Positions 1 to 64,000 of a DNA stretch of 64,000 nt are shown here, one piece after another. The notes beneath the pieces were generated by a model. The model saw only the letters and a list, made by a program, of their open reading frames with translations. It was not told the DNA's origin and searched no databases. How positions within the stretch are numbered: position 1 is the first letter of the stretch; each line of letters starts with the position of its first letter. The position numbers and the translations under genes are program-made. Source of the stretch: Candidatus Kaiserbacteria bacterium CG10_big_fil_rev_8_21_14_0_10_47_16 (GTDB taxonomy: Bacteria > Patescibacteriota > Minisyncoccia > Phycocordibacterales > UBA918). The stretch lies in assembly GCA_002773395.1 (NCBI GenBank), contig PFBI01000006.1:156657-220656 (forward strand), written 5' to 3'.

Positions 1-524
1 TTACGAATTTTATGTGCATCCCATGCATCTTGGAGCGTTGTGAAAGAGGTCGGGTTTGCTGACTTCAACTTTTCGCCAATTGTTGCGCCAGGGAACCCAG
101 CGCCTTCAAGTGTATCCTCAAGAAGAATGTCCGCTTCAATAATTGCAAGTCGCCAATCGTTTGGATTCTGTGATGCAACATGCGTCATCACTTCTTGCCA
201 TCGCACATTCGTACCTGTCTTCGAACCACCTCCATGAAGTTCATCCCATCGTTTTTCTCCTTCCTCAATTTGCGCATCCAAAATTTCACCAAGTTGGCCG
301 TATCGAATCTTTGCATAAATAAATCCTGCGAAAAAGAGGAGCGCGAGTGCAATAGCAATAATCGAATAGACTTGCCAAAAGTGACCAAGGAAAGTCAAAA
401 ATGACGAAAATCCGCCGGCGCTTGAAAGCGTATCGCCTCGGAAAAACGCAGTGACGCGCTCTACAATACCCACGATATCGAGTCCGCGGGTTTGATAGAT
501 GATGTCGTTGTCATCAGGAACCAT
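1..524 (-). CDS. hypothetical membrane-anchored protein, 5'-partial in window (runs off the left edge)
   Basis: Hand translation of the minus strand gives an open frame from an ATG at 522-524 (20 nt after the gatA stop, same frame) to position 1 with no stop: MVPDDNDIIYQTRGLDIVGIVERV...VYSIIAIALALLFFAGFIYA (one TM)...LQDAWDAHKIR. It is absent from the ORF track because it has no stop in the window. Confidence 0.45.
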   Translation of the reverse strand, partial: MVPDDNDIIYQTRGLDIVGIVERVTAFFRGDTLSSAGGFSSFLTFLGHFWQVYSIIAIALALLFFAGFIYAKIRYGQLGEILDAQIEEGEKRWDELHGGGSKTGTNVRWQEVMTHVASQNPNDWRLAIIEADILLEDTLEGAGFPGATIGEKLKSANPTSFTTLQDAWDAHKIR

Positions 525-542
525 ACTGGATAAGTTGAGGAC

Positions 543-1952
543 CTACAGCTCTCCATTCATCTTTTTACCAAAATCGAAGAGACGCGCGTCGCCCGCGTGC
601 GGTCCAATACATTGTACCCCAACCGGTAGGAGAACACCGTCACGATCTACTGTGCCTGCGGGGATAGAGAGCGCAGGAACACCAGTCAGGTTTGCGGGTA
701 CCGTGAAGATGTCTGCAAGGTACATCGAGAGTGGGTCACTCTTCTCGCCAATTTTAAATGCAGGTACCGGAGACGTTGGTGTGAGAAGAATATCGACATC
801 TTTAAATACCGCATCGAGTTCATCACGCATCATCTCACGCACTTGTTCTGCTTTGCCATAGTATGAATCGTAGTATCCCGCGGAGAGCACGTACGTACCG
901 AGCAAGATGCGACGCTTCACTTCTTCACCAAACCCTTGCGCACGCGTTAGCATGTAGTCATCGAGTAAATCAGCGCCGTCAACATGGAGGCCATACCGCA
1001 CGCCGTCAAATCGTCCGAGGTTCGAAGATACTTCTGCTGGCATCACGATGTAATACGCAGCAAGCCCTTTTTCCATAAGTGGAAGTGTTACATCAACAAT
1101 TTCATGACCAGCTTCTTTTAGTTTTGTGAGCGTTGATTCAAATACCGCAGAGACATCCGCATCAATACCTGTACCGAGAAAGTCTCGGGGTACTCCAATA
1201 CGGTACGTATCCTTAAGCGGTACAAGTGGGTATGTGTCAGCGTTAATTGTCGTTGCATCGAGAGGATCTTTCCCGGAAATGATGTTGTGAATTATTTCAG
1301 CATCAGCGACTGTGTTTGTGAGCGGACCTGCTTGATCGAGTGATGAGCCCATCGCGATAAGGCCCGAACGCGAGACACTTCCGTACGTCGGCTTATACCC
1401 CACAACACCGCAGAAGCTTGCCGGCTGTCGCACCGAACCACCTGTGTCAGTACCGAGCGCAGCGACCGCAGCACCCATCGCAACAGCAGCTGCCGATCCT
1501 CCTGATGATCCGCCGGGTACTCGAGATTCATCGACAGGATTTCGGGTAATACCAAACGCAGAACTCTCTGTTGAAGAACCCATGGCGAACTCATCCATAT
1601 TGGTAGCTCCTACAAAGAGTGCGCCTGCTTCCTTTAGTTTCGTAATAACAGTTGCATCGTATGTCGCGACATAATGTTCAAGCATCTTTGATGACGCAGT
1701 TGCTCGCTTCCCTTCAATTAAAATATTTGTCTTAATCGCAATCGGCATACCAAGGAGGGCTGGCGCATTTTCACCTTCTGTCTTGTAGCGCGCAGTCGCT
1801 TCTTCCGCAGACGCCATTGCATCGTCAAACACATCGACGAATGCGTTGATCGTTCCGTCACGTTCATCAATAACTTTTTGTATATCAGTAAGAGCGTCTA
1901 CTGGTGTGTAGCTCCCCTCAACAAATTTCTTTCGTAATTCTGAAATCGTCAT
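543..1952 (-). CDS. gatA: Glu-tRNA(Gln)/Asp-tRNA(Asn) amidotransferase subunit A (amidase signature family)
   Basis: 469 aa. Amidase-signature G/S-rich block GGSSGGSAAAVA...GTDTGGSVRQPA; its length and its position just downstream of gatC are typical. Confidence 0.9.
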   Translation of the reverse strand: MTISELRKKFVEGSYTPVDALTDIQKVIDERDGTINAFVDVFDDAMASAEEATARYKTEGENAPALLGMPIAIKTNILIEGKRATASSKMLEHYVATYDATVITKLKEAGALFVGATNMDEFAMGSSTESSAFGITRNPVDESRVPGGSSGGSAAAVAMGAAVAALGTDTGGSVRQPASFCGVVGYKPTYGSVSRSGLIAMGSSLDQAGPLTNTVADAEIIHNIISGKDPLDATTINADTYPLVPLKDTYRIGVPRDFLGTGIDADVSAVFESTLTKLKEAGHEIVDVTLPLMEKGLAAYYIVMPAEVSSNLGRFDGVRYGLHVDGADLLDDYMLTRAQGFGEEVKRRILLGTYVLSAGYYDSYYGKAEQVREMMRDELDAVFKDVDILLTPTSPVPAFKIGEKSDPLSMYLADIFTVPANLTGVPALSIPAGTVDRDGVLLPVGVQCIGPHAGDARLFDFGKKMNGEL

Positions 1953-1956
1953 ACTA

Positions 1957-2247
1957 TTATTTTCGCTCTCCCAAAATTTTCTTTACCTCTACATACTGCC
2001 CCTTCCGGACCGGCGCAGCTGCAAGGATACGTTCAGTGTATTCCCCCGGCTCATGATTTGGCACATCCTCTCGCATCACGTTATACAACGCACCAATTTC
2101 CTTTGGCTTTTCGGTTGCCGTGATGTCACCAATGGCACTCACGTATCCAAGAATATCAGTAATATTTTCTGCAAGATGGTCCTGCTCAGACTCCGTAAGT
2201 TTGATGCGCGCGAGGGTCGCGAGATGTGCGATATCTTCTCGTTTCAT
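1957..2247 (-). CDS. gatC: Glu-tRNA(Gln) amidotransferase subunit C
   Basis: 96 aa. Typical GatC N-terminus (MKREDIAHLATLARIKLTESE); 4-nt gap to gatA. Confidence 0.8.
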   Translation of the reverse strand: MKREDIAHLATLARIKLTESEQDHLAENITDILGYVSAIGDITATEKPKEIGALYNVMREDVPNHEPGEYTERILAAAPVRKGQYVEVKKILGERK

Positions 2248-2273
2248 ATGATGGCTATACTAGCATACACAGG

Positions 2274-5551
<3,278 letters not shown>

Positions 5552-5651
5552 TATGCGCCCATAGTGGCATAAATGGCCGAATAGGTAAATGTGTGGTATA
5601 TTCATCGCACTACACCAACCGCCCACACAGGGCGTTTTCCACTTTTGACCT

Positions 5652-7151
5652 ATGGCAAAGAAAGCAACCCCACAACCGCATATTACGAAGCGCCCACCCG
5701 TAGTAGTTATCATGGGACACATCGATCACGGCAAATCGACGCTCCTTGACTACATCCGTAAATCAAACGTCGTAGCAGGCGAAGCAGGCGGTATTACCCA
5801 ACACCTCTCAGCCTACGTTGTAGAGCACACCCCAAAGGAAGGTGAGCCTGAAACCATCACATTCCTCGATACCCCAGGACATGAAGCATTCCAAAAGATG
5901 CGTCTTCGTGGTGCCGACGTCGCCGATATCGCAATTCTCATTGTATCTGCAGAAGATGGCGTAAAGCCGCAAACACTCGAAGCCCTCGAGAGTATCAAGC
6001 AAGCAGAGATTCCATATGTCGTTGCAATAAATAAAATCGACCTCCCGAATGCAAACCTCGTCCGTACCCAATCATCACTCATCGAAAACGAAATCTATAT
6101 TGAAGGTATGGGTGGTGATATCCCATGGGTTGCCCTCTCTGCAAAGAGCGGTGAAGGCGTAGACGAGCTTCTCGATCTTGTGCTCCTCTCTGCAGAACTC
6201 GCAGAGCTGAAGGGCGATACCAATGCACCTGCAGAAGGTACCGTCATTGAAGGGCACCTCGATACCAAGCGCGGAACAACTGCAACACTCATCATTAAAA
6301 ACGGAACATTGAAGTCTGGTTCGTTTGCAGTTTCTGGAAAAACATTTGCACCAGTGCGCATCATGGAGAATTTCCTCGGAAAGACCATCAAAGAAGCAAG
6401 CCTCTCAGAACCAATCGGAATCGTAGGATGGAACGAAGTCCCTGAAGTGGGTGCATCTTTTTATACTGTAGGATCAAAGAAGGAAGCTGAAGTCGTTATT
6501 GCGGAAGCGTTGCTTAAAGAAACGATCCCTACACCAACACGATCAAGCCTTCCTACTATCCCACTCCTCATCAAGGCAGACGTGCTCGGTACACTCGACG
6601 CTATTGAACACGAACTCGATAAATTTACATCGGACCGAATCGCGGTACGTATTATTGATTCCGGTGTCGGTGACGTCACAGCGAGCGACGTACAAAACGT
6701 AAGCGCGACGAAGGATGCCATTATTGTTGGATTCAACGTAAAGATTGAACGCGCTGCGCAAGATCTTGCAGAACGACTCGGTGTTGAGATTGATACATTT
6801 GATATTATTTACGAACTTTCTGAGTGGCTCAACACCGCACTCAAGAATCGAACTCCAAAGCAAGAAGAGGAGCAAGTGACCGGACGCGCAAAAATCCTCA
6901 AGCACTTCAGTAGTCAAAAGAATGCTCACGTACTCGGTGGTCGTGCTGAAGAAGGAAGTCTCTCACGTGGACAACATGTACGTATACTCCGTCGTGATCT
7001 AGAAATTGGTCGAGGTGTCCTCAAGAACCTCCAGCAGCAGAAGTCTGACGTCCCTAAGGTGGAGACAGGAGAGTTTGGTATGCAGCTTGATTCACGAACT
7101 GAAGTTGCTGCCGGTGATTATATCGAGGCCTATACGACGGTTGTAACCTAA
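5652..7151 (+). CDS. infB: translation initiation factor IF-2 (short form lacking the N-terminal domains)
   Basis: G-domain motifs GHIDHGKST, DTPGH, NKID, followed by the beta-barrel and C-terminal domains. Only 499 aa. Confidence 0.85.
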   Translation: MAKKATPQPHITKRPPVVVIMGHIDHGKSTLLDYIRKSNVVAGEAGGITQHLSAYVVEHTPKEGEPETITFLDTPGHEAFQKMRLRGADVADIAILIVSAEDGVKPQTLEALESIKQAEIPYVVAINKIDLPNANLVRTQSSLIENEIYIEGMGGDIPWVALSAKSGEGVDELLDLVLLSAELAELKGDTNAPAEGTVIEGHLDTKRGTTATLIIKNGTLKSGSFAVSGKTFAPVRIMENFLGKTIKEASLSEPIGIVGWNEVPEVGASFYTVGSKKEAEVVIAEALLKETIPTPTRSSLPTIPLLIKADVLGTLDAIEHELDKFTSDRIAVRIIDSGVGDVTASDVQNVSATKDAIIVGFNVKIERAAQDLAERLGVEIDTFDIIYELSEWLNTALKNRTPKQEEEQVTGRAKILKHFSSQKNAHVLGGRAEEGSLSRGQHVRILRRDLEIGRGVLKNLQQQKSDVPKVETGEFGMQLDSRTEVAAGDYIEAYTTVVT

Positions 7152-7159
7152 ACATTTTC

Positions 7160-7504
7160 ATGCCCGATTTTGACCGACATGATCGTATCAATTCAATTCT
7201 CGCAACGCTTGCTGCTGAGTTTATTCGAGTTGAGGCAAACAGTAATCCTCTCATTACGGTAACCCACGTAACTATTTCTCCTGACTATCGCCGCACCACT
7301 ATTGGCTTCACGACCATTCCTGAAGATAAACAGGACGACGCCCTGATTTTTCTAAAGCGAAATGCATCTGAGTTCAGAAATTATATTAAAAAACACGCTC
7401 ACCTGAAGTTTATCCCCCACATTGAATTTGCGATTGATTACGGAGAACGCCACCGCCAACACATAGACGATGTGGTGAGAGATATTGAAGAGGGTAAAAA
7501 ATAA
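7160..7504 (+). CDS. rbfA: ribosome-binding factor A
   Basis: 114 aa immediately after infB (conserved infB-rbfA order); KH-like RbfA pattern (RINSILATLAAEF...VTHVTISPD). Confidence 0.8.
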   Translation: MPDFDRHDRINSILATLAAEFIRVEANSNPLITVTHVTISPDYRRTTIGFTTIPEDKQDDALIFLKRNASEFRNYIKKHAHLKFIPHIEFAIDYGERHRQHIDDVVRDIEEGKK

Positions 7505-7549
7505 TAATACAATCCTACGCCACAGGCGTAGGATTGTATTATTATTTTT
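7503..7549 (+). terminator. rho-independent terminator after rbfA
   Basis: Perfect long stem aatacaatcctacgcc/ggcgtaggattgtatt followed by a T-run. Confidence 0.7.
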
Positions 7550-7741
7550 GTGCGCGGGAGAGGACTTGATTCTTACAGAATCTGTTCAGGCTGCACCACA
7601 AGAGTACTTTGATTTTCTAAAACGCAAGCGTTAAGAAAATCTGGTCGTATGATATTTTTCATACCTCAAAATATCGACAACCTTTTCAAGTCCTCTCCAT
7701 ACAAAGAAACACCAGAGAGACTCTGGTGTTTCTTTACTTTG

Positions 7742-7823
7742 TGCGCGGGAGAGGACTTGAACCTCCACGGATTACTCCACCAGTTCCTAAGACTGGCGCG
7801 GCTACCAATTACGCCACCCGCGC
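7742..7823 (-). tRNA. tRNA-Leu (anticodon TAG), type II with long variable arm
   Basis: Manual cloverleaf on the reverse complement: acceptor GCGCGGG/CCCGCGC, anticodon loop CTTAGGA, long variable arm, T-loop TTCAAGT. Confidence 0.8.
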
Positions 7824-8009
7824 ATATTTGTGACCGGTGCAGAATATCATGATATGCGAGTATCGTCACGGGTTTTGTGTATGTCATCACGAGTCACTAA
7901 GTCGCTACGCTCATAAGTGCTGGCGATCCCGCCTCGTCTGTGGCAAAGCCGCATGACTCCGGCTCGGACAAGCTAAAATCCTGACGCAGGTCAGGATTTT
8001 AAACGCTTG

Positions 8010-8082
8010 TCCGCCCACTAGGACTCGAACCTAGGACCGTCTCGTTAAGAGCGAGCTGCTCTACCAACTGAGCTATGGGCGG
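8010..8082 (-). tRNA. tRNA-Lys (anticodon CTT)
   Basis: Reverse complement folds as CCGCCCA-TA-GCTC AGTTGGTA GAGC-A-GCTCG CTCTTAA CGAGA...CTAGG TTCGAGT CCTAG TGGGCGG A. Confidence 0.8.
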
Positions 8083-8221
8083 GACTGTACCATTGTGACT
8101 GCACTGTGCAGTCTGAGGAGTGCTCTTAATGTTAAGAGCGGTAGATGAGTCTAGTAGACTCATCTACCTCCACCACCTCCGCTATGGGCGGATGTAGGTC
8201 AGAGTGTACTAAATTACACCA

Positions 8222-8305
8222 CCGAAAACAAGCTATATAGTGTGTCTGGGGCGGGGATCGAACCCGCACGGTCTTGCGACCACGAAATTTTAAGTCTCGC
8301 GCGGC
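8222..8305 (-). tRNA. tRNA-Leu (anticodon TAA), type II
   Basis: Reverse complement: acceptor GTCTGGG/CCCAGAC, anticodon loop CTTAAAA, long variable arm TGGTCGCAAGACCGT, T-loop TTCGATC. Confidence 0.8.
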
Positions 8306-8397
8306 TACCAATTACGCCACCCAGACATGCCGAGCATCATATCATATTTCACTTGGTTATGACTCCAATGGATGATAAAGTAATCCTTGTCACAAAC

Positions 8398-8469
8398 GGC
8401 CAGGTGGCGAAGTGGTAACGCTTCGGTTTGCAAAACCGACATGCACGGGTTCGAACCCCGTCCTGGCCT
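8398..8469 (+). tRNA. tRNA-Cys (anticodon GCA)
   Basis: GGCCAGG-TG-GCG AAGTGGTAA CGC-T-TCGGT TTGCAAA ACCGA...ACGGG TTCGAAC CCCGT CCTGGCC T. CCA is not encoded. Confidence 0.8.
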
Positions 8470-8535
8470 CAAACGAAACGGAGTGAAGTGCAGAGGTCAG
8501 GACAAAAGCGACAACAGTCGCTTTTGTTGAGGTTC

Positions 8536-8616
8536 GAACGGCGGAGCGATGTTTTGGCTATTTCTAATGCCAAAACCGCGAGCCGCGTCCAGCATTCTTA
8601 TGAACGTAGTGAATTA
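8536..8616 (+). ncRNA. conserved ~80-nt hairpin element downstream of tRNA-Cys (copy 1 of 2)
   Basis: cggagcgatgttttggctatttctaatgccaaaaccgcgagccg...cttatgaacgtagtgaattag. It is near-identical to 56216-56300. The stem gttttggc/gccaaaac becomes gtttcggc/gccgaaac in copy 2 (compensatory change). Confidence 0.4.
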
Positions 8617-8682
8617 GAAAAAGCGGGACGAACCCCGTCCTGGCCTCAAACGAAAAACTGCCAGTATACTGGCAGTTTTTTG

Positions 8683-9729
8683 TTATCTTTTTATTGAAAG
8701 CCGATTCTTTTTGAATTGCTCTAATTTCTTCTTATGATTGTTCTTAATCAAACGCTTTTTTACAACCTGTGGAAGTGCATCAAACGTCATACATGTGTAT
8801 GAACAATACCCTTTCTTCTTTTCGATACATGCGGAACATCCGATAAACAAGACGTGGCACGCCTGATTTTTGCAGTGGTGATGCGTATCACACTTCTCCT
8901 TCTTGCAAAGATGGCACGTTGCAATAATGTCATTCCCTATCCGTTCCCCAAGTCGCTCATCGAAAACAAAGTTTTTCCCGAGAAACTTATTTGACAATCC
9001 TTCCCGCTGTACTTGGTGCGCGTAGTCGATGATTCCGCCGCGGAGGTGCCGTACGTTTTCAAATCCATTATGCTTCAGCCACGCACTTGCCTTCTCGCAT
9101 CGTATCCCGCCAGTACAATACAGTGCAATCTTTTTATTTTTATGAATCCTGAGTAACTCTGGAGCAATACTGAGTTCCTCACGGAAAGTGTCCACATCAG
9201 GAGTAATCGCATTCTCAAAATGTCCGATCTCGCTTTCGTACGCATTACGCATATCGACAACGACTGCATCAGGATCTTCAATATACGCATTCATCTCACG
9301 AGCGGTGAGATAGTCGCCCGTGTTTGTCACATCAAACGAACGGTCGTCGAGTCCATCAGCCACGATCTTATTTCGGACTTTGATAGTGAGTTTATAGAAC
9401 GAAATAATATCCGCCTCTTCCACTGCAATCTTATAGGGCATGCCGCGGAGTTCTGGGCGGGATTGTACAAACGCATCAAACTGATCCCAGTGCTCAGTTG
9501 GTACGTTCATTTGGGCGTTAATGCCTTCGTGCGCCACATAAATACGCCCCAAGCAGCCAAGTGCCTCGAACCGCTCATAAAGCTCGTCTCGAAACGCTAC
9601 AGGGTCTGCAATGTGTACATACCGGTAAAACGAGAGTGTGGTACGAGAAATAGCTTCACGAATGGCTCGCTCTTTTCGTTCTTTCCGAGAAAGAAACCGT
9701 TGTGGGTTATGATCTATTTTTATATCCAT
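8683..9729 (-). CDS. trhO: rhodanese-domain tRNA uridine(34) hydroxylase (YceA/UPF0176 family)
   Basis: Rhodanese active-site Cys in CTGGIRCEKASAWL plus a C-terminal Cys-rich tail. I place the start at MDIKIDHNP (ATG 9727-9729) rather than the track's 9777. Confidence 0.7.
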   Translation of the reverse strand: MDIKIDHNPQRFLSRKERKERAIREAISRTTLSFYRYVHIADPVAFRDELYERFEALGCLGRIYVAHEGINAQMNVPTEHWDQFDAFVQSRPELRGMPYKIAVEEADIISFYKLTIKVRNKIVADGLDDRSFDVTNTGDYLTAREMNAYIEDPDAVVVDMRNAYESEIGHFENAITPDVDTFREELSIAPELLRIHKNKKIALYCTGGIRCEKASAWLKHNGFENVRHLRGGIIDYAHQVQREGLSNKFLGKNFVFDERLGERIGNDIIATCHLCKKEKCDTHHHCKNQACHVLFIGCSACIEKKKGYCSYTCMTFDALPQVVKKRLIKNNHKKKLEQFKKNRLSIKR

Positions 9730-9812
9730 TCTTCTGTGACAGCCATCATACCGCACAGCGGTACTTGTGCAACACAAAACGGCCCTTGCGGGCCGTTTTG
9801 TGTTCTAGCTCT

Positions 9813-10115
9813 TTAGAGTGATTGTTGTGAACCACTAATCGGTATACCGAAGGTTCCAGCTGCAATCATGAGAATGGTATATGCCGAAACCATGATGAGT
9901 AGACCGATAACACCGTAGAGCATATGCTGCCGCCCTTTACTCTGCGCGCCGTCATTACCAGCATTGGCAATGAATTCAAATGCGCCCCACAGAAAAACGA
10001 GTAGTGCGACCGCGAGCATGAGTGTCATGAGCGGAAACAATATAACGTCGTTTATTTTTGCAAGGATCGACTGTGCAGCGGCTGTTGCCGATGCACTGTC
10101 AGCATACGCGATCAT
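9813..10115 (-). CDS. TrbC/VirB2-like T4SS-pilin-family small membrane protein (paralog 1)
   Basis: 100 aa; two hydrophobic helices separated by a short basic loop (...FLWGAFEFIANAGNDGAQSKGRQHMLYGVIGLLIMV...). Same architecture as the ORFs at 10122, 13185 and 13496. Confidence 0.55.
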   Translation of the reverse strand: MIAYADSASATAAAQSILAKINDVILFPLMTLMLAVALLVFLWGAFEFIANAGNDGAQSKGRQHMLYGVIGLLIMVSAYTILMIAAGTFGIPISGSQQSL

Positions 10116-10121
10116 AGGCGT

Positions 10122-10499
10122 TTAGTTGTTCGTGAGGTTTACGTTTGGAATACCTTGGATGTCTTGTTGGTTAAGACCGAGACCAGATGAGAGAAGGTTT
10201 ACAATTCCCCATACTGATACCATGATCACGAAACCTGCAATACCCCAAATCATGTAATCGCGTCCTTTTTCTTTTGCTGTTTCAGAATCACGTGAAAAGA
10301 TAAAGTATGTTGCAACTCCCCAAATGAAGAGAAGGAATGCAATTGCGAAGATGAGCGGTACAAGCGTGAAGTTAATGAAGGTTACAATGTTTGTAAAAAA
10401 CACCGTTACTCCATTAAAGTTTCCTGGGCTTGTCTGCGCAAACGCAGCTACCGCTGGGAAAAAACTGGCGAATGGAAGGGCTCGAGCTAAAAATTTCAT
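10122..10499 (-). CDS. TrbC/VirB2-like T4SS-pilin-family small membrane protein (paralog 2, with signal peptide)
   Basis: 125 aa; signal peptide MKFLARALPFASFFPAVAAFAQ, then TM1, loop SRDSETAKEKGRDYMIWG, TM2. Lies 6 nt upstream of paralog 1. Confidence 0.55.
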   Translation of the reverse strand: MKFLARALPFASFFPAVAAFAQTSPGNFNGVTVFFTNIVTFINFTLVPLIFAIAFLLFIWGVATYFIFSRDSETAKEKGRDYMIWGIAGFVIMVSVWGIVNLLSSGLGLNQQDIQGIPNVNLTNN

Positions 10500-10762
10500 A
10501 TATCGTTACAATTATTAATTAACTTCCTCTAATTATAGCTAAATTAGGCCTTTACAGTATAGCATCTGTGGATTACGGCCTTCCTCTTTCGGATATACGC
10601 CGTATATTGACTTTTTGACATATAAATGCTATAATATATACAGAGTCGGGGGTGGGTGAATCCACAAAAATTCCCCACTTCTCCTACATCATCAACCATT
10701 CGGACGCGGTAATAACCGCGCTCTGCGCGGTTCCCCGTCCTTTGACAAGAGGTACAAAGATC

Positions 10763-12049
10763 ATGGACACGTTCACAGATGTTCTCTCGTTTATCGTCAC
10801 TTTGCTGACGATACTCGTCGCAATACCGATCGGGGTATTTATACCCCTGTTTCTCTTCCCACTCATTCCGGGTGCGGTTGCATCGTTGGCAAACAACCCC
10901 AACAGGTTCCAACCGGAGAAAAACCCTAGTGTGCGTAATTACGAACCGAGCACATTCGGGTTCTTCACCACTCTGGCACCTGGCCAAGTGAAGCTCATCG
11001 AGCGCGGCAAGCGATTCATCGGCGGCATTATGCGGTTCGAAGGTCACAGCTTCGCTGGAGAGCAAGACAAAAAACTTGCTCGAAACACTCATGGGTATTG
11101 GGAGGTTACGAAAACAAATGGGGACGGAGAAGACACCCACCCCATTCCCAAGCCGAGCTGGGAAAAAGCCAAAAAAGACGGTGTGATTGGGGTCTTGCTT
11201 TACCCAGTCAAATGGATTTGGTGGAAATGGAAACGTTGGGTATACGAACTCACTGGGTACGTATTCACTGGCTTCTATCCGTTCCAACAGGTCCGCGTGG
11301 AAACGATCGACCGATACAAAAAAATCAAGCATGCTGATGGTTCTGAAGAAATCGTGTACATTGCCGACTATACAGACCATTTCCGTGTTGCCGATTTTCA
11401 GTTTCCGGTCATCATTCCGGATGCTGACACCCAAGACAAGATCCCGGTCAGAATGATCGTGGATACTGTTATGCGGTGTTTCAATCCGTACCTTGCCGCA
11501 TATGCAACAGATGACTGGTCGTCACGATCTACTACTTCAATAGGAGATGCGGTGACTCACTATACGCGGCCACGCAAACTTGACGTCGTCCTTTCAGCCG
11601 AAAGCACTGGTGACGTTCGCAAGATGGGAGAGGAAATATCCCAAATCGGTAATCGAACAATCCCAGAAGAGACTCAGACACCAAACAACATCGTCGCTTT
11701 CGGCTTCGAGGTTCGCCAGGTTCTGATACCTGACATATCTCTGGCAAACAAAGCTGATGCCAGACGACTGGGCGATGTTGCATTTGCCCGAGTTGACCGT
11801 GACGCCCAAGTGATACGTTCCGAGGGCACTGCCCAAGGTATCGCCTTACAAGCAAAGGCGGTCACCGAAGGTGGGGCTGCCGGCATGGCGGTACTCCTCT
11901 CAGAGCGGAATATAAAAACCGCAGATGTTGCGGGAGATAAGGCCATCGTGGTCATAGGTGGTGGGGCAGATCCTTTTGCAGCTGCCACATTCAAGGAGAT
12001 CAAGCAAATCAACGACAATACCAAGGGGACCAGTGATGGAAATACCTAG
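10763..12049 (+). CDS. SPFH/band-7 (stomatin/flotillin-like) domain membrane protein
   Basis: N-terminal TM (FIVTLLTILVAIPIGVFIPLFLF), then LAPGQVKLIERGKRFIG (SPFH start) and C-terminal ...VLIPDISLANKADARRLGDVAFARVDRDAQVIRSEGTAQGIALQAKA (the Ala/Glu-rich SPFH helix). Start taken at ATG 10763, downstream of an extended -10 box tgctataat at about 10623-10631. Confidence 0.5.
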   Translation: MDTFTDVLSFIVTLLTILVAIPIGVFIPLFLFPLIPGAVASLANNPNRFQPEKNPSVRNYEPSTFGFFTTLAPGQVKLIERGKRFIGGIMRFEGHSFAGEQDKKLARNTHGYWEVTKTNGDGEDTHPIPKPSWEKAKKDGVIGVLLYPVKWIWWKWKRWVYELTGYVFTGFYPFQQVRVETIDRYKKIKHADGSEEIVYIADYTDHFRVADFQFPVIIPDADTQDKIPVRMIVDTVMRCFNPYLAAYATDDWSSRSTTSIGDAVTHYTRPRKLDVVLSAESTGDVRKMGEEISQIGNRTIPEETQTPNNIVAFGFEVRQVLIPDISLANKADARRLGDVAFARVDRDAQVIRSEGTAQGIALQAKAVTEGGAAGMAVLLSERNIKTADVAGDKAIVVIGGGADPFAAATFKEIKQINDNTKGTSDGNT

Positions 12050-13112
12050 TATATCTGTCCCTATCTTCTTGTGGACGATAGGGGTGGTAGCAGCGCTCAT
12101 TGCTGCTGCCATAATCTTCTTCCTCTCATGGGGAGCACGTCAAGGGAGAAAGGCTGTGGAGAAACCTCAGAAAGAGAAGGATTCGGCAACCGAGTCTACA
12201 AAAGAAGTCAGCGAACCCGTCAACAAGAAGAAGGCTGGCAGCAGATGGGAGAAATTGAGGGTTCCTCGAAAGTATCTGATCTTTTTCCCGATTGTGCTGC
12301 TCTTCATCCTTCTGACAATATGGGGAGTAACCAGTCTCTTCGGCAGTTCCGACAAGGAAACAACAACCGCTTCCAACGTCGTCGCAGAAGAAACCACGAG
12401 TCCTCCAGCAGTGTCACCAAGTGAACCGAAAGCACCTACGGTGCAAAAAGAACACAAGGTGACACCGCAGGCGGCCCCAACAAGTACGGACGATGGAAAG
12501 GGGTGGCCACTGCTTCTTGCTGCGGTATTGTTTGCGGCAGGTATTTGGCTCATCAGCCTTGGAGCAAGGGCCAGAACACTATTCGGCTTCCTCCTCTGCA
12601 TTCCTCTTCTCTGGCTATCTTTACCCCTCGTTGGTATATCCTTCGATTCATGGGGTGGAATAACTCGCTGGGGAGGTCTTGGCCTACTCGCCTTACTCGG
12701 TGGGTTCATGGCTTGGAAATCCAACTCATGGATCGTGCGAGTGATTGGAGGCATTCTTGTATTGCCGATAATCATCGCCGCGCTATCCGGACCATCCGCT
12801 GGTGACCGTTTCGCCGACAACCTCGGCAAGACTGTCATTGACGCAAGTGATGGCGTCGGCGAAAAACTCGGCGGGCTTACGAGTGGTGAAGGGTCGACAA
12901 CTGGCACCATCAAGCTCAAGGGCGAGATAACGACAGTCTGGCTCGACGGCCATTGGCGCAATATGCCAATTCCTTCGGGCACCTGCACGCTCACGAGCCC
13001 TGGGAGTCTCATTGAATTTGAGTTCCCAAACCAAACTCTGACACGCATGCGTAGTCAGAGTGGTGAAAAGATCCAGGCGACGGTCACCATGAAGCCTTAC
13101 GGCACGTGTTGA
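12036..13112 (+). CDS. polytopic membrane protein (about 6 TM helices, S/T/P-rich loop, about 100-aa C-terminal soluble domain), function unknown
   Basis: ATG at 12036 overlaps the upstream stop by 14 nt, which suggests translational coupling. Multiple hydrophobic segments. Confidence 0.5.
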   Translation: MEIPSISVPIFLWTIGVVAALIAAAIIFFLSWGARQGRKAVEKPQKEKDSATESTKEVSEPVNKKKAGSRWEKLRVPRKYLIFFPIVLLFILLTIWGVTSLFGSSDKETTTASNVVAEETTSPPAVSPSEPKAPTVQKEHKVTPQAAPTSTDDGKGWPLLLAAVLFAAGIWLISLGARARTLFGFLLCIPLLWLSLPLVGISFDSWGGITRWGGLGLLALLGGFMAWKSNSWIVRVIGGILVLPIIIAALSGPSAGDRFADNLGKTVIDASDGVGEKLGGLTSGEGSTTGTIKLKGEITTVWLDGHWRNMPIPSGTCTLTSPGSLIEFEFPNQTLTRMRSQSGEKIQATVTMKPYGTC

Positions 13113-13184
13113 TCAGAGCCTTTGTACCTCTTGAATACAAACTGGACCCCCGCTGCTTCGGCAGTGTGTGGGTCCTTTTTCTTT

Positions 13185-13499
13185 TTATATACCAAATATT
13201 CCGCCGCGAAGAAGCGCGATGATCCCCCAAATACCAACCATGACCACGAGTACGAGTACTCCTGTTGTGATGATTTTCTTTCCTTTTTCAACTTGCGCTT
13301 CCTCTGCCCCACCAATTACCCATGTTCGAATGATTGCCCATACGAGTACGATGAAAGTGAGAGCGAAAATGAACGTAATCAACAAATTTATGATACTGAG
13401 GAAGAGATCCACAAGTGAACCGAAACTCTTTGGTGTTGCAACAGCTGCAGACGTCAGCATCGGTGTCATTACTATGAGAAGTGAGAGGAAGTATTTCAT
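13185..13499 (-). CDS. TrbC/VirB2-like T4SS-pilin-family small membrane protein (paralog 3)
   Basis: 104 aa: signal peptide, TM1, loop GGAEEAQVEKGKKI, TM2. Confidence 0.55.
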   Translation of the reverse strand: MKYFLSLLIVMTPMLTSAAVATPKSFGSLVDLFLSIINLLITFIFALTFIVLVWAIIRTWVIGGAEEAQVEKGKKIITTGVLVLVVMVGIWGIIALLRGGIFGI

Positions 13500-13954
13500 T
13501 TTGTAATTGCCGTAATAGTACCTTGTATAACTTCAAGGATTGCCCATGCGCCGAGTACAATGACGCCGCCAATAACCGCCCACGTAAGGGCTGCACGCGC
13601 TTTCTGGATTTGTGCTGGTTCACCACGTGCTGTTACAAAGAGGAATCCTGCGTACATGATAAAGAGCACGATAATAGGTATTGCAAAGACGAGAATAATC
13701 GCAATGACCGACTTGAGGAAATCAGTGAGATTGTAGTTTTCGCTTGAACTGAGTGGATTGGTAAGTTTTACTGTACCTCCTGAACCAGACCCAGGGTTTG
13801 CACCCGAAGGTACATTATCAGTTGGATTTGAACCTGAAGGAACTGAGTTACCCGAGTTGGAACCAGATGGAACAGTGTCCGCTGCAAATACCACCCCCTG
13901 TACAGGCACTATCATCATTGTAGTTACTACCGCTCCGATAAAAAAGTTTTTCAT
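13496..13954 (-). CDS. TrbC/VirB2-like T4SS-pilin-family small membrane protein (paralog 4, with N-terminal VPSGSN repeats)
   Basis: Start taken at MKNFFIG (ATG 13952-13954), 8 nt after the SBP gene stop. Repeats VPSGSNSGNSVPSGSNPTDNVPSGANP, then TM1, loop TARGEPAQIQKARAALTW, TM2. ATGA overlap with paralog 3. Confidence 0.55.
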   Translation of the reverse strand: MKNFFIGAVVTTMMIVPVQGVVFAADTVPSGSNSGNSVPSGSNPTDNVPSGANPGSGSGGTVKLTNPLSSSENYNLTDFLKSVIAIILVFAIPIIVLFIMYAGFLFVTARGEPAQIQKARAALTWAVIGGVIVLGAWAILEVIQGTITAITK

Positions 13955-13961
13955 AGTCTCA

Positions 13962-15266
13962 TTAAAATAATTGTTGCAATCTTCCAACTGCGTCTGTTAT
14001 CGATTCGCTCACTCGCTTGCGGCCACTCGTTACATCTTCGATCATCGTCTTAAAGACATTCTCACTGCCGAGCGCACTTGGGTCAAGCCACGCATGTGCA
14101 GTGAGTGCGGCGCGGTACAACACTTGTCTGTACGCACTCCCTGTTCCTAAAGCAATTTCAGCACGGACAACTGGTGCGAGGTTGAGTGCTTCGGTGAGCA
14201 TCAATGCGTTTGGCTGACTTGCAAGGACTTGTGCGGCTGCAAATCCGCCCTGCGGATTTGCAGCCGCACTTGGAATCGCAAACGCATAGAACGTACCAAA
14301 GTCACGCACCACATTTGCTCCCGCTCCTTGTGGCACCTGCGCAATATCGAAGTTTAAGTTTGGATTCGCACTTTGGAGTTCTTTGTATTCACTTCCCTTT
14401 CCAAAGTAGAGTGCAAGATCTTCTGAGAGGAATGCTTGCCGATCTTCCCTAAGCGAACGGTTCCATGAGTATGTCGTCCCCGAACTTTGTGAAAACTGCG
14501 TATAGAAAGAGAGTGCCGCCTGTCCTGGGGGAATATTATTGTTTGCTGATTTCCCAAGCGTAATCTCAATCCCTTGTGCGCCCGTTGAGACGATGTCTGT
14601 CCCCGCTTGCATAAAGAGCATCGAGAGAATGCTTTTTGCGTTTCTGATATTACTGTATTCACCGAGACCAACAGCGCTCTGGATAATCTCACGATTTGCA
14701 GCAACCTTGGTAACCGCAGGTGTCGTAACATTTACAAGCTCTTCCCATGTCGCCGGTGGCTGTGCTATCCCATTCTTCGCAAGGAGGTCGCGGTTCCAGT
14801 ACATGACGAGCGGATCCACCGCAAACGGAATTCCGTAGACGCCATCATTAAGCAAGAAGATGTCCGCACCATCAATATAAGAGTCTCTGAAGGTTCTCTC
14901 AGGGATTGTGGTAAACGATATTTTACTAAGTCGGTTTTGGTAGGTAAGTAAATCTTCACTTGAGAGGACGACGAGGTCTGGAGAACGCCCTGCCGCGATG
15001 GCGTTGAGTAATTCATAATCAAAAGTGTCTTTGTTTTTTTGTATGTAGTGCACTGCTTGAAACGCACTGTCACCACGACTGATTTCGTCGAGTACAACAC
15101 TGAACGCAGAAGCTGAGAATGTTCCCCACACCTCTACCGATTCCCCGTACAGTTGGCTCGTGCTTGAGCTCGATCCTCGAAACGTAATAAAAAAGATGAG
15201 CGCAACAATCGCGAGAAAACCGAACCCTCCTAAAAGAATGATTTGAAATGGTCGTATTGATGTCAT
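13962..15266 (-). CDS. extracellular solute-binding protein (ABC transporter substrate-binding, family 1 sugar-type)
   Basis: 434 aa, N-terminal TM anchor; overall composition and length of a periplasmic-binding-protein fold. Assignment rests on general resemblance, not a specific motif. Confidence 0.6.
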   Translation of the reverse strand: MTSIRPFQIILLGGFGFLAIVALIFFITFRGSSSSTSQLYGESVEVWGTFSASAFSVVLDEISRGDSAFQAVHYIQKNKDTFDYELLNAIAAGRSPDLVVLSSEDLLTYQNRLSKISFTTIPERTFRDSYIDGADIFLLNDGVYGIPFAVDPLVMYWNRDLLAKNGIAQPPATWEELVNVTTPAVTKVAANREIIQSAVGLGEYSNIRNAKSILSMLFMQAGTDIVSTGAQGIEITLGKSANNNIPPGQAALSFYTQFSQSSGTTYSWNRSLREDRQAFLSEDLALYFGKGSEYKELQSANPNLNFDIAQVPQGAGANVVRDFGTFYAFAIPSAAANPQGGFAAAQVLASQPNALMLTEALNLAPVVRAEIALGTGSAYRQVLYRAALTAHAWLDPSALGSENVFKTMIEDVTSGRKRVSESITDAVGRLQQLF

Positions 15267-15817
15267 ACGCGTCTAAACATTAATCCATAATGATGCTCCC
15301 CTGCAGGAAAGTCGTGTTCAAGACGAAATCCATGTGCTTCTGCCATACTCGTTACTGCTTTTTGATCAACGACATGATCCGGTCGTGGGCCAAGTCCTCC
15401 AAAGCTTTCTGTCCACTCGATGATAGCGAGCTTTCCGCCTGGGCGGATCACACGTGCAGCTTCAGTGAGTGCAACGCCTTTATCATCAACTTGGAAGAGC
15501 GTGTTGATGAATACCCCCATATCAAGCGTATTATCGGCAAGTCGAACTCCTTTTGGAGTTTCGAGATCGCACCACAGTGGCTCAACATTCGGGAGTCGTT
15601 CTGTCTGCGCTACTAGGGCGAGTGTTTCAACAAGATTCTTCTGGATCTCACACGCATACACGCGACCATCGAGACCTGCCGCGGTTGAGAGCGCACGGAG
15701 AAAGTATCCCGATCCCGCACCAAAGTCTGCCACACGGTCTCCCGGCCGCAGATGAAAGTGCGAAGTTACAACATCGGGTTTTACAAACCGAGAACCGCCT
15801 TCTGAATTCATGCACAT
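15263..15817 (-). CDS. class I SAM-dependent methyltransferase
   Basis: Motif I VADFGAGSGYF and a post-I acidic residue. Start placed at the ATG 15815-17, which has GGAG nine nt upstream, because the gyrA terminator hairpin abuts the longer ORF start. Confidence 0.65.
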   Translation of the reverse strand: MCMNSEGGSRFVKPDVVTSHFHLRPGDRVADFGAGSGYFLRALSTAAGLDGRVYACEIQKNLVETLALVAQTERLPNVEPLWCDLETPKGVRLADNTLDMGVFINTLFQVDDKGVALTEAARVIRPGGKLAIIEWTESFGGLGPRPDHVVDQKAVTSMAEAHGFRLEHDFPAGEHHYGLMFRRV

Positions 15818-15857
15818 AGTATAGCACTCCGTATAGTTAATAGCGGGCACCAAGACG

Positions 15858-15900
15858 TGGAAAGGCCCGAGAGATGCTTCGCATCTCTCGGGCCTTTCCT
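15858..15900 (-). terminator. rho-independent terminator downstream of gyrA (19-bp stem)
   Basis: ggaaaggcccgagagatgc-ttc-gcatctctcgggcctttcc. Confidence 0.7.
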
Positions 15901-15919
15901 ACCCCACATTTCAACAATC

Positions 15920-18433
15920 TTAACTAATGACGGTCGTCGCAATCGCATCCCCTGGGCGCAATTTCATAATGCGTACTCCCTGTGTCTGACGGCCGAGTGA
16001 TGGCACATCTTTGAGTGGCAGTTTGATAACTTGCCCCTTCTTACTCATGACCACGAGCTCACCTTCTTTCTTGTCTTCATCACCGAGTACCGCAGCGCCC
16101 ACCACCTTACCGGTCTTTGTGGTGATTTTTGCTGTCTTAATACCTGAGCCACCACGCTTTTGTACCTTGTATTCTTTCGCTGGAGTCATCTTTCCGTATC
16201 CATTTTCCATGACGACGAGAATGTCGCGATCCTTCTCACCATTTTTCAGTACATCAGCAGAGACAATGATATCTCCTTTCTTGAGCTTCATCGCCGTTAC
16301 TCCTGCCGCTGTACGACCCATTTCACGTACATCACTTTCCTTAAATCGAATTGCTTGTCCTTCAGTAGAGATGAGTGACACTTCGTCACCCTTACCAACA
16401 AAGCGTGCAGAGATGAGCGCGTCGTCGTCTTTGAGCTTGATTGCAATAAGGCCGCTGCGACGAACATCCTTAAACGATGCTGCATCTGACTTCTTCGCAA
16501 CACCATTCTTTGTGACCATCATAAGACTCCAGTCGCCTGCCCACGCATCCTTTTTGACCGCGAGTACTGACGTCACATGCTCCTCGGGAGTAAGCGGAAG
16601 GAAGTTCATGATTGACTTACCTTTCGTTGCGCGCCGCCCTTCTGGAATTTCATACATCTTTGACTGATACACCTTACCCATATCAGTAAAGAAGAGGAGA
16701 TCACTGTGTGCTGATGTCGTGAGTAACATCGTTACTACGTCTTCTTCTTTAGTATTTAAATCAACAACACCAACGCCACCGCGCTTTTGTACCTTGTATT
16801 CACTTGGGTTTGTACGCTTTACGTATCCACCTTGTGTGAGAACGAGAACACTTTCATCATCAGGGACCAAGTCCTCTTGACTGAGCTGCTTCACGCCGCC
16901 TTTGATGATCTTTGTACGACGATCATCTCCGTATTTTTCTGCAGCTTCTGCAAGCTCTGTTTTCACAATACTTTGCATCTTCGCCTTGCTCTTCAAAATT
17001 CCTTCAAGTTCCTTAATGAGTGCCTGCACTTCTTTGAGTTCATCCTCGATCTTCTTACGTTCAAGGCCTGCGAGCTTTTGCAGACGCATATCAAGAATTG
17101 CCTGCGCTTGTCGCTCAGAGAATTTGAACTCCTTCATGAGCGCAGCGTGCGCAGAAGGGACATCTTTCGCTGCACGAATCAGCTTGATGATTGCATCAAT
17201 GTGGTCGAGCGCCTTCTTGAGTCCAAGGAGAATGTGTTCTCGGTCTTTTGCTTTTGCAAGATCGTACTCAGTACGACGACGGACAACCTCAACACGGTGC
17301 TTCACGTACTCTTCGAGAATACTCTTCAGTGACAATGTCTGCGGAATACCGTCAACAAGCGCCACCATGTTGTAGTGGAAGGTATCTTCAAGCTGTGTGT
17401 GCTTGTAGAGTTTGTTAAGTACTGTCTGTGGTTGTGCTGATGCCTTGAGTTCGATAACGACACGAATGTCAGACGTCGACTCATCACGCATTTCTTTAAT
17501 ACCTTCAATTTTTTTATCACGTACCAAACCTGCGATCTTTTCAAGCATGTCCGCCTTGTTTACGCGGAATGGAATAGAGGTAATGATAATAATAAAGTTG
17601 CCTTTCTTGTCTTCAGTAATTTCTGCTTCACCACGAACCACGACGCCACCCTTCCCGTTTGCGTAGGCGTGAGCGATATCTTTTTGATTGAATGCAACTG
17701 CGCCCATCGGAAAGTCTGGGCCTTTCACAAATTGCAGGAGGTCGTTTGTCGTCGCTGCTGGTGTATCGATAAGATGGGCAATAGCAGCTGCAATTTCTCG
17801 CAGGTTGTGTGGCGGGATATTCGTCGCCATACCTACCGCAATACCGAGTGTTCCATTGAGGAGGAGGTTTGGAAGTCCGGCAGGGAGTACCGACGGCTCT
17901 TTCTTCGTACCGTCAAAGTTTGGTCGCCACGCAACGGTATCTTTTTCAAGATCACGGAGCATTTCTTCTGCAACCTTCGACATCTTTGCTTCGGTGTAAC
18001 GATACGCAGCAGCACTATCTCCATCGATTGAGCCGAAGTTTCCTTGTCCGATGACGAGTGGGTATCGTGTATTAAATTGCTGCGCAAGTTTTACCATCGC
18101 TTCATACACAGAAATATCACCATGCGGGTGGAAACTACCGAGTACGTCTCCCACTACTGTTGCAGACTTTTTGAATCGGGCGGTGGACGTGAGTCCATTG
18201 AGACGCATCGAATAGAGAATGCGTCGATGTACTGGCTTAAGTCCATCGCGCACATCAGGAAGTGCGCGCGAGGTAATCACGCTCATTGCGTAGTCAAGGT
18301 ATGCGGCTTGCATCTCTCCCGTAATACTCTGTGCTTGCACACCGATAGCCGTACGGGTACCCATTTCTAATGCGGCATCACTGCCTTTTTTCTTTGGTTC
18401 GTTTTCAGAATTATCGTTCTTTTTTGCCGCCAT
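15920..18433 (-). CDS. gyrA: DNA gyrase subunit A
   Basis: 837 aa; N-terminal ...[34 protein letters not shown] (active-site Tyr region) and C-terminal beta-pinwheel repeats. Confidence 0.95.
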
Positions 18434-18494
18434 ACTATGTTATTTCGTGTGGTCTATTATACCAGAAATCGCCTGTAAAACCTAGTTTATTCCA

Positions 18495-18899
18495 CTACTC
18501 CATCGTGCTTTTTGCGGAGCTCGTGCCGATGAGAACGACGTTGGCAGGAGCTGCTTTCGGAGTAGTTGTTGTTGCCGCATTAAAATTAAGTACGGGGACC
18601 AGTCCTTGGTCTTTTGTCGCACCACTCGGCGTAGGTTGCTCTGTGTTTTTACCCGACTCCGTTGACGAAGCGGCACCGAATGCTGCACCGAGTTGTGTGC
18701 GAACGTTGCCAAAAAATGAACTGAACGGCCCGACTGTTTCTTTTGCCGTCTCTGCAATCGGTGCGTTTTGTGTAAATTGTGATGGGAGCGTTGCAGTCCA
18801 CATAAGCGCAATAATACCGACAATCGCAAAGGCCGACCAAAATGAAATGTGGGCTTTCATTGTCGGTGACTGTGATTTTATTTTTTCGAGGAAGCTCAT
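18495..18899 (-). CDS. hypothetical small membrane-anchored protein
   Basis: 134 aa, one TM (FWSAFAIVGIIALMW), S/T/A-rich tail; no recognizable domain. Confidence 0.4.
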   Translation of the reverse strand: MSFLEKIKSQSPTMKAHISFWSAFAIVGIIALMWTATLPSQFTQNAPIAETAKETVGPFSSFFGNVRTQLGAAFGAASSTESGKNTEQPTPSGATKDQGLVPVLNFNAATTTTPKAAPANVVLIGTSSAKSTME

Positions 18900-18932
18900 A
18901 GTGTCTCAAGTATACTACGTGGCGCGCACATA

Positions 18933-18973
18933 CAAAACGTGGCCGGAAGCGAAGCTTCCGGCCACGTTTTGTA
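18933..18973. terminator. bidirectional terminator hairpin (18-bp stem)
   Basis: caaaacgtggccggaagc-gaa-gcttccggccacgttttg with flanking A- and T-runs. Confidence 0.65.
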
Positions 18974-18987
18974 TACACTCCCCCGCC

Positions 18988-19608
18988 CTACCCTTTCAGG
19001 ACAATCACTTCCCCTTCCATCGTCAAAAGTTCTTTCTTCTTTATCGTGAGTTTTTCTTCAGGCTTCCCATTTGTTGAACCTTCCTCTTTCAGAAACGCTT
19101 CGAGCGATTTTGCATCGTAGTGCATTGGAATAATAACGCGTGCCTCAAGCTTCGCACCGAGCTTCGCTGCGGCCGGAACATCAAGCACATCCCCGCCACC
19201 AATAGGAACAAAGAGGATATCAATATCACCAAATTCACTCAGAATCTTAGAATCAATGTCAGAGCTAGAGAGCGCGCCGAGGAACACCATATTGATTCCT
19301 TCGAGCGTGATTTGGTAAATCGTATTAAATCGTTCTTGTTTGTCGTACGTTGTCTGTACGCCGTATCCACGAGCGGTCACTTCACCTACTTCATACTCTC
19401 CGGGACCATCAACAACGAATGGTTGCTTTGCGCCAAACGCAACCTCATCAGCACCATCAAAGTCAGGGTGGTGCATTGAGATAAATGCAACGTCTGCACC
19501 AAACTTCACCGGAGTGAGATCTGACTTCTTTGAAATAGGGTTAAGGGCGAGCGTGGTGTTTCCAAATGCCACTTTAAAACACTCGCCGCCGTGATGTGTG
19601 ATTACCAT
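18988..19608 (-). CDS. MBL-fold metallo-hydrolase (UPF0173-like)
   Basis: MVITHHGGECFKV...FISMHHPDF...LFVPIGG. Start taken at M50 (ATG 19606-08), because the longer track ORF overlaps structured non-coding sequence. Confidence 0.65.
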   Translation of the reverse strand: MVITHHGGECFKVAFGNTTLALNPISKKSDLTPVKFGADVAFISMHHPDFDGADEVAFGAKQPFVVDGPGEYEVGEVTARGYGVQTTYDKQERFNTIYQITLEGINMVFLGALSSSDIDSKILSEFGDIDILFVPIGGGDVLDVPAAAKLGAKLEARVIIPMHYDAKSLEAFLKEEGSTNGKPEEKLTIKKKELLTMEGEVIVLKG

Positions 19609-19877
19609 AGTGCAGCAAGTATACCAGACTCCTTCTCTGTTTGACAAAGCAAGAGAATATTCGTATATTACGTGTCCCTGTGGAGCGTTGTACGTCCCTT
19701 GTCCTTCACGGGGTGCAGGACAGGCGGCCAGTCGATCGACCATGTTTTCCAACATAGTCCAGCTCCAACTAGACTATGCGATGAAGACGAAATCCTTCGG
19801 CTGGCCGCCGCACCTACGTTCTTGGTTTCCTTCCGGAAACACAATCCTGCTGGACCTTCGGTCCGGCTTTTTTAATA

Positions 19878-20151
19878 TTGACAAAATGATTCATTGTAGT
19901 AGAGTAATGATGGTTTGCGCGCACAGGCCAAACAGCAGCGAAGCCGATCGGCAAAGTTCGTTTTAGAGCTTTATGGTTCACCACATCCCCTCCCTTGGTG
20001 GTAATCATACCTTTCATTGCGGAATCTCCCGCCTGTCGGACCCCCCTCCTGACAGAAAAGATGAGAGAGTGCCGGTCGGCCAGCCGCCGACCTTATCTGT
20101 ACGCAATTAAGTACGCCCCATGCCCGAGTATGCTTCATACTCGGCTTTTTT
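19878..20151 (+). ncRNA. candidate sRNA 1: promoter TTGACA-N16-TAGAGT through a rho-independent terminator
   Basis: -35 at 19878-83, -10 at 19900-05. Terminator ccgagtatg-ctt-catactcgg + TTTTTT at 20124-20151. Internal hairpins have C-rich loops containing CCUCC (caccacatcccctcccttggtgg; ctgtcggacccccctcctgacag). Confidence 0.35.
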
Positions 20152-20168
20152 ATTATCCACAGGCATTC

Positions 20169-20390
20169 TTGACGCTTGGTAAAGACAGGGGTAGACTACT
20201 TGTATTGGTCTTCATCGGGGAGTTATCCAATCGCGGAATCACACAGATTCCACAAAGGTCAGCTCCTTCAAAAAAACCAATCTCTGCAAAGCGCAGATTC
20301 GTTCTTTAGAAGCTTCGGCTTCCACCACATTTGAGACATTAGTCTCATTCCATCGTCCACAAACGCCTATCTCCGATACGGCGTTTTTTG
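20169..20390 (+). ncRNA. candidate sRNA 2: promoter TTGACG-N17-TAGACT through a terminator
   Basis: -35 at 20169-74, -10 at 20192-97. Terminator aacgcctatc-tcc-gatacggcgtt + TTTTTTGTTG at 20361-20390. Confidence 0.3.
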
Positions 20391-20418
20391 TTGTCAAAAC
20401 AGATGTTTTATAGTATTA
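20390..20418 (+). promoter_or_regulatory. sigma-70-type promoter of rpsA (TTGTCA-N17-TATTAT)
   Basis: -35 at 20390-95 overlaps the T-tract of the upstream terminator; -10 at 20413-18; about 120-nt 5' UTR. Confidence 0.5.
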
Positions 20419-20538
20419 TCTCGCCACCTGAAAAGGTTTATTAATTTCTAGCGGGGTGTGCTAACCCTGTCCTCACGAACACGGCCAGAGAAACGCTTGG
20501 ACAGAAACATACCGCCGGATACAAATACATAGTTTTAT

Positions 20539-21750
20539 ATGCCAGAAGAAAAAGCATCGGTCCTCGACCGCATTGTTTCTGCAGTAACCTCAAAGAATGA
20601 GAGTGACGCAGACGTAGCACCCGCTACACCAAAAGCATCTGAAGATGAAGAACCCGAAGATGCAGCAGACAAGAAGCTCAGTCTCATGCAAACATTGCTT
20701 GTAGACAGCCCGACACCTCCAAAGGAAGGTGACATTATTGAAGGTACCGTATCAGCAATTGGTCGCGCTCGTGTATACATCGACTTGCCACCATTTGGTA
20801 CTGGTCTCTTGTACGGACGTGAATTCATGAACGCTCGAGATATCCTCCGTAAGGTAGGTATCGGTGATAGTATCGCAGCGAAAGTTGTTGATGCTGGAAA
20901 CGAAGATGGCTACATTGAGCTTTCACTCAAGGAAGCTCGACAAGCACTCATCTGGAGTGATGCTGAAGCAGGTGCAAAGAATCAGACTGTCATGAGTCTT
21001 GAGGTCAAAGAAGCAAACAAGGGTGGTCTCATCCTTGATTGGCAAGGTATCCAAGGATTCCTCCCAGCGTCACAGCTTGCAGCTGAACACTACCCACGTG
21101 TTGAAGACGGTGATAAGGATAAAATCCTTTACGAACTTCAAAATCTCGTTGGTCAATTCCTTTCAGTAATTATCATTACTGCGGATCAGAAAGAAGGTAA
21201 GCTCATCTTCTCTGAAAAGGGGCCACAAGAAAAAGAAGAGAAGGAAGAGAAAGTACGAAACTACGAAGTTGGTGATACGCTCTCAGGAGAGATCACTGGT
21301 GTTGTAGACTTCGGTGTCTTCGTCAAGCTTGAGGAAGGACTTGAAGGTCTCGTACACATCTCAGAACTCGACTGGGGACTCGTTGAAGATACTCGCAGTA
21401 TGTACAAGGTTGGTGATCGCGTACAGGTGAAAGTGATTGAAGTAAAGGATGACAAGATTTCTCTCTCAATCAAACAGCTCCGCGAGAACCCTTGGGTATC
21501 TGCAGGAAACAAATACAAGAAAGAACAGGAAGTACAGGGTGTTATCATCAAGTACAACAAGCACGGTGCGCTCGCATCTATCGAGGAAGGTGTTGCTGGT
21601 CTCGTACACATCTCAGAATTTGAGAGTGAAGAAGATCTTAAGAACAAGCTTTCACTCGGACAGAGCTATCCGTTTACCATTACACTCTTTGAACCAAAGG
21701 AACAGCGTATGACGCTTTCGTTTAAGAAAGAGGAGGAAGTGAAGAAGTAA
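20539..21750 (+). CDS. rpsA: 30S ribosomal protein S1 (short, 4 S1 domains)
   Basis: Repeated S1 domains (GEITGVVDFGVFVKLEEGLEGLVHISELDW..., GVIIKYNKHGALASIEEGVAGLVHISEF). Confidence 0.85.
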   Translation: MPEEKASVLDRIVSAVTSKNESDADVAPATPKASEDEEPEDAADKKLSLMQTLLVDSPTPPKEGDIIEGTVSAIGRARVYIDLPPFGTGLLYGREFMNARDILRKVGIGDSIAAKVVDAGNEDGYIELSLKEARQALIWSDAEAGAKNQTVMSLEVKEANKGGLILDWQGIQGFLPASQLAAEHYPRVEDGDKDKILYELQNLVGQFLSVIIITADQKEGKLIFSEKGPQEKEEKEEKVRNYEVGDTLSGEITGVVDFGVFVKLEEGLEGLVHISELDWGLVEDTRSMYKVGDRVQVKVIEVKDDKISLSIKQLRENPWVSAGNKYKKEQEVQGVIIKYNKHGALASIEEGVAGLVHISEFESEEDLKNKLSLGQSYPFTITLFEPKEQRMTLSFKKEEEVKK

Positions 21751-21767
21751 GGTACAGGAGAATACAA

Positions 21768-21797
21768 AAAGCCCCGCGCCTTTGGCGCGGGGCTTTT
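21768..21797. terminator. bidirectional terminator between rpsA and pth
   Basis: aaaagccccgcgcc-tttg-gcgcggggcttttt. Confidence 0.7.
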
Positions 21798-21804
21798 TGT
21801 ATTC

Positions 21805-22383
21805 CTACGCGTTATACGCATTCATCGTTTTTGCAACACCCTCTTCCACAATCATCTTGAGCGCCGCAACCATGTCTGGCATGCGTGCCTCTAATCTCGA
21901 GCGTTCTCGCTTCGTGAAGTCCTTTAACACAAAATCAGCAATACGATCCCCTTTTGGTCGATGCGCGTTCCCAAAGAGTGAAACGGGGCAAATACCAACT
22001 CGCAGTCTGATGAATTCCTGTGAACCCAGTGAACGAACAACTGACTCAACACCATTATGTCCCCCACTTCCACGCCCAACACTTACCTTAAATGCGCCAA
22101 TGGGAATATCGAGATCATCGTGTACCACAATAATACTATCTGCGTCAGATACTGCCTTTTTTACCGATGCGCCACTCGCATTCATAAAAGTATTCGGAAG
22201 AAGTACTCGAACGTTCGTACCTGAGAGAGTCCCCTCGGACATATCCGCGACGAGCGCGCTCGAAGGCACAAAGTTTGGGAGACCGACAGTTTCCACAAAA
22301 CTGGCTACGACGAGCGCACCAGCATTGTGTCGTGTGTTTGCGTACGGAGGAGTAGGGTTTCGAAGTCCAACAATTGTGTACAT
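21805..22383 (-). CDS. pth: peptidyl-tRNA hydrolase
   Basis: MYTIVGLRNPTPPYANTRHNAG (Pth N-terminal signature with catalytic His); start at M11 of the track ORF. Confidence 0.85.
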   Translation of the reverse strand: MYTIVGLRNPTPPYANTRHNAGALVVASFVETVGLPNFVPSSALVADMSEGTLSGTNVRVLLPNTFMNASGASVKKAVSDADSIIVVHDDLDIPIGAFKVSVGRGSGGHNGVESVVRSLGSQEFIRLRVGICPVSLFGNAHRPKGDRIADFVLKDFTKRERSRLEARMPDMVAALKMIVEEGVAKTMNAYNA

Positions 22384-22417
22384 ATGTGTACTTGTATTGT
22401 ACACGATTTGCATAAAC

Positions 22418-22446
22418 TTGCTCCTATCAGAGCAAGCGACTATAAT
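22418..22446 (+). promoter_or_regulatory. promoter of lepB (TTGCTC-N17-TATAAT), nearly leaderless
   Basis: -35 at 22418-23, -10 at 22441-46, ATG at 22462. Confidence 0.45.
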
Positions 22447-22461
22447 GGTCTACATTCAACT

Positions 22462-23106
22462 ATGGAACAGCCACTACACAGTACCGTTGAAGCAAAAGAC
22501 AGTGCTGTTACCCCTGTATCCAGTCCCCTATCACCTAAAGAAAAGAAAGAACCGTCATTTCTCGGCGAATTCTTTCGTTTCTCTCTTATTGCAATCATCA
22601 TTGTGGTACCCATCCGTTTCTTTGTTGCACAACCATTTATTGTTTCTGGCGCATCAATGGAAAACACGTTTGAAACCGGCGAATACCTCATCGTTGATCA
22701 AGTGACCTACAAGCTCTCTGAGCCAAGTCGCGGTGACGTCATTGTATTTCACTACCCGAAAGATCCTTCAAAGTTCTACATCAAGCGTGTTATTGGTCTT
22801 CCGGGCGACACCGTATCTATAGTCGATGCGCAGGTAACCATCACGAACACCGAACACCCTGAAGGAGTGGTTCTCGATGAACCATACATCAAGCATATGT
22901 CCCCCGCAGCACCCTCATCAGTCACACTCGGTACCGACGAATACTTCGTTATGGGTGACAATCGCGACAAGAGTTCTGACTCCCGCATATGGGGAGTGCT
23001 CACACGTGAGGGCATTGTCGGTCGCGCATACCTCAGACTCTTCCCGATCACAAACGCTGCATACCTCCCCGGAACATACGATATCAATAGCGAAGTTAAT
23101 CAATAA
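22462..23106 (+). CDS. lepB: signal peptidase I
   Basis: Catalytic Ser box GASMENTF, ...GDVIVFHYP..., YFVMGDNRDKSSDSRIWG (Lys box). Confidence 0.8.
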   Translation: MEQPLHSTVEAKDSAVTPVSSPLSPKEKKEPSFLGEFFRFSLIAIIIVVPIRFFVAQPFIVSGASMENTFETGEYLIVDQVTYKLSEPSRGDVIVFHYPKDPSKFYIKRVIGLPGDTVSIVDAQVTITNTEHPEGVVLDEPYIKHMSPAAPSSVTLGTDEYFVMGDNRDKSSDSRIWGVLTREGIVGRAYLRLFPITNAAYLPGTYDINSEVNQ

Positions 23107-23110
23107 ATCT

Positions 23111-24277
23111 ATGTCACTCATTTCTTCAGTTGATTTTCTCAAGCACGGCGTAAACACGATTAGACATTTTGGATTTAAATCAGTCGATGAACTCAAAAAC
23201 GACCCGCTCTGCAGAGAATGTAAAAAAAGAGTTGATGACAAAACATCCGCTGTCGACAAACGTGTAGACGGTCTTCATGGCATGCTCACGGGCGGCGCTG
23301 CAACATACTTCGGCAGTCGATTGAATGCAATTGAAGGACCAGTACTTTTCTATACAACAGAAACCGTTCCGCGCACCGGAGACGCTGCCCTCTCTCTCCA
23401 CATATTTGGTGTAGAAAAGAGCATCGCTGAAGCGCTCCTTATTCAAACAATGCGCGCACTCGCAAATGAAAGCGGTTTCCCGAACCACAGTGTCCGCATC
23501 AATTCCCTTGGAGACGATGACTCCGTAGCGCGCTACACGCGTGAACTCACAAACTATCTTCGAAAGCGTGCCGACGTATTGCCTCCTGCTGCGCGTGAAC
23601 TCATGAAGGAACATGCATTCTCAGCACTCATGCACCTTATCGAACGTGATGACGAACTCGCACGCAAGAGTCCAAACTCTCTTGAGTATCTCAGTGACCC
23701 AAGTCGAAAACATTTTCGCGAGATTATCGAATACCTCGATATGAGTCAAACCCCATACGAAATTGATTCATCACTCATCGGACACCACCAGTGTTACTCA
23801 GATGCACTCTTTGCATTTGACCTCTTTGATGAAGAATCAAACAAACTCAAAGAACAACCACTCTACATCCGCGGTGGCCGATACGGCACCTTTGTAAAAC
23901 GAATGAGCGGACTCACGGTACCCGCAGTATCTGCAGTCGCAGTCCTTCGTGATAAGAAAGCTCCGACCCACCTTCCGAAGATGAAGATACCTACACCATC
24001 AGTCTTTGTGGTACAGCTTGGCTTTGGACCAAAAATAAAAAGTCTCCTTCTCATCAACGAACTCCGTGAAGCAGGTATTCCAGTATTCCAAAATCTCACC
24101 AGCGACTCACTTTCAGGACAACTCCTTGAAGCTGCAGAACGCAATACACGCTTTGCACTCATTGTCGGACAGAAAGAATTTATTGACGACAGTGTTATAC
24201 TGCGAGATCTCCACGCACAATCACAAGAAAGCGTCCCTATCAGTGGCATCGTACGGCGTCTCCAGCGCGTTCTCTAG
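23111..24277 (+). CDS. histidyl-tRNA synthetase-like class II aaRS paralog with degenerate motif 2 and intact anticodon-binding-like domain (HisZ-like)
   Basis: Matches the HisRS mid/C-terminal regions: HIFGVEKSIAEALLIQT...INSLG, NSLEYLSDPSRK (resembling LNPLRILDSK), RGGRYGTF (resembling GGRYD) and a C-terminal alpha/beta anticodon-binding fold (VFVVQLGFG...ALIVGQKEF). Where the motif-2 arginines (FRYERPQ.GRYRQF) should be, the sequence reads LFYTTETVPRTGDAALSL. Confidence 0.5.
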   Translation: MSLISSVDFLKHGVNTIRHFGFKSVDELKNDPLCRECKKRVDDKTSAVDKRVDGLHGMLTGGAATYFGSRLNAIEGPVLFYTTETVPRTGDAALSLHIFGVEKSIAEALLIQTMRALANESGFPNHSVRINSLGDDDSVARYTRELTNYLRKRADVLPPAARELMKEHAFSALMHLIERDDELARKSPNSLEYLSDPSRKHFREIIEYLDMSQTPYEIDSSLIGHHQCYSDALFAFDLFDEESNKLKEQPLYIRGGRYGTFVKRMSGLTVPAVSAVAVLRDKKAPTHLPKMKIPTPSVFVVQLGFGPKIKSLLLINELREAGIPVFQNLTSDSLSGQLLEAAERNTRFALIVGQKEFIDDSVILRDLHAQSQESVPISGIVRRLQRVL

Positions 24278-24348
24278 AGAGAAAAGCCTCGTGATATACT
24301 AAAAACAAGGGTGGGTTATCACCTTTTATACATAGTTATATTTATAGT

Positions 24349-24759
24349 ATGAACAAGTTTTTTCAGCATATGCTTTGGGATACACACGCACTTCTCGTTG
24401 CACGTGTACTCATGGGAGGTATGTTTTTGCTCGCAGGTATCGATAAACTACAAAACATCGACGGCATCGCCCTCATGATTGCGGGCGCAGGTCTTCCTGC
24501 TGCCGGTCTCCTTGCATGGCTTTCAGGGATTTTTGAAGTACTTGCAGGAGCAGCAATTATCGTTGGGTATCACTTCCGCGAAGCTGCTGTGCTTCTCGCC
24601 CTCTTCACATTGGTGGTAGCGTTTCTCTTTCATACCCCAACCTCATGGACAGAGAGTCCAATCCAGAAAGTATTCTTTATGAAAGACATGGCGATCTTTG
24701 CAGGTCTCCTCTTTATGGCCGCACACGGATCAGGAAATACGTGGAAGGTACGAAAGTAA
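24349..24759 (+). CDS. DoxX-family membrane protein
   Basis: 136 aa, 4 TM; hydrophobicity pattern and size resemble DoxX; no diagnostic motif identified. Confidence 0.55.
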   Translation: MNKFFQHMLWDTHALLVARVLMGGMFLLAGIDKLQNIDGIALMIAGAGLPAAGLLAWLSGIFEVLAGAAIIVGYHFREAAVLLALFTLVVAFLFHTPTSWTESPIQKVFFMKDMAIFAGLLFMAAHGSGNTWKVRK

Positions 24760-24774
24760 CCGATATGTATATAA

Positions 24775-24806
24775 AAGGCCGAGAGCGAAGCTCTCGGCCT
24801 TTTATA
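24775..24806. terminator. bidirectional terminator (doxX / fba convergent)
   Basis: aaaaggccgagagc-gaag-ctctcggcctttt. Confidence 0.7.
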
Positions 24807-24819
24807 ATACGTTTCTATA

Positions 24820-25839
24820 TTATCCTTTGTCTTCTGATGCGTTGTACTTTCCTTGTTGTGCGAGACTGTTCATTTTTGTGCGATAGAGCAATGCTTGTTG
24901 TGCTTTCTCGATGTTTCCATCTTTTCCCTGCCATGCGGTCAAGACCGGTTCCTCAAGTGCGCGAGAAAACGATGACGAGATTGGCCATGGCTGCTTCCCC
25001 ATTTTTGCAATCGCATGTAAATTTTCGGTTGCACGTTTTGGTGCCTGCCCACCGGACAGAAATACGATACCCCCGACGTCATGCGGAACCCCGAGCCGTA
25101 GTGTGCGGAGCGTACTATCAGCAACCTCTTCTGGTGTAGACGGTGTCTTGTACATATCTCCCGCAAGTACCATCGATGTTTTGAGAATAAGACCTTTGAA
25201 GTCAACACGGTACATACGAAGTTTCGTAAACAATATTTGTAGCGCACGTGTTGTTACTTCTTCGGCACGTTGTAGGGAATGGTTGCCTGCAAAGATAACT
25301 TCCGGCTCAACCATTGGAACAATACCTGCAGCCTGCGCGAGCGCAGCATAGCGTGCAAGCATGATTGCGTTTATCTCCAAACACTCGTCCGATGGGAGTG
25401 TGTCTCCGTCGATAGTAATGACCGCCCGCCACTTGGCAAACCGTGCACCGAGCGTGTAATACTCCTTAAATCGGTCGGCGAGACCATCGAGTCCTTCGGT
25501 CACCACTTCTCCATCAAATCCTTCAAGTGGTACCGTGCCGGTATCAACCTTTATTCCTGGAATAATACCGCGAGCGGCAAGTACGTCAGCAAACGGCACT
25601 CCACCTTTTGTTTCTCCTCGTATGGTTGAGTCGTATAAAATAACACCCGAGAGATACTCCTCAATGCCTGGTGCAGTAAAAAGGAGTTCACGAAACGCAC
25701 GACGATGTTCAATTTCATTTGGAAGATGGACCATTTCGAGTCGCTTTCCTGCAGTCCCATCACTCTCATCTGCAGCAAGAATTCCCTTACCGCTCTCCAT
25801 CATCTGTGCAACAATTTTATAAAGATCGTTTTGATTCAT
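24820..25839 (-). CDS. fba: class I fructose-bisphosphate aldolase
   Basis: 339 aa; ...GKGILAADESDGTAGKRL... (class I FBA N-terminal signature). Confidence 0.8.
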   Translation of the reverse strand: MNQNDLYKIVAQMMESGKGILAADESDGTAGKRLEMVHLPNEIEHRRAFRELLFTAPGIEEYLSGVILYDSTIRGETKGGVPFADVLAARGIIPGIKVDTGTVPLEGFDGEVVTEGLDGLADRFKEYYTLGARFAKWRAVITIDGDTLPSDECLEINAIMLARYAALAQAAGIVPMVEPEVIFAGNHSLQRAEEVTTRALQILFTKLRMYRVDFKGLILKTSMVLAGDMYKTPSTPEEVADSTLRTLRLGVPHDVGGIVFLSGGQAPKRATENLHAIAKMGKQPWPISSSFSRALEEPVLTAWQGKDGNIEKAQQALLYRTKMNSLAQQGKYNASEDKG

Positions 25840-25869
25840 ACAAAAATAATATCATGCTTACTGCACTCG

Positions 25870-26607
25870 CTACGCGCGGATTTTCCACCCGATCTTAAAG
25901 AGGTATGTCACGAGTGCTGCGAGACCTACAAGCAGACCCCCAATAACGAGTAGTCCAACCCCCGGATTTGCTTCACTCACACCAATCATTGAACTACGGA
26001 TACCATCCACAAAATAGAAGAACGGATTGATGTGTGTCAGAAGCTGTGCAGATTGCGGAAGCATCGTCACTGAATAGAAGATACCGCCGAGATACGTAAA
26101 CGGGGTGATGATAAAGGTATTGAGAATAGTAAGTTGTTCAAAGCCGTCTGCCCACAATGCCACCAACATACCAAGCAGTGAAAAGATTCCAGAAACGGCA
26201 ATCACGTACAGTACAAATCCAATAGGATTAACGAGCGTCACTGCGCCGAAGAAGAGTCCGACAACGAGAATAAGGAACGCAACAATAAGTGCTCGAAGGA
26301 CTGCACCGAACATATATCCAAAAATCATTTCCACATACGAGAACGGTGCGAGAAGAATTTCTTCAATACCTTTTACAAAGCGTGCGAAGTAAAGTGATGA
26401 AGAACTACTCGAGAATGACGCATTGATAATACTGAGCATCAAAATACCCGGAAACACGAACGTGATGTACGGAACCCCTACAATATTTTCAATACGTGAA
26501 CCAACCACAAACCCGAAGATGAATATGTATAGTGTCGCCGAAATAACCGGTGCGAGTACCGTCTGTACAACAACGCGCATCGTTCGTTCAACTTCACGTC
26601 GTACCAT
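25870..26607 (-). CDS. ABC-2 family transporter permease
   Basis: 6 TM segments. Start taken at MVRREVERTM (ATG 26605-07), because the longer ORF N-terminus overlaps a 17-bp inverted-repeat element. Confidence 0.65.
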   Translation of the reverse strand: MVRREVERTMRVVVQTVLAPVISATLYIFIFGFVVGSRIENIVGVPYITFVFPGILMLSIINASFSSSSSSLYFARFVKGIEEILLAPFSYVEMIFGYMFGAVLRALIVAFLILVVGLFFGAVTLVNPIGFVLYVIAVSGIFSLLGMLVALWADGFEQLTILNTFIITPFTYLGGIFYSVTMLPQSAQLLTHINPFFYFVDGIRSSMIGVSEANPGVGLLVIGGLLVGLAALVTYLFKIGWKIRA

Positions 26608-26629
26608 CGTATAGACTCCTATCCAGTTT

Positions 26630-26728
26630 ACCCCGTTAGAAATTATTGAGCGGTTTCTTTTGTTTTCAATATTTTGTGTGTTGTTCATACTTATGTACAT
26701 TGACGCTTTTGATAATTTCTAACGGGGT
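26630..26728. repeat. MITE-like element: perfect 17-bp terminal inverted repeats (accccgttagaaattat / ataatttctaacggggt) enclosing 65 nt, between the ABC ATPase and permease genes
   Basis: Arms at 26630-26646 and 26712-26728 are exact reverse complements. The arms resemble those of the element at 59900-60022. Confidence 0.45.
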
Positions 26729-26741
26729 TAATTCCCATACG

Positions 26742-27485
26742 CTAAAATGTTTCTCCTTTAGTAATTTCTAAATACCGTTGTTCAAGCGACTTTCCACCTG
26801 CAATAAACTCATTTTTTGTCCCTTCTGCAATAATCTTTCCATTGTTAATGATAGCAATGTCATTACAAAGCATCTCAATCTCTTCAAGATAGTGTGACGT
26901 CAAAATGATAGTCTTGCCTCGCTGCTCATTGAGCTCACGGAGATACGCCCAGAGTTCATGACGCTGCTCTACATCCACTCCTGCCGTTGGTTCATCAAGG
27001 ATAAGGAGATCTGGCGCATGCACGAGTCCGCGCGCAAGCATGACACGACGCTTCAATCCTCCTGAGAGGTGCTGAAACTTTTTGTTGCGGTGTGCTTCTA
27101 AATCAAAGCGTGCAATGAGTTCATCAATGCGAGATTGCCGTTCACGCTTCGGCATACCGTAGTAGCCACCAACATAATCGAGGAGCTGATCAGGTGTTGA
27201 GAAGATATCTACATTGAACTCCTGTGGTGAGAGACCGACTTTTTTACGGGCAGTCTTGTACTCTTTCACTACATCAGTACCATCAATCATAATTGAACCG
27301 CTTGTTATCTTTGCAATTCCGGTAATGCAGTGAATCGTACTTGATTTCCCTGCACCATTTGGACCAAGTAAACCAAAAAATGCACCCCGTGGGATACGGA
27401 GTGAAAGGTCTGCGACCGCGGTCTTATCGCCATACTTCTTTACAAGGTGATCGATCACCAAAATATCATCTGTTGCCTTTTGCAT
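26742..27485 (-). CDS. ABC transporter ATP-binding protein
   Basis: Walker A GPNGAGKSST, signature LSGGLKRR, Walker B LLILDEP. Confidence 0.85.
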   Translation of the reverse strand: MQKATDDILVIDHLVKKYGDKTAVADLSLRIPRGAFFGLLGPNGAGKSSTIHCITGIAKITSGSIMIDGTDVVKEYKTARKKVGLSPQEFNVDIFSTPDQLLDYVGGYYGMPKRERQSRIDELIARFDLEAHRNKKFQHLSGGLKRRVMLARGLVHAPDLLILDEPTAGVDVEQRHELWAYLRELNEQRGKTIILTSHYLEEIEMLCNDIAIINNGKIIAEGTKNEFIAGGKSLEQRYLEITKGETF

Positions 27486-27509
27486 GGCTATAGCATAGCA
27501 TGGCGATGC

Positions 27510-28253
27510 ATGACAGACGAAGAAACGTGGATACTCCGAGATAAATATAACGGCCAGAAATGCGAAGCATTTCTGGCCGACGTAAAACGCCTCAACGGAG
27601 GCGAGCCATTAGGGTATATCATCGGGTATGTCCCCTTTCTTGATACAAAGATATTCCTTGATTCAAAACCACTCATTCCACGTTCCGAAACAGAATTCTG
27701 GACACATACCGTCATCCAAGATATCGAAACAAAAGCCCCGCATATCCTCGATTTGTGCGCAGGCTCGGGATGCATTGGTATTGCACTTGCGAAGCATTTC
27801 GACCACGCACTCGTTGAGTTTGCAGAAATTGAACAAACGCATCACAAAACCATCAGACGCAATCTGGAAGAAAATGGAATTGATAGCACCACCGTACCTA
27901 TATACGGAGGGAGCTTATTTGAGGAAATACCCACAACGAAACAATACGATCTGATCGTGAGTAATCCGCCCTACATAGATCCTGCACTTGATCGCACGGA
28001 GTCATCTGTACGTAATTTTGAGCCACAGGTTGCACTCTACGGTGGTGAGCGTGGTTTGGTGCTCATTGAGCAAATTATCGCCGAGAGTCCGCAACACCTC
28101 ACCGTTGGCGGTGTCCTTTATATCGAACATGAACCTGAGCACGTAGAAGACATTGAACGCCTCGGTGCCACGTTCGGTTTTACTGTAGAAGTACACCCCG
28201 ACCAGTACGGGGTAAAAAGATATTCAAAACTCACGTACACGAGTTCCCTTTAG
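27510..28253 (+). CDS. prmC: release factor glutamine N5-methyltransferase
   Basis: NPPY motif (VSNPPYI), SAM motif LDLCAGSGCIG, N-terminal ...IPRSETE. Start could also be 27447. Confidence 0.75.
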   Translation: MTDEETWILRDKYNGQKCEAFLADVKRLNGGEPLGYIIGYVPFLDTKIFLDSKPLIPRSETEFWTHTVIQDIETKAPHILDLCAGSGCIGIALAKHFDHALVEFAEIEQTHHKTIRRNLEENGIDSTTVPIYGGSLFEEIPTTKQYDLIVSNPPYIDPALDRTESSVRNFEPQVALYGGERGLVLIEQIIAESPQHLTVGGVLYIEHEPEHVEDIERLGATFGFTVEVHPDQYGVKRYSKLTYTSSL

Positions 28254-28270
28254 TATGGCAAAATAGTCAT

Positions 28271-28489
28271 ATGCAGACAGATGCTTCCCTCACGACCCTC
28301 ATACAACTCGGCGCGCAGGGAATTTTTTATATTCTCTTACTTATCTTTGCGATCCATCTTCTCATTCTGAGCTATCACTGGTTTACGTACGGAACGAGTC
28401 GTGCGTCAGGTCTCACGGCACTCTTTATATATCTCGGCGGTTCCGTACTCTGTTTCAGCATCATGTTGGTAAGCCTCAGCGCCCTTTAA
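28271..28489 (+). CDS. small two-TM membrane protein (hypothetical)
   Basis: 72 aa, two hydrophobic helices; lies 10 nt before the next gene. Confidence 0.3.
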   Translation: MQTDASLTTLIQLGAQGIFYILLLIFAIHLLILSYHWFTYGTSRASGLTALFIYLGGSVLCFSIMLVSLSAL

Positions 28490-28499
28490 TTTCTCCGTC

Positions 28500-29063
28500 A
28501 TGATTTTCGACAAAATACAATTTGAATCCGATGAAAAGATACTCGTTTCGACCCGCAGACATTGGTTTGTGCTTTTTGTTGACTTCTTCGGTCTCGTTCT
28601 CATGGCAGTCACTCCACTGATTCTCCTTCTTGTCATAAACATTTCAACGCTCCCTATTGGGAACCTCCTTACAACGTACACTCCGATACTTAGTTTTCTC
28701 TATGCGGTATGGATCTTACTACTCTGGATCAGTGCATTTAACGCATGGACCAACTATTACCTCGACCTTGTCACCATCACCAATCGTCGCGTTATCGTCA
28801 TAAATCAAAAAGGATTTTTTCGACGAAGTCTCTCGAGCTTCAGACTCGAACGCCTGCAAGATATGAACGTTGAAATCAATGGTCTTATTGAAACCATGCT
28901 TGATTTCGGAGAGCTCCACGCAGAAACCGCTGGTGCCGATGATGATGAATTCCGTATTACGGGAATGCCAAACCCTCGCAACCTTAAATCAATCATTGTA
29001 AAAGCATCAGACGACATGCTCGACAAGTACCGTGTTCCAACGAGCGTTATCGACGGAGTGTAA
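28500..29063 (+). CDS. bacterial PH-domain (bPH_2, YdbS/YdbT-like) membrane protein
   Basis: Two N-terminal TMs, then WTNYYLDLVTITNRRVIVINQKGFFRRSLSSFRLERLQDMNVE (bPH_2-like). Confidence 0.55.
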   Translation: MIFDKIQFESDEKILVSTRRHWFVLFVDFFGLVLMAVTPLILLLVINISTLPIGNLLTTYTPILSFLYAVWILLLWISAFNAWTNYYLDLVTITNRRVIVINQKGFFRRSLSSFRLERLQDMNVEINGLIETMLDFGELHAETAGADDDEFRITGMPNPRNLKSIIVKASDDMLDKYRVPTSVIDGV

Positions 29064-29081
29064 TCCTGAAGCAAGAAGTGA

Positions 29082-29792
29082 GTGCTACAATATGCATATT
29101 ATTCTATGCCGGTCTTTCTCATAGCATTTCTCGGTGGTCTCATTCCAGCTCTCTTCTGGCTGTGGTTCTGGTTGCGAGAAGATAAAGCTCGTCCAGAACC
29201 GCGCCTCCTTATCTTTTCATCGTTCGTTGCCGGCATGCTCGTGGTACCACTTGTACTTCCGCTTCAACAATTTGCTGTCGAACGCTTTGTCGGTGACAAC
29301 CTCATCTTTGTCTGGGTGGTTATTGAGGAAGTCCTCAAGTACAGCGCGGCGCTCCTCGTTGTACTTTGGAACAAAGAAGTGGATGAACCCATTGATTGCA
29401 TCATTTACATGATCACCATTGCACTCGGTTTCTCTGCAGTGGAGAACGCTCTCTTTCTCTTCGCACCACTCACACACGGCGATACAATCAACTCTCTCCT
29501 CACGAGTAACTTCCGTTTCTTAGGTGCAACACTCCTGCATATTCTTGCATCAGGTACTGTAGGAGTCGCGATGGCACTCTCATTTTATAAGCGAGACATC
29601 ACAAGAATCATCTATGCTACAGTAGGGTTATGCATAGCCATCGTATTGCATGCTCTTTTTAACTTTTTTATAATGAGAGCAAGCGGAGGATCAATCCTCA
29701 GCGTCTTCTTTTTTGTCTGGATTGGAATTATTGTTCTATTCTTCCTCTTTGAAAAAGTAAAATTCCTCGAACGGTACAAACATATCATTTAA
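29082..29792 (+). CDS. PrsW-family intramembrane metalloprotease
   Basis: EExxK motif (IEEVLKYSAA), FSAVENALF, HxxxN (HALFNFF); 7 TM. The GTG at 29082 or the ATG at 29106 could be the start. Confidence 0.6.
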   Translation: MLQYAYYSMPVFLIAFLGGLIPALFWLWFWLREDKARPEPRLLIFSSFVAGMLVVPLVLPLQQFAVERFVGDNLIFVWVVIEEVLKYSAALLVVLWNKEVDEPIDCIIYMITIALGFSAVENALFLFAPLTHGDTINSLLTSNFRFLGATLLHILASGTVGVAMALSFYKRDITRIIYATVGLCIAIVLHALFNFFIMRASGGSILSVFFFVWIGIIVLFFLFEKVKFLERYKHII

Positions 29793-29802
29793 TTTGTTCA
29801 TT

Positions 29803-30288
29803 ATGAAAAAGCCATCATTCCTCGAACGCCTCACCGGTTCAACGCACACAGATCCGTACGAAGACGAGGATTTTGATGCTGTCGAAACATTCGAGGATGA
29901 CGTAACAGAGGAAGGAGCCGCCCATAGTACGTGGCAAGAAGAATCAATTCCCCAGCCAGAGGGGGAACTCCCTATTGATATGTACCAGACTGGTGACGCG
30001 ATCATCATCCGTGCGCTCGTCGCCGGAGTAAACCCAAGCGATCTCGATATCGCTATCACACGAGATATGGTAACGCTTCGCGGCAGTCGTGAAGAGATTC
30101 AAGAAGCACCAGACGAAAACTATTTCCACCGTGAACTCTTCTGGGGATCATTCTCACGAACCATTCTCCTTCCCGACGAAGTGGTTATCGACGAAGCTGA
30201 AGCTCGCGAGAAACATGGACTCCTCGAAATCATCTTGCCGAAGGTTGATAAGGACAGAAGTACGAAACTCAAAGTAGCAGTGAAGTAG
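29803..30288 (+). CDS. Hsp20/alpha-crystallin small heat-shock protein
   Basis: ACD core ...IIIRALVAGVNPSDLDIAITRDMVTLRG...FSRTILLPDEV...GLLEIILPK. Confidence 0.8.
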   Translation: MKKPSFLERLTGSTHTDPYEDEDFDAVETFEDDVTEEGAAHSTWQEESIPQPEGELPIDMYQTGDAIIIRALVAGVNPSDLDIAITRDMVTLRGSREEIQEAPDENYFHRELFWGSFSRTILLPDEVVIDEAEAREKHGLLEIILPKVDKDRSTKLKVAVK

Positions 30289-30290
30289 AA

Positions 30291-30325
30291 CAAAGGCCTC
30301 CCTTCGGGAGGCCTTTGTTCTTATA
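30291..30325 (+). terminator. terminator after hsp20
   Basis: aacaaaggcctccc-ttcg-ggaggcctttgtt + T-run. Confidence 0.7.
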
Positions 30326-30390
30326 TAAAAAAATATCCCGCCGCAGCGCTGGTGCGCTGGGCGGGGAATTTTGGTGGGCGGTATATGATT

Positions 30391-30654
30391 TTATTCATTG
30401 CCGCTCACCCTGATGGGTATTTGCTGGGTGAACTTACTGTTCTTCTTCTCCAGCTTTTTGCAGATCTTCCTCTGGAGGAAGTCTCCAGGACGAGAGCAAA
30501 CTTCGCTCTTGACCTGATGTCCAAGTTTCGGTCGGTGTTCCGGCTGCATTGACCAACCGACAAAGACTGCTACGGCGACAAGGGCCATGGCGGTCATCAC
30601 CGCTTTGAGGTTACCAAAGCCCGCTTGTGTGTTCATTCTCCTTCCTTTCTTCAC
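30391..30654 (-). CDS. hypothetical small membrane protein
   Basis: 87 aa, one TM; followed by its own terminator hairpin at 30338-30366. Confidence 0.3.
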   Translation of the reverse strand: MKKGRRMNTQAGFGNLKAVMTAMALVAVAVFVGWSMQPEHRPKLGHQVKSEVCSRPGDFLQRKICKKLEKKNSKFTQQIPIRVSGNE

Positions 30655-30753
30655 GAATCGAAACCACCATGGTCCGATTTCCTATATACAGTGACATCTC
30701 AAGCCATTTGTGTCAATGGACCTTATTGGATCCAATTCGCCACCTCTCCTCCT

Positions 30754-30951
30754 TTAGGATTCAATGGGGGCCAGGACGTCGTACTGGCACCTAATATCCC
30801 CTTCTTCCGTCACACCTACCGCATGCCCTTTTATTCCTGCATGTACGCAGAAGTGGTCAAATTCGGAATACGGTGATCCTGTGAAGAACACCGCGTATAC
30901 CGTACCAGCAATAATGCTGAGCACCGCACCAATCAAAAGTTGCTTTCGCAT
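30754..30951 (-). CDS. hypothetical small secreted protein
   Basis: 65 aa with an N-terminal hydrophobic segment. Confidence 0.25.
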   Translation of the reverse strand: MRKQLLIGAVLSIIAGTVYAVFFTGSPYSEFDHFCVHAGIKGHAVGVTEEGDIRCQYDVLAPIES

Positions 30952-31022
30952 GGAATAATCTCCTTCTTTTCCAATGTTTTTATAGCATATTTGGATAGTT
31001 TGTCAATATACGGTGCTTGGGG

Positions 31023-31367
31023 CCGGGCTCGGTCACGAATCACTAAGTATATTTTTGCTACGCTAAAATATACTTAGTGTTCTCGACCCGTGAAAAGCAA
31101 TTCAATATTGCTTTTCACCACGCCTCCCTCGTCCACAGGACGCGGCGCTCCGGCTTTCGAGCCGAGGCTCGGCGTCTAACTCTAGTTCACTACGTTCACA
31201 AGAGTTACCTGCCCGAGCATTTGAATTCTTGCATTAGAAATAGCAAAAATATACAAATGCTTTTCGAGCCCGACCGTAGGACGCGCCTGCGTCCTACTCC
31301 CCAAGCACACATACACAAAAACCGCCCTGAGGCGGTTTTTGTGTATGTGTGCTTGGGGCCGGGCTCG
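31023..31367. repeat. ~307-bp insert next to tRNA-Phe, flanked by an exact 19-nt direct repeat of the tRNA 3' end (gtgcttggggccgggctcg at 31023-31041 and 31349-31367)
   Basis: The direct repeat is visible in the sequence. The interior is hairpin-dense and includes a 28-bp perfect palindrome at 31299-31358 that incorporates the tRNA acceptor end. Confidence 0.5.
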
Positions 31368-31422
31368 AACCGGCGACCCCTTCCTCTTCAGGGAAATGCT
31401 CTACCAACTGAGCTACCCAAGC
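31350..31422 (-). tRNA. tRNA-Phe (anticodon GAA)
   Basis: Reverse complement: GCTTGGG-TA-GCTC AGTTGGTA GAGC-A-TTTCC CTGAAGA GGAAG-GGGTC-GCCGG TTCGAGC CCGGC CCCAAGC A. Confidence 0.8.
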
Positions 31423-31496
31423 ATTTGGTTTCCGAACGCTGCTTGGGCAAGCTGTGCTTACCCAAGCAAGTGAGTACTAGAATACCAAAAAAAGTC

Positions 31497-31793
31497 TTAT
31501 TCTCCAACTTCCCCACCAAAGAACTCCTGAAAGGCTCTCACCCCAGGAATCTCGTTAAGACCAACCTGAAACGTATCATACGAAGACCCGAACGCGTTGA
31601 AGTATGGTTCCAACACATAGAAGTAGAGTGCGAACGGAAGTCCAATGAGCACAACGTACCACAGTACACGGAGAATACCGTTAAAGATACTCCAGTGGTA
31701 GAGACGCTTGAGTATCTTATTGTTGTCTTCAAGGACTCGGTTGTTTCGCTCAATGAGTTGACGTAGGAGTGTATGGTCATCTTGTTCTGACAT
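31497..31793 (-). CDS. hypothetical membrane protein
   Basis: 98 aa, two TM helices. Confidence 0.35.
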   Translation of the reverse strand: MSEQDDHTLLRQLIERNNRVLEDNNKILKRLYHWSIFNGILRVLWYVVLIGLPFALYFYVLEPYFNAFGSSYDTFQVGLNEIPGVRAFQEFFGGEVGE

Positions 31794-31831
31794 AGGAACA
31801 GTATATCAAAGGGTTTTAAAGAGATCTGGAG

Positions 31832-33661
31832 TTATCCTATCAGTTTCCCGAATGCAACAATGTCTTGTTCGAGTGACTCCAAACTTTCGAGGAATGTTTT
31901 TGTTTTTGTTGCGTCAATCCCAATAGACCCGAAAATATTCTCAACCGTGTCGCTCCCGCCAGCGCAGAGAAACGCATCAATGTTTGTAATGTATGAAGAA
32001 TCTGCCTTAAAACGCCGCGCCATGATACTACTCATGAGAATGCCGTACGCGTACGAGTACACGTAGAAACCATAACGGAAGTGTGGGATGTAGACGTACG
32101 ACGCTCCATCACGATACGTCACATCAACTGCGGGGCCGAGATACGCCTGCAGGTGCTTCTGCATCATCTTTTGCAATTCTTCTTTGGTAACTGCGCCGTG
32201 TTCACGAATCGTCCGATGTACATCGAGTTCATAATTGAAGAATGCAATCTGTCGTTGAATCGTTGCAATGTCCCGTCCGATGCGATCATGAAGAAACACA
32301 CGTGCATCTTCCGCAGTTGCTTGCGCAAGAATAGCGTCACCCACAAGCTGCTCGAAGAGTGTACTCGCTGTTTCTGCCGTCACCGTAGAGAAGTCTTGGT
32401 AAATGGTCGGTTGCCCCTTGCTTCGTTCTGCATGAATCGCATGTCCCATTTCATGAGCGAGCGTTTCAAGCGATTTAAAGTTATTGGTGTGATTGAGGAA
32501 CACAAATGTTGGCATGTTTACTGCTGCTGACATAAATGCCCCACCCCGCTTCCCAGATTTTGGATACACATCAATACTTCCGTCAGTGAGCATACGATCG
32601 AAGATTTCTCCGTACTCTTTCTTCAGTCCATAGAAGACATCCCGACAAATCTCTACCGCCTTCTCAAAGGGTATTGCGGGCGTTACACCGATACTGTCGT
32701 ACTTATTGATGTACGGGATCTTTGCTTTTTTGTGGTACTTCGCCTTGAGTTTGTAGAACTTCTTACTCAAATCAAAACCTTTTGTGCTGATTGCATTCAC
32801 CAGTGCCATCACTGACTTCTCGTTATTTTCATATCCTTCAATCGTTGCTGAATACGGTTCTTTGTATGCACGCAATTCATCAGACACTTTCTTGTGTGTC
32901 ACGATAGCGTTAAATTCGTTCTCTGCGACTTCTCCAATTTGTTCCATTTCATTCAGAATCAACTCCCAGAGTTTTTGCTTTTCTTCTGGAGCAACCATTT
33001 CAATTTCTTCCAACGCTTCAGGAATCGCAATAGTATTCTTCTTCCACACGATGGTGCGGTTACTCAAAATCTTTGATGTCCCTGACACCCACATACCATA
33101 GGACGTACTTGAACGAAGACTCATGATTCGTTCCTCTGCTTCTGTGAGCGTATGCTTCGCTTCAAGAAATACACGTGAGAGAAAGTATCGATATTTTGCA
33201 AGGGTTGGTTCAGCGAGGTATTTCTTCTGCAACGCTGTTGGGATCTTTCCAAGAACAAGCGTAAAGAAAATGATTTCATTTCCCACTTTCGTCAATCGGT
33301 CATCGAGGAGGTTACCCCGCTTTTCTGCGACATGATCTTTTGCATTAACCTCATGACGGAATGCAAAATAGCGACTCGCGCGCGCTGCCTCAGGCATTGC
33401 CGCAAGTGTTTCGTACTCTTTGAGTGCAGGAAGGAGCTTCTTCGCAGTACTGGTAAAATCCTTTCCTTTATACTTTTTTGCAAATGCGTGATACGTCTTC
33501 TCTGTCATCGCAACGTCTTTTTCAATCTTCGGATCCTTTTCAGAACGATAGTAGTGGTGTGCGAGATTCCACGATGTTTGCACTTTGCCGAGCGTTGGCA
33601 ACTTCTGTGTTGGTGTGTATGCAAATGTTTTCTTAGCTGTGCTGTGCTTCTTTTTGGACAT
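31832..33661 (-). CDS. pepF: oligoendopeptidase F (M3B family)
   Basis: 609 aa, zinc motif HEMGHAIH. Confidence 0.85.
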   Translation of the reverse strand: MSKKKHSTAKKTFAYTPTQKLPTLGKVQTSWNLAHHYYRSEKDPKIEKDVAMTEKTYHAFAKKYKGKDFTSTAKKLLPALKEYETLAAMPEAARASRYFAFRHEVNAKDHVAEKRGNLLDDRLTKVGNEIIFFTLVLGKIPTALQKKYLAEPTLAKYRYFLSRVFLEAKHTLTEAEERIMSLRSSTSYGMWVSGTSKILSNRTIVWKKNTIAIPEALEEIEMVAPEEKQKLWELILNEMEQIGEVAENEFNAIVTHKKVSDELRAYKEPYSATIEGYENNEKSVMALVNAISTKGFDLSKKFYKLKAKYHKKAKIPYINKYDSIGVTPAIPFEKAVEICRDVFYGLKKEYGEIFDRMLTDGSIDVYPKSGKRGGAFMSAAVNMPTFVFLNHTNNFKSLETLAHEMGHAIHAERSKGQPTIYQDFSTVTAETASTLFEQLVGDAILAQATAEDARVFLHDRIGRDIATIQRQIAFFNYELDVHRTIREHGAVTKEELQKMMQKHLQAYLGPAVDVTYRDGASYVYIPHFRYGFYVYSYAYGILMSSIMARRFKADSSYITNIDAFLCAGGSDTVENIFGSIGIDATKTKTFLESLESLEQDIVAFGKLIG

Positions 33662-34229
33662 AGGTTATAAATTTTTTATATTCGTCAAAGACGTGGTTAA
33701 ACTCGTGGATGATGTCATTTTGAAGGCGACGATTTAATACGTTGCTGATTTCCTGATACATACGCACACGATCTTCAAGAGAACCGCCAAACTCCTCCAT
33801 AAATCGTTCGTGCTCGGTGTAGTATTCCTCAATGATTGACCGCATGTTATGGATCTTATCCGCGGCAGACACAATAAGTGATCCTTCCGGTGCTTTATCA
33901 AGCAATTTTGCGTATTGTTCTTTGCGTTCCTTCCAATCTGCCACCACTGCTTCACTCCCATCCTGCTCAGAAACATGGAGTACATACTCCGTAACAGTGT
34001 TTCCAAAGTCTGCACGTAATTCTCTTTCCGTGTAGTCAGTATCCTCAAGTGTGTCGTGGAGGAGCGCGGCAATAATCACATCTTCTTCATTCGTATAATC
34101 CGACACAATGAGCATTACTGACACAAGGTGTGTAAGGTACGGGAACGGCACTTTTCCCTTCCGAACCTGCCCCTCATGGAGCACGGCAGCAGCTCTAATT
34201 GCCTGTTCTATACGGTAGGAATAAATCAT
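33633..34229 (-). CDS. HD-domain phosphohydrolase ((p)ppGpp-hydrolase-like, small alarmone hydrolase type)
   Basis: H...LHDTLEDT HD motif in the RelA/SpoT-like context. Confidence 0.6.
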   Translation of the reverse strand: MIYSYRIEQAIRAAAVLHEGQVRKGKVPFPYLTHLVSVMLIVSDYTNEEDVIIAALLHDTLEDTDYTERELRADFGNTVTEYVLHVSEQDGSEAVVADWKERKEQYAKLLDKAPEGSLIVSAADKIHNMRSIIEEYYTEHERFMEEFGGSLEDRVRMYQEISNVLNRRLQNDIIHEFNHVFDEYKKFITYVQKEAQHS

Positions 34230-34327
34230 GAAAAGTATGTAAATGGAGATCGTCGGTACTGTACTTGGTTATACCGTACATAGGCTATTTTACACGATTT
34301 TAGGGCTTTGGGGAGGCACTGGGAGCC

Positions 34328-34996
34328 CTATAGCCAGTCTATAGGGTCTTTCCCCTGTTTTATCAAATAGTCGTTGGTTTGACTGAAGTGTGTATTCCCA
34401 AAAAAGCCCCCATATGCAGAAAAGGGTGATGGGTGTGCCGATTCAAGAACAAGGTGCTTTTCGCGATCAATATGTGCTCCTTTTGCCTTTGCATAGTTCC
34501 CCCAGAGCAGAAAAACGAGATTCTCTCGTTTTTCTGAGAGCACCTTGACGACTGCGTCGGTAAATTGCTCCCACCCTTTTCCCTGATGTGATCCGGGAAG
34601 GTGTGCACGGACCGTGAGCGTAGCGTTTAGCAGAAGGACTCCCTGTTCTGCCCAGCGCGCCAAATCGCCGCTTCGGTTTGCAAGTGGCTTCCCAAAATCA
34701 CTTTCAATTTCTTTAAAAATATTTTTCAGCGACGGAGGAAGTTTCTGATCCTCACCGACCGCAAAACAGAGTCCGTTCGCCTGCCCTTCTCCATGATAGG
34801 GATCTTGTCCAAGAATGACCACCTTCACATTCTCAAACGGACACAGTTCAAACGCACGAAAGATATGTGCCGGCGCTGGATAGACAACTTCGTTCTGATA
34901 CGCCCCTTTTATAAAATCAGTAAGCTCCTTGAAATACGGCTTCTCAAATTCATCCGAAAGCTGCTCTTTCCACGATGGATGAATTTTTATATCCAT
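34328..34996 (-). CDS. ung: uracil-DNA glycosylase (family 1)
   Basis: VKVVILGQDPYHG, GVLLLN, HPSP motifs. Confidence 0.85.
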   Translation of the reverse strand: MDIKIHPSWKEQLSDEFEKPYFKELTDFIKGAYQNEVVYPAPAHIFRAFELCPFENVKVVILGQDPYHGEGQANGLCFAVGEDQKLPPSLKNIFKEIESDFGKPLANRSGDLARWAEQGVLLLNATLTVRAHLPGSHQGKGWEQFTDAVVKVLSEKRENLVFLLWGNYAKAKGAHIDREKHLVLESAHPSPFSAYGGFFGNTHFSQTNDYLIKQGKDPIDWL

Positions 34997-34998
34997 GG

Positions 34999-35298
34999 TT
35001 ACGCTGCCTTCTTATCATTCCAATGATCCTCTTTATGATCTTTTTTATCTCGCTCAATTCGTTCTTGAATTTGTCGCTGCATTCGCTCAAGAGCTGCCTT
35101 ATGTTCTCTGATTTGAGTTTCTAGGTCTTGTTCTTTGTCTGACATTTTTTCAGCTTCCTTTGCCGCATCCTCAAACTCTTTTTTTTCTTTCTCTTCCTTT
35201 CGTTGCGCTCGAGCGTCTTGACTCTTTGCTTCACGGAGCCTGTTCTCAAGATCATCAAGTTTCTTTTCAGCGGCTTTGAATTCTTGTTCTAAATCCAT
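34999..35298 (-). CDS. hypothetical coiled-coil protein (K/E-rich)
   Basis: 99 aa, heptad-like KEE repeats; 2-nt gap to ung. Confidence 0.4.
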   Translation of the reverse strand: MDLEQEFKAAEKKLDDLENRLREAKSQDARAQRKEEKEKKEFEDAAKEAEKMSDKEQDLETQIREHKAALERMQRQIQERIERDKKDHKEDHWNDKKAA

Positions 35299-35302
35299 AT
35301 AT

Positions 35303-35563
35303 TTATTTGCATATTACTCCTTCTGCTTCTAATATTTTACGCTTTTGGCTCACCCCTCCTCGGTTATATCCACCGAGAGAGCCATCACTCCTAATCACAC
35401 GGTGGCACGGGATTTCAGGATCATAATTTGCTGCCATAACCTTGGCAACAGCGCGTGCTGCCTGCGGGTTCCCTGCGGCTATTGCCACCTCCTTGTATGT
35501 ACGCACAGATCCTTTCGGGATCTCTCTCACGACTGCGCGTACCTTTTCTTGGAAATGACTCAT
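35303..35563 (-). CDS. MGMT-family DNA-binding domain protein (O6-alkylguanine alkyltransferase C-terminal domain only, Cys retained: PCHRV)
   Basis: 86 aa; HTH plus IPCHRVI active-site motif. Confidence 0.6.
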   Translation of the reverse strand: MSHFQEKVRAVVREIPKGSVRTYKEVAIAAGNPQAARAVAKVMAANYDPEIPCHRVIRSDGSLGGYNRGGVSQKRKILEAEGVICK

Positions 35564-35569
35564 ACGTAA

Positions 35570-36352
35570 TTATGATAGCTTTTTGTGTAACGCCTGCAAC
35601 TTCTTTCCAGACGCTTCACGGTACGGACAGTACTCGCACTTTTCACCTGATGGCGGAATGTGCTCCTTTTCGAGACATTCCTTGATATCCCCAAGGACCG
35701 GCTCAATCCAGTCAGCAGTTCCGACGCACGGTACGAGCGTTGTCTCAAAGATAAGTTTATTATCGAACGCATCCTCCTCACTTGAGGCATTTGCATACAC
35801 GAAGTACGCAGTATCGAGTACCGTAAATCCTTTCTGACGAAGGAGCCATTGGTACACACCAACCTGTCGCTTGTACTGATCCTCCCATGAAGAATCTGAA
35901 AGTGTTTCAATCGTCCCTATCTTTGATGTTGCCTTATAGTCAACAACGATGAGTTCATCGTTCGGTGTTATCCAAATGTCGTCTACTGCACCCGACACCA
36001 TAAGCCCTGTCGGTTCATGGAGAAACTGAACACCGTCAAAGTTATCACGCCAACGATCCATGTCTTTGTGTACAAACGGCACTGCATCGACGTGGTACTG
36101 CTCCATAATTGGGTGCTTCGTGCCAGCTTTGCGATGCACATCAAACTCTTTTTTGAAGAGTGCATCAACAGCGATATTGAGATTGAACGATGGCATTCCT
36201 GGACGCTTTGTGCCGAGTTTATTATCCAAATAAAAACAGCGTGGGCATTCAATGAAAAGATCTATCTTGGAACGAGATAATTTCCATTTTTCACCACCAT
36301 AATTCCATTCACTACTTCGGTTCGGGTTATATCTTTTCGTATACTCTGCCAT
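35570..36352 (-). CDS. PD-(D/E)XK nuclease superfamily protein, Cas4/RecB-like, with Cys ligands (CPRC...CEYC) as in Fe-S Cas4-type nucleases
   Basis: VVDYKATSK (D-x-K), N-terminal IECPRCFY and C-terminal CEYCPY. Confidence 0.55.
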   Translation of the reverse strand: MAEYTKRYNPNRSSEWNYGGEKWKLSRSKIDLFIECPRCFYLDNKLGTKRPGMPSFNLNIAVDALFKKEFDVHRKAGTKHPIMEQYHVDAVPFVHKDMDRWRDNFDGVQFLHEPTGLMVSGAVDDIWITPNDELIVVDYKATSKIGTIETLSDSSWEDQYKRQVGVYQWLLRQKGFTVLDTAYFVYANASSEEDAFDNKLIFETTLVPCVGTADWIEPVLGDIKECLEKEHIPPSGEKCEYCPYREASGKKLQALHKKLS

Positions 36353-36376
36353 ATAGAGACTAGTATATCATGCACA

Positions 36377-36410
36377 AAAAAGCCCCTCTGCGGGGCTTTT
36401 TTGTGCATGA
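36377..36410. terminator. terminator hairpin
   Basis: caaaaaagcccctc-tgc-ggggcttttttg. Confidence 0.65.
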
Positions 36411-36429
36411 GCATGCTCTCTTAACCGAC

Positions 36430-36972
36430 TTATTGTGCAACGAATGTTCCTGAAACACCCGCGACCTCGAGGTCAACTGATGTATCAAATACTTTATCGC
36501 CGTTATCAGTGAAGAATACAACATCATAACTTGTTCCTACTTCTGTTGAACGGAGAAGCTCAACAGATTGTGGGATAAGTCCGATTGTTGTATCAAAGCG
36601 TGCTGCACCGAGAATTGATCCTTCAGATTCTCGAACAACAACCCATCCACTTGAGATTGGGTAGGTTGCTCCATCAAGAACAACGACTTCCCCTGCAACT
36701 TGGTTACCAACCTGCAGTGAAGCATCCGCCGGCGCAGTGACGTCTGCCATAGCTGGCGCACTTGGCGCTGCTGGTGAATTTACGTCACTCTTTTTCGAAT
36801 CATCTTTTGAAACTGCCATTGCAGAATCATCTGATGATTCTTTCATTGCACTATCATCTGTATCTGTTGGGGATGAAAATACCCATACAAGGAGACCTCC
36901 GATAAGGAGACCGGCAACGAACGCAACTACGGTCTTCTGACTTTCTTGTTTTTCTGTCGTATTCATACGCAA
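36430..36972 (-). CDS. hypothetical membrane-anchored secreted protein
   Basis: 180 aa, N-terminal TM, acidic S/D-rich linker, about 90-aa C-terminal beta-rich domain. Confidence 0.4.
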   Translation of the reverse strand: MRMNTTEKQESQKTVVAFVAGLLIGGLLVWVFSSPTDTDDSAMKESSDDSAMAVSKDDSKKSDVNSPAAPSAPAMADVTAPADASLQVGNQVAGEVVVLDGATYPISSGWVVVRESEGSILGAARFDTTIGLIPQSVELLRSTEVGTSYDVVFFTDNGDKVFDTSVDLEVAGVSGTFVAQ

Positions 36973-37049
36973 CGAATATCTGAATTATTATGTAATATGC
37001 CTCCAGAGCAGATATAGTATCTGACCCTACTCTAGGCATTGTACCATCT

Positions 37050-37886
37050 TCATTTTTGAGCACAAAGTTTCCTCGCTTCTTCGAGTGCCTCACCCATTTT
37101 AGACGATGAAATCCCCTTTCCTTCAAGCATTTCTGGCCGCGCGACGATATCACGACACAGAATCACACCTGACGCAAGCAAACGTTCTTTCTGGCTACTT
37201 GAGAGGCTTGCAAGTACCGTAATCGGATACATGCCGGCTCGTTCGATGCGATTTTGTAGTGAGTTTCCTTTTGGCGCATTCCATCCAATAAGTTCGATGC
37301 CACTGCAGCGTGCGTAGTCGATTGCTGCTTTGGTGAATTTTGTATTCGTGACCACGTAGAGTGACACGACACCACATACATCATCCCGACACACTGCCGT
37401 TGATTTCAAATCGAGGTACCGTGCGTATGAGTACATTGCGACCTGTAGATCAGATTTAATACCAGGATGACCATGAAACTTTGCTTCCGCTACAAAGCTG
37501 TGATCTGCGCGATATCCTGCAACATCAATTTCATGTGTTGCGCACTTTCCTCGGAGTGTGAGGCGTGTTTTTGTTTTATATCCTTCTGCTTCAAAGAGAC
37601 GCGCAAGAAAGTCTTCAAAGGGAAACCCTGTCGGACCAAGTCCAAAGAGCGCACGGCGAAGCGAGTACTTTGCGGCAACCGGTCGCGTACTCTCACGAAG
37701 GAGCGCAAACGCAGCACGATAGATTTCGTCAGTCTTCATCCCTTCACTTAATGAAGCTTCTATCTGTCCTACAATACTTTCTACCTCCGCTTTCGCAGCT
37801 CCCGCGCGCCGGAGTGAGCGGCGTAATTTATTTGAATCAAACAGCTCTCTCGTCCCATCCGCTTTTGTAATAACTACGTTTTTCAT
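37050..37886 (-). CDS. ATP-cone domain fused to Mrr-like restriction-endonuclease-fold (PD-(D/E)XK) domain
   Basis: N-terminal VVITKADGTRELFDSNKLRRSLRRAGA (ATP-cone); ...FEDFLARLFEAEGY...HEIDVAGY...VAEAKF (Mrr_cat D...EAK). ATGA start/stop overlap with mnmA (37883-37886). Confidence 0.6.
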   Translation of the reverse strand: MKNVVITKADGTRELFDSNKLRRSLRRAGAAKAEVESIVGQIEASLSEGMKTDEIYRAAFALLRESTRPVAAKYSLRRALFGLGPTGFPFEDFLARLFEAEGYKTKTRLTLRGKCATHEIDVAGYRADHSFVAEAKFHGHPGIKSDLQVAMYSYARYLDLKSTAVCRDDVCGVVSLYVVTNTKFTKAAIDYARCSGIELIGWNAPKGNSLQNRIERAGMYPITVLASLSSSQKERLLASGVILCRDIVARPEMLEGKGISSSKMGEALEEARKLCAQK

Positions 37887-38935
37887 TCTGTAATGATACC
37901 TCCCCCGAGACACTCTGTGCCTACGTAGAGCACGCACGACTGTCCTGGCGACGGTGTTTCAATATCTACTAACACTTCTAGCGTACCATGGGACCCCTCA
38001 CCTGCCATAAAACGTACGGGGAATGGTGTTTGCCGATAACGTATCTGTGCCTCGTACGTTTCACCGATCGTGAGCGGGGTAAGAATATTCATATCAGTAA
38101 GTGAAAGCGTTTTGGTCTGTCCCCGCTGCGGCATATTTCCCACCGTGATCGTGTTCTTTTTCAAATCCTTTCCAATAACATAATGTGGCATCTCGTCTCT
38201 CCCTCTCACCGTCACCGTAAATCCATGTCGCTGTCCGAGCGTGTAATAGAGCGCGCCATCGTGTGTACCGATACATTCTCCGCTCTCATTTAACACATCT
38301 CCCGCTTCAGTGGTGATGTAATGTGAGAGAAAATCTTTCATATCTACCTGTCCAAGGAAACAAATTCCCTGACTGTCATGTTTTGTGGCAGTCGGCAGTC
38401 GCGCACGAAGCGCCTCATCTCGAATCACTGACTTTGGCGAGTCACCCACCGGAAACAGAATGTGATTAAGCTGGTCATTCGTGAGCGTCCACAGAAAATA
38501 ACTCTGATCTTTTTCAGAATCGTTTCCACGGAGGAGATGTCTCCCGTGCTCATCGGTACTATTCTGCGCGTAGTGACCCGTTGCAACAAAATTTGCACCC
38601 TCAGCTTTTGCAAAAGTGAGAAATGCACCAAACTTTACCTCTTTGTTACACATAACATCAGGATTCGGGGTTCTCCCCGCTTCATACTCAGCAATCATAT
38701 AGTCGGCAACTCCTTTCTTATACGCTTCTTCTGCATCAAATGTGAGGAATGGAATGCCAAGGTGTGCCGCAACGCGCATTGCATCGAGTCGTTCTGCTTC
38801 CCAATTACACGAAATGAAATCCGGCTGCCACGTTTTAATAAATACACCCACAACCTCGTGACCAGCATGAAGGAGTCGCAATGCTGCGACTGAAGAATCT
38901 ACTCCCCCTGAAAGGCCGACAAATACTTTCGCCAT
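37883..38935 (-). CDS. mnmA: tRNA 2-thiouridine(34) synthase
   Basis: PP-loop SGGVDSS and overall MnmA collinearity. Confidence 0.9.
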   Translation of the reverse strand: MAKVFVGLSGGVDSSVAALRLLHAGHEVVGVFIKTWQPDFISCNWEAERLDAMRVAAHLGIPFLTFDAEEAYKKGVADYMIAEYEAGRTPNPDVMCNKEVKFGAFLTFAKAEGANFVATGHYAQNSTDEHGRHLLRGNDSEKDQSYFLWTLTNDQLNHILFPVGDSPKSVIRDEALRARLPTATKHDSQGICFLGQVDMKDFLSHYITTEAGDVLNESGECIGTHDGALYYTLGQRHGFTVTVRGRDEMPHYVIGKDLKKNTITVGNMPQRGQTKTLSLTDMNILTPLTIGETYEAQIRYRQTPFPVRFMAGEGSHGTLEVLVDIETPSPGQSCVLYVGTECLGGGIITE

Positions 38936-38964
38936 ATGGTCAAGACCATACCACAGAGAAGTCG

Positions 38965-39999
38965 TTACGGTAAGTGTCTCGCTTTGTTTCGCTTATGCTC
39001 TGCGAAAGTCTCCGCATAATAGAAGACGCCGTCGGGTGCAGTCAGATAGAAGAAGTCCTTTGATTCAATTGGATCAAGTACCGCCTCAATGGAGTCGAGT
39101 CCCGGGTTTGAAATTGCTGTCGGTGGCAACCCTTTATACAGATAGGTGTTGTATGGAGAATCAAATGCAAGGTCTGCTTTTGTGAGTTCTGAACTCGCCT
39201 TCCCAAAGAGATAGTAGAACGATGCATCAACCTGCAGTGCCATGCCCATATTGAGACGGTTGAGTATGATGCCGGCAATGCGTCGTTTCGACTCCACTGT
39301 AGATCCCTCACGCTCAATGATGGACGCAATGATAATCACTTCGTCTTCGGTAAGTCCTGAGGCTGCCATAGCCGGACGGAGTGGCCCCACTTTGTTTTCG
39401 TAGGTTCTGAGCATCAACTGAATAAAGTCTTCTTCGGTGTAGTCGCGTGGAATGTAGTACGTATCAGGAAAGAGATATCCAATATGTTCATCAAAGGGTT
39501 CCGCTGAGAGTCGTGGGGCTTCGTCATACAAGAACGTGTCTTGAAGTATTTTCACAATCTGTGCACCAACAAGTCCTTCTGGAATAAGAACTCTCGTCGG
39601 CGGAACAACATATGTACCTGACGTGATCGCAGACGCAATTTCACCGACAGAGAGTGCCTTATCGAAACGGTATTCTCCTGCCTGAATGTATTCATCCTTA
39701 TGAAAGATTGCGAGTATAAAGTTAAGAAGACCACTTGAACGAACAACGTGTGCTTCTTCCAAATGACGCACCGCGTCAGGTACCGACATACCTGTTTCAA
39801 GATTCACGATAACGTACCGCGGAAATTTCTGAGGCGGGAGCGACAAAAAAGCGACGAGCGCAAACACGCCAAAAATAAATACTGCTACGCCAAAGAGTAT
39901 GTGGTGCCGTGTGTATTTTCTCCTCCACAGTGCCTCAATAGGCATCGTAAGCGTGGCCCAGAGCGCACGGAGAGATTGGGTGATAGATTTTTGTTCCAT
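38965..39999 (-). CDS. mltG: endolytic murein transglycosylase (YceG family)
   Basis: N-terminal TM plus YceG-like domain (...LNRLNMGMALQVD...YNTYLYKGLPPTAISNPG). Start at M37 (ATG 39997-99), directly after the upstream gene's stop. Confidence 0.75.
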   Translation of the reverse strand: MEQKSITQSLRALWATLTMPIEALWRRKYTRHHILFGVAVFIFGVFALVAFLSLPPQKFPRYVIVNLETGMSVPDAVRHLEEAHVVRSSGLLNFILAIFHKDEYIQAGEYRFDKALSVGEIASAITSGTYVVPPTRVLIPEGLVGAQIVKILQDTFLYDEAPRLSAEPFDEHIGYLFPDTYYIPRDYTEEDFIQLMLRTYENKVGPLRPAMAASGLTEDEVIIIASIIEREGSTVESKRRIAGIILNRLNMGMALQVDASFYYLFGKASSELTKADLAFDSPYNTYLYKGLPPTAISNPGLDSIEAVLDPIESKDFFYLTAPDGVFYYAETFAEHKRNKARHLP

Positions 40000-40000
40000 A

Positions 40001-41389
40001 CTAAGATGCAATTGGAAGATTCGGTGGTGCTTCGCTTCGTGTTGACGGAATACGACCGACAGTCGGTGTGGTAACGACCTTGCCTGGAATATGGAATATT
40101 GTCGCAAGCTCCTCTGTCGTCATTATTTTCTTTCCATCCTTCGCTCCTCGCTGGGAGTATGACCGAAGTTTATACTCACGAAGCTCATCCTTCTTCCACG
40201 CCTGCTTCTTGCGACCACTCGGATCTTGCCACCAGTTCCAGTCATAGTCAGTGCGCCACCGCACGCCAAGCGCGTTGCGATTAATGTCGTCATATCCACG
40301 CCACGAAGTAATGAGCGAACCAATACGCTCCCCTGGCGTATACGCTTCGTTGGTCGCAATGTACATACCTCGAATAGCCACGTTAAACGCGTTCTTACCA
40401 AGACTTCGCTCCACTGCCTTAATAGTGTCTTTTTCGGTATCGGTAAGCTGCTGCATCACATTGCCTCCCGCATTTTCACCTGCACGCTTCTGAGCATCTG
40501 CAATCATCTTTTGAATAAAGGCATTCGCGGCAGGCTTCCAGTCTGATTGCTTCGTAAGCGACCCTTCCTTGAAACCGACATCTCGGTTTGCATCGATGAG
40601 AATCTGCGCCCAAAAATATTCGCCAGGACCAATCGCAGCAAACGGCTCGAGCATAGTGGTGATTGGATCAATTTTTTCTTCTTCCTTCGGCATAGTGTGC
40701 ATGCCGTATTCAATATATGTTTTGAGCGGCAATGCATCATCTTTCTTAAGATTGAAGTGGAGTGAGAAGTAGCTAAATCGACTCGGGTCCCACGGAATTT
40801 CTGACGTGTAATCCACATCAAGTTCAATCATTTCAACACCCGGATACTGCGAATAGAAACCTGCCTCTGCAATATTCTTAAATTTCTTCCGTGGGACATT
40901 AATATAGAAACGTACATCGCCACCTCGTGAAACAATTTCAAGACTGGTGACCGGAGGATGTTTTCCGTCCCAATACGTCTGGATATGGTTGTCCGGTGCA
41001 GCCGTTTGGTGGAGCTGATTGAGAATAAGCTCCATTACTTCTGGTGATTTAAATACTTCCTGCGGAATACGAATTTCGAGCGTAACTCTCCCCTGCTTCA
41101 GGTCAAACTCTCGTCGCACAAATTCAAGCCAGTACTCATAAAAAAGACCGAATGTAATGACGGGAAGCCATACTGGTGACGTAATGAGTATGATCTTTAC
41201 GGTCGCACTCGAAGATACATCGAGTGTAAAAAAAGCTGCACCGATCGCAATAATACCCAGCACCACCAATATGATGCCGCCGTTTGCTCCGAGATCCTCT
41301 AGTTTACTGAGCATGTGTACACATTGTATCGTAAAATCCCCGTGGATGCGCAAAAACGTCGGGAATAACGACACCTGACCTTTGCGCAC
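40001..41389 (-). CDS. hypothetical membrane protein (N-terminal TM pair, about 380-aa soluble domain), unknown family
   Basis: 462 aa; no recognizable catalytic motif and no Walker A; stop lies 1 nt before the mltG start. Confidence 0.45.
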   Translation of the reverse strand: MRKGQVSLFPTFLRIHGDFTIQCVHMLSKLEDLGANGGIILVVLGIIAIGAAFFTLDVSSSATVKIILITSPVWLPVITFGLFYEYWLEFVRREFDLKQGRVTLEIRIPQEVFKSPEVMELILNQLHQTAAPDNHIQTYWDGKHPPVTSLEIVSRGGDVRFYINVPRKKFKNIAEAGFYSQYPGVEMIELDVDYTSEIPWDPSRFSYFSLHFNLKKDDALPLKTYIEYGMHTMPKEEEKIDPITTMLEPFAAIGPGEYFWAQILIDANRDVGFKEGSLTKQSDWKPAANAFIQKMIADAQKRAGENAGGNVMQQLTDTEKDTIKAVERSLGKNAFNVAIRGMYIATNEAYTPGERIGSLITSWRGYDDINRNALGVRWRTDYDWNWWQDPSGRKKQAWKKDELREYKLRSYSQRGAKDGKKIMTTEELATIFHIPGKVVTTPTVGRIPSTRSEAPPNLPIAS

Positions 41390-41432
41390 AACAAAAAACC
41401 AGCAGTGTGACTGCTGGTTTTTTGTTTATGTC

Positions 41433-42458
41433 TTACTCCAATACAATGTATGACCCGTCAGGGAGACGCTTGAACAGCGCTGGATCCTGTAGATTGACCA
41501 CAATCGTATTGTCCTTTACATATCGTTCTTTCCGAACCTTATCGATGATTTCTTCACGCGTCAGTGGACCGTGTTTCTGAAGAATATCCTGAAGCACATC
41601 CTTTACCACTCCTGCTGAGTATCCCCATTCTGTGAGCGCGTAGAGTCCGCGTCCAACAAGGACGAAGCGCTCATCTTTAATAAGTTCATTGTGCGTTGTC
41701 GCAGTATGCGCCTTCTTATCAAAGAGTTCGCCAATTGCTCCTGCAACTTCCTTAAAGTGCATTGGTGAACCGTGTCGCTTTACCGCGAGGTATGCATAAT
41801 CACGAATTCCCTTTGCACGCACATTTGGACTCTGGGCAGGTCCCCATTCACCGAGCGGATTGCATCCAATGTTCTTTGAAAGACGGAGCCAACGACGAAG
41901 CACTTCTTCTTTTCGGTATCGCTCTTCTACATCACCAAGTTCTTTTTGGAGACGTGCGATAATTTCATCTTCTGGCACAAGTTCATCTTCAGAGAGTGAA
42001 GAAAATACTTTTTCAAGTGCTCGTTCTACGGTATTAGAAACTTTCTGTTCGATATACCACCGATGATGGAATTCGTTGTTTTCTTTATTTCGGTAAAATG
42101 GACTACCGAGTACGAGAAGGAAATAGAGATGATTACGGGTTACTTCGTCTTTCGCAAGTTCTGAGAGGAGGTCTTCCTCAGAAACAACGGCACCGAGGCC
42201 ATCAATCGCAGCACGCATTTCATCAAACACCACCTGGAACTCATCGTAGGCTGGTGACTTCTGAATTGACTGGATAGCGTAGTTCTCAATCTGACGAACA
42301 CGCTCACGGGTGATCCCGTATGTCTGCCCAATTGATTCAAGGGTCTGCGCCTTTGTGTTCTTGCCGAGTCCGTAGCGCTTTTCAAGCACATCACGAGCAC
42401 GGTCAGGAAGCACTGCAAGCAGCTTCTTTGTGACCTGTTTTGGTGCAAATGTAACCAT
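41433..42458 (-). CDS. DNA-binding regulator: sigma-70 region-4-like HTH followed by two HARE-HTH domains
   Basis: LPDRARDVLEKRYGL...TLESIGQTYGITRERVRQIENYAIQSI (sigma region 4). Two HARE-HTH units (...HGSPMHFKEVAGAIGEL... and ...HGPLTREEIIDKV...). GGAGG RBS 14 nt upstream of the ATG at 42456-58. Confidence 0.55.
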   Translation of the reverse strand: MVTFAPKQVTKKLLAVLPDRARDVLEKRYGLGKNTKAQTLESIGQTYGITRERVRQIENYAIQSIQKSPAYDEFQVVFDEMRAAIDGLGAVVSEEDLLSELAKDEVTRNHLYFLLVLGSPFYRNKENNEFHHRWYIEQKVSNTVERALEKVFSSLSEDELVPEDEIIARLQKELGDVEERYRKEEVLRRWLRLSKNIGCNPLGEWGPAQSPNVRAKGIRDYAYLAVKRHGSPMHFKEVAGAIGELFDKKAHTATTHNELIKDERFVLVGRGLYALTEWGYSAGVVKDVLQDILQKHGPLTREEIIDKVRKERYVKDNTIVVNLQDPALFKRLPDGSYIVLE

Positions 42459-42590
42459 ATTTATTAATATTATTTCCTCCTGTAATACATCGATTTCCGA
42501 GAAAATCAACTATTGATAGATCTATTTTTATCACGCCTTTCAAGATAAGTCAAGGCATCCAGATACCTCCCTCCCCGTATGTAGCGGTAG

Positions 42591-42618
42591 TTGACAATGT
42601 ACCTATATATGCTATAAT
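42591..42618 (+). promoter_or_regulatory. strong sigma-70 promoter (TTGACA-N16-TATAAT with TG extension) giving a leaderless transcript for the 42628 gene
   Basis: -35 at 42591-96, -10 at 42613-18, ATG at 42628. Confidence 0.55.
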
Positions 42619-42627
42619 GCATTCAAT

Positions 42628-43371
42628 ATGACAGAAGAAGGAAAAGGGCGCCTTGTCACAGGGCTTACCATACTTGGCTTTATAGCGGTGCTGGCACTGT
42701 GTGTTTTTGCTGCAGTTAAGCTCGTTCAACTTACTCCTAACATCTTCTCTTCCCTTGCGAACGTAACCGTCGGTACACAGGATGAATCCGACAGTACAGT
42801 AGCTACTACCGACACCACTAACGGTCCCTCTACCGTTACTATTATTCGGAATCCTGCGACAAGTACGCCCCCAACAGTAACTCCTGCAACAAGCACGCCG
42901 CAGCAACGACCGCCAGTTACACCACCGACGACACCGCAGCAACCTCCTGTGACGCCACAGCCACAACCCGAAACCTATACATACAATTACACATATCTTC
43001 CAACGTCAGATCCAAACGGGTACACCGACCTCGTCGCGCGTGTATACGCAACAGGGTACGTGCGTAATCACACCTTCGTTGAAAGTCCGTACGTTGATAC
43101 GAATGATACCGCCGCGGTGCAGATATCAGTGAAAAATACGGGTACCAAAACATCTGACCGTTTCGATGTTGATATCACACTTCCAACCGGCGATGACTTC
43201 TCGCTTGATAACCAGGCAGGTATTCAGCCAAATGAAGAAGTGATCATCACCTTCTCGTTTGATCCACGAAGCCTCTCAGGTACCCGATCATTTGATGGAC
43301 GAGTCTCTGTATCGAACGATGTAAATGTTTCAAGCAACTCATTCTACGGAACCGTACAATTTCGAAACTAA
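42628..43371 (+). CDS. hypothetical secreted protein with Pro/Thr-rich linker
   Basis: Signal anchor, then TSTPPTVTPATSTPQQRPPVTPPTTPQQPPVTPQPQP, then about 130-aa beta-rich domain. Confidence 0.45.
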   Translation: MTEEGKGRLVTGLTILGFIAVLALCVFAAVKLVQLTPNIFSSLANVTVGTQDESDSTVATTDTTNGPSTVTIIRNPATSTPPTVTPATSTPQQRPPVTPPTTPQQPPVTPQPQPETYTYNYTYLPTSDPNGYTDLVARVYATGYVRNHTFVESPYVDTNDTAAVQISVKNTGTKTSDRFDVDITLPTGDDFSLDNQAGIQPNEEVIITFSFDPRSLSGTRSFDGRVSVSNDVNVSSNSFYGTVQFRN

Positions 43372-43376
43372 ATAAG

Positions 43377-43412
43377 AAAAGCCCCGCGGCAGAGCCGCGG
43401 GGCTTTTCTTAT
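43377..43412. terminator. bidirectional terminator (convergent with gyrB)
   Basis: aaaagccccgcggc-agag-ccgcggggctttt. Confidence 0.7.
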
Positions 43413-43424
43413 TTAAAAACAGTT

Positions 43425-45518
43425 CTAAACGTCGACGTTCGCAAGACGAGCATTGGACTGGATAAACGACTTCCGGTTTGATACGTCTGTCCCCATCAAG
43501 ATATCAAATACCTTATCTGCTTCCTGTGCATCTTCAACGTGAACCTGCTTAAGTAAGCGGTTTCCTGGATTCATAGTCGTTTCCCAAAGCTCATCGGGGT
43601 TCATTTCCCCCAGTCCCTTATATCGTTGGATACGAACACGCGACGCCTTCTTTGTTGACTCTACTTCTTCATCTTCCTCTGGAAGCGGTTCTGGTTCCTC
43701 ACCATCTTCACTCACGACCTCAACTTCAACAACCTCTTCCCCGAGACTCTTGAGTATCGCAACCTTCTCTTCATCGGTATATGCGTAGTGGGTTTCTTTA
43801 CCCTTTTGAATCTTATAGAGTGGCGGTTGCGCAATGTAGAGATACCCACCATCAATAATCGGACGGAAATATCGGAAAAAGAGTGTGAGGAGCAGCGTAC
43901 GAATGTGGGCTCCATCGACGTCCGCATCCGTTGCAATGATGATTTTGTGGTATCGAAGTTTTGTAATATCGAATACGTCACCAATAGCAGTGCCGAGCGC
44001 AACGACGAGATTCTTAATCTGTTCAGAGCCAAGCATGCGGTCAATACGTGCACGTTCAACGTTGAGAATTTTTCCACGGAGCGGAAGGATTGCCTGTGTA
44101 CGACGATCACGTCCCATCTTTGCAGAACCACCCGCAGAGTCTCCCTCTACAATGAAGAGCTCTGACTCTTCAGCACTCTTTGTCTGACAGTCTGCGAGCT
44201 TACCTGGCAGCGTCATTCCTTCGAGAACTCCCTTACGGAGTACCGAGTCTTTCGCTGCCTTCGCTGCCTTACGCGCCTTTACCGCAATAACCACCTTGTT
44301 GATGACTGCCTTTGCGTCATCAGGGTTCTCTTCGAGGAACATTGAAAATGCTTCACCAAAGACTGACTCCACCGCACTGCGCGCTTCTACAGAACCAAGC
44401 TTCGCTTTCGTTTGGCCTTCAAACTGAATCTCGGGCATCTTTACCGATACCACCACCGTGAGACCTTCGAGCACGTCGTCACCGGTAAATCCATCGTCTT
44501 TATCTTTAATCAGATTGTTCTTCTTTCCGTACGTATTGAGTGTTCGCGTGAGTGCCGTCTTGAATCCAGTGATATGAGTCCCGTGTTCACTGTTATAGAT
44601 ATTGTTTGCAAACGCAGAAATGCGTGCAGAAATATCGTCTACGTACTGAAGCGCTATTTCTACCGACTGTACGTCCGAATCATACGGCTCATCAATTGTT
44701 CCCTTTTCAACATAAAAAATATTCTTGTGTACCGGTTTCTGATAGTGGTTATTGAATGCCACGAGTGACTTCAGTCCTCCTTCAAAATAGAAGGTTTCAC
44801 TTGGCACCTCGTGTTTTTCATCCGCAAGATAAATAACATCTTCGAGTGACTCGGGGTCAAGCTTTGCATCAGATTCGCGTGCGTCGATTACAGAAAGGCG
44901 CATTCCTTTTACGAGATATGCTTGCTGCCGCAAGTGAGCAACGATTCGCTTCCATTCATATTTAATCTCTGTAAAGATAACAGGGTCAGCTTGGAACATG
45001 ACAATCGAACCATTGAATTTTGTGGCAGATAGTTTCTTCACTCGAGCCTTCGCCTTACCAATGTTGTACTCCTGCATGTGGTGCCCACCATCCTTGTGCA
45101 CATCAACGCGCATGTGCGTAGAGAGTGCATTTACTACAGAAGAGCCCACACCGTGAAGACCTCCTGATACTTTGTATCCTGTGTCCTCCCCACCGAACTT
45201 ACCTCCGGCATGGAGCGTTGTCATAATCGTCTCGAGTGCAGACACTTTTGTCTGCTTGTGAATATCAACAGGAATGCCGCGCCCGTTGTCGACGACACGA
45301 ATGTAGTTATCAGGGAGAAGTGCAACTTCTACTCGGTCAGCAAAACCACCCATCGCTTCATCGCGTGAGTTATCAAAGATCTCCCAAATAAGGTGATGGA
45401 GTCCATCGGGCCCTGTAGTACCGATGTACATACCCGGTCGCTTTCGCACTGGTTCGAGACCTTCTAGGATTTGGATTGATGAAGCACTGTACCCTCCTTT
45501 TTCAGATTTTTTTGCCAT
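43425..45518 (-). CDS. gyrB: DNA gyrase subunit B
   Basis: MAKKSEKGGYSASSIQILEGLEPVRKRPGMYIG..., GHKL ATPase, Toprim (EGDSAGGSAK). Confidence 0.95.
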   Translation of the reverse strand: MAKKSEKGGYSASSIQILEGLEPVRKRPGMYIGTTGPDGLHHLIWEIFDNSRDEAMGGFADRVEVALLPDNYIRVVDNGRGIPVDIHKQTKVSALETIMTTLHAGGKFGGEDTGYKVSGGLHGVGSSVVNALSTHMRVDVHKDGGHHMQEYNIGKAKARVKKLSATKFNGSIVMFQADPVIFTEIKYEWKRIVAHLRQQAYLVKGMRLSVIDARESDAKLDPESLEDVIYLADEKHEVPSETFYFEGGLKSLVAFNNHYQKPVHKNIFYVEKGTIDEPYDSDVQSVEIALQYVDDISARISAFANNIYNSEHGTHITGFKTALTRTLNTYGKKNNLIKDKDDGFTGDDVLEGLTVVVSVKMPEIQFEGQTKAKLGSVEARSAVESVFGEAFSMFLEENPDDAKAVINKVVIAVKARKAAKAAKDSVLRKGVLEGMTLPGKLADCQTKSAEESELFIVEGDSAGGSAKMGRDRRTQAILPLRGKILNVERARIDRMLGSEQIKNLVVALGTAIGDVFDITKLRYHKIIIATDADVDGAHIRTLLLTLFFRYFRPIIDGGYLYIAQPPLYKIQKGKETHYAYTDEEKVAILKSLGEEVVEVEVVSEDGEEPEPLPEEDEEVESTKKASRVRIQRYKGLGEMNPDELWETTMNPGNRLLKQVHVEDAQEADKVFDILMGTDVSNRKSFIQSNARLANVDV

Positions 45519-45596
45519 AGTATAAAAAATGAGCAAACTGCTCAGACCCTTAGATTATAGCAAATAATACATAAAAAGCATACCGAAAAATGATGA

Positions 45597-45635
45597 AAAA
45601 GCCCTGAAATTGCAAGGCAATTTCAGGGCTTTTTC
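45597..45635. terminator. bidirectional terminator (13-bp stem), ancestral rpoD terminator
   Basis: aaaaa-gccctgaaattgc-aag-gcaatttcagggc-ttttt. Confidence 0.65.
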
Positions 45636-45836
45636 TAGTACGATTTGAGCGTCGTCGAGCTTGGAGAAACAATGAGCTATGATAATAGCGATTATGTTTC
45701 TCCAGTCGTCGAGCCAAAAGAAATTAAGGAAATGCCAATGGCATTGACTATAATTTCTCTGTGCCAGACCTTTTGAATTTTTGACAAATTCCCTGTCAAA
45801 AATTCAAAAGCAAATCGTACCTTAGTACGATTTGAG
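45636..45836. repeat. ~173-bp insert at the extreme 3' end of rpoD, flanked by a 14-nt direct repeat (tagtacgatttgag at 45636-45649 and 45823-45836) that contains the rpoD K-S-Y-stop codons
   Basis: The interior has two copies of gtcgtcgagc, an inverted repeat ggagaaaca/tgtttctcc, and a perfect 17-bp palindrome cttttgaatttttgaca-aattccc-tgtcaaaaattcaaaag (45773-45813). Confidence 0.45.
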
Positions 45837-47168
45837 ACGTCTGGCCTTCTCGTGTTGCCGAATCTTCTCGAGGGCTTTTGCCTCAATCTGACGAATACGC
45901 TCTCGCGTTACACCGAACTCTTTCCCTACCTCTTCGAGTGTATGGTAAGTACCATCAATGAGTCCGTGACGCATTTCAAGAATCTTCCGCTCCTTCTCTG
46001 ACAATGTGTCGAGAATTTCCTGCATCTGATCCGCAAGAATACGGTGTGCAACTTCTTGGTCTGGAGAGATGATTTTGTCGTCTGAGATAAAGTCAGAGAG
46101 ACGTGAACGATCATCATCGTCAGCTCCCACCGGCAGCTCGAGTGAGATGGTATCCTGACTAATCTTTTCAATTTGGTAAATCTTTTCTACTTCAACGTTC
46201 ATTTCAGTTGCGATCTCTTCTGGCATTGGATCACGCCCAAGATCTTGTGCTAACCGTCGTGACACCTGCTTGTACTTCGCCATTGTTTCCACCATGTGCA
46301 CCGGAATACGAATCGTACGCGATTGGTCAGCGAGCGCTCGGGTAATTGCCTGACGAATCCACCATGTTGCATAGGTCGAGAACTTGAATCCCTTTTCATG
46401 ATCAAATTTATCAACAGCCTTAAAGAGACCGAGGTTCCCTTCCTGAATAAGGTCGAGGAGTGTTAAGTCGGGAGACCGACCAACATACTTCTTTGCAATC
46501 GAAACCACGAGACGGAGGTTTGCGCGCGCAAGCAAGTTGCGAGCCTCTTCATCCTCCTCAATAATACGCTTCGCAAGATCTCGCTCTTCCTGTGCTGAGA
46601 GGAGTGGGTACTGTCCAATTTCTCGGAGGTACATTTGAATAGAGTCGTGTCCGTTATCAGAACGTTTGTAGACGTTGCGCTTATCGTGCAACATGTCGCT
46701 CACGTCATCCCCAAGCATTCCTCCGCTTTCAAGAATATCAACACTTGCCGTCGCGAGACGTTCGTAGAGATCTTCAAGAAATGGTACGTCGCGCTCAATC
46801 TGTGGAAACGCTTTGAGAATTTCGTCGTATGTGACATATCCACGATCACGCCCTGCTTGCAGGAGCTGCTGCGCTTTACTTTCGTTTTCTTTTTCGAGCT
46901 TTGTGCGTTTCTTCGGCTTCGCAGGTACGACGCGCTTTGCCGCTTTCTTTGCAGTTTTCTTAGGTGCTGTCTTCTTTACTGGCTTCTTGGTAGCTTTCTT
47001 CACTACCTTCTGAGTCTTCTTTTTGGCTACTTTTTTAGTAGTTTTCTTCGTTGTTTTTTTGGCAGTTGTGTTTTTAGCTTTCTTTGAAGCCACTTTTTTT
47101 GTTGCCTTTTTTACGGTTTTTTTGACCGCTTTTTTTACTACTTTTTTTGTTGCCTTTTTGGCAGCCAT
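45822..47168 (-). CDS. rpoD: RNA polymerase sigma-70 factor with about 100-aa lysine/alanine-rich (AKK-repeat) N-terminal extension
   Basis: Regions 2-4 (...[18 protein letters not shown]..., ...[24 protein letters not shown]...). N-terminus [21 protein letters not shown].... Confidence 0.9.
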
Positions 47169-47223
47169 AGTGAAGCCCACTATACCTTACACCAGAGAAA
47201 AGTCCAGAGCCCCGAGGATTCTC

Positions 47224-48933
47224 TTAAAGGGTAATCGTAATATGTAACTGATGTTGCGAATCCGTCATTTCACCAATCAAGGCTGGGATATCGTCCGAGT
47301 CTCCTCGTCGCTCCGCTTCTTGGATGCGTGAGCGGATGTCTGCAGCACGTCTTCGTGCCATAAGTCTCGCACACTCGGTCAGTCGATCTGAAAGTTCTTC
47401 ACGCAATTGCCGATCACTATAAGCACTAAACTCCTCTTCGAGTGTGAAGGCGAGTTTATTACGTCGTCCAATATCTGAATGTATTTCTTCGGTGATACCG
47501 AGTGTTTGTAAATGTTTCTCAAGTGCTTCCCCGAGTGTTTTTCGGTCGGAGGACAAGAGCAGGTCGCGCATGACAAGGAAATAGGTGACCAAATCCTCGT
47601 ACCGTGTGTTTGTCTGGACTGGCTCTTGCGCCATCGCGCGATACTCATCTGCCGGTTCTCCTTTTCCTTCCTCATTCAATCGCTCCACTTCAAAATGTAT
47701 CCCCTCTTTTGTTGTCTCGAGTGCTTTGGCAATAACGTTTTCAAAATGTTCACGGTCAATGCGATTTGGCATTCGTGCAAGGATCGGAAGAATTTCTTCT
47801 CGCACCTGTAGTTTATAGGTACGATCATCCTTCAAATCTCGCTTCAGTACACTAAGCAAGAACTCAACAACATGGAGTGCTTCCCCCACCATGTGTTTAA
47901 AGCGCTGCGAATCTTCTTTAATAATATCTGCCGGATCTTTCCCATCTTCAATATTCACTACCTTCACGTCCATACCGCGCGCAAGCATCATACCCGACGC
48001 ACGCTTCACTGCTGCAATGCCTGCTCTATCTGAATCAAGCGCAAGTACCGCTCTATTTGAGAGTCGCTGTAGTAGCTCAATATGATGCGCTGTAAGCGCA
48101 GTGCCTGAAACCGCAACCGTATTGCTATAGCCTGCTTGGTGCGCGAGCACAAGATCAAACTGTCCCTCCACAAGGATAGAAAAATCGAACTTACGAATGC
48201 TCTGCTTCGCCTTATCGTACCCAAAAAGAATATCTGACTTTTGATAAAATTCTGTCTCTGGAGAGTTTACGTACTTTGGTGTTTCTTTATCTTGCGAAAG
48301 CGTTCGTCCTGAGAAGGCAACGATGCGCCCACTGTTGTCGGCAATCGGAAACATAATGCGGTTTCGAAATACATCATAGGGCTCTTTGCCTCCGTCGGCT
48401 GTTTTGATAAGGCCTGCACTCTGTATCTGCGCATCCGTATACCCCTTCTCTTGCAAGTGCTCACGGAGTGAACGCCATGCATCAGGCGCAAAGCCAATGC
48501 GCCACGTGTGTATCGTCTTACCAGAGACACCGCGATCCAAGACGTAATCCTGTGCACCTTTGGTATTTACTCCCTGCTGAAAGAAGAATTTCGTTGCGTC
48601 TTCAATGAGTACATACTGCGTATCACGCGCATCACGCTTTTGCGGATCTTCTTGTACGAGTTCCACTCCCGCCTTTTCTGCAAGAATAGCGAGCGCTCCT
48701 TTGAAATCGACTCCCTCCATCTTTTCTATAAACGTAAAGACATCTCCCCCTTGATTCGATGAAAAACAATAGTACATCCCGCGGTCCGGAGAAACATAAA
48801 ATGAGGGTGTCTTCTCAGTCGTAAACGGTGACTTCCCTTTATAATTCTTCCCCGCTTTGTGAAGCTCGACATATGACGAAACCACATCGAGAATGGAGAG
48901 TCTCTCTTTGATTTTCGTTACATTGTCATTCAT
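47224..48933 (-). CDS. dnaG: DNA primase (zinc-finger ligand positions substituted)
   Basis: TOPRIM (...VEGQFDLV...), preceded by GKNYKGKSPFTTEKTPSFYV...YYCFSSNQGGDVFTF where the canonical CPFH...CFGC ligands read S,T,C,S. Confidence 0.85.
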   Translation of the reverse strand: MNDNVTKIKERLSILDVVSSYVELHKAGKNYKGKSPFTTEKTPSFYVSPDRGMYYCFSSNQGGDVFTFIEKMEGVDFKGALAILAEKAGVELVQEDPQKRDARDTQYVLIEDATKFFFQQGVNTKGAQDYVLDRGVSGKTIHTWRIGFAPDAWRSLREHLQEKGYTDAQIQSAGLIKTADGGKEPYDVFRNRIMFPIADNSGRIVAFSGRTLSQDKETPKYVNSPETEFYQKSDILFGYDKAKQSIRKFDFSILVEGQFDLVLAHQAGYSNTVAVSGTALTAHHIELLQRLSNRAVLALDSDRAGIAAVKRASGMMLARGMDVKVVNIEDGKDPADIIKEDSQRFKHMVGEALHVVEFLLSVLKRDLKDDRTYKLQVREEILPILARMPNRIDREHFENVIAKALETTKEGIHFEVERLNEEGKGEPADEYRAMAQEPVQTNTRYEDLVTYFLVMRDLLLSSDRKTLGEALEKHLQTLGITEEIHSDIGRRNKLAFTLEEEFSAYSDRQLREELSDRLTECARLMARRRAADIRSRIQEAERRGDSDDIPALIGEMTDSQHQLHITITL

Positions 48934-48942
48934 ATACGTTGT

Positions 48943-49398
48943 CTAACTTACGTCACTGAGTACTTCACCTGCGTGTACTGCAGGTTTTACCTTTTCGTAT
49001 ATCTTTGCAATCTTCCCTGCTTCATCAATTAAAAAACTTCTGCGTACAATACCTTCGTACTCCCGGCCGTACATTTTCTTCTTCTGCCACACACCGTAGG
49101 CTTGTACCACCTTTTTATCTTCATCTGCAAGGAGTGGGAACGGGAGTGTAAACTTCTCTGCAAATCTTTTGTGACTTGCAACCGAGTCAGCACTCACCCC
49201 AAAAATAACGAGTCCGTTCTTTTTAAAGTCTTTGTACCCATCACGAAAATTGCAGGCTTCGGTGGTGCATCCCGATGTGTCGTCCTTTGGATAGAAGTAG
49301 AGTAAAACCTTTTTTCCTGCGTAGTCTTTCAAAGAATGGACCGTCCCATTCTGGTCCTTAAGTTTAAATGCTGGAGCTTTTTTCCCAATCTGTATCAT
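48943..49398 (-). CDS. bcp: thioredoxin-dependent peroxiredoxin (Bcp/AhpC-TSA family)
   Basis: PKDDTSGCTTEAC active-site motif. Confidence 0.8.
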   Translation of the reverse strand: MIQIGKKAPAFKLKDQNGTVHSLKDYAGKKVLLYFYPKDDTSGCTTEACNFRDGYKDFKKNGLVIFGVSADSVASHKRFAEKFTLPFPLLADEDKKVVQAYGVWQKKKMYGREYEGIVRRSFLIDEAGKIAKIYEKVKPAVHAGEVLSDVS

Positions 49399-49537
49399 AA
49401 ATATTTTCTACCTCGCGCGTACAATCAGTGACATACGAGGAGCACAAGAAAAATAAAACGAGACGTACTTTGATGGTACGATGATTTTTATGTTTCGTAG
49501 TGCGACAAAATAGGTCGCGATTGTATGTGCGCTGTTA

Positions 49538-49780
49538 CTATAGTAGCACAGTCACTAAACCCCTACTTACCTCGAGCATTCCGCCATTTGCTTCAAAGAA
49601 AAGCTCTGTTCCCTCGGGAGTGCGGACCGTAATAGCCCCCTTTTTCAGTGGTGAAATGAGGGGTGTATGCTCTGCAAGAATCGTCATTTCCCCTTCAACG
49701 CCAGGTACGATCATAGACGCCGCATCTCCGCGAAAGAGCGCTTCATCTACTTTTGCAATGGTGAGTGGAAATGTTTTCAT
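49538..49780 (-). CDS. atpC: F-type ATP synthase subunit epsilon (N-terminal beta-sandwich only, 80 aa)
   Basis: Position after atpD; ...IVPGVEGEMTILAEHTPLIS.... Confidence 0.6.
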   Translation of the reverse strand: MKTFPLTIAKVDEALFRGDAASMIVPGVEGEMTILAEHTPLISPLKKGAITVRTPEGTELFFEANGGMLEVSRGLVTVLL

Positions 49781-49784
49781 GTAA

Positions 49785-51185
<1,401 letters not shown>

Positions 51186-51257
51186 TCACTCTGTTCTCTA
51201 TTAATACTCTTGAGAACTGTAACCAAAGCACCTCGTGAGGCGCGCTCGTTACAGCAC

Positions 51258-52166
51258 TCAAACTTCCTTCATCGCCTCCATACCACCACTGATCTCTGAT
51301 ACTTCAGCAGTAATAACCGCCTGACGTTCCTTATTGAACTTCAGCGTCAGCGACTTAATCATTTCTTTTGTCTTATCGGTTGCGTTCTTCATTGCGATCA
51401 TACGCGCAGAATGTTCGCAGGCCTTACTCTCGATCAACATATGGAAAATCATAATGTTGATGAGCTGCGGCATGAGACTCTTAAGAACCGTCTCAGCGTC
51501 CGGCTCATACGTGTAATCACTCCCCCGCATAAGCTCGCTTTCATCTCCCGCAAACATTCCTTCCTTTGGACGAATACCGGCAACGATATCGCGCAGTACT
51601 GACGGCTTCAGTGGAAGAAGTTGCTGTGACGTTGGCCGCTGTTCAAAGGTTGAGACAAATGTTTGATAATTCACATGTACCTCTTTATACACACCACTTG
51701 CAAACGCATCCGAAATTTTTGTTGCGATATCTTCAACATCAGCAAGTGTGAAGTCGTCGGCAACACCGACATACTCCGCGATGACCTTTCCTTTTAGTTG
51801 GCGCCGCGCAAACTCAACAGCTTTGCGTCCAATACAAATCGAGTCGCACGCATCCATACCAATGTACTGCTCAGCTTGTTTCAATACCGCACTGTTGACG
51901 CTTCCTGCGAGCCCTTTATCACTGGTGACAAGCACAAGAAGAATACGTCCTTCAGGACGACTCTCAATATACGGAAGGAGCGCGCGATCACCCGTCACCG
52001 ATAGGTGCTCAAGCATACGTGCAGCGGCATGTGCGTACGAACGACTGGCAAGCGCACGTTCCTGACTCTTGCGCATTTTCACTGCAGACACAGCCTCCAT
52101 AGCCTTGGTCACTTGGCCGGTTTTCTTTGTCGCAACTATTTTGTTTTTAATGTTTTTGAGTGCCAT
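51258..52166 (-). CDS. atpG: F-type ATP synthase subunit gamma
   Basis: 302 aa, position, conserved N/C-terminal helices. Confidence 0.85.
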   Translation of the reverse strand: MALKNIKNKIVATKKTGQVTKAMEAVSAVKMRKSQERALASRSYAHAAARMLEHLSVTGDRALLPYIESRPEGRILLVLVTSDKGLAGSVNSAVLKQAEQYIGMDACDSICIGRKAVEFARRQLKGKVIAEYVGVADDFTLADVEDIATKISDAFASGVYKEVHVNYQTFVSTFEQRPTSQQLLPLKPSVLRDIVAGIRPKEGMFAGDESELMRGSDYTYEPDAETVLKSLMPQLINIMIFHMLIESKACEHSARMIAMKNATDKTKEMIKSLTLKFNKERQAVITAEVSEISGGMEAMKEV

Positions 52167-52184
52167 AACGTACTGCGTGTGTGC

Positions 52185-53753
52185 TTACTTTGATGTGTAG
52201 AGGTCGCTGTGTGTGTCCTTAAAATCTGCAATCGCTACATCCATCTTCGCTGCGTCTTCATCGGTGAATGACTGTTCCTTTTCGATTGTATCGAGGAGGT
52301 TCTTTCGGTCACGTTCAACGAAGGCAACATACTTCTCTTCAATTGCAGAAACATTCTCTACTGGTGCTCCGTCCATGATGCCGTTGTTTGCTGCATAGAG
52401 CATGAGTACTTGCTTATGGAACGCAATCGGTTGATTACGACGCTGTTTGAGAAGTTCGGTAAACTTGCGGCCGTTCTCAATACGCTTCTTCGTATCATCG
52501 TCGAGGTCTGCAGCAAACTGCATGAATGCTTCAAGCTCTCGGAACTGTGCGAGCTCGAGACGAATCTTTCCTGCCACCTTCTTCATCGCCTTTGTCTGCG
52601 CTGAAGATCCCACACGTGATACCGAAATACCTACGTTGAGTGCTGGACGCACACCTTTGTTGAAGAGATCCATTTCAAGGAAAATCTGTCCGTCAGTAAT
52701 TGAAATCACGTTTGTTGGAATGTACGCAGATACGTCACCTTCCTGTGTTTCAATAATTGGAAGTGCGGTAATAGAACCGCCGCCAAGCTCTTTTGAAAGC
52801 TTTGCAGAACGCTCAAGAAGACGTGAGTGAAGGTAGAAAATATCTCCAGGATACGCTTCACGTCCTGGTGGTCGACGAAGAAGGAGTGACATCTGGCGGT
52901 ACGCAACCGCATGCTTTGAAAGGTCATCAAATACCACCACGACGTCACGCCCCTTCAACATGAAGTACTCAGCAATCGCAACTCCTGCAAACGGTGCAAG
53001 GAAGAGAATCGGTGATGCTTCTGATGCTGATGTTGAAACGACAACGGTGTACTCCATCGCACCTGCTTCTTCAAGCGTTCGCACAATGTTTGCGGTCTTT
53101 GATTGCTTCTGACCAATTGCAACGTAAATACAAATTGGACGCTTTTCCTTTGGCTCGTATTTCTGATTGATGATCGTGTCGATTGCAATCGTTGTCTTTC
53201 CGGTGCCACGGTCACCAATGATGAGCTCTCGCTGTCCGCGACCGATTGGGATCATTGAATCAATTGCTTTGATACCGGTGTGTATCGGCTCATTCACACT
53301 ACTGCGTTCCATAACACCAAACGCGACACGCTCAATCGGCATATCCTCGTCTGCTTTAATAGCACCACGGTCATCGAGTGGTTCCCCGAGAGGATTCACT
53401 ACACGTCCGACGATGTCTTCACCTACAGGAATAGAGAGTAGCTTTCCGGTACGCTTCACCGTCATTCCCTCTTTCACGGAATCACCACCTCCGAGAATTA
53501 CCACCTTCACCGTCTCTTCCTCGAGATTGAGAATGAGTCCGAGCGGTGATTCACCCGATTCGATTGCGTCTTTCAGGCTTTGACCACCTGCAGTATCGAA
53601 CGCCACCATCTCCATCATCTGCGCTGATTGAAGACCTTCGATTTCAGCAATACCATCAGCCACGCTGATGACGGTACCAATTTCTTTTGCTTCATTCCCT
53701 ACTTCAAGAGATGCGATCTCTTTTTTTATTCGTTCGATAACTGCTGTGCTCAT
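52185..53753 (-). CDS. atpA: F-type ATP synthase subunit alpha
   Basis: GDRGTGKT P-loop. Confidence 0.95.
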
Positions 53754-53762
53754 AGTGTGTAA

Positions 53763-54155
53763 TTAATAACTAATGCTCTTCTGATAAAGTGAAAGTAATT
53801 TTGTTCGGTAGCTCGCGTCAACTTCTGTGTTTTTGTGTCGTACGATAAATCCGCCGGTGAGGCGTTCATCAACAACATCCTTTGTGTGTCCTTCCCCTGC
53901 TCCCGTCGTATCAAGTGCTGCCGAGATGGCGGTCTTGAGGCGTTTGAAGTCTCCCTCTTTCGCAACAGTCACCACTGGCGTCTCTGACGATTCACGAAGT
54001 GCCTCGTACTTACGAAGTTGTGCGTAGATTGAGGTGCGAAGCTTCTGGTGTCCTCGTTTTTCAAGAACCGTATCAAGTCGCGCAAGAACATCCTTCGGCT
54101 GAAGGCCATCAAGCATTGCGTCGTATGTTGCTATTGCGTACGATTTTGACAACAT
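53763..54155 (-). CDS. atpH: F-type ATP synthase subunit delta (short, 130 aa)
   Basis: Position between atpF and atpA; OSCP-like C-terminus ...TGGFIVRHKNTEVDASYRTKL. Confidence 0.6.
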   Translation of the reverse strand: MLSKSYAIATYDAMLDGLQPKDVLARLDTVLEKRGHQKLRTSIYAQLRKYEALRESSETPVVTVAKEGDFKRLKTAISAALDTTGAGEGHTKDVVDERLTGGFIVRHKNTEVDASYRTKLLSLYQKSISY

Positions 54156-54160
54156 AGGTA

Positions 54161-54604
54161 TTATTTTTCTGCGAGCACTCGCTCTGCAGCAAGGACTGCG
54201 AGCTTGGCGATTTCTGCCTCACTCTCCTTCTCGGCTTTCGCTTTTATCTCTACTCCCTTTTTCTCAGCATCCACAATAAGCGCCTGTGCCTTTGCTTCCG
54301 CGACACCTACGAGTTCAACAGACTTTTCTGCAGCGTGTGCCTTTGCCTTTTCGGCAACGACCTCAGCTTCCTTTTGTGCTTTCGTGAGGAGACTGATTCG
54401 TTCTGCTTCTGCGTTCTCCTTCAGTGCCTTCGCATCTTCAGCATCCTGCAGCCCTTCATCGATGGTCTTCTTTCGATCATCGAGAAGCTTCAGTACTGGT
54501 GTGTAAAGGAAGTACCACAACGCACCTGCAAGCACGGCGAAGTTAAGGATCTGAATTGCGACAAGTCGCGTATCAAGTCCAAATGCATTAATGAGATCTT
54601 CCAT
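54161..54604 (-). CDS. atpF: F-type ATP synthase subunit b
   Basis: N-terminal TM plus long charged helix. Confidence 0.7.
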   Translation of the reverse strand: MEDLINAFGLDTRLVAIQILNFAVLAGALWYFLYTPVLKLLDDRKKTIDEGLQDAEDAKALKENAEAERISLLTKAQKEAEVVAEKAKAHAAEKSVELVGVAEAKAQALIVDAEKKGVEIKAKAEKESEAEIAKLAVLAAERVLAEK

Positions 54605-54793
54605 GATGTGTGATGCTTATGAGTAAGAGATTGGGCTTCGAGTGGGATAAAACGAGTTAGATGGCGTTTAAAGCTTTTCAGATTGCTTCGCATGCTAGGC
54701 GGACAAGGAAAATGATGTAAAACGTACTTGTCGTACGGTGAACATTATTTTACCGCAGTCCAACAACGCAGACGAAGTAAGCCTGAAAAGGCT

Positions 54794-55087
<294 letters not shown>

Positions 55088-55149
55088 TTACTTTATTCAC
55101 CGTAGCGAATAAATGAGAACGCACCGTGCGCGCTCTCATTTACCAACTA

Positions 55150-55956
55150 CTAATGGGGCTCTTCTACTGCAAGTTTGATGAAGAACAACGTCAAAATTGC
55201 AAAGATAAAGGCCTGAATGAACCCAACGAAGATCTCAAAGGCCATGAGCGGCACAGGTAGGAAGTACGGTAAGAAAAACAGTACCACGAGAATGAGGGTC
55301 TTTCCAGCAAAAATGTTTCCGAAGAGACGGAATGAAAAAGAGATAAGACGGGCCAATTCACTGATGAACTCAATGATTCCAATAGCGAACGCGAGCGGTG
55401 AGGAGAAGTTGAAGAACTTTCGGAAGTATTTAAAGAATCCAATCGTTACGACGCCGGCAATCTCAATGGCGAAGAACGCAATGAGCGCAAATGCGAGCGT
55501 GATGTTGAGGTCAGCTGCTGCGGGGTGGAAAAGTGTAATGGTGTCCTTTGCACTCTCACTGCCGTGCTCTACCACGGTCGTAAATGTGATTGCTTCAAGT
55601 CCTGGGACCTGCGCCACCCAGTTGATAGCGAGAATAAAGATAAAGATCGTCATAATCAGCGGAAAGTACTGTCGCGCAAGCTTCTTACTTTCAAGTACTT
55701 CTGCAATGTAATTGAACGAGAACCCGATAAGTTCTTCAACAATCAATTGGAACCGTCCCGGACGGAGCGCAAGCTTTGACCGAAGGATAATGACGAGAAT
55801 AATAACGATTGCCATCGCAAGCCACGCCGTGAGGAGGGTGTTGGTGATAGGTAGCCCGAAAAAGTGTCCGAGTATCTCTGGAGATAGATGGATAGGAAGC
55901 GCTGCTCCCTCTGATGCCGTATTTTCTGCTGCGTGTGCTACTGCTATAAATCCCAT
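55150..55956 (-). CDS. atpB: F-type ATP synthase subunit a
   Basis: 268 aa, 5-6 TM, conserved Arg-containing helix (...RLISFSFRLFGN...). Confidence 0.8.
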   Translation of the reverse strand: MGFIAVAHAAENTASEGAALPIHLSPEILGHFFGLPITNTLLTAWLAMAIVIILVIILRSKLALRPGRFQLIVEELIGFSFNYIAEVLESKKLARQYFPLIMTIFIFILAINWVAQVPGLEAITFTTVVEHGSESAKDTITLFHPAAADLNITLAFALIAFFAIEIAGVVTIGFFKYFRKFFNFSSPLAFAIGIIEFISELARLISFSFRLFGNIFAGKTLILVVLFFLPYFLPVPLMAFEIFVGFIQAFIFAILTLFFIKLAVEEPH

Positions 55957-56099
55957 ATTTTGCGCGCGTATTCTAACAGATTTAGAGTATTAAATAAAGC
56001 CGATGTTGTGGGCAGAATAATAAGAAAACGTTGCATTGCATTACCCTACGCAAAATACTATAATCGGAGGCACTGTTTCGGAGTATTTCTCTAAAACCT

Positions 56100-56170
56100 G
56101 CGGCCATGGTTAAGTGGTATAACGAGTCCTTGCCAAGGATTAGTCGGGAGTTCGATTCTCCCTGGCCGCA
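56100..56170 (+). tRNA. tRNA-Gly (anticodon GCC)
   Basis: GCGGCCA...AGTCC TTGCCAA GGATT...GGGAG TTCGATT CTCCC TGGCCGC A. Promoter TTGCAT-N17-TATAAT about 30 nt upstream. Confidence 0.8.
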
Positions 56171-56215
56171 CAAACGCGTTAAAAAGACCTCCCCTGCGGG
56201 AGGTCTTTAGCGTTT

Positions 56216-56300
56216 GTGAGCCGGAGCGATGTTTCGGCTATTCCTAATGCCGAAACCGCGAGGCCGGGGAGGAAGTGCTTATGAGCGTAAGCGAATTAGC
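56216..56300 (+). ncRNA. conserved ~80-nt hairpin element downstream of tRNA-Gly (copy 2 of 2)
   Basis: ccggagcgatgtttcggctattcctaatgccgaaaccgcgaggccg...cttatgagcgtaagcgaattag; preceded by a long terminator hairpin (56176-56214). Confidence 0.4.
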
Positions 56301-56338
56301 AACTTGACCCCAATATAGAAAACGTGTGACCCATCCTT

Positions 56339-57088
56339 CTAAATATTTTTCAACGTTTTTTCTCTCAGCTCTTCGTTTTTTCTCTCTAAAGTAGAATACT
56401 TTTCTTTAAAGTCACTACATAATGTAACTAAAGGGTAGTCCTCTACAGCACGATTTACTAAACCCAAAATACCAATTCCTAGATTTGCAGTCATCCAAAG
56501 ATCGGCTTTGTAGTATTTCTCATCTACTACCTCAAAAAATGACACGCTGAATTTACCCTCATTAGTTACCTTCACACCTCTCCACGCATCGATGATATTT
56601 GCATGAACAGATTGAAGCGACGCCCTTTCTTTAAACCCCTTGAGAGAAGAGCTTCCAACTGGATACTGCGCACTCAGCCAGTTGAACATTTTTGTCCTTA
56701 ATTTATCGGACGCTTCAAAAACCCCATTTTTACTCTTTTTTGCAAATTTTCCATGCTCATCAGGGTGAGCTAGGGCAAAAATAGCCCACGCACCAGCTTC
56801 TGAAGCTTGGCGTATATTGAACGCCGTTTGAGATCGATGACGACGGATACTCGAGAGCGCAGCCAACATCAAGTGTTTCTGAGCGAACGAAAAGAAGGTG
56901 ATGAAAATATGAGCATTCTTTCCAGTGTCAACTATTGAAGAGTTCATAAAATTAAAAACTTCCTGAGTATGGATATATAACTCAGTATTTCTAACATCAG
57001 TCTGCATTAATATTTTATTTTCAGTCTCTGCCATCAAAAGTATGTGGTCTGGACTTGAAATAAATAATCTTTTAATTCTGTTCCACAT
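56339..57088 (-). CDS. hypothetical protein, AT-rich orphan gene adjacent to tRNA-Gly
   Basis: 249 aa, no recognizable domain; local GC is visibly lower than the flanks. Confidence 0.45.
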   Translation of the reverse strand: MWNRIKRLFISSPDHILLMAETENKILMQTDVRNTELYIHTQEVFNFMNSSIVDTGKNAHIFITFFSFAQKHLMLAALSSIRRHRSQTAFNIRQASEAGAWAIFALAHPDEHGKFAKKSKNGVFEASDKLRTKMFNWLSAQYPVGSSSLKGFKERASLQSVHANIIDAWRGVKVTNEGKFSVSFFEVVDEKYYKADLWMTANLGIGILGLVNRAVEDYPLVTLCSDFKEKYSTLERKNEELREKTLKNI

Positions 57089-57097
57089 AGTATTCTA

Positions 57098-57130
57098 ATA
57101 TTACCAAAAAACCGGCTCTCGCCGGTTTTT
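57098..57130. terminator. bidirectional terminator
   Basis: caaaaaaccggctctcgccggtttttt. Confidence 0.65.
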
Positions 57131-57133
57131 TAT

Positions 57134-59821
57134 TTACACTGCCACCTTACTCTTTGAATCCTTTTTCTTTAGACTCTTTCGATCTCCTTTCTTCTTTATA
57201 TCGAAGTCTACTTCACCCTTCTTCATTGAGACTGAAACACTTCCCCCTTGGAGCATTCCTTCTCCAACCATCATTGAAGCAACAGGAGTGAGGATCTTTG
57301 ACTGAATCACACGCTTGAGTGGACGCGCACCAAACTTTGGATCGTATCCTTCCTTGGCGATGTAATCGAGCACATCGCGCGTGACGGTAAGTTTAATATC
57401 TTTGTTGTGTAGACGCTTCTGAATGATTTCAATCTGCATCTCAACAATACTGCGAATCGTTTCTGGACTGAGGAGATCAAAGACAATGATCTCATCGAGA
57501 CGGTTGAGGAACTCTGGTCGGAAGTAGGTCTTGAGACTTTCAAGCACCTTGCCTTTCGCCTGTCCATATTGTTCGCCCTCATCGCTGTTTGAGAATCCAA
57601 ACTTCGACATACGGTCAATGTGCTCTGCGCCGATGTTTGAAGTCATGATGACAACTGTGTTTTTGAAGTTTACGCGGCGACCCTTTGCGTCAGTTAAATG
57701 TCCTGAATCAAGTACCTGCAAGAGAATGTTAAAGACTTCAGGGTGCGCCTTTTCAATTTCGTCAAAGAGAATGACTGAGTACGGTCGGTGTCGTACAATT
57801 TCTGTTATCACTCCGCCCTCCTCATGACCAACGTACCCTGGAGGTGATCCAATGATTTTAGACACAGAGTGCTTCTCCATGTACTCACTCATGTCGATCC
57901 GGATGAGTGCTTTCTCATCATCAAACATAAACTCAGCAAGTGCACGTGAAAGCTCTGTCTTCCCCACACCTGTTGGACCAAGGAAAAGGAATGAACCAAT
58001 CGGACGGTTCGGGTCTGCAATACCTGCTCGTGAGCGCTTCACGGCGTCTGCAACAAGCTTTACGGCGTGACCTTGTCCCACAACACGCTTCGTGAGTTCT
58101 TCTTCCATACGAGAGAGTTTCTTCGCTTCTTCTTCGAGCATGCGGGCTACCGGTACACCTGTCCAACGTGATACGACGAGCGCGATGTCTTCTTCAGTCA
58201 CCTCTTCTTTAAGAAGACGACGTGTACGATGGAGCTTCTTCATACGCGCAATCTTATCTTCGAGTTCTTTCTCAAGTTTTGGAATGCGATCGTATCGAAT
58301 TTCTGCAGCACGCGTAAGATCGGCAATTGCTTCTGCCTGCTCTGCTTCAACACGAAGTTCCTCAAGTGTCTTTTTCATTTCACGAATCTCGTTGAGTACG
58401 TCGCGTTCGTTATTCCACTTTGTTTCAAGCGCTTTGGTCATTTCACGAAGTTCACCAATTTCCTTATCGATTTCTCGAAGTCGCTTCCGGAGTTGTGTTT
58501 TCTTTTCAGTGATTTCTTCTTCTTTCTTAAGTGCTTCCTTTTCAATTTCAAGACGACGAACCTTACGATCAGAGACCACAAGTTCCTCTGGCTTATTCTC
58601 AAGTGAGATACGGAGTGCTGATCCAGCTTCATCAATAAGGTCAACTGCCTTGTCAGGAAGGAATCGGTCGGTGATATAGCGTGCAGATAGATTTACCGCT
58701 GCCACAATAGCGTCGTCAGTAATACGGACGCCGTGGAAGAGCTCATACTTCTCCGCAACACCTCGCATAATCGCGATTGCATCTTCGATAGATGGTTCAT
58801 TTACATGGACAGGTTGGAAACGACGGGTAAGTGCTGGGTCTCGTTCAATATATTTTTGATATTCCTTCAGTGTTGTCGCGCCAATAACACGAAGCTCACC
58901 ACGCGCGAGCGCTGGCTTCAGCATGTTTGATGCGTCCATTGTTCCTTCCGCCTGCCCTGCACCGACAATAGTGTGGAGCTCGTCGATAAAGAGAATTACA
59001 TGTCCAGCAGACTGTTCCACTTCTTTCATCACTGCCTTGAGGCGCTCTTCAAATTCTCCGCGGAACTTTGTTCCTGCAACGAGGAGTCCGAGATCGAGTG
59101 AAAGAATTTCTTTATCCTTCACTGATTCTGGAACGTTGCCCTGTACGATTGAAAGTGCGAGACCTTCTGCAATAGCAGTCTTCCCGACACCCGCTTCACC
59201 GATGAGTACGGGGTTGTTCTTCGTTCGGCGAGAGAGAATCTGTACGACGCGTTGGATTTCAACATCACGCCCAATGACGGGGTCGAGTTTATTTTCTTGT
59301 GCAAGCTTTGTGAGGTTGCGTGAGTATTTGCCGAGTGCACGGTATTTCTTCGGTTGTGTTGCATCGTCAATACCACCTTCACGAATTTCAGTGAGTGCGT
59401 TTTCAACCTGCTTCTTATTTACACCCGATTGCTCGAGCGCTTCGATAGCGGGACCTGGGTACTCGAGGAGTGCGAGGAAGAGGTGTTCAACCCCAACGTA
59501 TGCATCATGGAATCCTTCCGCAATGCGGCCTGATTTCTCAATGGCGCTCGCAAGGTCTGGTGTGAGATAGAGTTGGTATGATTGTGAAATAGCACCTCCC
59601 ATCTCTGGACCATCAAGTGCTTCGAGGAGCAGGTCGGTGAGAGCGATGACGTCGATGTCGAGTCGGTCCAAAATAGCAATAACGGTGTTCTCTTCCTGCA
59701 TCACCAAAGCAGCCAACAGGTGGGTTGGACTGACGTGATTTTGACCGCGTTCAATAGCGATTTCATGGGCTTTTCGGATTGCCTCTTTCGCGCGGGATGT
59801 GAAGTTGTTGAAATTTGGCAT
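57134..59821 (-). CDS. clpB: ATP-dependent chaperone ClpB
   Basis: 895 aa, two AAA+ modules (GEAGVGKT..., GPTGVGKT...), long coiled-coil M-domain. Confidence 0.95.
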
Positions 59822-59899
59822 AACTACAAATAGAAGCTAATAACTCCATGATGCAACAGAATGGCGAGTGAGTCAACTTTTAGATTTGCTCAACTCCCT

Positions 59900-60022
59900 C
59901 TAATTCTCTAAACGAGATGAGATGCGCGGCGTCGACGAACGAAGCTTCGAGGCGTACTTTGTCGTACGACGAGAAACTTCGTGAGGAAGACAACAAAGCA
60001 GGTCGCTCGTTTAGAGAATTAG
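59900..60022. repeat. MITE-like element: perfect 17-bp terminal inverted repeats (ctaattctctaaacgag / ctcgtttagagaattag) enclosing 89 nt, in the leuS-clpB spacer, overlapping the leuS stop codon
   Basis: Arms at 59900-59916 and 60006-60022 are exact reverse complements; the leuS stop TAA lies at 60011-60013. Confidence 0.45.
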
Positions 60023-62365
60023 ATTTAGGATTTTGCCCGGCTTATAAATGATTTTCTTAATCTCCTCTTTTTCAAGACGCTCTACGAGTGATTTACTTTC
60101 ACGAACTGCAGCGAGCGCTTCTTCTTCGGTTGCGTCTGGTGCAATCGTGATATCACCACGTGATTTTCCGTTTATCTGCACACCAATGGTGACGACATCA
60201 TCTTTTGCAAGCGCCGCATCGTACTCTGGGAATGACTGACGGTGAATCAATTCGCTCTCTCCTGCCTCGTGCCACAACTCTTCGGTGAGATGCGGTGCAA
60301 ACGGCGCAAGGAGCGTGAGGAATATTTTGTACGTTGTCTCTGTAACTCCTTCTTTCTCCGCAACGTTGAGGAAGATCATCATGCTGCTGATTGCGGTATT
60401 GAATTTGAAGGCTTCGATATCGTCACGGACTTTCTTGATTGTCTTGTGGAGTGTGCGGGTTACCTCTTCAGAATCAGAGTCGACAATATGACCCCCAAGA
60501 CCATTCACTCTCTCGAGGAATCGTTGCGCACCCACAATACCATCTGAGCTCCATGCGATCGTATTCTCAAAAGGACCCATGAACATTTCGTATACACGAA
60601 GTGCATCGGCACCATTTCGTTTTACGATATCGTCTGGATTGATGACGTTCCCCCATCGCTTCGACATCTTCTTTCCATCTTCTGCAAGAATGAATCCGAG
60701 GAATTCAAGTCGCTGAAATGGTTCAATCGTATGCACAACGCCGAGGTCGTAAAGGAACTTGTGCCAAAATCGCGCGTAGATAAGGTGGCGTACCGCATGA
60801 TCTCCTCCAACGTACACATCGACGGGCGCCCACTTCTTTTCTTTTTCTGGGTCAATGAGTGCTGCATCGTTTTTCGGATCAATGAAACGGAGGTAGTACC
60901 ACGATGAACCTGCCCACTGCGGCATCGTGTTTGTTTCTCGCTTCCCTGCGCCGCCACACTTCGGACACTCAACGTTCACCCACGCATCAATATTCGCGAG
61001 TGGTGATTCGCCTGTTCCTGTTGGCTCATAGTGCTCTACGTCAGGAAGAGTAACCGGAAGTTGATCTTCTGGCACAGGTACCACACCGCACTTCTCACAG
61101 TGAATCACTGGAATTGGTTCCCCCCAGTAACGCTGGCGTGAAAACACCCAGTCATTGAGACGATACGTACTCGTCATCTTTCCACCAACCTTTGCGGTGA
61201 TTGCAGCCTTCGCTTCTTCAGAATTCATGCCATTGAATTCACTAGACTCAACCAGTGTGCCTGCTTCATCCACTACTGTCTTAATCGATAGATTAAATTT
61301 TTCTGCAAATTCATGGTCGCGCTCGTCATGCGCTGGGACTGCCATAATCGCGCCCGTACCATACCCAGCAAGAACGTAATCGGCGATGAACACGGGAATC
61401 TCTTCTCCGTTTGCAGGATTCGTTGCGGTTATTCCCTCAAGCTTCACACCTGTCTTTTCTTTCGTCGCGTTGAGACGGTCTTGTTCACTCTTTTCTTTAC
61501 TTAGTACGATATATCGTACTACCTCGTCCCAATTTTGGATTGTATCCTTCAGTTCTGTAATAAGTTCATGTTCTGGAGCAAGTACAAGATATGTAGCACC
61601 AAAGAGCGTGTCGGGGCGTGTAGTAAATACTTTTACCTCTTCTCCTGTAGAGAGTTTGAATGTTATTTCAGCACCTTCACTCCGTCCAATCCAATTGCGC
61701 TGTGCTTCTTTGATATGTTCTGGCCACTGTGTAAGTGTGTCTAGGTCAGCAAGCATTCGGTCTGCGTAGTCGGTAATCTTAAGTACCCACTGGCGCATCG
61801 GCTTCTTTTCTACTGCACTTCCACAACGCTCGCACGTACCATCGCTCTCAAGGTCTTCGTTTGCAAGACCTGTCTGACATGATGGGCACCAGTTGATTGG
61901 TTCATGCGATTCATATGCAAGACCTTTTTCAAGGAGCTTCAGAAAAATCCACTGCGTCCACTTATAGTACGCAGGGTCAGTCGTATTTATTTCACGTGTC
62001 CAATCGTAGTTGAAGCCGAGGTGTGCAAGCTGCGCTTTGAAGTTTGCAATGTTTTTCTCTACGGCATCGCGTGGATGGATTTTGTTTTTGATCGCAAAGT
62101 TCTCTGCAGGAAGTCCGAACGCATCCCAACCCATCGGATGCAAAACCTCATAGCCCGACATTTTCTTAAAGCGAGAGTAGACGTCGGTTGCGATGTAGCC
62201 CTTCGGGTGCCCAACATGGAGCCCTTCCCCTGATGGGTACGGGAACATATCGAGAACGTAGACCTTTTCTTTATTAGAGGAGTCGTCTGTCGTATACAAG
62301 TCACTGTCGCGCCATGCTTCCTGCCATTTCTGTTCTATTTCAGCGTGATTAAATTTCTTATGCAT
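60011..62365 (-). CDS. leuS: leucyl-tRNA synthetase
   Basis: 784 aa, HIGH (HVGH) and KMSKS (KMSKR) motifs, CP1 editing domain. Confidence 0.95.
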   Translation of the reverse strand: MHKKFNHAEIEQKWQEAWRDSDLYTTDDSSNKEKVYVLDMFPYPSGEGLHVGHPKGYIATDVYSRFKKMSGYEVLHPMGWDAFGLPAENFAIKNKIHPRDAVEKNIANFKAQLAHLGFNYDWTREINTTDPAYYKWTQWIFLKLLEKGLAYESHEPINWCPSCQTGLANEDLESDGTCERCGSAVEKKPMRQWVLKITDYADRMLADLDTLTQWPEHIKEAQRNWIGRSEGAEITFKLSTGEEVKVFTTRPDTLFGATYLVLAPEHELITELKDTIQNWDEVVRYIVLSKEKSEQDRLNATKEKTGVKLEGITATNPANGEEIPVFIADYVLAGYGTGAIMAVPAHDERDHEFAEKFNLSIKTVVDEAGTLVESSEFNGMNSEEAKAAITAKVGGKMTSTYRLNDWVFSRQRYWGEPIPVIHCEKCGVVPVPEDQLPVTLPDVEHYEPTGTGESPLANIDAWVNVECPKCGGAGKRETNTMPQWAGSSWYYLRFIDPKNDAALIDPEKEKKWAPVDVYVGGDHAVRHLIYARFWHKFLYDLGVVHTIEPFQRLEFLGFILAEDGKKMSKRWGNVINPDDIVKRNGADALRVYEMFMGPFENTIAWSSDGIVGAQRFLERVNGLGGHIVDSDSEEVTRTLHKTIKKVRDDIEAFKFNTAISSMMIFLNVAEKEGVTETTYKIFLTLLAPFAPHLTEELWHEAGESELIHRQSFPEYDAALAKDDVVTIGVQINGKSRGDITIAPDATEEEALAAVRESKSLVERLEKEEIKKIIYKPGKILNLIL

Positions 62366-62395
62366 ACGAGTATAGGTGAAGGTTCATTATAAAGA

Positions 62396-62436
62396 AAAGA
62401 GCCGCGAGAATCAAAGATTCTCGCGGCTCTTTTCTC
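62396..62436. terminator. terminator hairpin
   Basis: aaaagagccgcgagaatc-aaag-attctcgcggctctttt. Confidence 0.65.
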
Positions 62437-62439
62437 ATC

Positions 62440-63438
62440 CTACGGATCAGTCCTGAAATCATCTACCGGGGCACACTCGAGCACATCGTCACCATCATCG
62501 TACTGAACGCAGAGCGTAAAGTAGTATCGTTCATTGTTGTCGAGACCATTAAGGGTCATCGTGTAGCTTCGACTTCCATCGAGACTGCTGTCGACACGCT
62601 CTTTCTGAAGATCATCTCCATCCTCGTCTAGATCGTTGTACGTATCATAATCTTGCGCAATATCTTCAACCTGACTTTGATCTTGTCCATACACGAAGAA
62701 GACGATGCCGTTATCAAAATCGTTCATATCCACACGTCCCCGCAATTCTGCTCGTCGATCAGTCACATTACGCGCAGACTCAATCGTTACATCTGGATCA
62801 TCGTTCCGACTACTTCCACTGCCGTCGGTTTGGAAGTTTCGTATAGCACCGTAATCGAGTCGTCCTGACTCATCTTCACCTATAGCGCGGAAGTAGTATC
62901 GCTCGTTGCGATCAAGATTTGTAATACGAACACTGTATGTGTCGTCGTTATCGTTATACCGAATATGTGACGTGGTTCGATTTAAATTATTTTGGTTTGT
63001 CCCCCACTCAAACCACGCGTATGCATATCGGTCTGAATTGAAATCAATACTCCCGCGAAGTCTCGCCTCATCACGATCAATATTCGTTGCCGAGAGTGTG
63101 GTAACGTCGATGTCCGAATACCCACTGTACGTAACTCCTGCCACTTGGCCGCAGAGCCCTGCACTGCAGAGTGACGCAAGCTGTGCCTGCAACTGCCGCA
63201 ATACGGCGAGAAGATACTCAACCTGCGATTGATTCGTATACTGATTCTGCGGTACATACTGATATTGGTAGTACGTTTGTACCGGCGTAGTGTATGGCGA
63301 TGTATACCCTGGCGTCGTGTAGTAATAGTAGTACGGCGTCTCTACCGCCGCATGAACGGGAACACTGCCAAAAAAGACTGCTGCGACAAGTGCTCCAACA
63401 ACGCTTATAACCACCTTTTGTACTGAGAGTGTATCCAT
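62440..63438 (-). CDS. hypothetical secreted protein with Tyr-rich N-terminus and two or three internal ~100-aa beta-rich repeats (Fn3-like?)
   Basis: Signal peptide, YYYYYTTPGYTSPYTTPVQTYYQYQY, repeated blocks ...ATNIDRDEARLRGSIDFNSD.../...ARNVTDRRAELRGRVDMND... ending ERYYF. Confidence 0.45.
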   Translation of the reverse strand: MDTLSVQKVVISVVGALVAAVFFGSVPVHAAVETPYYYYYTTPGYTSPYTTPVQTYYQYQYVPQNQYTNQSQVEYLLAVLRQLQAQLASLCSAGLCGQVAGVTYSGYSDIDVTTLSATNIDRDEARLRGSIDFNSDRYAYAWFEWGTNQNNLNRTTSHIRYNDNDDTYSVRITNLDRNERYYFRAIGEDESGRLDYGAIRNFQTDGSGSSRNDDPDVTIESARNVTDRRAELRGRVDMNDFDNGIVFFVYGQDQSQVEDIAQDYDTYNDLDEDGDDLQKERVDSSLDGSRSYTMTLNGLDNNERYYFTLCVQYDDGDDVLECAPVDDFRTDP

Positions 63439-63517
63439 ATATACATCATACCCCCGCATGAAGTGCGGGGGTATTGACATACACTGCTTTAAAAAGCCTG
63501 TTTTCTAAGCGGAGAGA

Positions 63518-63937
63518 CTATAGCGGCGCTACTGTTCGTTCAAAGCATGTCTCTCCTACACCGTGATCCCAGTTGTATGGATTGACGATACCGCCCTTTT
63601 CCATCATTGGTGATGCAATTGAACGAGACTGATCCGTAGATTCTGCGGCAAACGTTGCGCATAACTCAAACGTTGTATTACTCATACGTTCATAGGTGTA
63701 CGCAGCACGTCCCTCAGGCGCTACCGGCGCACTCACCTCGGTATACACCTCAGTAAGTGAGACTGGAAGAGCTGCGTTCACTCGGTAATAATCCTCTATA
63801 CGCCACTGTATCTCAGAAAGGTTCTGTACTTGCTGATCATCGATACGCGAGTCACGCACCTGTGATGGAGCATCGATCTGATAAAACCCAAGGACGATAG
63901 CAGCAATCGCAACAACTACTGATGCCGCACCGAACAT
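63518..63937 (-). CDS. hypothetical membrane-anchored protein
   Basis: 139 aa, N-terminal TM, no known domain. Confidence 0.4.
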   Translation of the reverse strand: MFGAASVVVAIAAIVLGFYQIDAPSQVRDSRIDDQQVQNLSEIQWRIEDYYRVNAALPVSLTEVYTEVSAPVAPEGRAAYTYERMSNTTFELCATFAAESTDQSRSIASPMMEKGGIVNPYNWDHGVGETCFERTVAPL

Positions 63938-64000
63938 CTTTGAAGCACTCTCGTGCGTATTCCAGTACCCTCGTACATCGAGTATGTAGTATTCAAGTGC

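Follow-up and report, generated by a model that had tools for sequence, protein, structure and literature searches.

Arrays of divergent PF18895 pilins are known from Patescibacteria and were published in 2023 and 2025. In the cultured species Southlakia epibionticum, a six-gene array of PF18895 pilins of the T4SS (SEML1_0014 through SEML1_0019) is essential (PMC10633639). Arrays of 2 to 11 divergent pilins with a mean identity of 25% occur in 383 Patescibacteria assemblies, and ∼40% of the assemblies with pilins have them away from virB4 (PMC12102498). The locus described here adds one more example to this recently described kind of gene array; the lineage-specific novelty that a first-pass annotation had suggested for it is not borne out, as such arrays had already been described (PMC12102498, PMC10633639).

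The 64-kb stretch of DNA analyzed here (the window) is part of the ∼624-kb Candidatus Parcubacteria genome of an uncultured, ultrasmall bacterium, in which the four pilin-like genes are those usual for its group. Its relevant genes are as follows:

9813-10115, minus strand: pilA, a VirB2-like two-helix protein without signal peptide (100 aa), last in the ancestral array
10122-10499, minus strand: pilB, a VirB2-like pilin with signal peptide (125 aa)
10763-12049, plus strand: a divergent protein of SPFH/band-7 fold (428 aa)
12036-13112, plus strand: the partner membrane protein of the SPFH protein (358 aa)
13185-13499, minus strand: pilC, a VirB2-like paralog with signal peptide (104 aa)
13496-13954, minus strand: pilD, a VirB2-like paralog with signal peptide (152 aa)
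13962-15266, minus strand: SBP, a membrane-anchored family-1 solute-binding protein (SBP_bac_8)
15263-15811, minus strand: a class I SAM methyltransferase, first gene of the methyltransferase-SBP-pilin string

All features of the first-pass annotation were recovered where it had placed them, including the 14-nt overlap of the SPFH and partner genes (12036-12049) and the common unit of SBP with the second pilin pair; pilD and pilC overlap by 4 nt, as do the methyltransferase and SBP genes, which are translationally coupled. The 384-aa partner that it had listed exists as the longest open reading frame (from GTG 11958), but public gene calls are shorter, at 358 or 342 aa. The insertion scars that it had placed beside the tRNA array are not supported: 8/8 relatives checked have the same four tRNA genes in this place.

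The proposed membership of the small proteins in the VirB2-like pilin family is supported. Against the Pfam gathering threshold of 26.6 bits for T4SS_pilin (PF18895), pilB scores 33.1 bits, pilD 30.0 bits, and pilA exactly the cut-off (26.6 bits); the Pfam search returned no match for pilC, and BLASTP relates pilC to pilB and to pilC orthologues (E = 1e-9 to 1e-26). Among 30 orthologues and paralogs, 26 match PF18895 (best E = 1.7e-14) and 8 match TrbC/VirB2 (PF04956; best E = 2.5e-7), both at E ≤ 0.01. All four paralogs have a short charged loop between two hydrophobic helices, seen in hydropathy segments and in the alignment, which agrees with the two-helix VirB2/TrbC architecture noted earlier; a signal peptide is present in pilB, pilC, and pilD (3/4) and absent from pilA and its orthologues. 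Pairwise identity among the four is 25 to 38%. The VPSGSN repeats reported for one pilin lie in a low-complexity stretch of pilD, where the motif occurs three times at the peptide level only, a DNA tandem repeat not being found; a conserved L-x-N-P-L motif precedes helix 1. Orthologues of pilA (1:1, 49 to 81% identity), pilB, and pilC are present in all relatives, the pilB type being the one that duplicates in larger arrays, and pilD is always the first pilin past SBP.

The window array resembles the published Patescibacteria arrays (S. epibionticum SEML1_0014-0019; PMC10633639, PMC12102498, PMC12857230) in its Pfam family, in its small two-helix hairpin proteins with mostly signal peptides, in the tandem arrangement of divergent paralogs (25 to 38% identity here versus the published mean of 25%), and in being chromosomal, without relaxase, and in a monoderm host. 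Unlike the S. epibionticum array, it lies outside a T4SS cluster: a search of the window, including its large or unknown open reading frames, and of 10 kb to its left (∼74 kb in all) found no VirB4, VirB6, PrgI, or VirD4, and no relaxase or coupling protein is nearby, in agreement with the earlier view that this is not a conjugation module and has no VirB4/VirD4 ATPase close by. It differs further in sharing an operon with genes for a methyltransferase and an anchored SBP beside gyrA, in keeping a fixed D-C-B-A composition whose members have 1:1 orthologues from genome to genome, and, in the species of the window, in being split into two transcription units. With the conjugative pilins TrbC/VirB2 and TraA (PF04956), the proteins share two hydrophobic helices, a short charged loop, and Sec-type leaders, and the cross-family similarity is weak (the 8/30 members above); the window proteins themselves stay under the PF04956 threshold (pilB, 15.9 versus 27.9 bits; pilA, pilC, and pilD, no match). 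In contrast to Gram-negative T4SS pilins, they come without a VirB5, cyclase, or peptidase partner and without conjugation genes, and the envelope is monoderm.

Comparison with related genomes defines an ancestral, operon-like string in which gyrA is followed by methyltransferase-SBP-pilD-pilC-pilB-pilA. The pilin array is contiguous, in the invariant order D-C-B(-B′)-A and with methyltransferase-SBP directly upstream, in the 17 other genomes in which it is fully visible; in an 18th (L004) the contig ends past pilA, so only pilA is seen. At least 18 other genomes contain, in the same order, a 1:1 orthologue of each paralog, and this conservation is far beyond chance. A tight, universal link joins methyltransferase, SBP, and pilins: the methyltransferase is upstream of SBP in all relatives, and SBP is directly upstream of pilD in 17/17 other genomes showing both genes, with a gap of 0 to 33 nt or an overlap. 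The SPFH-partner pair of other genomes adjoins the string at the array end, in convergent orientation. Swapped SPFH-partner and pilA-pilB blocks are confined to the species of the window, where the split order is found on eight independent contigs from at least four samples, and to its sister species (L032). Because the array is contiguous in 18 other genomes, with L004 counted among them, and split in two species only, the “divergent cluster around an SPFH protein” of the first-pass annotation is a derived rearrangement and not a designed architecture; elsewhere the SPFH-partner pair merely converges on the array end. All related genomes with sufficient flanking sequence show synteny of the gene set. 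Synteny extends to the entire IF2-rbfA-tRNA-rhodanese...gyrA backbone, and therefore the adjacency of SPFH and pilin genes alone is no proof of function.

We read the region, with a probability of roughly 0.6, as two separate envelope modules that were ancestral neighbors and became interleaved here by block interchange, the pilins being assembled by a T4SS. The modules would have been neighbors ancestrally in this branch of the Paceibacteria (Kaiserbacteria/Nomurabacteria-like Parcubacteria). Module 1 would be the methyltransferase-SBP-pilD-pilC-pilB-pilA string downstream of gyrA, with four ancient, nonredundant PF18895 paralogs. The pilins would insert in the membrane as helical hairpins with the charged loop in the cytoplasm, signal peptidase would cut three of them, and at the cell surface all four would join in a heteromeric structure, either pilus-like or a conduit. 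Most probably, assembly would fall to a chromosomal T4SS of the monoderm type, whose genes in Patescibacteria usually lie elsewhere, near dnaA. To our knowledge, a pilus has never been seen in this lineage, and this counts against pilus assembly.

The [SPFH-partner] and [pilA-pilB] blocks appear to have traded places without inversion, a swap that would have been tolerated because pilB-pilA has its own -10 box and terminator hairpin and SPFH-partner its own promoter and terminator. These signals, and the two arms of a sequence complementarity, lie as follows:

9771-9804, minus strand: perfect 15-bp hairpin just downstream of pilA, a terminator-like end of the pilB-pilA unit (z = -5.6)
10532-10537, minus strand: TATAAT -10-like box ∼33 nt upstream of pilB, read from the sequence
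10607-10635, plus strand: promoter of the SPFH-partner operon, TTGACT-17-TATAAT with TG (11/12 matches)
10746-10759, plus strand: 5′ arm of a 14-nt complementarity, holding the SPFH Shine-Dalgarno (CAAGAGGTACAAAG)
13120-13133, plus strand: 3′ arm of the complementarity (anti-Shine-Dalgarno, CTTTGTACCTCTTG), 8 nt past the partner stop codon
13144-13187, no strand assigned: hairpin (13144-13175) followed by a T-run, the intrinsic terminator of SPFH-partner (ΔG = -24.4, z = -3.5)

The pilA hairpin is conserved in the sister species with compensatory changes. A box of the form GCTATAAT or GTTATAAT occupies the equivalent position in the pilC-pilB gap of relatives, the sister species included, which suggests that the box upstream of pilB is an internal promoter making pilB-pilA an autonomous unit. 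The promoter TTGACTTTT...TGnTAtaAT precedes every SPFH gene of the slot. As the first-pass annotation had indicated, the terminator at 13144-13175 with its T-run is common to both sides, ending the pilD-pilC transcript from the opposite direction. The methyltransferase is preceded by an extended -10-like element (TGCTATACT).

Module 2 would be a bicistronic operon with a strong promoter, encoding a divergent SPFH scaffold and a translationally coupled, fast-evolving, surface-exposed polytopic partner. The 428-aa protein has no match to Pfam Band_7 (PF01145) at E ≤ 0.1, but its assignment as SPFH is upheld by fold: the AlphaFold monomer model (pLDDT 87.4) retrieves stomatin (E = 1.5e-9), HflK/C, prohibitin (PHB), erlin, flotillin, and QmcA in Foldseek, all with probability 1.0. 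PF01145 is carried by 5/42 homologues, and the slot counterparts in three genomes (L025, L027, and L028) match it weakly. In the protein, an N-terminal hydrophobic anchor is followed by the SPFH domain, into which a Trp-rich helix is inserted, and by a long coiled coil. Every SPFH locus has the overlapping partner gene in the same position, with overlaps or short gaps in all relatives. The earlier description of a 6-TM protein holds insofar as the gene that overlaps SPFH encodes a membrane protein of about six helices; our feature reading gives an N-terminal TM helix, a charged linker, an S/T/P-rich segment, ∼4 further TM helices, and, at the C-terminus, a ∼107-aa domain containing a Cys pair. 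The exposed S/T/P-rich segment and the Cys pair suggest that the C-terminal domain is extracytoplasmic. The partner evolves very fast, and therefore a single homologue is detectable among 1.84 billion representatives; searches reached no Pfam or NCBIfam family, and its positional counterparts have 1 to 6 TM helices and 159 to 409 aa. A VirB6/TrbL-like identity, raised earlier as a question, is not supported: the partner has no match to these families at E ≤ 0.1, and there is no conserved core of at least five TM helices. By analogy with HflK/C-FtsH and QmcA-YbbJ (SPFH-NfeD; PDB 8z5g), the SPFH ring would enclose or organize the partner in the membrane, a cage-client relation that we infer from the shared SPFH fold, N-terminal membrane anchor, and long coiled coil, and from the coupled downstream membrane protein, which starts with a TM region and may end in a β-rich domain (C-terminal β-strands come at low confidence from a single-sequence model of pLDDT 51.5). 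Unlike these systems, the window SPFH protein lacks the Band_7 match and carries the Trp-rich hydrophobic helix within its SPFH domain; unlike YbbJ, the partner has the S/T/P-rich segment and Cys pair and no NfeD signature, Pfam giving no NfeD match for it or for 10 slot counterparts.

Three other explanations bear on this reading. Were the small proteins generic two-TM membrane proteins, with pilin-family matches arising from hydrophobic composition, scores as close to the cut-off as 26.6 to 33 bits, the blank result for pilC, NCBIfam matches that are all below cut-off, and a profile search of PDB sequences that returned no solved pilin and only light-harvesting and GPCR helices (E > 0.1) would be expected; we give this very little credence, however, given the matches across the wider family, the same family assignment by precomputed public annotations in every genome, and the agreement with published arrays in architecture, size, signal peptides, and tandem divergent paralogy. 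The SBP raises a different issue. It matches SBP_bac_8 (PF13416) with 62.8 bits (Pfam), has more than 2,500 homologues, and is not a lipoprotein, because it has no Cys. No importer permease (BPD_transp) or ATPase was found for it in the window, whose sole ABC pair (25870-27485) is of the ABC-2 exporter type, and no ABC importer genes lie beside SBP in any relative. The link of the pilin array to this sugar-binding protein is conserved; the coupled, membrane-anchored SBP would probably work with the pilin structure and not with an ABC importer. Taken further, SBP with its membrane anchor could combine with the methyltransferase and the four two-helix proteins in a T4SS-independent membrane or surface device of their own, with the VirB2-like fold co-opted, for example, for capture or uptake of a host-derived sugar-like substrate; in its fuller version this would be a self-contained apparatus of ultrasmall Paceibacteria, serving at the surface as a conduit for substrates from the host or as a device to capture them. 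The close SBP-pilD spacing, the coupling of methyltransferase to SBP, the missing importer, the constant position by gyrA and not in a T4SS cluster, and the 1:1 conservation of the paralogs, which suggests fixed heteromeric roles and not antigenic variation, all fit such a device. We know of no precedent, though, for VirB2-like proteins as transporter subunits. A published survey lists L001 and L003, two genomes with the string, as VirB4-negative, and the ∼74 kb searched here are free of T4SS genes; L001 and L003 are draft MAGs, the source of the negative calls in that survey, where VirB4 is present in 80% of Patescibacteria assemblies, and a Kaiserbacteria MAG of similar size (628 kb) from the same study as these two is VirB4-positive. 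As the sole experimental data on PF18895 arrays also put them inside an essential T4SS cluster (PMC10633639), we regard a T4SS-independent device as unlikely.

We are similarly doubtful of one integrated system, in which the SPFH ring and partner create a membrane microdomain for storing, protecting, or organizing pilin subunits and selection would keep the pilin and SPFH genes together. Convergence of the SPFH-like and partner genes on the array end in 11/11 SPFH-anchored genomes with enough flank, and in 5/7 SBP-anchored genomes, is what it predicts; the adjacency has outlasted SPFH divergence to near-undetectable similarity while nearby tRNA genes were shuffled, and the cassette sits inside the array even after the rearrangement. 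The last point loses its force because a swap of two adjacent blocks leaves them adjacent by necessity, and the syntenic backbone explains the adjacency without function. Moreover, the SPFH slot is variable, one genome with six pilins (L026) lacking the cassette and another (L024) having four unrelated membrane genes in its place; transcription of the modules is convergent and uses separate promoters and terminators; and S. epibionticum has its SPFH gene (SEML1_0609) at a great distance from its pilins (0014-0019). The functional link of pilins and SPFH drawn by the first-pass annotation is thus not supported; persistence of the adjacency despite SPFH divergence past recognition could reflect such a link, but we treat it as mere neighborhood and retain the reading of two separate modules.

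Pairing of 5′- and 3′-UTRs that masks a ribosome-binding site operates in the Staphylococcus aureus icaR mRNA and in the hok fold-back element. The complementary arms of module 2 likewise bracket the SPFH-partner mRNA, an anti-Shine-Dalgarno past the last stop codon being complementary to the Shine-Dalgarno region of the first gene (predicted duplex of 14 bp, ΔG = -20.5), and the sister species has a compensatory change at the 3′ arm position. Unlike icaR and hok, the predicted pairing would span a 2.4-kb bicistronic mRNA and is found in only 4/13 related loci. The arms may instead have a DNA-level role, as an inversion site.

The locus comprises four minus-strand genes for VirB2-like paralogs (herein pilA through pilD), lying as two pairs, and a plus-strand operon for an SPFH-like protein and an overlapping membrane protein (herein the partner). 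It is a Patescibacterial VirB2-like pilin array beside a divergent SPFH-partner operon, the two interleaved by block interchange. The array shares its strand with genes for a solute-binding protein (SBP) and a SAM methyltransferase.

Features of the locus (window coordinates)
9771-9804, perfect 15-bp hairpin after pilA
9813-10115, minus strand, pilA, 100 aa
10122-10499, minus strand, pilB, 125 aa
10607-10635, plus strand, strong promoter of the SPFH-partner operon
10763-12049, plus strand, SPFH-like gene, 428 aa
12036-13112, plus strand, partner gene, 358 aa
13144-13187, hairpin and T-run, terminating the plus-strand operon and, from the opposite side, pilD-pilC
13185-13499, minus strand, pilC, 104 aa
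13496-13954, minus strand, pilD, 152 aa
13962-15266, minus strand, SBP, 434 aa
15263-15811, minus strand, SAM methyltransferase, 182 aa

All genes listed in the first-pass annotation are present and the 14-nt overlap of the SPFH and partner genes is real, confirming its observation. The remainder of the window is housekeeping (gatCA, ligA, IF2, rbfA, gyrA, gyrB, dnaG, ATP synthase, ClpB, LeuRS), and no known RNA families were found in 9500-14200. The SPFH protein has a 100% identical counterpart in a Candidatus Parcubacteria bacterium MAG, under locus tag GW943_01015. PADLOC matched nothing but a generic methyltransferase, and a defense-system identity was rejected on that result.

The assignment of the small proteins to a VirB2-like pilin family, proposed earlier, is borne out by profile searches: 26 of 30 orthologues and paralogs match PF18895 (T4SS_pilin; best E 1.7e-14) and 8 of 30 match TrbC/VirB2 (best E 2.5e-7). 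For the window proteins themselves, pilB (33.1 bits) and pilD (30.0 bits) score above the PF18895 threshold and pilA (26.6 bits) exactly at it; pilC has no match to this model in the Pfam search and is tied to the family through BLASTP matches to pilB and pilC orthologues. Taken as a whole, the family's PF18895 assignment on sequence profiles is solid. NCBIfam matches of the small proteins (a Mycoplasma ICE pilin-like family) all fall below cut-off, and the family profile did not match solved pilins when run against PDB sequences. Each of the four proteins has a short charged loop between two hydrophobic helices; pilB, pilC, and pilD carry signal peptides, which pilA and all its orthologues lack. 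The three VPSGSN copies of pilD are low complexity at the peptide level, and a search for an underlying DNA tandem repeat found none.

To place the locus among its relatives, SPFH-anchored loci were drawn from genomes and metagenomes, 11 distinct genomes having enough flank. All 11 share a common order: IF2-rbfA-[four tRNAs]-rhodanese (minus strand), SPFH-partner (plus strand) converging on pilA-pilB-pilC-pilD-SBP-methyltransferase (minus strand), and then gyrA. Seven further genomes were sampled via SBP homologues (45 to 53% identity); every one has gyrA-methyltransferase-SBP followed by four to six pilins. The pilin order is invariant: D, C, B (duplicated at times), A. An SPFH-like gene and partner converge on the array in five of these seven; in locus L024 the site of the SPFH-partner cassette (the SPFH slot) is occupied by four unrelated membrane genes, and in L026 it is empty of the cassette. 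As the order is conserved in all sampled genomes while the SPFH slot varies, the universal and tightly linked unit is methyltransferase-SBP-pilD-pilC-pilB-pilA, and the SPFH cassette, often present but dispensable, is a fast-evolving neighbor in a generally syntenic backbone. The family sizes are more than 2,500 matches for the SBP versus 42 for this SPFH subfamily.

Relative to all of these genomes, the [SPFH-partner] and [pilA-pilB] blocks are swapped in the window with orientation unchanged. An assembly artefact is ruled out: eight independently assembled contigs (JGI and Logan) carry the split order, and a sister species shares it (L032; identities of 80% for rhodanese, 80% for pilB, 67% for SBP, 48% for SPFH, and 23% for the partner). 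By parsimony, the contiguous array is the ancestral state and the split is derived. In the relatives, the pilC-pilB gap holds a conserved GCTATAAT/GTTATAAT box ∼35 nt before pilB, which moved along with pilB (window 10532-10537) and is conserved in L032; pilA retained its own hairpin, and both the window species and L032 keep a TATGAT box in the stretch from this hairpin to the rhodanese start codon. We regard the two boxes as putative promoters of pilB and rhodanese, respectively. The split was plausibly tolerated because pilB carries its own box and pilA its own hairpin, and this natural split in two species marks pilB-pilA and methyltransferase-SBP-pilD-pilC as separable expression units. 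The earlier interpretation, a pilin cluster organized around an SPFH scaffold, holds for the pilin family, the SPFH fold, and the synteny; the organization around a scaffold is not supported, as the cassette is dispensable and the split derived.

An integrated element at the neighboring tRNA array, where insertion scars had been suspected, was rejected, since the same four tRNAs and backbone occur in all relatives and the GC content is unremarkable. No integrase or relaxase was found at the locus. The tRNA cluster lies between rbfA and rhodanese (window 7741-8470: Leu-TAG, Lys-CTT, Leu-TAA, Cys-GCA); its content is identical in the window and in loci L001 through L004, L011, L024, L027, and L028, and the order and strand of single genes vary by genome. 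Given this variation at constant content, the cluster marks a local hotspot for small rearrangements, not an insertion site.

Several smaller differences mark individual loci. The four L024 slot genes (11001-13087, minus strand) encode 178, 261, 109, and 139 aa, without a Pfam match in any; the last resembles an SPFH partner in having an N-terminal transmembrane (TM) helix and Cys in its C-terminal domain. In locus L008 an additional 404-aa ORF (2362-3576, plus strand) separates the partner gene from pilA. Several relatives, SPFH-anchored genomes among them, have a fifth and longer pilin paralog between the methyltransferase gene and gyrA.

Fifth pilin paralog (coordinates of each related locus)
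L001, 11856-12188, minus strand
L002, 11623-12030, minus strand
L003, 11847-12191, minus strand
L011, 12564-12890, minus strand

The corresponding gap in the window (15812-15919, 108 nt) holds the gyrA hairpin (15859-15899) and no fifth pilin. An extended -10-like TGCTATACT lies a few nucleotides before the methyltransferase ATG, which suggests a leaderless or near-leaderless mRNA. Transcription is predicted to start near 15811 (minus strand) here, and near 10525 (minus strand) and 10642 (plus strand) for the other units.

The SPFH protein has no Band_7 Pfam match of its own; Band_7 is present in 5 of its 42 detectable homologues. An AlphaFold model based on a 31-sequence alignment (pLDDT 87.4) matched stomatin in Foldseek (E 1.5e-9), with probability 1.0 for stomatin, HflK/C, prohibitin, erlin, flotillin, major vault protein, and QmcA-YbbJ. 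The protein comprises a long hydrophobic N-terminal anchor, an inserted Trp-rich helix with a nearly invariant WWxWKRWVY motif, and a long coiled coil. Every SPFH gene of the slot (upstream region 10607-10700 in the window; equivalents in L001 through L030) is preceded by one and the same strong promoter, TTGACTTTT ... TGnTAtaAT, and a stem-loop lies at the very start of each transcript; its structure is kept despite sequence change between genomes, which suggests a stabilizing 5′ hairpin.

The partner matches no Pfam or NCBIfam family. A search of 5.8 billion proteins returned the partner alone, and exhaustive HMMER over 1.84 billion representatives found one relative (38% identity across the C-terminal 150 residues); the partner's single-sequence AlphaFold model, ∼six helices then β-strands, is unreliable (pLDDT 51.5). 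Downstream of each related SPFH gene, a second gene overlaps or abuts it and encodes a membrane protein of 159 to 409 aa. These counterparts have no alignable sequence among them and are built to a common plan. An N-terminal TM helix is followed by a linker that varies, by more TM helices (one to six in total), and by a C-terminal domain of ∼110 to 130 aa, or 242 aa in L017; this domain usually contains a Cys pair of which one member lies at the very C terminus. The suggestion that the partner might be VirB6/TrbL-like was thus not sustained: with no family match, a single homologue, and one to six TM helices across its positional counterparts, its features are not those expected of VirB6/TrbL. 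Neither the partner nor any of 10 slot counterparts matched NfeD; by analogy, an NfeD-like role is possible. The SPFH slot illustrates a fast-evolving envelope slot, and its SPFH part is ordinary in kind.

The SPFH-partner transcript has perfect 14-nt complementarity between CAAGAGGTACAAAG (10746-10759), which holds the Shine-Dalgarno (SD) sequence, and its reverse complement (13120-13133), located 8 nt past the partner stop (duplex dG -20.5). No other perfect inverted repeat of 14 nt or longer with arm starts more than 200 nt apart occurs in the 64-kb window; only 1.7% of random 3.8-kb sequences hold such a repeat. A search of the relatives for matches of at least 9 nt found little, and the repeat was therefore first read as a rearrangement scar. 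That reading was rejected: L032, with the same rearrangement, keeps 9 nt and a compensatory change (A:T in the window to G:C), its TGCACCTCT also lying 8 nt after the stop and pairing with its own SD region AGAGGTGCA, and L002 and L011, of ancestral order, have an analogous pairing in which TGTTCCTTA just after the stop is complementary to a differing SD region (TAAGGAACA/AAGGAA).

Complementarity arms (coordinates of each related locus)
L032, 2621-2629 and 4701-4709
L002, 5987-5995 and 8069-8077

Across loci the anti-SD is placed 2 to 8 nt after the partner stop and is present in 4 of 13. When duplex energies of cognate and noncognate 5′/3′ pairings were compared, the cognate pairing was the best, or better than all but one, in these 4 genomes and not in the 9 others. 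The 14-nt complementarity appears to be an anti-SD element of the 3′ UTR, similar in principle to that of icaR mRNA, and 5′/3′ UTR pairing may control the SPFH-partner mRNA; a role at the DNA level is also conceivable.

No VirB4-, VirD4-, or VirB6-like genes were found in the 64-kb window or in the 10 kb to its left. Two relatives that carry the array, the Kaiserbacteria assemblies RIFOXYB1_FULL_46_14 (L001) and RIFCSPHIGHO2_01_FULL_46_22 (L003), are nonetheless listed as “Presence of VirB4: No” in Table S1 of PMC12102498, which gives “Yes” for RIFOXYD1_FULL_47_14, a similar 628-kb Kaiserbacteria MAG of the same study; all of these are drafts.

Wang et al. (PMC10633639) found that a run of predicted pilins within the type IV secretion system cluster of Southlakia epibionticum is essential; in the sole Patescibacterium tested to date, epibiotic growth requires PF18895 pilin arrays. 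Their tables give SEML1_0014-0019 as PF18895 proteins with the SPFH gene, SEML1_0609, far away. Quinonero-Coronel et al. (PMC12102498) reported VirB2-like pilins in 1,948 VirB4-containing assemblies (near virB4 in 1,135) and 441 arrays of 2 to 11 pilin genes with a mean identity of 25%, compared with pairwise identities of 25 to 38% among pilA through pilD; they also noted that relaxases are generally lacking. Given its match to these published arrays, the window array adds another member to an already described kind. Its operon context, methyltransferase-SBP beside gyrA, is conserved and previously undescribed: the SBP/methyltransferase link, the position beside gyrA, the fixed D-C-B-A orthology, and the SPFH neighbor are unmentioned in PMC10633639, PMC12102498, and a 2025 review (PMC12857230), and literature text searches were also empty. 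The fixed four-member D-C-B-A set with 1:1 orthologues argues for distinct structural roles of the paralogs rather than antigenic variation. The review speculated that uptake from the host proceeds through the pilus, acting as a conduit. In a large environmental clade, the locus presents the PF18895 pilin array in a more tractable form, always, by prediction, cotranscribed with the genes for a methyltransferase and an anchored binding protein of the sugar type; these features supply concrete candidates for interaction modeling and for asking whether the “pilus” serves nutrient acquisition.

Elsewhere in the window, six ORFs have no Pfam family (E ≤ 0.001), some with N-terminal hydrophobic segments: 40001-41389 (minus strand, 462 aa), 21782-22705 (plus, 307 aa), 42628-43371 (plus, 247 aa), 56339-57088 (minus, 249 aa), 36430-36972 (minus, 180 aa), and 18495-18899 (minus, 134 aa). 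There are also two sigma-70-related genes (41433-42509 and 45822-47180, both minus strand), of which one is a full RpoD-like gene with a lysine/alanine-rich N terminus and the other encodes 358 aa with region 4 and a HARE-HTH domain only.

Follow-up and report, generated by a model that had tools for sequence, protein, structure and literature searches.

Three candidate small RNA genes and a conserved structured leader in the long spacer upstream of rpsA in a Paceibacterota bacterium

What fills the 930 bp of apparently empty DNA that directly precede rpsA, the gene for ribosomal protein S1, in the tiny genome of a CPR bacterium (Paceibacterota/Parcubacteria)? The spacer in question lies at positions 19609-20538 of the 64-kb stretch of DNA analyzed here (the window), in which the median spacer measures ~61 bp and the second largest 620 bp. 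A previous sequence-only reading had singled it out as an unusually long gene-free region without a credible ORF, and on both counts our analysis agrees. The spacer is bounded by the following features:

19608, minus strand: true start (MVITHHGG) of the gene for an MBL-fold hydrolase; a longer ORF of 255 aa extends this frame upstream
19618-19647, minus strand: divergent promoter of the MBL-fold hydrolase gene, TTGTCA-N18-TATACT with an extended TG
20539-21750, plus strand: rpsA, ribosomal protein S1 (403 aa)

With ~9 nt between the end of the -10 box and the ATG at 19608, the MBL-fold hydrolase mRNA looks leaderless. Several ORFs of 45-104 aa are listed within the spacer, and a 67-aa minus-strand ORF (window 19814-20017) was predicted in one source's gene call, from which it could be argued that at least one of the units described below encodes a micro-protein. 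None of the ORFs inside the spacer has a Pfam match, however, and the NCBI annotation calls no gene there. Nor is any ORF kept in the nearest relative, L085, whose S1 is 88% identical: tblastx similarity falls in all six frames and is broken by stops, and the indels that separate the two spacers are not multiples of three. We regard a small-protein gene here as highly improbable. The same tblastx comparison with L085 found no remnant of a decayed coding frame.

The spacer is made up of three predicted small RNA units, which we name U0, U1 and U2, and a structured rpsA leader, arranged as follows:

19641-19669, plus strand: U0 promoter, TTGACA-N17-TATATT (11/12 consensus positions), back-to-back with the MBL-fold hydrolase promoter
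19676-19873, plus strand: U0 RNA, ~198 nt
19849-19867, plus strand: U0 terminator, followed by U6
19878-19905, plus strand: U1 promoter, TTGACA-N16-TAGAGT
19912-20151, plus strand: U1 RNA, ~240 nt, in which a four-way junction core is preceded by a 5' hairpin and followed by a small hairpin and the terminator
20124-20144, plus strand: U1 terminator, followed by U6
20169-20197, plus strand: U2 promoter, TTGACG-N17-TAGACT
20204-20389, plus strand: U2 RNA, ~186 nt
~20361-20386, plus strand: U2 terminator, with U6 at 20384-20389
20391-20419, plus strand: rpsA promoter, TTGTCA-N17-TATTAT, its position kept across relatives
20416-20538, plus strand: structured 5' leader of rpsA (bS1)

Read along the plus strand, four co-directional promoters alternate with three strong terminators (P-T-P-T-P-T-P), the terminators consisting of 8-9-bp GC-rich stems followed by T6; transcription start sites were placed solely from the consensus boxes. 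In a 2-kb scan, 6 promoter-like sites were found versus 2.1 +/- 1.5 expected and 7 terminator-like sites versus 1.7 +/- 1.2 expected, and in L085 the corresponding figures are 7 versus 0.9 and 6 versus 1.2. The sequence-only reading had recognized two of these promoters, those of U1 and U2, and the terminators that follow them, of which the U1 terminator is in our scan list and the U2 terminator, absent from that list, was identified by eye in the sequence and in the fold of U2. The two RNAs that it had proposed are indeed delimited by promoter and terminator, structured and conserved in L085, but its count was incomplete: both a third unit, U0, and the rpsA leader had been missed.

MFE z-scores are -6.2 for U0, -4.5 for U1, -6.1 for U2 and -0.4 for the leader alone, and across both lineages (the source and L085) those of the three units range from -4.5 to -9.1. 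The U0 fold comprises a 5' hairpin, a long GC-rich hairpin with arms GGCGGCCAGUCGA and UCGGCUGGCCGCC and apical loop CAGCUCCAAC, a small hairpin and the terminator. U2 begins with a 78-nt 5' hairpin containing symmetric internal loops, which is followed by three small hairpins and the terminator. Paralogy among the units was considered but is not claimed, as local alignments (z 0.7-4.8) were driven by a single GC-rich motif and by the promoters and terminators that the units have in common. Complementarity between units (U0-U1, 18 nt at 78%; U0-U2, 13 nt at 92%) is close to what chance would give in a region of 1 kb, and on our reading the U0-U2 stretch is not kept in L085.

All three units are present in the same order in L085 (nhmmer E = 1.4e-15 for U0 and 2.3e-13 for U2), where stems carry compensatory changes and every terminator still pairs although its sequence differs. 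The same is true of the 5' hairpin of U0 and of helices P2, P3 and P4 of U1, the architecture of which is the same in both genomes (z = -4.5 in the source and -5.2 in L085); the structure of U2 is likewise kept. The promoters can also be followed: the -35 box of U0 stands in the same place, the TTGACA of U1 is retained, and U2 has a counterpart at the aligned place, TTGACT-N16-TAAAAT. Each unit thus has what is expected of a stand-alone sRNA gene, namely its own promoter, an intrinsic terminator and no conserved ORF, together with a structure kept through compensatory changes between two lineages. Two lineages are also the extent of the comparative support for the units, all other copies being identical strains. 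A protein-database search for closer relatives returned one other lineage only (P0002/P0003, S1 88% identical), whose contigs have identical spacers except for a partial variant, L096.

Beyond these relatives the picture changes. The order gyrA-MBL|rpsA-pth is kept in about 80 more distant Paceibacterota, in which the spacer measures anywhere from 150 to 2360 bp, is unrelated in content between lineages and in some cases carries genes (for a histone-deacetylase-family protein or a subtilase). No homologs of U0-U2 were found in ~80 species-level relatives by blastn, nhmmer or R1, a covariance model built from the U1 core (19943-20080) that matches L085 at 28 bits and, in 0.7 Mb searched, nothing beyond L085 and the alphaproteobacterial sRNAs discussed below. 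That the units are undetectable in these relatives implies that they are young or fast-evolving, and they could be dispensable. The sequence-only reading had named lack of conservation, or occupation by a gene in relatives, as the observation that would count against its candidates; this is what is seen outside the closest lineage, whereas in L085 the units are kept.

Such turnover raises the question of whether the units are evolutionary debris, remnants of cassettes or decayed genes in a hypervariable spacer that may be transcribed and yet have no selected function. The complete replacement of spacer content between species-level relatives and the accessory genes found in some of them are in keeping with this idea. 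It sits poorly, however, with structure that is maintained by compensatory substitutions between two lineages, with a loop that is invariant amid diverged stems, with promoters and terminators retained in register, and with the lack of any coding-frame remnant by tblastx. We consider debris to be quite improbable. Stacked cassettes are also seen elsewhere, and when compared with rpsA coding controls spacer windows are more structured, with a mean z of -2.0 versus -0.5 and 26% versus 2% below -3. We propose that the spacer is a hotspot at which the promoter-to-terminator cassettes acquired would differ from lineage to lineage. A phage origin was looked for by pattern scans of viral contigs and a plasmid origin by blastn against plasmids; neither gave a match.

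The most robust element of the locus is the rpsA leader, the conserved structure of which occupies the last ~115 nt of the spacer. Its fold consists of a 5' P1 hairpin, a single-stranded UUAUUARUUYCUAG, a long-range helix P2 that encloses UAACCC, and a helix P3, and it carries a conserved ACGGCCAGAGA motif; no SD precedes the rpsA ATG at 20539. Searches with nhmmer matched about 30-40 loci, and in the leader alignment (A5) 95.6% of cells are paired, with a covariation of 0.635 as compared with at most 0.137 in slid controls and with 0/500 shuffles as high. A covariance model of the leader (R2) finds one match per locus in 60/86 sources searched. The leader has no match in Rfam, the leader families included, and shows what is expected of an r-protein leader, a conserved structured element of the 5' UTR with covariation.

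The strength of this covariation and the breadth of the R2 matches suggest S1 autoregulation. The role that we propose as most likely for the leader is in the autogenous control of S1 synthesis: the protein would bind the fold at the 5' end of its own mRNA, which lacks an SD. In E. coli, S1 represses its own SD-less rpsA mRNA. The likeness to that system lies in an SD-less S1 gene, which here is preceded by a conserved structured 5' UTR; the sequence and fold of the E. coli leader are unrelated to those of the leader described here, for which S1 binding is putative. The r-protein leaders of E. coli are for the most part limited to Gammaproteobacteria (PMC3616713).

The leader also bears on how U0-U2 relate to rpsA. 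It had been suggested that the U-tract of the second terminator overlaps the rpsA -35 box; the two are adjacent, in L085 as well, and the T-run (20384-20389) abuts the TTGTCA (20391-20396) without strictly overlapping it. This arrangement, shared by both lineages, and the common direction of all units with rpsA would fit a purely cis-acting multi-attenuator 5' region in which leaky terminators feed graded read-through into rpsA and the units have no function in trans. Yet in 60/86 sources, nearly all of which are without U0-U2, rpsA is served by a conserved promoter and leader of its own, the terminators are strong, and pure read-through does not explain the internal helices and the 13-nt loop that are kept. 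Graded read-through as the whole explanation is, in our estimate, a rather poor bet. We favor instead, as probable, that the spacer comprises four independent co-directional units: the sRNA genes U0, U1 and U2, and the rpsA promoter with its leader, with U1 pairing via C-rich loops. U0, U1 and U2 would each be driven from their own sigma-70-type promoter, end at their own intrinsic terminator and be limited to this lineage and its closest relative, whereas the fourth unit has a leader that is kept across a large Paceibacterota clade.

The case for base pairing comes from the core of U1, which contains three features of note:

19943-20080, plus strand: predicted four-way junction core, with an 11-bp closing stem and three arms inside, two of which end in C-rich loops
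19985-19997, plus strand: loop 1, AUCCCCUCCCUUG, 13 nt with 7 C
20040-20049, plus strand: loop 2, ACCCCCCUCC, with 8 C

These are the CCUCC-bearing hairpin loops to which the sequence-only reading had drawn attention, and they are real. They are also the best-conserved part of U1: loop 1 is identical in L085 despite a changed stem, and loop 2, in which UCC partly pairs with GGA to leave a C6 loop, has CCCCCCCU as its counterpart. Across the window CCCTCC occurs 15 times versus 15.7 expected, so that the two loop-borne copies, 56 nt apart, are a local feature.

None of U0, U1, U2 or the leader matches a catalogued RNA family. On the window nothing reached an Rfam gathering score; cmscan of 19500-20650 at E <= 10 gave nothing relevant, a weak local match to F6 (23 nt, 19.9 bits versus a gathering score of 46) being the exception to silence, and the same spacer in 17 relatives had no Rfam match. 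Neither Rfam nor ARAGORN found 6S, SRP, RNase P or tmRNA in the spacer (ARAGORN placed tRNAs elsewhere in the window), in agreement with the earlier finding of no hallmark of these RNAs. The likeness to RsaE/RoxS that had been drawn does not extend to membership, as RF01820 is not listed at E <= 10. Like RoxS/RsaE, U1 is a stand-alone gene with unpaired C-rich motifs followed by its own intrinsic terminator, and in RoxS/RsaE these motifs are seeds against G-rich ribosome-binding sites; RoxS/RsaE, however, is ~100 nt long, carries CCCC motifs, lacks a four-way junction and is confined to Firmicutes.

Two further classes invite comparison. The 6C RNA (B11) of Actinobacteria (RF01066) has two stem-loops with C-rich loops that bind several mRNAs directly, with no need for a chaperone (PMC6486639), and U1 matches it in having at least six C per loop. 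Its model is not listed at E <= 10 for the window, its size and fold are unlike those of U1, and its targets are G-rich sites in SD-using, high-GC organisms. The CcsR/cuckoo RNAs of Alphaproteobacteria (RSs0680, SmelC397; RF02791) are hairpins with a C-rich anti-SD-like loop and their own terminators, and their genes often stand as several copies or units side by side, like the units in this spacer. In these RNAs stems are free to covary and little sequence is conserved past close relatives (PMC4615179). Their loop motif CCUCCUCCC recurs in 2-4 adjacent hairpins, however, whereas U1 has AUCCCCUCCCUUG and ACCCCCCUCC in a four-way junction and belongs to a CPR bacterium that makes almost no use of SD sequences. 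We rejected membership of U1 in CcsR/cuckoo because its loops CCCCUCCC and CCCCCCUCC are on junction arms and the window has no CcsR1 match at E <= 10.

A further resemblance is to a conserved, uncatalogued two-hairpin sRNA located 3' of lolA in Emcibacter/Iodidimonas-like Alphaproteobacteria (L139, L158, L219-L221). Its apical motifs are identical to those of U1 down to the pairs that close them (CAC-AUCCCCUCCCUUG-GUG and CGGA-CCCCCC-UCC(U)G), the loop 2 motif CGGACCCCCCUCCUG among them, and its basal stems differ from those of U1, yet pair. Unlike U1, it consists of serial hairpins and a terminator with no junction, in another genomic context and another phylum. It has no relevant match in Rfam, any resemblance to CrfA/CcsR being weak (CcsR1, 10.6 bits versus a gathering score of 65.3). 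With R1, for which U1 was the sole source, these sRNAs score 21-36 bits, but the scores are not independent evidence because loop 1 was already part of the pattern that retrieved the loci; likewise, pair counts from the joint alignment of U1 and the alphaproteobacterial sRNAs (A7) are biased upward because the alignment was fitted to the model's structure. The likeness may reflect homology, horizontal transfer or convergence. It is also conceivable, though we think it a long shot, that the double-C-rich-loop module of U1 and an alphaproteobacterial sRNA are one and the same element, which the two phyla would share through horizontal transfer or very deep ancestry, and that the spacer is a dedicated landing pad for regulatory-RNA cassettes in Paceibacterota.

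What, then, might the loops of U1 recognize? The sequence-only reading had noted that CCUCC matches the anti-SD core and had likened the RNA to sRNAs that bind ribosome-binding sites. While the loops stand, that mode of action is weakened: SD-like motifs precede the starts of 6/54 ORFs versus 5-8/54 in controls, which is background, and general SD occlusion is therefore doubtful. Many genes look leaderless. Given how little this genome relies on SD sequences, U1 probably targets a few specific G-rich sites and not ribosome-binding sites generally. The search for targets by loop complementarity, which had been recommended, gave no convincing U1 site at gene starts within the 64-kb window; the best candidate is GGGGGAGG upstream of the ORF at 37050-37886 (minus strand). 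Near-complementary sites in the window are ~2-fold above shuffles and lie inside genes, on the purine-rich coding strand.

Our best reading is that U1 is a base-pairing sRNA acting via its C-rich loops. We propose that it acts in trans on a restricted number of targets, with AUCCCCUCCCUUG and ACCCCCCUCC serving as seeds for GGGAGGGG-like, G-rich sites, in a manner resembling that of the 6C, CcsR/cuckoo and RoxS classes; the papers on 6C (PMC6486639) and on cuckoo RNAs (PMC4615179) offer a precedent for this mode of action. U0, with its loop CAGCUCCAAC, and U2 would be further sRNAs.

It is also possible that the pyrimidine-rich loops of U1, and perhaps of U0 and U2, bind protein, the RNAs acting as a sponge that tunes free S1. 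S1 prefers single-stranded pyrimidine- or A/U-rich RNA, and candidates for the titrated protein are S1 itself or a KH-domain protein (KhpA/B-like). The position of the units directly upstream of rpsA and in the same direction in both CPR lineages would suit such a role, as would the SD-poor genome, which leaves anti-SD pairing few obvious targets. Among relatives, hairpins with C-rich loops are ~2-fold enriched on the rpsA strand of the spacer (0.43/kb versus 0.21/kb), with five in L089, but this enrichment is modest and in most relatives no such units precede rpsA. In Alphaproteobacteria the sRNA that shares the loops adjoins lolA and not rpsA, and by inspection U0-U2 share no motif with the leader, the likeliest S1 ligand. 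Taken together, these observations lead us to think protein titration unlikely, and to retain pairing by U1 as the preferred reading.

To our knowledge, the regulatory RNAs of CPR bacteria are essentially uncharted, and in this locus a tiny genome provides several concrete, testable candidates, one of them an sRNA whose seed-like loop is kept while its stems change. The leader adds a new S1 leader motif with covariation across some 60 genomes, a putative r-protein regulatory RNA for a phylum without a catalogued one. The presence of an anti-SD-like sRNA in an SD-poor, leaderless-rich genome raises the question of what sRNAs with C-rich loops recognize, and the identical loops in Alphaproteobacteria suggest a wider, uncatalogued family. 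If the two are the same element, one reading is that the loops recognize a target that the phyla share; a bolder one is that an episymbiotic CPR cell would aim an anti-SD-type RNA at the transcripts of its SD-using host.

The intergenic stretch between the MBL-fold hydrolase gene and rpsA is a real anomaly and a richer one than first described: three predicted sRNA genes (U0, U1 and U2), each lineage-restricted, are followed in it by an S1 leader that is conserved broadly, and none of the four has an Rfam entry. The claim of an unusually long gene-free stretch is borne out, as the spacer measures 930 bp against a median of ~61 bp in the window (the second largest is 620 bp) and its ORFs have no Pfam match. 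A consensus scan of positions 19000-21000 returned six promoter-like sites (2.1 +/- 1.5 expected) and seven terminator-like sites (1.7 +/- 1.2 expected). On the plus strand, promoters and terminators alternate along the spacer:

19608, minus strand: start of the MBL-fold hydrolase gene
19641-19669, plus strand: U0 promoter (consensus scan)
19849-19867, plus strand: U0 terminator (consensus scan)
19878-19905, plus strand: U1 promoter (consensus scan)
19943-20080: U1 core, a four-way junction
19985-19997: U1 loop 1, AUCCCCUCCCUUG
20124-20144, plus strand: U1 terminator (consensus scan)
20169-20197, plus strand: U2 promoter (consensus scan)
~20361-20386, plus strand: U2 terminator (sequence and fold; absent from the scan's list)
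20391-20419, plus strand: rpsA promoter
20539, plus strand: start of rpsA

Because these signals alternate, there are three units rather than two; the sequence-only reading had correctly delimited U1 and U2 by promoter and terminator and had overlooked U0. All three fold more stably than dinucleotide shuffles (MFE z of -6.2 for U0, -4.5 for U1 and -6.1 for U2), and the rpsA leader folded alone gives a z of -0.4. One source's gene call places a 67-aa hypothetical protein opposite U0 and U1 (19814-20017, minus strand); we rejected this ORF, which lacks a Pfam match, is absent from the NCBI annotation and shows no conservation in L085, the contig of the nearest relative lineage. Complementarity between U0 19710-19727 and the U1 loop-2 arm at 20029-20046 (18 nt, 78%), and between U0 19779-19791 and the U2 5' end at 20205-20217 (13 nt, 92%), is by our estimate near chance level for a 1-kb region, and by our reading the U0-U2 pairing is not retained in L085.

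That the region holds no known RNA family, as had been suspected, is upheld by Rfam and ARAGORN. At gathering score, Rfam finds only six tRNAs in the whole window; at E <= 10, the region yields chance-level matches only, the sole relevant one being a local alignment of 23 nt between the second C-rich hairpin and the mycobacterial F6 sRNA (19.9 bits; gathering score 46). ARAGORN finds no tmRNA. Elsewhere in the window, four tRNAs (Leu, Lys, Leu, Cys) cluster on both strands at 7741-8470, and the next largest ORF-poor gaps, 30637-31256 (620 bp) and 31423-31831 (409 bp), lie on either side of tRNA-Phe. These gaps contain no terminator-like sites and no Rfam matches, and only two weak (9/12) promoter-like matches, on the minus strand.

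The window's S1 protein and its 930-bp spacer recur identically in GCA_009991995.1 (Candidatus Parcubacteria bacterium) and three JGI metagenome contigs. Conservation of U0-U2 beyond these copies is partial: the units are kept in L085, but blastn and nhmmer find no match to any of them among 80 species-level relatives (Paceibacterota MAGs annotated Kaiserbacteria, Nomurabacteria or Parcubacteria; S1 61-80% identical), essentially all of which preserve the gyrA-orf-MBL / rpsA-pth synteny. L085 represents the single closer lineage drawn from the protein database (S1 proteins P0002/P0003, 88% identical). Its 942-bp spacer has the same layout, three promoter-terminator pairs followed by a promoter, with seven promoter-like sites (0.9 expected) and six terminator-like sites (1.2 expected). 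U0 (E = 1e-15) and U2 (E = 2e-13) align well by nhmmer, U1 is far more diverged, and the L085 units folded independently adopt matching architectures (z -5.2 to -9.1). Pairing is kept while sequence changes in the U0 5' hairpin (CCCUGUGGAG/CUUCACGGGG in the window vs CUCCGCG/CGCGGAG in L085), in U1 P2 (AAGUUC/GAGCUU vs ACGAAG/CUUCGU), and in U1 P3, U1 P4 and all three terminators. Between the two spacers, tblastx similarity appears in six of six frames and is interrupted by stops, and they share no plus-strand ATG ORF of >= 20 aa. This comparison supports RNA-level selection on U0-U2, from two independent lineages only, since the other contigs are identical copies.

Across Paceibacterota (L001-L099), the MBL-rpsA spacer is hypervariable, a likely hotspot, with lengths between 150 and 2360 bp. 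From one lineage to another its content is unrelated, all-against-all blastn connecting only two other pairs. As to whether genes occupy the site in relatives, some spacers do encode proteins, namely a histone-deacetylase-family protein (L052 2739-3719) and a subtilase (L058 2154-3236), with no Pfam match for eight other spacer ORFs; other cassettes are ORF-free and structured. Stacked promoter-to-terminator cassettes, in which a promoter comes immediately after the preceding terminator, occur in other lineages too. Spacer windows average a z of -2.0, with 26% below -3, vs -0.5 and 2% for rpsA coding controls, and the rpsA strand is ~2-fold enriched in C-rich-loop hairpins. In L089 (S1 83% identical), the spacer is 2.2 kb long (1292-3500) and has its own stack of terminators and of promoters at 1370, 2328, 2919 and 3402; its rpsA strand bears five C-rich-loop hairpins, some of its windows are very strongly structured (z as low as -10), and no alignment of it to U0-U2 is possible.

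The final ~120 nt of the region, the rpsA leader, is its only widely conserved part, found by nhmmer at about 30-40 loci. A 23-sequence alignment supports two helices with compensatory pairs at 10/15; 95.6% of cells pair, covariation is 0.635 vs <= 0.137 for slid controls, and 0/500 shuffles reach the score. By eye, the 5' hairpin covaries as ACCU/AGGU, ACUC/GAGU and ACCG/CGGU. A covariance model built for this leader (R2) gives exactly one match per locus, directly 5' of rpsA, in 60/86 sources (30-118 bits), many at loci outside its seed. The leader tolerates additional lineage-specific hairpins, placed apically within helix P3, in L085 (~3398-3470), L035, L029, L092, L045 and L017. No SD precedes rpsA. 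The leader is new to Rfam. E. coli rpsA is under autogenous control. Because of this analogy, and that with other ribosomal-protein leaders, we propose that the leader is most likely an S1-binding autoregulatory element. Ribosomal-protein leaders provide the autoregulatory precedent (PMC3616713). The leader and U0-U2 belong to known kinds, respectively ribosomal-protein leaders and stand-alone sRNAs with C-rich seed loops.

In the predicted U1 fold, an 11-bp closing stem surrounds one short hairpin plus two arms, each capped by a C-rich apical loop. Loop 1 is unchanged in L085 on a different stem (CACCAC/GUGGU vs CGUC/GACG); loop 2, which is ACCCCCCUCC in the window, reads CCCCCCCU there. Two CCCTCC copies lie 56 nt apart, both within U1 loops; since the motif is unenriched window-wide (15 found vs 15.7 expected), this pair is a local feature. 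The U0 loop CAGCUCCAAC also contains CUCC and is conserved in L085; U2 is without an obvious seed. We prefer to read U1 as a base-pairing sRNA whose C-rich apical loops would act as seeds, by analogy with 6C (PMC6486639) and the cuckoo/CcsR family (PMC4615179), seed-bearing sRNAs in which, as in U1, such loops stay fixed while stems drift.

The more specific proposal that these loops occlude Shine-Dalgarno sites fits poorly. SD-like 4-mers at -18 to -4 precede 6/54 long ORFs, which is background (5-8/54 in control windows), and judging from these ORFs the genome appears almost free of SD sequences. A TAnnnT box lies 5-18 nt upstream of the ATG in 22/54, which suggests that many mRNAs are leaderless or have very short leaders; starts at 18433 (gyrA), 18899, 19608 (MBL), 20539 (rpsA), 22462 and 24370 exemplify the absent SD or nearby -10-like box. 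The search for targets by loop complementarity was likewise unfavorable: within the window, near-complementary sites are ~2-fold over shuffles and lie away from starts. A live rival to base pairing is that U1 instead binds protein, or serves as a sponge, for S1 or a KH-domain protein.

The seed loops of the preferred base-pairing reading recur outside the phylum. A metagenome scan whose pattern combined loop 1 with a downstream C6 run matched at least 119 stretches, almost all random-looking; among the matches listed, L139 and L158 stand apart as a two-hairpin sRNA with a terminator. Their apical motifs are those of U1, closing pairs included (CAC-AUCCCCUCCCUUG-GUG and CGGA-CCCCCC-UCC(U)G), with ~15 identities in excess of those required by the pattern, on different basal stems. 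The L139 contig carries ftsK and lolA, and its LolA relatives point to Emcibacter- and Iodidimonas-like Alphaproteobacteria; the same sRNA lies 3' of lolA in three more genomes. Its copies are at:

L139 5440-5600: lolA-downstream sRNA
L158 1035-1205, minus strand: lolA-downstream sRNA
L219 ~2364-2520: lolA-downstream sRNA
L220 ~2352-2520: lolA-downstream sRNA
L221 ~2362-2520: lolA-downstream sRNA

In this sRNA, one hairpin presents the loop AUCCCCUCCCUUG and the other ACCCCCCUCC, and a terminator comes after them; by our reading of the sequence, its promoter is possibly RpoH-like (TTGAAA...CAAATA). It matches no Rfam family at gathering score and bears a weak likeness to CrfA (22.5 bits; gathering score 38) and CcsR1 (10.6 bits; gathering score 65.3). 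A covariance model seeded with the window's U1 core alone (R1) matches, in 0.7 Mb, only L085 (28 bits) and the alphaproteobacterial sRNAs (21-36 bits), with zero matches among the other ~80 CPR loci. In the R1-fitted alignment, which is biased by construction, 92% of cells pair and 34/49 pairs change on both sides. Homology could account for the likeness, as could horizontal transfer or convergence upon a single target. The identity of the U1 loops across phyla and the SD-poor host are the most interesting aspects of this region.

Follow-up and report, generated by a model that had tools for sequence, protein, structure and literature searches.

A hisS ortholog with degenerate catalytic motifs and a retained anticodon-binding domain in a clade of Parcubacteria/Paceibacteria

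The chromosomal locus that encodes histidyl-tRNA synthetase (HisRS) in other Patescibacteria carries, in a large Parcubacteria/Paceibacteria clade, a gene whose product has lost the residues needed for catalysis. In the 64-kb stretch of DNA analyzed here (the window), this degenerate hisS ortholog lies at 23111..24277 on the + strand and encodes a 388-aa protein that has the fold of HisRS and in which the class IIa anticodon-binding domain (ABD) is intact, as assessed from the ORF and its translation, a hisS profile match below the cutoff, matches to HisRS chains in the PDB, and an AF2 model searched with Foldseek. At the level of sequence, an intact module for reading the tRNA-His anticodon has been retained in a conserved, selected, hisS-derived protein. 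Probably, the protein binds tRNA-His without charging it, and the genome encodes a separate, ordinary HisRS at another locus. In the following sections, the gene and its family, the fate of individual residues, the origin of the gene, and the possible sources of His-tRNA-His are described.

The gene, its homology to HisRS, and its family

The ORF is unbroken from the ATG at 23111 to the stop codon at 24275-24277 (388 codons) and begins 4 nt past the stop codon of lepB (signal peptidase I; 22384..23106, + strand). A longer ORF starting at 22877 was rejected because it overlaps lepB out of frame and has zero supporting homologs. The pth gene (peptidyl-tRNA hydrolase; 21805..22383, - strand) is divergent from lepB. 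The remaining genes of the window belong to the ordinary Patescibacteria housekeeping set, including gatCA, ligA, infB, gyrA, gyrB, rpoD, dnaG, the ATP synthase genes, clpB, leuS, and mnmA. The window protein is identical to the product of degenerate hisS in Candidatus Parcubacteria MAG GCA_009991995.1 (NCBI GW943_01075; P0001). Contigs of up to 624 kb also carry this identical protein.

The window protein is a clear HisRS homolog, with homology far beyond chance, that fails every family threshold. The NCBIfam hisS profile TIGR00442 matches it at E 6e-31 with 107.8 bits, below the cutoff of 286.75, and aligns with residues 97-376 only. HisRS chains in the PDB match from approximately residue 94 onward (E 5e-15 to 1e-10). 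In a Pfam profile search of the window protein, the only domain found is HGTP_anticodon (PF03129; residues 314-385, E 1.5e-9), and PF13393 is not detected. The AF2 model, built from 120 homologs, has a pLDDT of 91.9, and the best 50 Foldseek matches to it in the PDB are all HisRS. These profile, PDB, and model matches bear out a first-pass annotation of the DNA, which had recognized a HisRS homolog from the letters of the window. Ten diverse relatives behave in the same way, with TIGR00442 scores of 86-158 bits (cutoff 286.75) and hisS as the best profile for all ten.

The same annotation had seen a likeness to HisZ, the regulatory subunit of ATP phosphoribosyltransferase. Two observations point in this direction: PGAP gives one family member (P0141) the name 'ATP phosphoribosyltransferase regulatory subunit', and the HisZ profile TIGR00443 matches the ten diverse relatives weakly, at 17-42 bits against a cutoff of 271.65. 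However, the same relatives always score 3-8 times higher with the hisS profile, and TIGR00443 has zero matches to the window protein at E<=1. The protein also carries a full ABD with its anticodon readers, no hisG is present within the 64-kb window or in the relatives' neighborhoods, and the gene sits in the hisS slot described below. That the protein is a HisZ is thus very improbable, and the suggested likeness does not hold at the level of profiles.

The family is large. The 120 best homologs are 58-79% identical to the window protein, are 384-406 aa long, and come from Kaiserbacteria, Pacebacteria, and Parcubacteria MAGs; in their alignment, 94 of the 388 columns reach 98% identity or more. 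An exhaustive HMMER search of 1.84 billion cluster representatives returned 301 clusters at E<=1e-30. The best 150 of these 301 (29-59% identity) all lack the same three arginines, and at least 300 clusters of Parcubacteria/Paceibacteria proteins, defined at 50% identity, share the losses. The degenerate site noted in the first-pass annotation is therefore not a one-off, since the motif 2, HisA, and motif 3 arginines are missing family-wide (150/150 representatives). In a scan of GTDB species genomes, the best 80 of at least 600 loci (51-62% identity), among them one on the closed chromosome CP060229.1, are all of the degenerate type. Relatives are thus found in at least 80 GTDB species genomes and probably in several hundred.

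Family members have been named hypothetical protein, tRNA-ligase C-terminal-domain protein, HisZ, or histidyl-tRNA synthetase, and a broad family profile search added no further names. Because the labels are inconsistent (histidyl-tRNA synthetase, HisZ, hypothetical), the protein may be misread in genome inventories and in counts of marker genes for these lineages. A scan of viral contigs found no relatives of the degenerate family, and plasmid and phage collections yielded only ordinary hisS at ~24% identity. A full-text literature search found no description of a degenerate hisS family.

Loss of catalytic residues and retention of the anticodon readers

Residues were compared with E. coli (Ec) HisRS, whose sequence was checked against 1KMM, with T. 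thermophilus (Tt) HisRS, checked against 4RDX/1ADJ, and with canonical Patescibacteria HisRS. The family counts given below come from an alignment of 55 diverse degenerate members and 39 canonical sequences. The protein begins with a shortened remnant of the N-terminal catalytic half (residues 1-100; 23111..23410, + strand). Its first 90 residues hold only a faint trace of motif 1 (FGF), and the TF.D..G...LRPE hairpin is absent. The motif 1 dimer-interface residues (canonical P45 and E48) are not retained in the family.

Motif 2 of the window protein reads GPVLFYTTETVPRTGDAALSLHIFG, and the LRPEGT loop reads LHGMLT. Relative to Ec HisRS, R113 is replaced by F80/gap, E115 by T82/gap, Q127 by A93, and E131 by H97, and the residues of the motif 2 loop (Ec E115, R116, Q118, R121, R123, F125, and Q127) are not matched. 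The by-eye alignment of motif 2 in the first-pass annotation was essentially right. The position of the motif 2 arginine (Ec R113) is Arg in 0/55 diverse family members and in 39/39 canonical sequences.

The HisA, HisB, and motif 3 remnant (residues 216-290; 23756..23980, + strand) has LIGHHQCY in place of LVRGLDYY, so that the HisA motif RGLDYY becomes GHHQCY and Ec R259 aligns to G224. The R259 position is Gly in 41 of the 55 family members, and Y264 is the only HisA residue that is partly kept (27/55). The HisB motif GGRYD is better preserved. GGRYG is present at residues 255-259 (GGRY, residues 255-258, corresponds to nt 23873-23884), and the equivalents of G285 and R287 are found in 55/55 diverse members and that of Y288 in 43/55. 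This RGGRYG stretch had been taken for motif 3; alignment to HisRS identifies it as HisB (histidine-2). The motif 3 region (G.G.ER) reads PAVSAVAVLRDKK, with SAVAVLRDK at the motif position. The motif 3 arginine (Ec R311) is unmatched, as the nearby R280 lies one position off and is not conserved across the wider family. Here the AF2 model predicts a single long strand where canonical enzymes have a strand and a helix.

Beyond the arginines of the motifs, further residues have been replaced. Across the 55 diverse members, these replacements affect E64, E114, R115, Q117, R120, R122, F124, and Q126 (Tt numbering). In the structure of the TtHisRS-tRNA-His complex, which defines the roles of residues at the anticodon, G-1, the CCA end, and the acceptor stem (PMC4357726), R115 and R122 serve G-1, and E64, E114, Q117, and R120 serve the CCA end. 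The replaced residues that bind ATP or histidine are R112, F124, Q126, E81, T83, and R259. The helical insertion domain (residues 101-215; 23411..23755, + strand) retains the INS.GD and SR.HF motifs, and the equivalents of Tt R197, R204, and K209, the basic clamp that contacts the acceptor stem, are lost in the window protein and across the 55 diverse members. The catalytic, tRNA-end, and clamp residues that the family has replaced are invariant in the 39 canonical sequences.

These losses support the prediction that the catalytic site of the window protein is dead. Arginines at these positions of motifs 2 and 3 are an invariant feature of class II synthetases, and no precedent is known for class II adenylation without them.

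The ABD (residues 296-388; 23996..24274, + strand; Pfam PF03129) has had a different fate. Tt E388, K397, and Q404 read the GUG anticodon in the TtHisRS-tRNA-His complex (PMC4357726). Their equivalents in the window protein are E356 (nt 24176-24178), R365 (24203-24205), and Q372 (24224-24226), all on the + strand, which are kept in 55/55, 54/55 (the remaining member having Lys), and 55/55 diverse members, respectively. The Q-K that precedes the anticodon readers is the same as in canonical Patescibacteria HisRS. Together with the Pfam match at residues 314-385, the presence of these readers in 54-55 of 55 members confirms the intact C-terminal anticodon-binding domain that had been described at first sight. 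The family ABD is 34% identical to the ABDs of canonical Patescibacteria HisRS, which are themselves 27% identical to those of other bacteria.

From three or four residues and the domain profile, we infer that the protein binds tRNA-His. Because the acceptor-stem contacts are lost, any tRNA binding would depend on the anticodon alone. The E. coli enzyme treats the anticodon as a weak determinant (PMC4357726).

Origin in the hisS slot and inverted constraint

In Patescibacteria with canonical hisS, the ancestral gene order is pth(-)-lepB-hisS-(small ORF)-ybeY-ftsA-ftsZ. Canonical hisS occupies this slot in Staskawiczbacteria, Minisyncoccales, and Uhrbacteria-type loci (L089, L093, L094, L118, and L124 carry it), and the degenerate gene occupies it at L005-L007 and L168-L170. 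The same slot neighbors accompany the degenerate gene in close relatives and in 33%- and 28%-identical members from Pacebacteria and Giovannonibacteria. In the window itself, the slot is conserved upstream only, where lepB is the upstream neighbor common to the degenerate gene and canonical hisS and pth is a further member of the conserved slot; the downstream block has been replaced.

The closest active relatives were sought by grafting canonical motifs onto the backbone of the window protein (alignment A6) and scanning metagenome contigs for FR[YHA]ERPQ[KAR]G or [RFH]L[VA]RGLDYY, with ranking by backbone similarity. At the top loci, the encoded HisRS is fully canonical, with every motif in place and with Pfam PF13393, PF00587, and PF03129. 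These proteins score 240-293 bits with the degenerate-family HMM, compared with 120-190 bits for ordinary bacterial HisRS. NCBI names them histidine--tRNA ligase of Minisyncoccales, Pacebacteria, Minisyncoccia, Uhrbacteria, and Berkelbacteria, to which a later search added Staskawiczbacteria.

Two trees bear on the history of the gene. A tree of FtsZ separates, in 50/50 bootstraps, 70 organisms with the degenerate gene from five whose slot holds canonical hisS. In a neighbor-joining tree of the insertion and ABD columns, the degenerate family is monophyletic in 50/50 bootstraps and joins the canonical HisRS of Patescibacteria in 27/50. Since the degenerate gene lies in the exact hisS slot, it is the positional ortholog of hisS, and the slot and the trees together indicate that one ancestral event converted the resident hisS. 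By its chromosomal slot, the degenerate gene is thus the lineage's own hisS. The earlier idea of a tRNA-binding pseudo-synthetase remains the best reading, given a site that appears dead and an intact ABD, but the word 'paralog' that accompanied it is not supported, since the gene is in the ancestral hisS slot. As the gene is a positional ortholog, nothing shows that duplication or transfer ever supplied a replacement.

Constraint on the protein is inverted, with the catalytic core the least conserved part of the degenerate family and the ABD the most conserved. Within the family, identity is 19% in the N-terminal catalytic half, 39% in the insertion domain, 30% from HisA to motif 3, and 43% in the ABD; the corresponding values between canonical enzymes are 45-55%, 38-47%, 50-57%, and 27-46%. 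The N-terminal remnant (residues 1-100) is 14-15% identical to canonical HisRS. Between subfamilies, the FtsZ-calibrated rate of evolution of the degenerate protein is also several-fold that of canonical HisRS, more than a functional enzyme would tolerate. It is only 28-33% identical between lineages whose FtsZ proteins are 72-79% identical, whereas lineages with canonical hisS in the slot have HisRS that is still 42-54% identical at an FtsZ identity of 58%.

The loss of all catalytic residues could mean that the gene is a functionless pseudogene in decay. The conservation data refute this reading. More than 1000 sequence clusters carry an unbroken ORF, the ABD residues are invariant, and the AF2 model is of high confidence (pLDDT 91.9). 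Estimates of dN/dS within the subfamily, which are rough because dS is saturated, are ~0.03 for the whole gene and 0.057 for the N-terminal remnant; the overall value indicates that the gene is not a decaying pseudogene.

The evidence is best explained if the resident hisS, in the ancestor shared by a large Parcubacteria/Paceibacteria clade, came to encode a protein without catalytic activity. As the alignments document, the catalytic half has shed its ATP-, histidine-, G-1-, and CCA-end-binding residues and then drifted between subfamilies. The C-terminal domain has kept the exact side chains by which HisRS reads the GUG anticodon. Such a protein would still bind tRNA-His via the anticodon loop and would neither form histidyl-adenylate nor charge the tRNA. 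As a tRNA-His-binding factor, it may act as a sensor, a chaperone, a sequestering protein, or a partner protein, and a different enzyme, with its gene at another place in the genome, presumably makes His-tRNA-His.

The source of His-tRNA-His and comparison with known systems

The apparently dead hisS locus spans a large, abundant group of ultra-small bacteria, which raises the question of what makes His-tRNA-His. A protein unable to charge tRNA implies that another enzyme must do so. In the window, a search of all six-frame ORFs with the family HMM returned the gene itself only, with no second HisRS-like ORF. No HisRS is encoded in the 10 kb upstream of the window. In tblastn searches with HisRS from E. 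coli and five canonical Patescibacteria HisRS against 91 loci (1.5 Mb), only the degenerate gene was found. The flanks searched around the 90 related loci (~1.4 Mb) sample essentially one conserved neighborhood, so the absence of a second HisRS from them is weak evidence. No tRNA-His gene is present in the window or in 87 loci.

It is conceivable that these organisms have no HisRS other than the degenerate protein, which would still charge tRNA-His through a remodeled active site. The gene does sit in the hisS slot, the ~1.5 Mb of clade DNA contains no other HisRS, selection within the subfamily is strongly purifying even in the remnant of the catalytic half, and GGRY is kept, with the G285 and R287 equivalents in 55/55 members. 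Against this stand the absence of the class II-invariant arginines of motifs 2 and 3, of R259, E83, and Q127, and of the adenine-stacking Phe, together with an evolutionary rate several-fold above that of FtsZ-calibrated canonical HisRS. Moreover, the half that would house the active site is the least conserved (19% identity between subfamilies). A new site would be expected to be conserved, and adenylation of this kind lacks a class II precedent, so a remodeled active site is unlikely. On balance, we consider a sole HisRS improbable.

Alternatively, the protein could belong to a two-protein HisRS, as a subunit without catalytic function that presents the tRNA and supplies anticodon recognition to a catalytic partner, which possibly lacks an ABD. 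This arrangement is unlikely, though somewhat less so than a sole HisRS. It would account for anticodon readers that are kept while catalytic residues are lost, and for the universal presence of the gene throughout the clade, where purifying selection maintains it. HisZ-HisG provides a precedent, as a HisRS-like protein there acts as a subunit of another enzyme. However, no conserved candidate partner adjoins the gene, whose neighbors are housekeeping genes that also flank canonical hisS. The motif 1 dimer-interface residues (canonical P45 and E48) are lost, and no ABD-less HisRS-like ORF is found in the 1.5 Mb of clade loci.

A broader proposition, which we also regard as doubtful, is that the whole clade lacks a conventional HisRS and that its only hisS-derived gene encodes the catalytically stripped protein. 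If so, either the degenerate protein would charge tRNA-His via chemistry unlike that of any class II synthetase, or an unrecognized enzyme would charge it while the degenerate protein supplies anticodon recognition. Should no replacement synthetase exist, these bacteria would break a rule that governs either class II synthetase chemistry or the set of translation genes. Under the preferred reading, a non-catalytic tRNA-His-binding protein alongside an ordinary HisRS, an essential enzyme would have been displaced and its ortholog kept for a new, tRNA-His-specific job.

Canonical HisRS (TIGR00442), including the Patescibacteria type found in the same slot (e.g., P0280, P0297, and P0283), shares with the degenerate protein its fold, its three-domain order, and its slot, as well as the insertion-domain motifs (INSIG, AP, and HF), the ABD, and the anticodon readers. 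The N-terminus of the degenerate protein is ~40 residues shorter than that of the canonical enzyme. The degenerate protein has lost the motif 2 Arg, the HisA RGLDYY, the motif 3 G.ER, and the equivalents of E64 and E114, and it is also without the G-1-binding arginines, the basic clamp of the insertion domain, and the Cys-rich insertion.

Among bacterial HisRS homologs, HisZ (TIGR00443) offers the main precedent for repurposing: it is likewise derived from HisRS, has lost aminoacylation chemistry, and has kept GGRYD. HisZ has no anticodon-binding domain, partners with HisG, and occurs as a paralog in addition to hisS. Unlike HisZ, the degenerate protein has an ABD, no hisG context, a place in the hisS slot, and a TIGR00443 score that is absent or negligible.

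In functional terms, the HisRS-like domain of eukaryotic Gcn2 is the nearest analog. This domain mimics the HisRS catalytic domain and ABD, is without the elements for adenylate formation, and serves to bind uncharged tRNA instead of charging it (PMC11363354). It is fused to a kinase, its ABD is without anticodon-decoding side chains, and it senses many tRNAs (PMC11363354). Of these defining features, the loss of adenylation elements is the only one that the degenerate protein shares. Unlike the Gcn2 domain, the degenerate protein is free-standing (388 aa) and keeps the GUG-reading residues, on account of which it is predicted to be specific for tRNA-His. Pseudoenzymes derived from synthetases are thus already known; what is unusual here is that the ortholog itself, rather than a spare copy, has been converted across a large clade. 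The known non-charging synthetase-like proteins, HisZ and the Gcn2 domain, are extra copies or fused domains, whereas here it is the organism's own hisS locus that appears to be dead.

Names in use for the degenerate family

Across public sources, the degenerate HisRS family, represented by the protein encoded at 23111-24277 (P0001) and its relatives P0019, P0141, and P0274, carries five different names: hypothetical protein, His/Gly/Thr/Pro-type tRNA ligase C-terminal domain protein, ATP phosphoribosyltransferase regulatory subunit, Histidine-tRNA ligase, and histidyl-tRNA synthetase. A gene inventory or single-copy-marker tally that relies on these labels would score the family as a functional HisRS.

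A question of labelling also arises for one of the canonical enzymes. The HisRS P0296, from locus L093 (contig OFEK01000095.1), is assigned by NCBI to 'Candidatus Pacearchaeota archaeon'. The source MAG is probably mis-binned or mis-labelled because the locus contains bacterial lepB, ybeY, ftsA, and ftsZ arranged in the Patescibacteria order.

Genomic surroundings

In relatives (loci L005-L007 and L168-L170), the degenerate gene is followed on its 3' side by the ybeY-ftsA-ftsZ block. In the window organism, this block is replaced at 24349-27485 by genes for DoxX, a class I fructose-bisphosphate aldolase, and an ABC transporter, a swap that is a local rearrangement. The degenerate gene and canonical hisS are both followed by a short, conserved ORF, 81-90 aa in length. 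It is located at 11222-11494 in L006, 11208-11474 in L007, and 11286-11531 in L168, which are degenerate-gene loci, and at 11143-11364 in L094, a canonical hisS locus; in one locus it gives a weak match to Ribosomal_S21. Of 87 degenerate-gene loci (L001-L087), 44 have a tRNA-Glu gene no more than 10 kb away from that gene; no tRNA-His was seen in any of the 87 or in the window.

Elsewhere in the window, clusters of small genes resembling T4SS pilins (9813-10499 and 13185-13954) adjoin an SBP_bac_8 solute-binding protein, a layout that relatives keep. Five sizeable window ORFs of 247-437 aa (10763-12049, 12036-13112, 40001-41314, 42628-43371, and 56339-57088) had no match in Pfam. Two further proteins display domain pairings out of the ordinary, namely an ATP-cone with an AF1548-like C-terminal domain and a Sigma70 region 4 with a HARE-HTH domain (37050-37886 and 41433-42458).

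Cysteines and possible metal sites

In the close subfamily, P32, C34, C37, H225, H226, and C228 of the window protein are at least 90% conserved (residues 32-37, nt 23204-23221; residues 225-228, nt 23783-23794). These residues, located in the old active-site region, may form a metal site. The CxxC is missing in more distant members of the degenerate family, such as P0133.

Canonical Patescibacteria HisRSs (L088-L094, L118, and L124) contain a Cys-rich insertion domain with the motifs LCxDCKxRL..NPLRLLDCKxEKCQ and LCxxCKxHF, which is likely a zinc site. Unlike these canonical enzymes, the degenerate family, compared over residues 150-200 of the window gene, has none of the insertion-domain cysteines.

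Follow-up and report, generated by a model that had tools for sequence, protein, structure and literature searches.

The Correia elements (CREE) of Neisseria are non-coding sequences of approximately 100–150 bp that end in inverted repeats and are flanked by a short duplication of the target; they insert near or into genes, form hairpins in mRNA, and can carry outward promoters; to our knowledge, they have no nuclease partner and are confined to one genus. The Rickettsia palindromic elements (RPE) are short, palindromic, selfish DNA inserted in-frame in genes, where they are tolerated as an extra peptide. The REP/BIME sequences with their RAYT (Y1) transposases, as well as the PATEs of IS200/IS605, are abundant palindromic repeats flanking the gene of a small nuclease or transposase; in REPs and IS200/IS605, the chemistry is HUH/Y1 and the target is not duplicated. 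The known bacterial miniature inverted-repeat transposable elements (MITEs) derive from insertion sequence (IS) elements, and a target-site duplication (TSD) of 4 bp fits several IS families. The IS elements that we know of measure about 700 bp and up.

The closest described system to the one reported here is Ssn/NTS. The Ssn proteins are single-domain GIY-YIG nucleases of ~94 aa that cut single-stranded DNA at the hairpin repeats NTS/SRM (Chenal et al. 2025, Nat Commun, PMC11893778). These repeats flank the Ssn gene and are present in hundreds of copies per genome, a layout that the authors liken to an insertion sequence, and the REP/RAYT and IS200/IS605 repeats are discussed in the same paper (PMC11893778). 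For Neisseria, it was proposed that NTS/SsnA modulates DNA uptake or recombination (PMC11893778).

The locus studied here lies in a 64-kb window, that is, the whole stretch of DNA that was analysed. The sequence ACCCCGTTAGAAATTAT at 26630–26646 and its exact reverse complement at 26712–26728 (17/17 bp) enclose a spacer of 65 nt, exactly as the initial annotation had described. The pairing can be extended to 20 nt at 95% identity, with one mismatch (26627–26646/26712–26731). Perfect inverted 17-mers with a spacer of 20–300 nt occurred in seven overlapping positions of the 64-kb window and in none of 20 shuffles. The minus strand, which is the transcript strand, is predicted to fold at -36.0 kcal/mol compared with -21.6 ± 3.1 for the shuffles (z = -4.6), and the G+C content of the element is 34% versus 47% for the window.

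The element itself is 97 bp long (CCCC...GGGG, 26631–26727) and has perfect terminal inverted repeats of 16/17 bp. All of its parts are read on the minus strand. The gene-proximal arm ATAATTTCTAACGGGG (26631–26646) reads in frame as I-I-S-N-G; the interior of 65 nt (26647–26711; 32% G+C) contains the stop of an upstream ORF (uORF), a replacement ATG, and a promoter-like match; and the ATPase-side arm CCCCGTTAGAAATTAT occupies 26712–26727. The flanks, earlier given as 't...t' and regarded as inconclusive, turned out to be a direct 4-bp duplication identical at three of four positions: the permease-side copy TAAA at 26627–26630, which is read directly and has a single TAAA as its counterpart at the homologous position in the relatives L006, L007, and L008, and the ATPase-side copy TTAA at 26728–26731, which the reconstruction of the empty site places one substitution away from TAAA. 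The only reading frames of the 97-bp element are a 15-codon remnant ORF and the permease leader, and it has no transposase gene. No Rfam family overlapped 26600–26750, either at the gathering threshold over the whole window or at E <= 5 over 20000–27500.

Both genes flanking the element are on the minus strand. Upstream of the insertion lies an ABC transporter ATPase gene (26742–27485; PF00005), and downstream an ABC-2 permease gene (25870–26688), whose current call of 272 aa begins at the replacement ATG 26688 and is identical to the database protein P0001 as well as to the gene calls of L001. The permease and LeuRS encoded in the window share 100% identity with proteins assigned by NCBI to 'Candidatus Parcubacteria bacterium', which places the window in the CPR/Patescibacteria. 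In three relatives with permeases 84, 80, and 79% identical (P0003/L008, P0004/L006, and P0005/L007, respectively), the ATPase stop is separated from the permease ATG by 1 nt and the element is absent; no element of the family was found in the ~67 kb of the relatives' loci. In the alignment with these relatives, the window is ~100 nt longer just past their permease start codon. The minus strand of the window reads TAG CGT ATG GGA A–TTAA–CCCCGTTAGAAATTAT–65 nt–ATAATTTCTAACGGGG–TAAA–C TGG ATA GGA GTC. Deletion of 26631–26727 together with one copy of the TSD yields ATG GGA ATA AAC TGG ATA GGA GTC TAT ACG ATG, and this reconstructed empty site encodes MGINWIGVYTM, to be compared with MNGINWIGVYTM, MDINWIGIYTM, and MNVNWIGIYTM in the relatives. 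The target TAAA is intact, and present once, at the position of insertion in all three of them. This comparison shows a 101-bp insertion (97 bp plus the 4-bp duplication) in codons 3–4 of the permease gene.

Because the element landed within what was ancestrally the 5' end of the permease gene, the 'intergenic gap' between the ATPase and the permease is an artefact. The gap that had been noted as the only one in a packed ABC-2 operon does exist, but it is not native; it was created by the element. The comparison of relatives for presence or absence, which the initial annotation had suggested, thus gave an empty site in L006, L007, and L008 and not an element conserved in position. Meanwhile, five contigs from other samples carrying the same ATPase gene have a junction that matches the window base for base, and the orientation is the same in all six sequences. 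No empty allele was seen within the same species among these six sequences of the population, all of which are identical.

The arms of the window copy define a very large family. An exact scan with the 17-mer gave at least 119 stretches in public metagenome contigs and at least 120 in a collection with one genome per GTDB species. After the collapsing of duplicates, the matches listed comprised at least 180 distinct paired elements of 29–320 bp, and an identical arm of 13–17 nt was shared by 180 distinct elements among them. In most of the listed matches, the inverted partner ATTTCTAACGGGG follows 14–100 nt downstream with 0–2 mismatches, and the neighbouring genes are unrelated between matches. 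The sizes have modes near 47, 79, and 100 bp, the interiors range from 14 nt to 290 nt, and the arm consensus is (A)CCCCGTTAGAAAT(TAT). Identical 4-bp flanks surround 97 of the 178 listed elements, whereas permuted partners gave 16.7 on average and at most 31 in 1000 trials. Since flank identity drops to 12 listed elements at 5 bp and to 0 at 6 bp, the duplication is exactly 4 bp long; its consensus is T-N-N-A, and it is a direct repeat and not an extension of the palindrome.

Judging from the record titles of the matches listed, the hosts are mostly Patescibacteria (Nealson-, Portnoy-, Uhr-, Moran-, Kerfeld-, Zambryski-, Giovannoni-, Doudna-, Levyi-, and Saccharibacteria, as well as Ca. Paceibacter). 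The other listed hosts are Omnitrophota, including the complete genome of Ca. Velamenicoccus archaeovorus, Planctomycetota (Pirellulales, Brocadiaceae, and Scalinduaceae), Ignavibacteria, Elusimicrobia, NPL-UPA2, MAGs labelled Gammaproteobacteria, and one isolate, Fodinibius salsisoli. Elsewhere, several copies occur per genome, e.g., four in 8 kb of one locus (L013) and others on six contigs of one Ignavibacteria MAG, while in the 64-kb window a single complete copy is accompanied by one solo arm-like site (20444–20456, one mismatch). A minority of single-arm matches in ordinary coding sequence, such as those in Buttiauxella and Bacteroides, look like chance matches, and we also regard as chance the two matches per arm sequence in viral contigs, all of which lie in coding sequence and have no partner arm. 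No description of this arm-defined family was found in open-access papers or bioRxiv. That the arms agree base for base between Patescibacteria, Omnitrophota, Planctomycetota, Ignavibacteria, and other groups is a sign of gene flow between lineages that occur together and are for the most part uncultured.

When compared with 92 orientation-instances of similar-sized elements, the 65-nt interior of the window copy matched no better than shuffled interiors did. As its interior resembles that of no other copy, the membership of the window copy in the family rests on its arms, its TSD, and its size. With these, the feature is very probably an inserted, non-autonomous miniature element of the arm-defined family. 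The MITE-like class put forward in the initial annotation is thereby upheld by the empty site in three relatives, the 4-bp TSD, and the same arms in at least 119 and at least 120 stretches of the two collections.

The initial annotation had derived its MITE family from two copies with related arms, the second of them at 59900–60022. This second inverted repeat does exist: it consists of 18 perfectly paired nucleotides (59899–59916/60006–60023) around an 89-nt spacer between the LeuRS stop and the ClpB start, and is predicted to form a long, near-perfect hairpin (-57.8 kcal/mol, z = -5.7). Its arm resembles the arm of the first element beyond what is expected for a random 18-mer (p about 0.002). 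The shared core CGTT(T)AGA(G)AATTA, however, runs from outside to inside in the first element and from inside to outside in the second. The flanks TCCC/TTTA, earlier given as 'c...a', show no duplication, and the LeuRS-side arm consists mostly of the native last codons of that gene, AAT CTA ATT CTC TAA (NLIL-stop), the relatives' LeuRS ending in ...ILNLII, ...ILNLMI, or ...ILNLVV. No further copies were found in 1.8 Mb of related loci, no Rfam match at E <= 5 within 59600–60300 overlapped the repeat, and a different gene lies downstream of LeuRS in two relatives. With its core inside out, no TSD, and an arm overlapping native LeuRS codons, the second repeat was rejected as a family member, so that the MITE class stands and the relatedness of the two repeats does not. 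A further candidate pair, I8 (18357–18380/18570–18593), was treated as chance, being 79% complementary and having one arm in gyrA coding sequence.

The insertion has rearranged the start of the permease gene. What is left of the original start is a 15-codon ORF, MGINPVRNYQKRQCT (26691–26738, minus strand), which runs from ATG 26738 through the ATPase-side arm to TAA 26693–26691. Its ATG lies 3 nt past the ATPase stop, and the four codons with which it begins (MGIN) correspond to the ancestral N-terminus of the permease in the relatives. The replacement ATG 26688 is located 2 nt past the stop of this uORF and is in frame with the permease, whose N-terminus now consists of the element-derived leader MNNTQNIENKRNRSIISNG fused to the native VNWIGVYTMVRRE. 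An alternative start is found at 26605–26619 on the minus strand, where a GGAG (26619–26616) precedes, at a distance of 8 nt, ATG 26607, i.e., the conserved Met11. This GGAG arose from a synonymous GGT-to-GGA change (window ATAGGAGTC versus ATCGGTGTC and ATTGGTATC) and is missing from the three relatives compared; many permease homologues are annotated as proteins of 245 aa beginning at the conserved Met11.

Based on this layout, we propose that the permease gene stays functional because ribosomes would still initiate at the old ATG 26738 and translate the 15-codon ORF. Because this ORF passes through the ATPase-side arm, they should melt the stem of 17–20 bp on their way; translation of the ORF would thus unwind it. 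Ribosomes would then stop at TAA 26693–26691 and restart 2 nt later at the element-borne ATG 26688. We give this restart model an even chance. Initiation at Met11 (26607), which gained the GGAG, might serve as an alternative or additional route, and the present-day permease plausibly begins either at a new start codon or at an internal one. The sigma-70-like match TTGAAA-16-AATAAT (26642–26669, minus strand), which is directed toward the permease, is a consensus match only: at 10/12 positions, one site was observed and 1.8 were expected in shuffles, which is not above chance. The mRNA hairpin and the possible outward promoter are probably side effects of the insertion, and the element probably has no host function of its own. 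The window copy, the only complete one in the 64 kb, is a probably neutral insertion that splits the ABC operon, a modest effect as far as this locus is concerned.

Start codons are a frequent position in the family. An ATG is present at positions -5 to -3 in 47 of the 178 listed elements, compared with 3–7 elements at the neighbouring offsets. The insertion site in these cases, about a quarter of the listed copies, is A/TGAA, where an AAx codon comes directly after the start codon. The right arm enters an ORF of at least 80 codons in the ISNG frame (ATT-TCT-AAC-GGG) in 76 orientation-instances of the listed elements, in the second frame in 20, and in the third, which contains TAA, in none. 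An in-frame internal ATG is present in 27 of 33 start-codon insertions; the corresponding figures are 6 of 33 for the reverse-complement control and 26 of 212 for non-genic copies. Examples of element-derived leaders are MARKTTKISNGV, fused to LeuRS, and MIKKNKKISNGV, fused to MetRS, and the window copy has the same start-codon layout with a replacement in-frame ATG.

The ORF that begins at the old ATG usually ends within the element, at a median of ~6 nt before the new ATG. The distance from stop to restart varies widely, however (-34 to +47 nt), so that the family does not obey strict translational coupling as a rule. The start-codon pattern may reflect either the design of the element or survivorship. 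Insertions that rebuild a start codon are a natural test case for translation restart in unculturable organisms. The family also distorts annotation in CPR and other uncultured genomes through false intergenic gaps, split operons, and, probably, assembly breaks, and it gives rise to spurious N-terminal extensions such as M..K..KISNGV or, on the nuclease described below, ..TPLEIM.

The long members of the family carry a gene. All listed arm pairs 270–320 bp apart (members of 277–320 bp) contain one ORF of ~85 aa encoding a GIY-YIG protein as their sole cargo, and in the 239 arm-selected loci, GIY-YIG was the only cargo between arm pairs more than 200 bp apart among the matches listed. These nuclease units measure 277 bp with the TSD TCTA (L025/L090/L094), 320 bp with the TSD TGGA inside the YMDD motif of a reverse transcriptase gene (L035/L128), 284 bp (L150 and L179), and 294 bp (L201); L163 and L198 contain partial units. 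The nuclease ORF begins with an ATG directly adjoining the left arm on its inner side (AAATT-ATG) and terminates at the TAA contained in the right arm (TTTC-TAA-CGGGG). Its product of 85 aa consists of one GIY-YIG domain (PF01541, E = 6e-16), whose nearest solved structures are the UPF0213 proteins BH0048 and EF2693 (1zg2, E = 1e-8), followed by SLX1.

A protein search with the nuclease returned 2579 homologues at E <= 1e-5, almost all of them 83–100 aa long and most of them on contigs shorter than 3 kb. Three of the four homologues sampled for their context had exact or co-varying arms. P0166, from Patescibacteria (L249), has the exact arms and sits on the start codon of a PMT_2 gene, with the duplication ATGA; P0172, from Planctomycetes (L252), lies between CCCCGTTAGAGAT and ATCTCTAACGGGG; and P0134 (L266) lies between CCCCGTGAGATAT and ATATCTCACGGGG. 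The fourth, P0181 (L258), has no flanking arms, and a 32-bp mini-hairpin is present upstream only. A further unit, in L058, has the arm variant TCCCGTTAGAGAA/TTCTCTAACGGGA and the TSD TGAA, and its nuclease gene is interrupted by a mini-element with the TSD TGGG. In the arm variants TTAGAAAT, TTAGAGAT, TGAGATAT, and TCCCGTTAGAGAA, both sides change together, and they do so along with the nuclease lineage.

The arms also supply the ends of the protein. Among the best 120 of the 2579 homologues, 25 end in -LTG, 24 in -F (KNF/ENF), and ~15 in -NL, all of which are reading frames of the right arm. At least 60 of these 120 have arm-encoded C-termini, with the stop provided by the arm or by the duplication, and several over-called N-termini in the same set read ...TPLEIM, which is the left arm. 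Within the same loci, GIY-YIG genes that are less closely related (<=51% identity) lack these arms, one of them having a different inverted repeat, ACCCGGTAGTACAAC. The association between the nuclease and the arms is shown by these observations.

The miniature copies may be mobilised in trans by the GIY-YIG nuclease, possibly via staggered cleavage at T-N-N-A followed by host repair. From the sequence evidence, we rate the chances that the nuclease mobilises them as evenly balanced. We know of no strand-transfer activity in a single GIY-YIG domain of 85 aa, and for this reason, the nuclease could instead be cargo or a domesticated partner. A broader proposal is that the arm–GIY-YIG–arm units are autonomous elements, the smallest known, which are moved by a nuclease and not by a transposase or recombinase, make T-N-N-A duplications, pass between phyla, and spawn start-codon-adapted miniatures including the window copy. 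This we put forward tentatively, as a possibility somewhat more doubtful than probable. The miniatures would count as adapted to start codons because they carry a replacement start codon and a leader peptide. The moves between phyla would, on that proposal, take place between co-resident groundwater and sediment bacteria. No nuclease unit was seen at two different loci; P0134 and P0172, on 24 contigs each, were both found at a single locus.

Two other explanations of the arms and the nuclease are serious ones. According to the first, a small, host-serving GIY-YIG ssDNA nuclease recognises or cleaves the arms in an Ssn-like domesticated system, and recombination or selection, not transposition, has spread them. 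In its favour, Ssn has the same repeat–nuclease–repeat layout and a likewise small GIY-YIG protein of one domain (PMC11893778), and the preservation of the arms to the base across phyla, while the interiors drift, also fits such a role. The precise 4-bp direct duplications around 97 of the 178 listed copies are, however, the signature of insertion and not of motif drift, and so is the clean empty site in the relatives. Copies also lie inside essential genes, namely at start codons, in the reverse transcriptase YMDD motif, and within the nuclease gene of another copy. The published SRM motif, HGTCWYN(0-2)YYVSBRHN(0-5)WNVSBRGN(0-2)RNCYNB, was present in 0 of the 180 listed elements, and its one match in the window lies elsewhere. 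The 64-kb window also has no nuclease gene: tblastn with two element-borne nucleases gave noise only (E >= 0.1). We therefore consider this explanation unlikely.

The second explanation is that of an ordinary MITE whose mobility comes from a conventional transposase (DDE or other) of an element sharing its ends, with the GIY-YIG gene as a recurrent passenger. The IS origin of bacterial MITEs and the compatibility of a 4-bp TSD with several IS families speak for it, as does the nuclease homologue in L258, which has no flanking arms. Against it, GIY-YIG is the only cargo in the pairs more than 200 bp apart listed for the 239 arm-selected loci, and in most of the best 120 of the 2579 homologues, the ORF begins directly at the left arm and has its stop codon in the right arm or the TSD. 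The arms and the nuclease lineage co-vary. A search for partner arms, which reached 2.5 kb in the metagenome loci and 450 bp in the genome loci, found no convincing longer unit with matching ends. A conventional transposase thus appears quite improbable. Taken together, the TSDs, the empty site, the insertions into essential genes, and the exact fit between ORF and arms argue against both of these explanations.

As another alternative, the initial annotation had named a structured RNA, i.e., an intra-operon attenuator or a hairpin for processing or stability, which would tune the ratio of ATPase to permease. Stabiliser hairpins do occur between cistrons, and both the location of the feature between two cistrons and its strong predicted stem in a polycistronic transcript (z = -4.6) recall them. 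Yet the feature is absent from three relatives, in which the two genes are 1 nt apart, it has no Rfam match even at E <= 5, its interior is not conserved, and the same arms are found beside unrelated genes in other phyla, so that this alternative has become very improbable. Least probable of all is an invertible promoter switch flipped by a recombinase, for which the inverted repeats enclosing a sigma-70-like match aimed at the permease could be cited, since six independent assemblies have the identical sequence in the same orientation, no recombinase gene is nearby, the promoter match is not above chance, and an inverton would account neither for the TSDs found across the family nor for interiors that vary from 14 nt to 290 nt.

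Returning to the reading of the window copy as an inserted miniature of a mobile family, we compared it with the systems mentioned at the outset. It resembles the classical IS-derived MITEs in its small size, its terminal inverted repeats and TSD, the lack of a transposase gene, and its presence or absence between relatives. It differs from them in that the only full-length partner found among the matches listed is a unit of 277–320 bp with an 85-aa nuclease, far below the size of the IS elements that we know of, and in that the interiors are not conserved between copies of the family. Like the Correia elements, the window copy is short and non-coding, has inverted ends and a short duplication, is located at a gene, and is predicted to give an mRNA hairpin, but neither the ends of the Correia elements nor the TA that they duplicate have any relation to CCCCGTTAGAAAT and T-N-N-A.

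The in-frame reading of the arms (...ISNGV/...TPLEI), fused to native proteins, is reminiscent of RPE. There is no sequence relationship with RPE, and in contrast to them, the family described here concentrates at start codons and brings its own ATG, has a clear TSD, and spans several phyla. With REP/RAYT and the IS200/IS605 PATEs, the family has in common palindromic repeats around a small nuclease gene; its enzyme is of the GIY-YIG type, however, and a 4-bp duplication is the rule.

The likeness to Ssn goes furthest, as in both systems a small (about 85–94 aa) single-domain GIY-YIG gene lies between copies of a repeat that recurs elsewhere. Here, the gene is flanked by the repeat on both sides, as in Ssn, in L025, L035, L150, L179, L201, L249, L252, and L266. 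The Ssn repeats are self-contained hairpins of ~30 bp, of the type ATTCCC-N8-GGGAAT (PMC11893778), whereas the family described here has inverted arms of 13–17 bp around a variable interior. The 4-bp target duplication and the insertion into genes have not been reported for NTS, and the hosts of the arm-defined family are mainly CPR, which are not mentioned in that work (PMC11893778). If the nuclease does move these units, they would represent a new route of DNA mobility and the smallest self-contained mobile element, and the Ssn nuclease–repeat systems would be linked to true transposition.

Many short copies (~45–50 bp) of the element family with the target-site duplication (TSD) TTGA were found within TTGAC(A) −35 boxes, as seen in the fetched loci L063, L077, L079, L046, L170, and L154, for example. 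In these copies, the left arm forms a spacer of 16–17 nt between the −35 box and a TAnnAT hexamer that belongs to the element, and the original promoter is kept by the duplicated TTGAC. Judging by these motifs, insertions into −35 boxes could create tandem promoters. Several other copies, ~100 bp in length and with the TSD TGGA (e.g., L052, L098, and L225), adjoin the 3′ ends of tRNA genes. The sequence order at these sites is TGGA and then the complement of the tRNA acceptor/T-arm.

In locus L058 (1150–1520), as well as in L140, the nuclease gene of a GIY-YIG unit is split by a nested mini-element of 46 bp. The host unit has the variant arms TCCCGTTAGAGAA and the TSD TGAA, while the inner mini-element has the canonical arms and the TSD TGGG. 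An additional right arm is present directly upstream. A 320-bp nuclease-bearing unit in L035 (12500–12820), and also in L128, interrupts a reverse transcriptase gene within its catalytic YMDD motif, with the TSD TGGA. As the nuclease ORF of this unit contains an in-frame TGA, it is either a pseudogene or carried by a host in which TGA is a sense codon (code 25 lineages). L025 (1330–1640) and L090 (3040–3400) contain a small GIY-YIG gene that is more distantly related (51% identity). The inverted repeat on either side of this gene is not the same, ACCCGGTAGTACAAC / GTTGTACTACCGGGT, which suggests that other nuclease lineages have arm sequences of their own.

In the window, the permease carrying the insertion has a synonymous change of the Gly8 codon from GGT to GGA, which makes a GGAG (26616–26619) located 8 nt before the ATG of the conserved Met11. 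In the three relatives that lack the insertion, the corresponding sequence is GGTG or GGTA. The GGAG may therefore have appeared after the insertion as a compensatory Shine–Dalgarno sequence.

Within the 5′ leader of the gene for ribosomal protein S1, a solo arm-like sequence, TTAATTTCTAGCGGGGT, is located on the minus strand at 20441–20457, with a promoter-like site, TTGTCA-17-TAGTAT, upstream of it. It matches the 13-nt arm core with one mismatch (20444–20456); ~0.08 matches of this kind are expected in the window by chance. The site has no partner arm and could be a relic of a decayed element.

Immediately 3′ of the LeuRS stop codon and ~75 nt before the ClpB start, there is a near-perfect hairpin of 125 nt (59899–60023) with 18-bp perfect outer arms and a self-complementary interior; its predicted fold has −57.8 kcal/mol (z = −5.7). 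One of its arms is made up of the final LeuRS codons. The hairpin is not followed by a T-run, has no Rfam match, and no further copies of it were found in the 1.8 Mb of fetched loci. The hairpin could have arisen by inverted duplication of the end of the gene, or it could be a further palindromic element. The LeuRS itself has 784 aa without a NUDIX domain; approximately half of its closest homologues (P0242, P0244, P0251, and others) have ~940 aa with an extra NUDIX domain (PF00293).

The window also contains many perfect palindromes of 15–28 bp with 3–4-nt loops and A/T-rich shoulders between convergent or tandem genes (e.g., 31299–31358, 7497–7549, 43369–43415, and 21760–21804), the longest of which overlaps the 3′ end of tRNA-Phe. 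By their sequence, these palindromes look like bidirectional intrinsic terminators.
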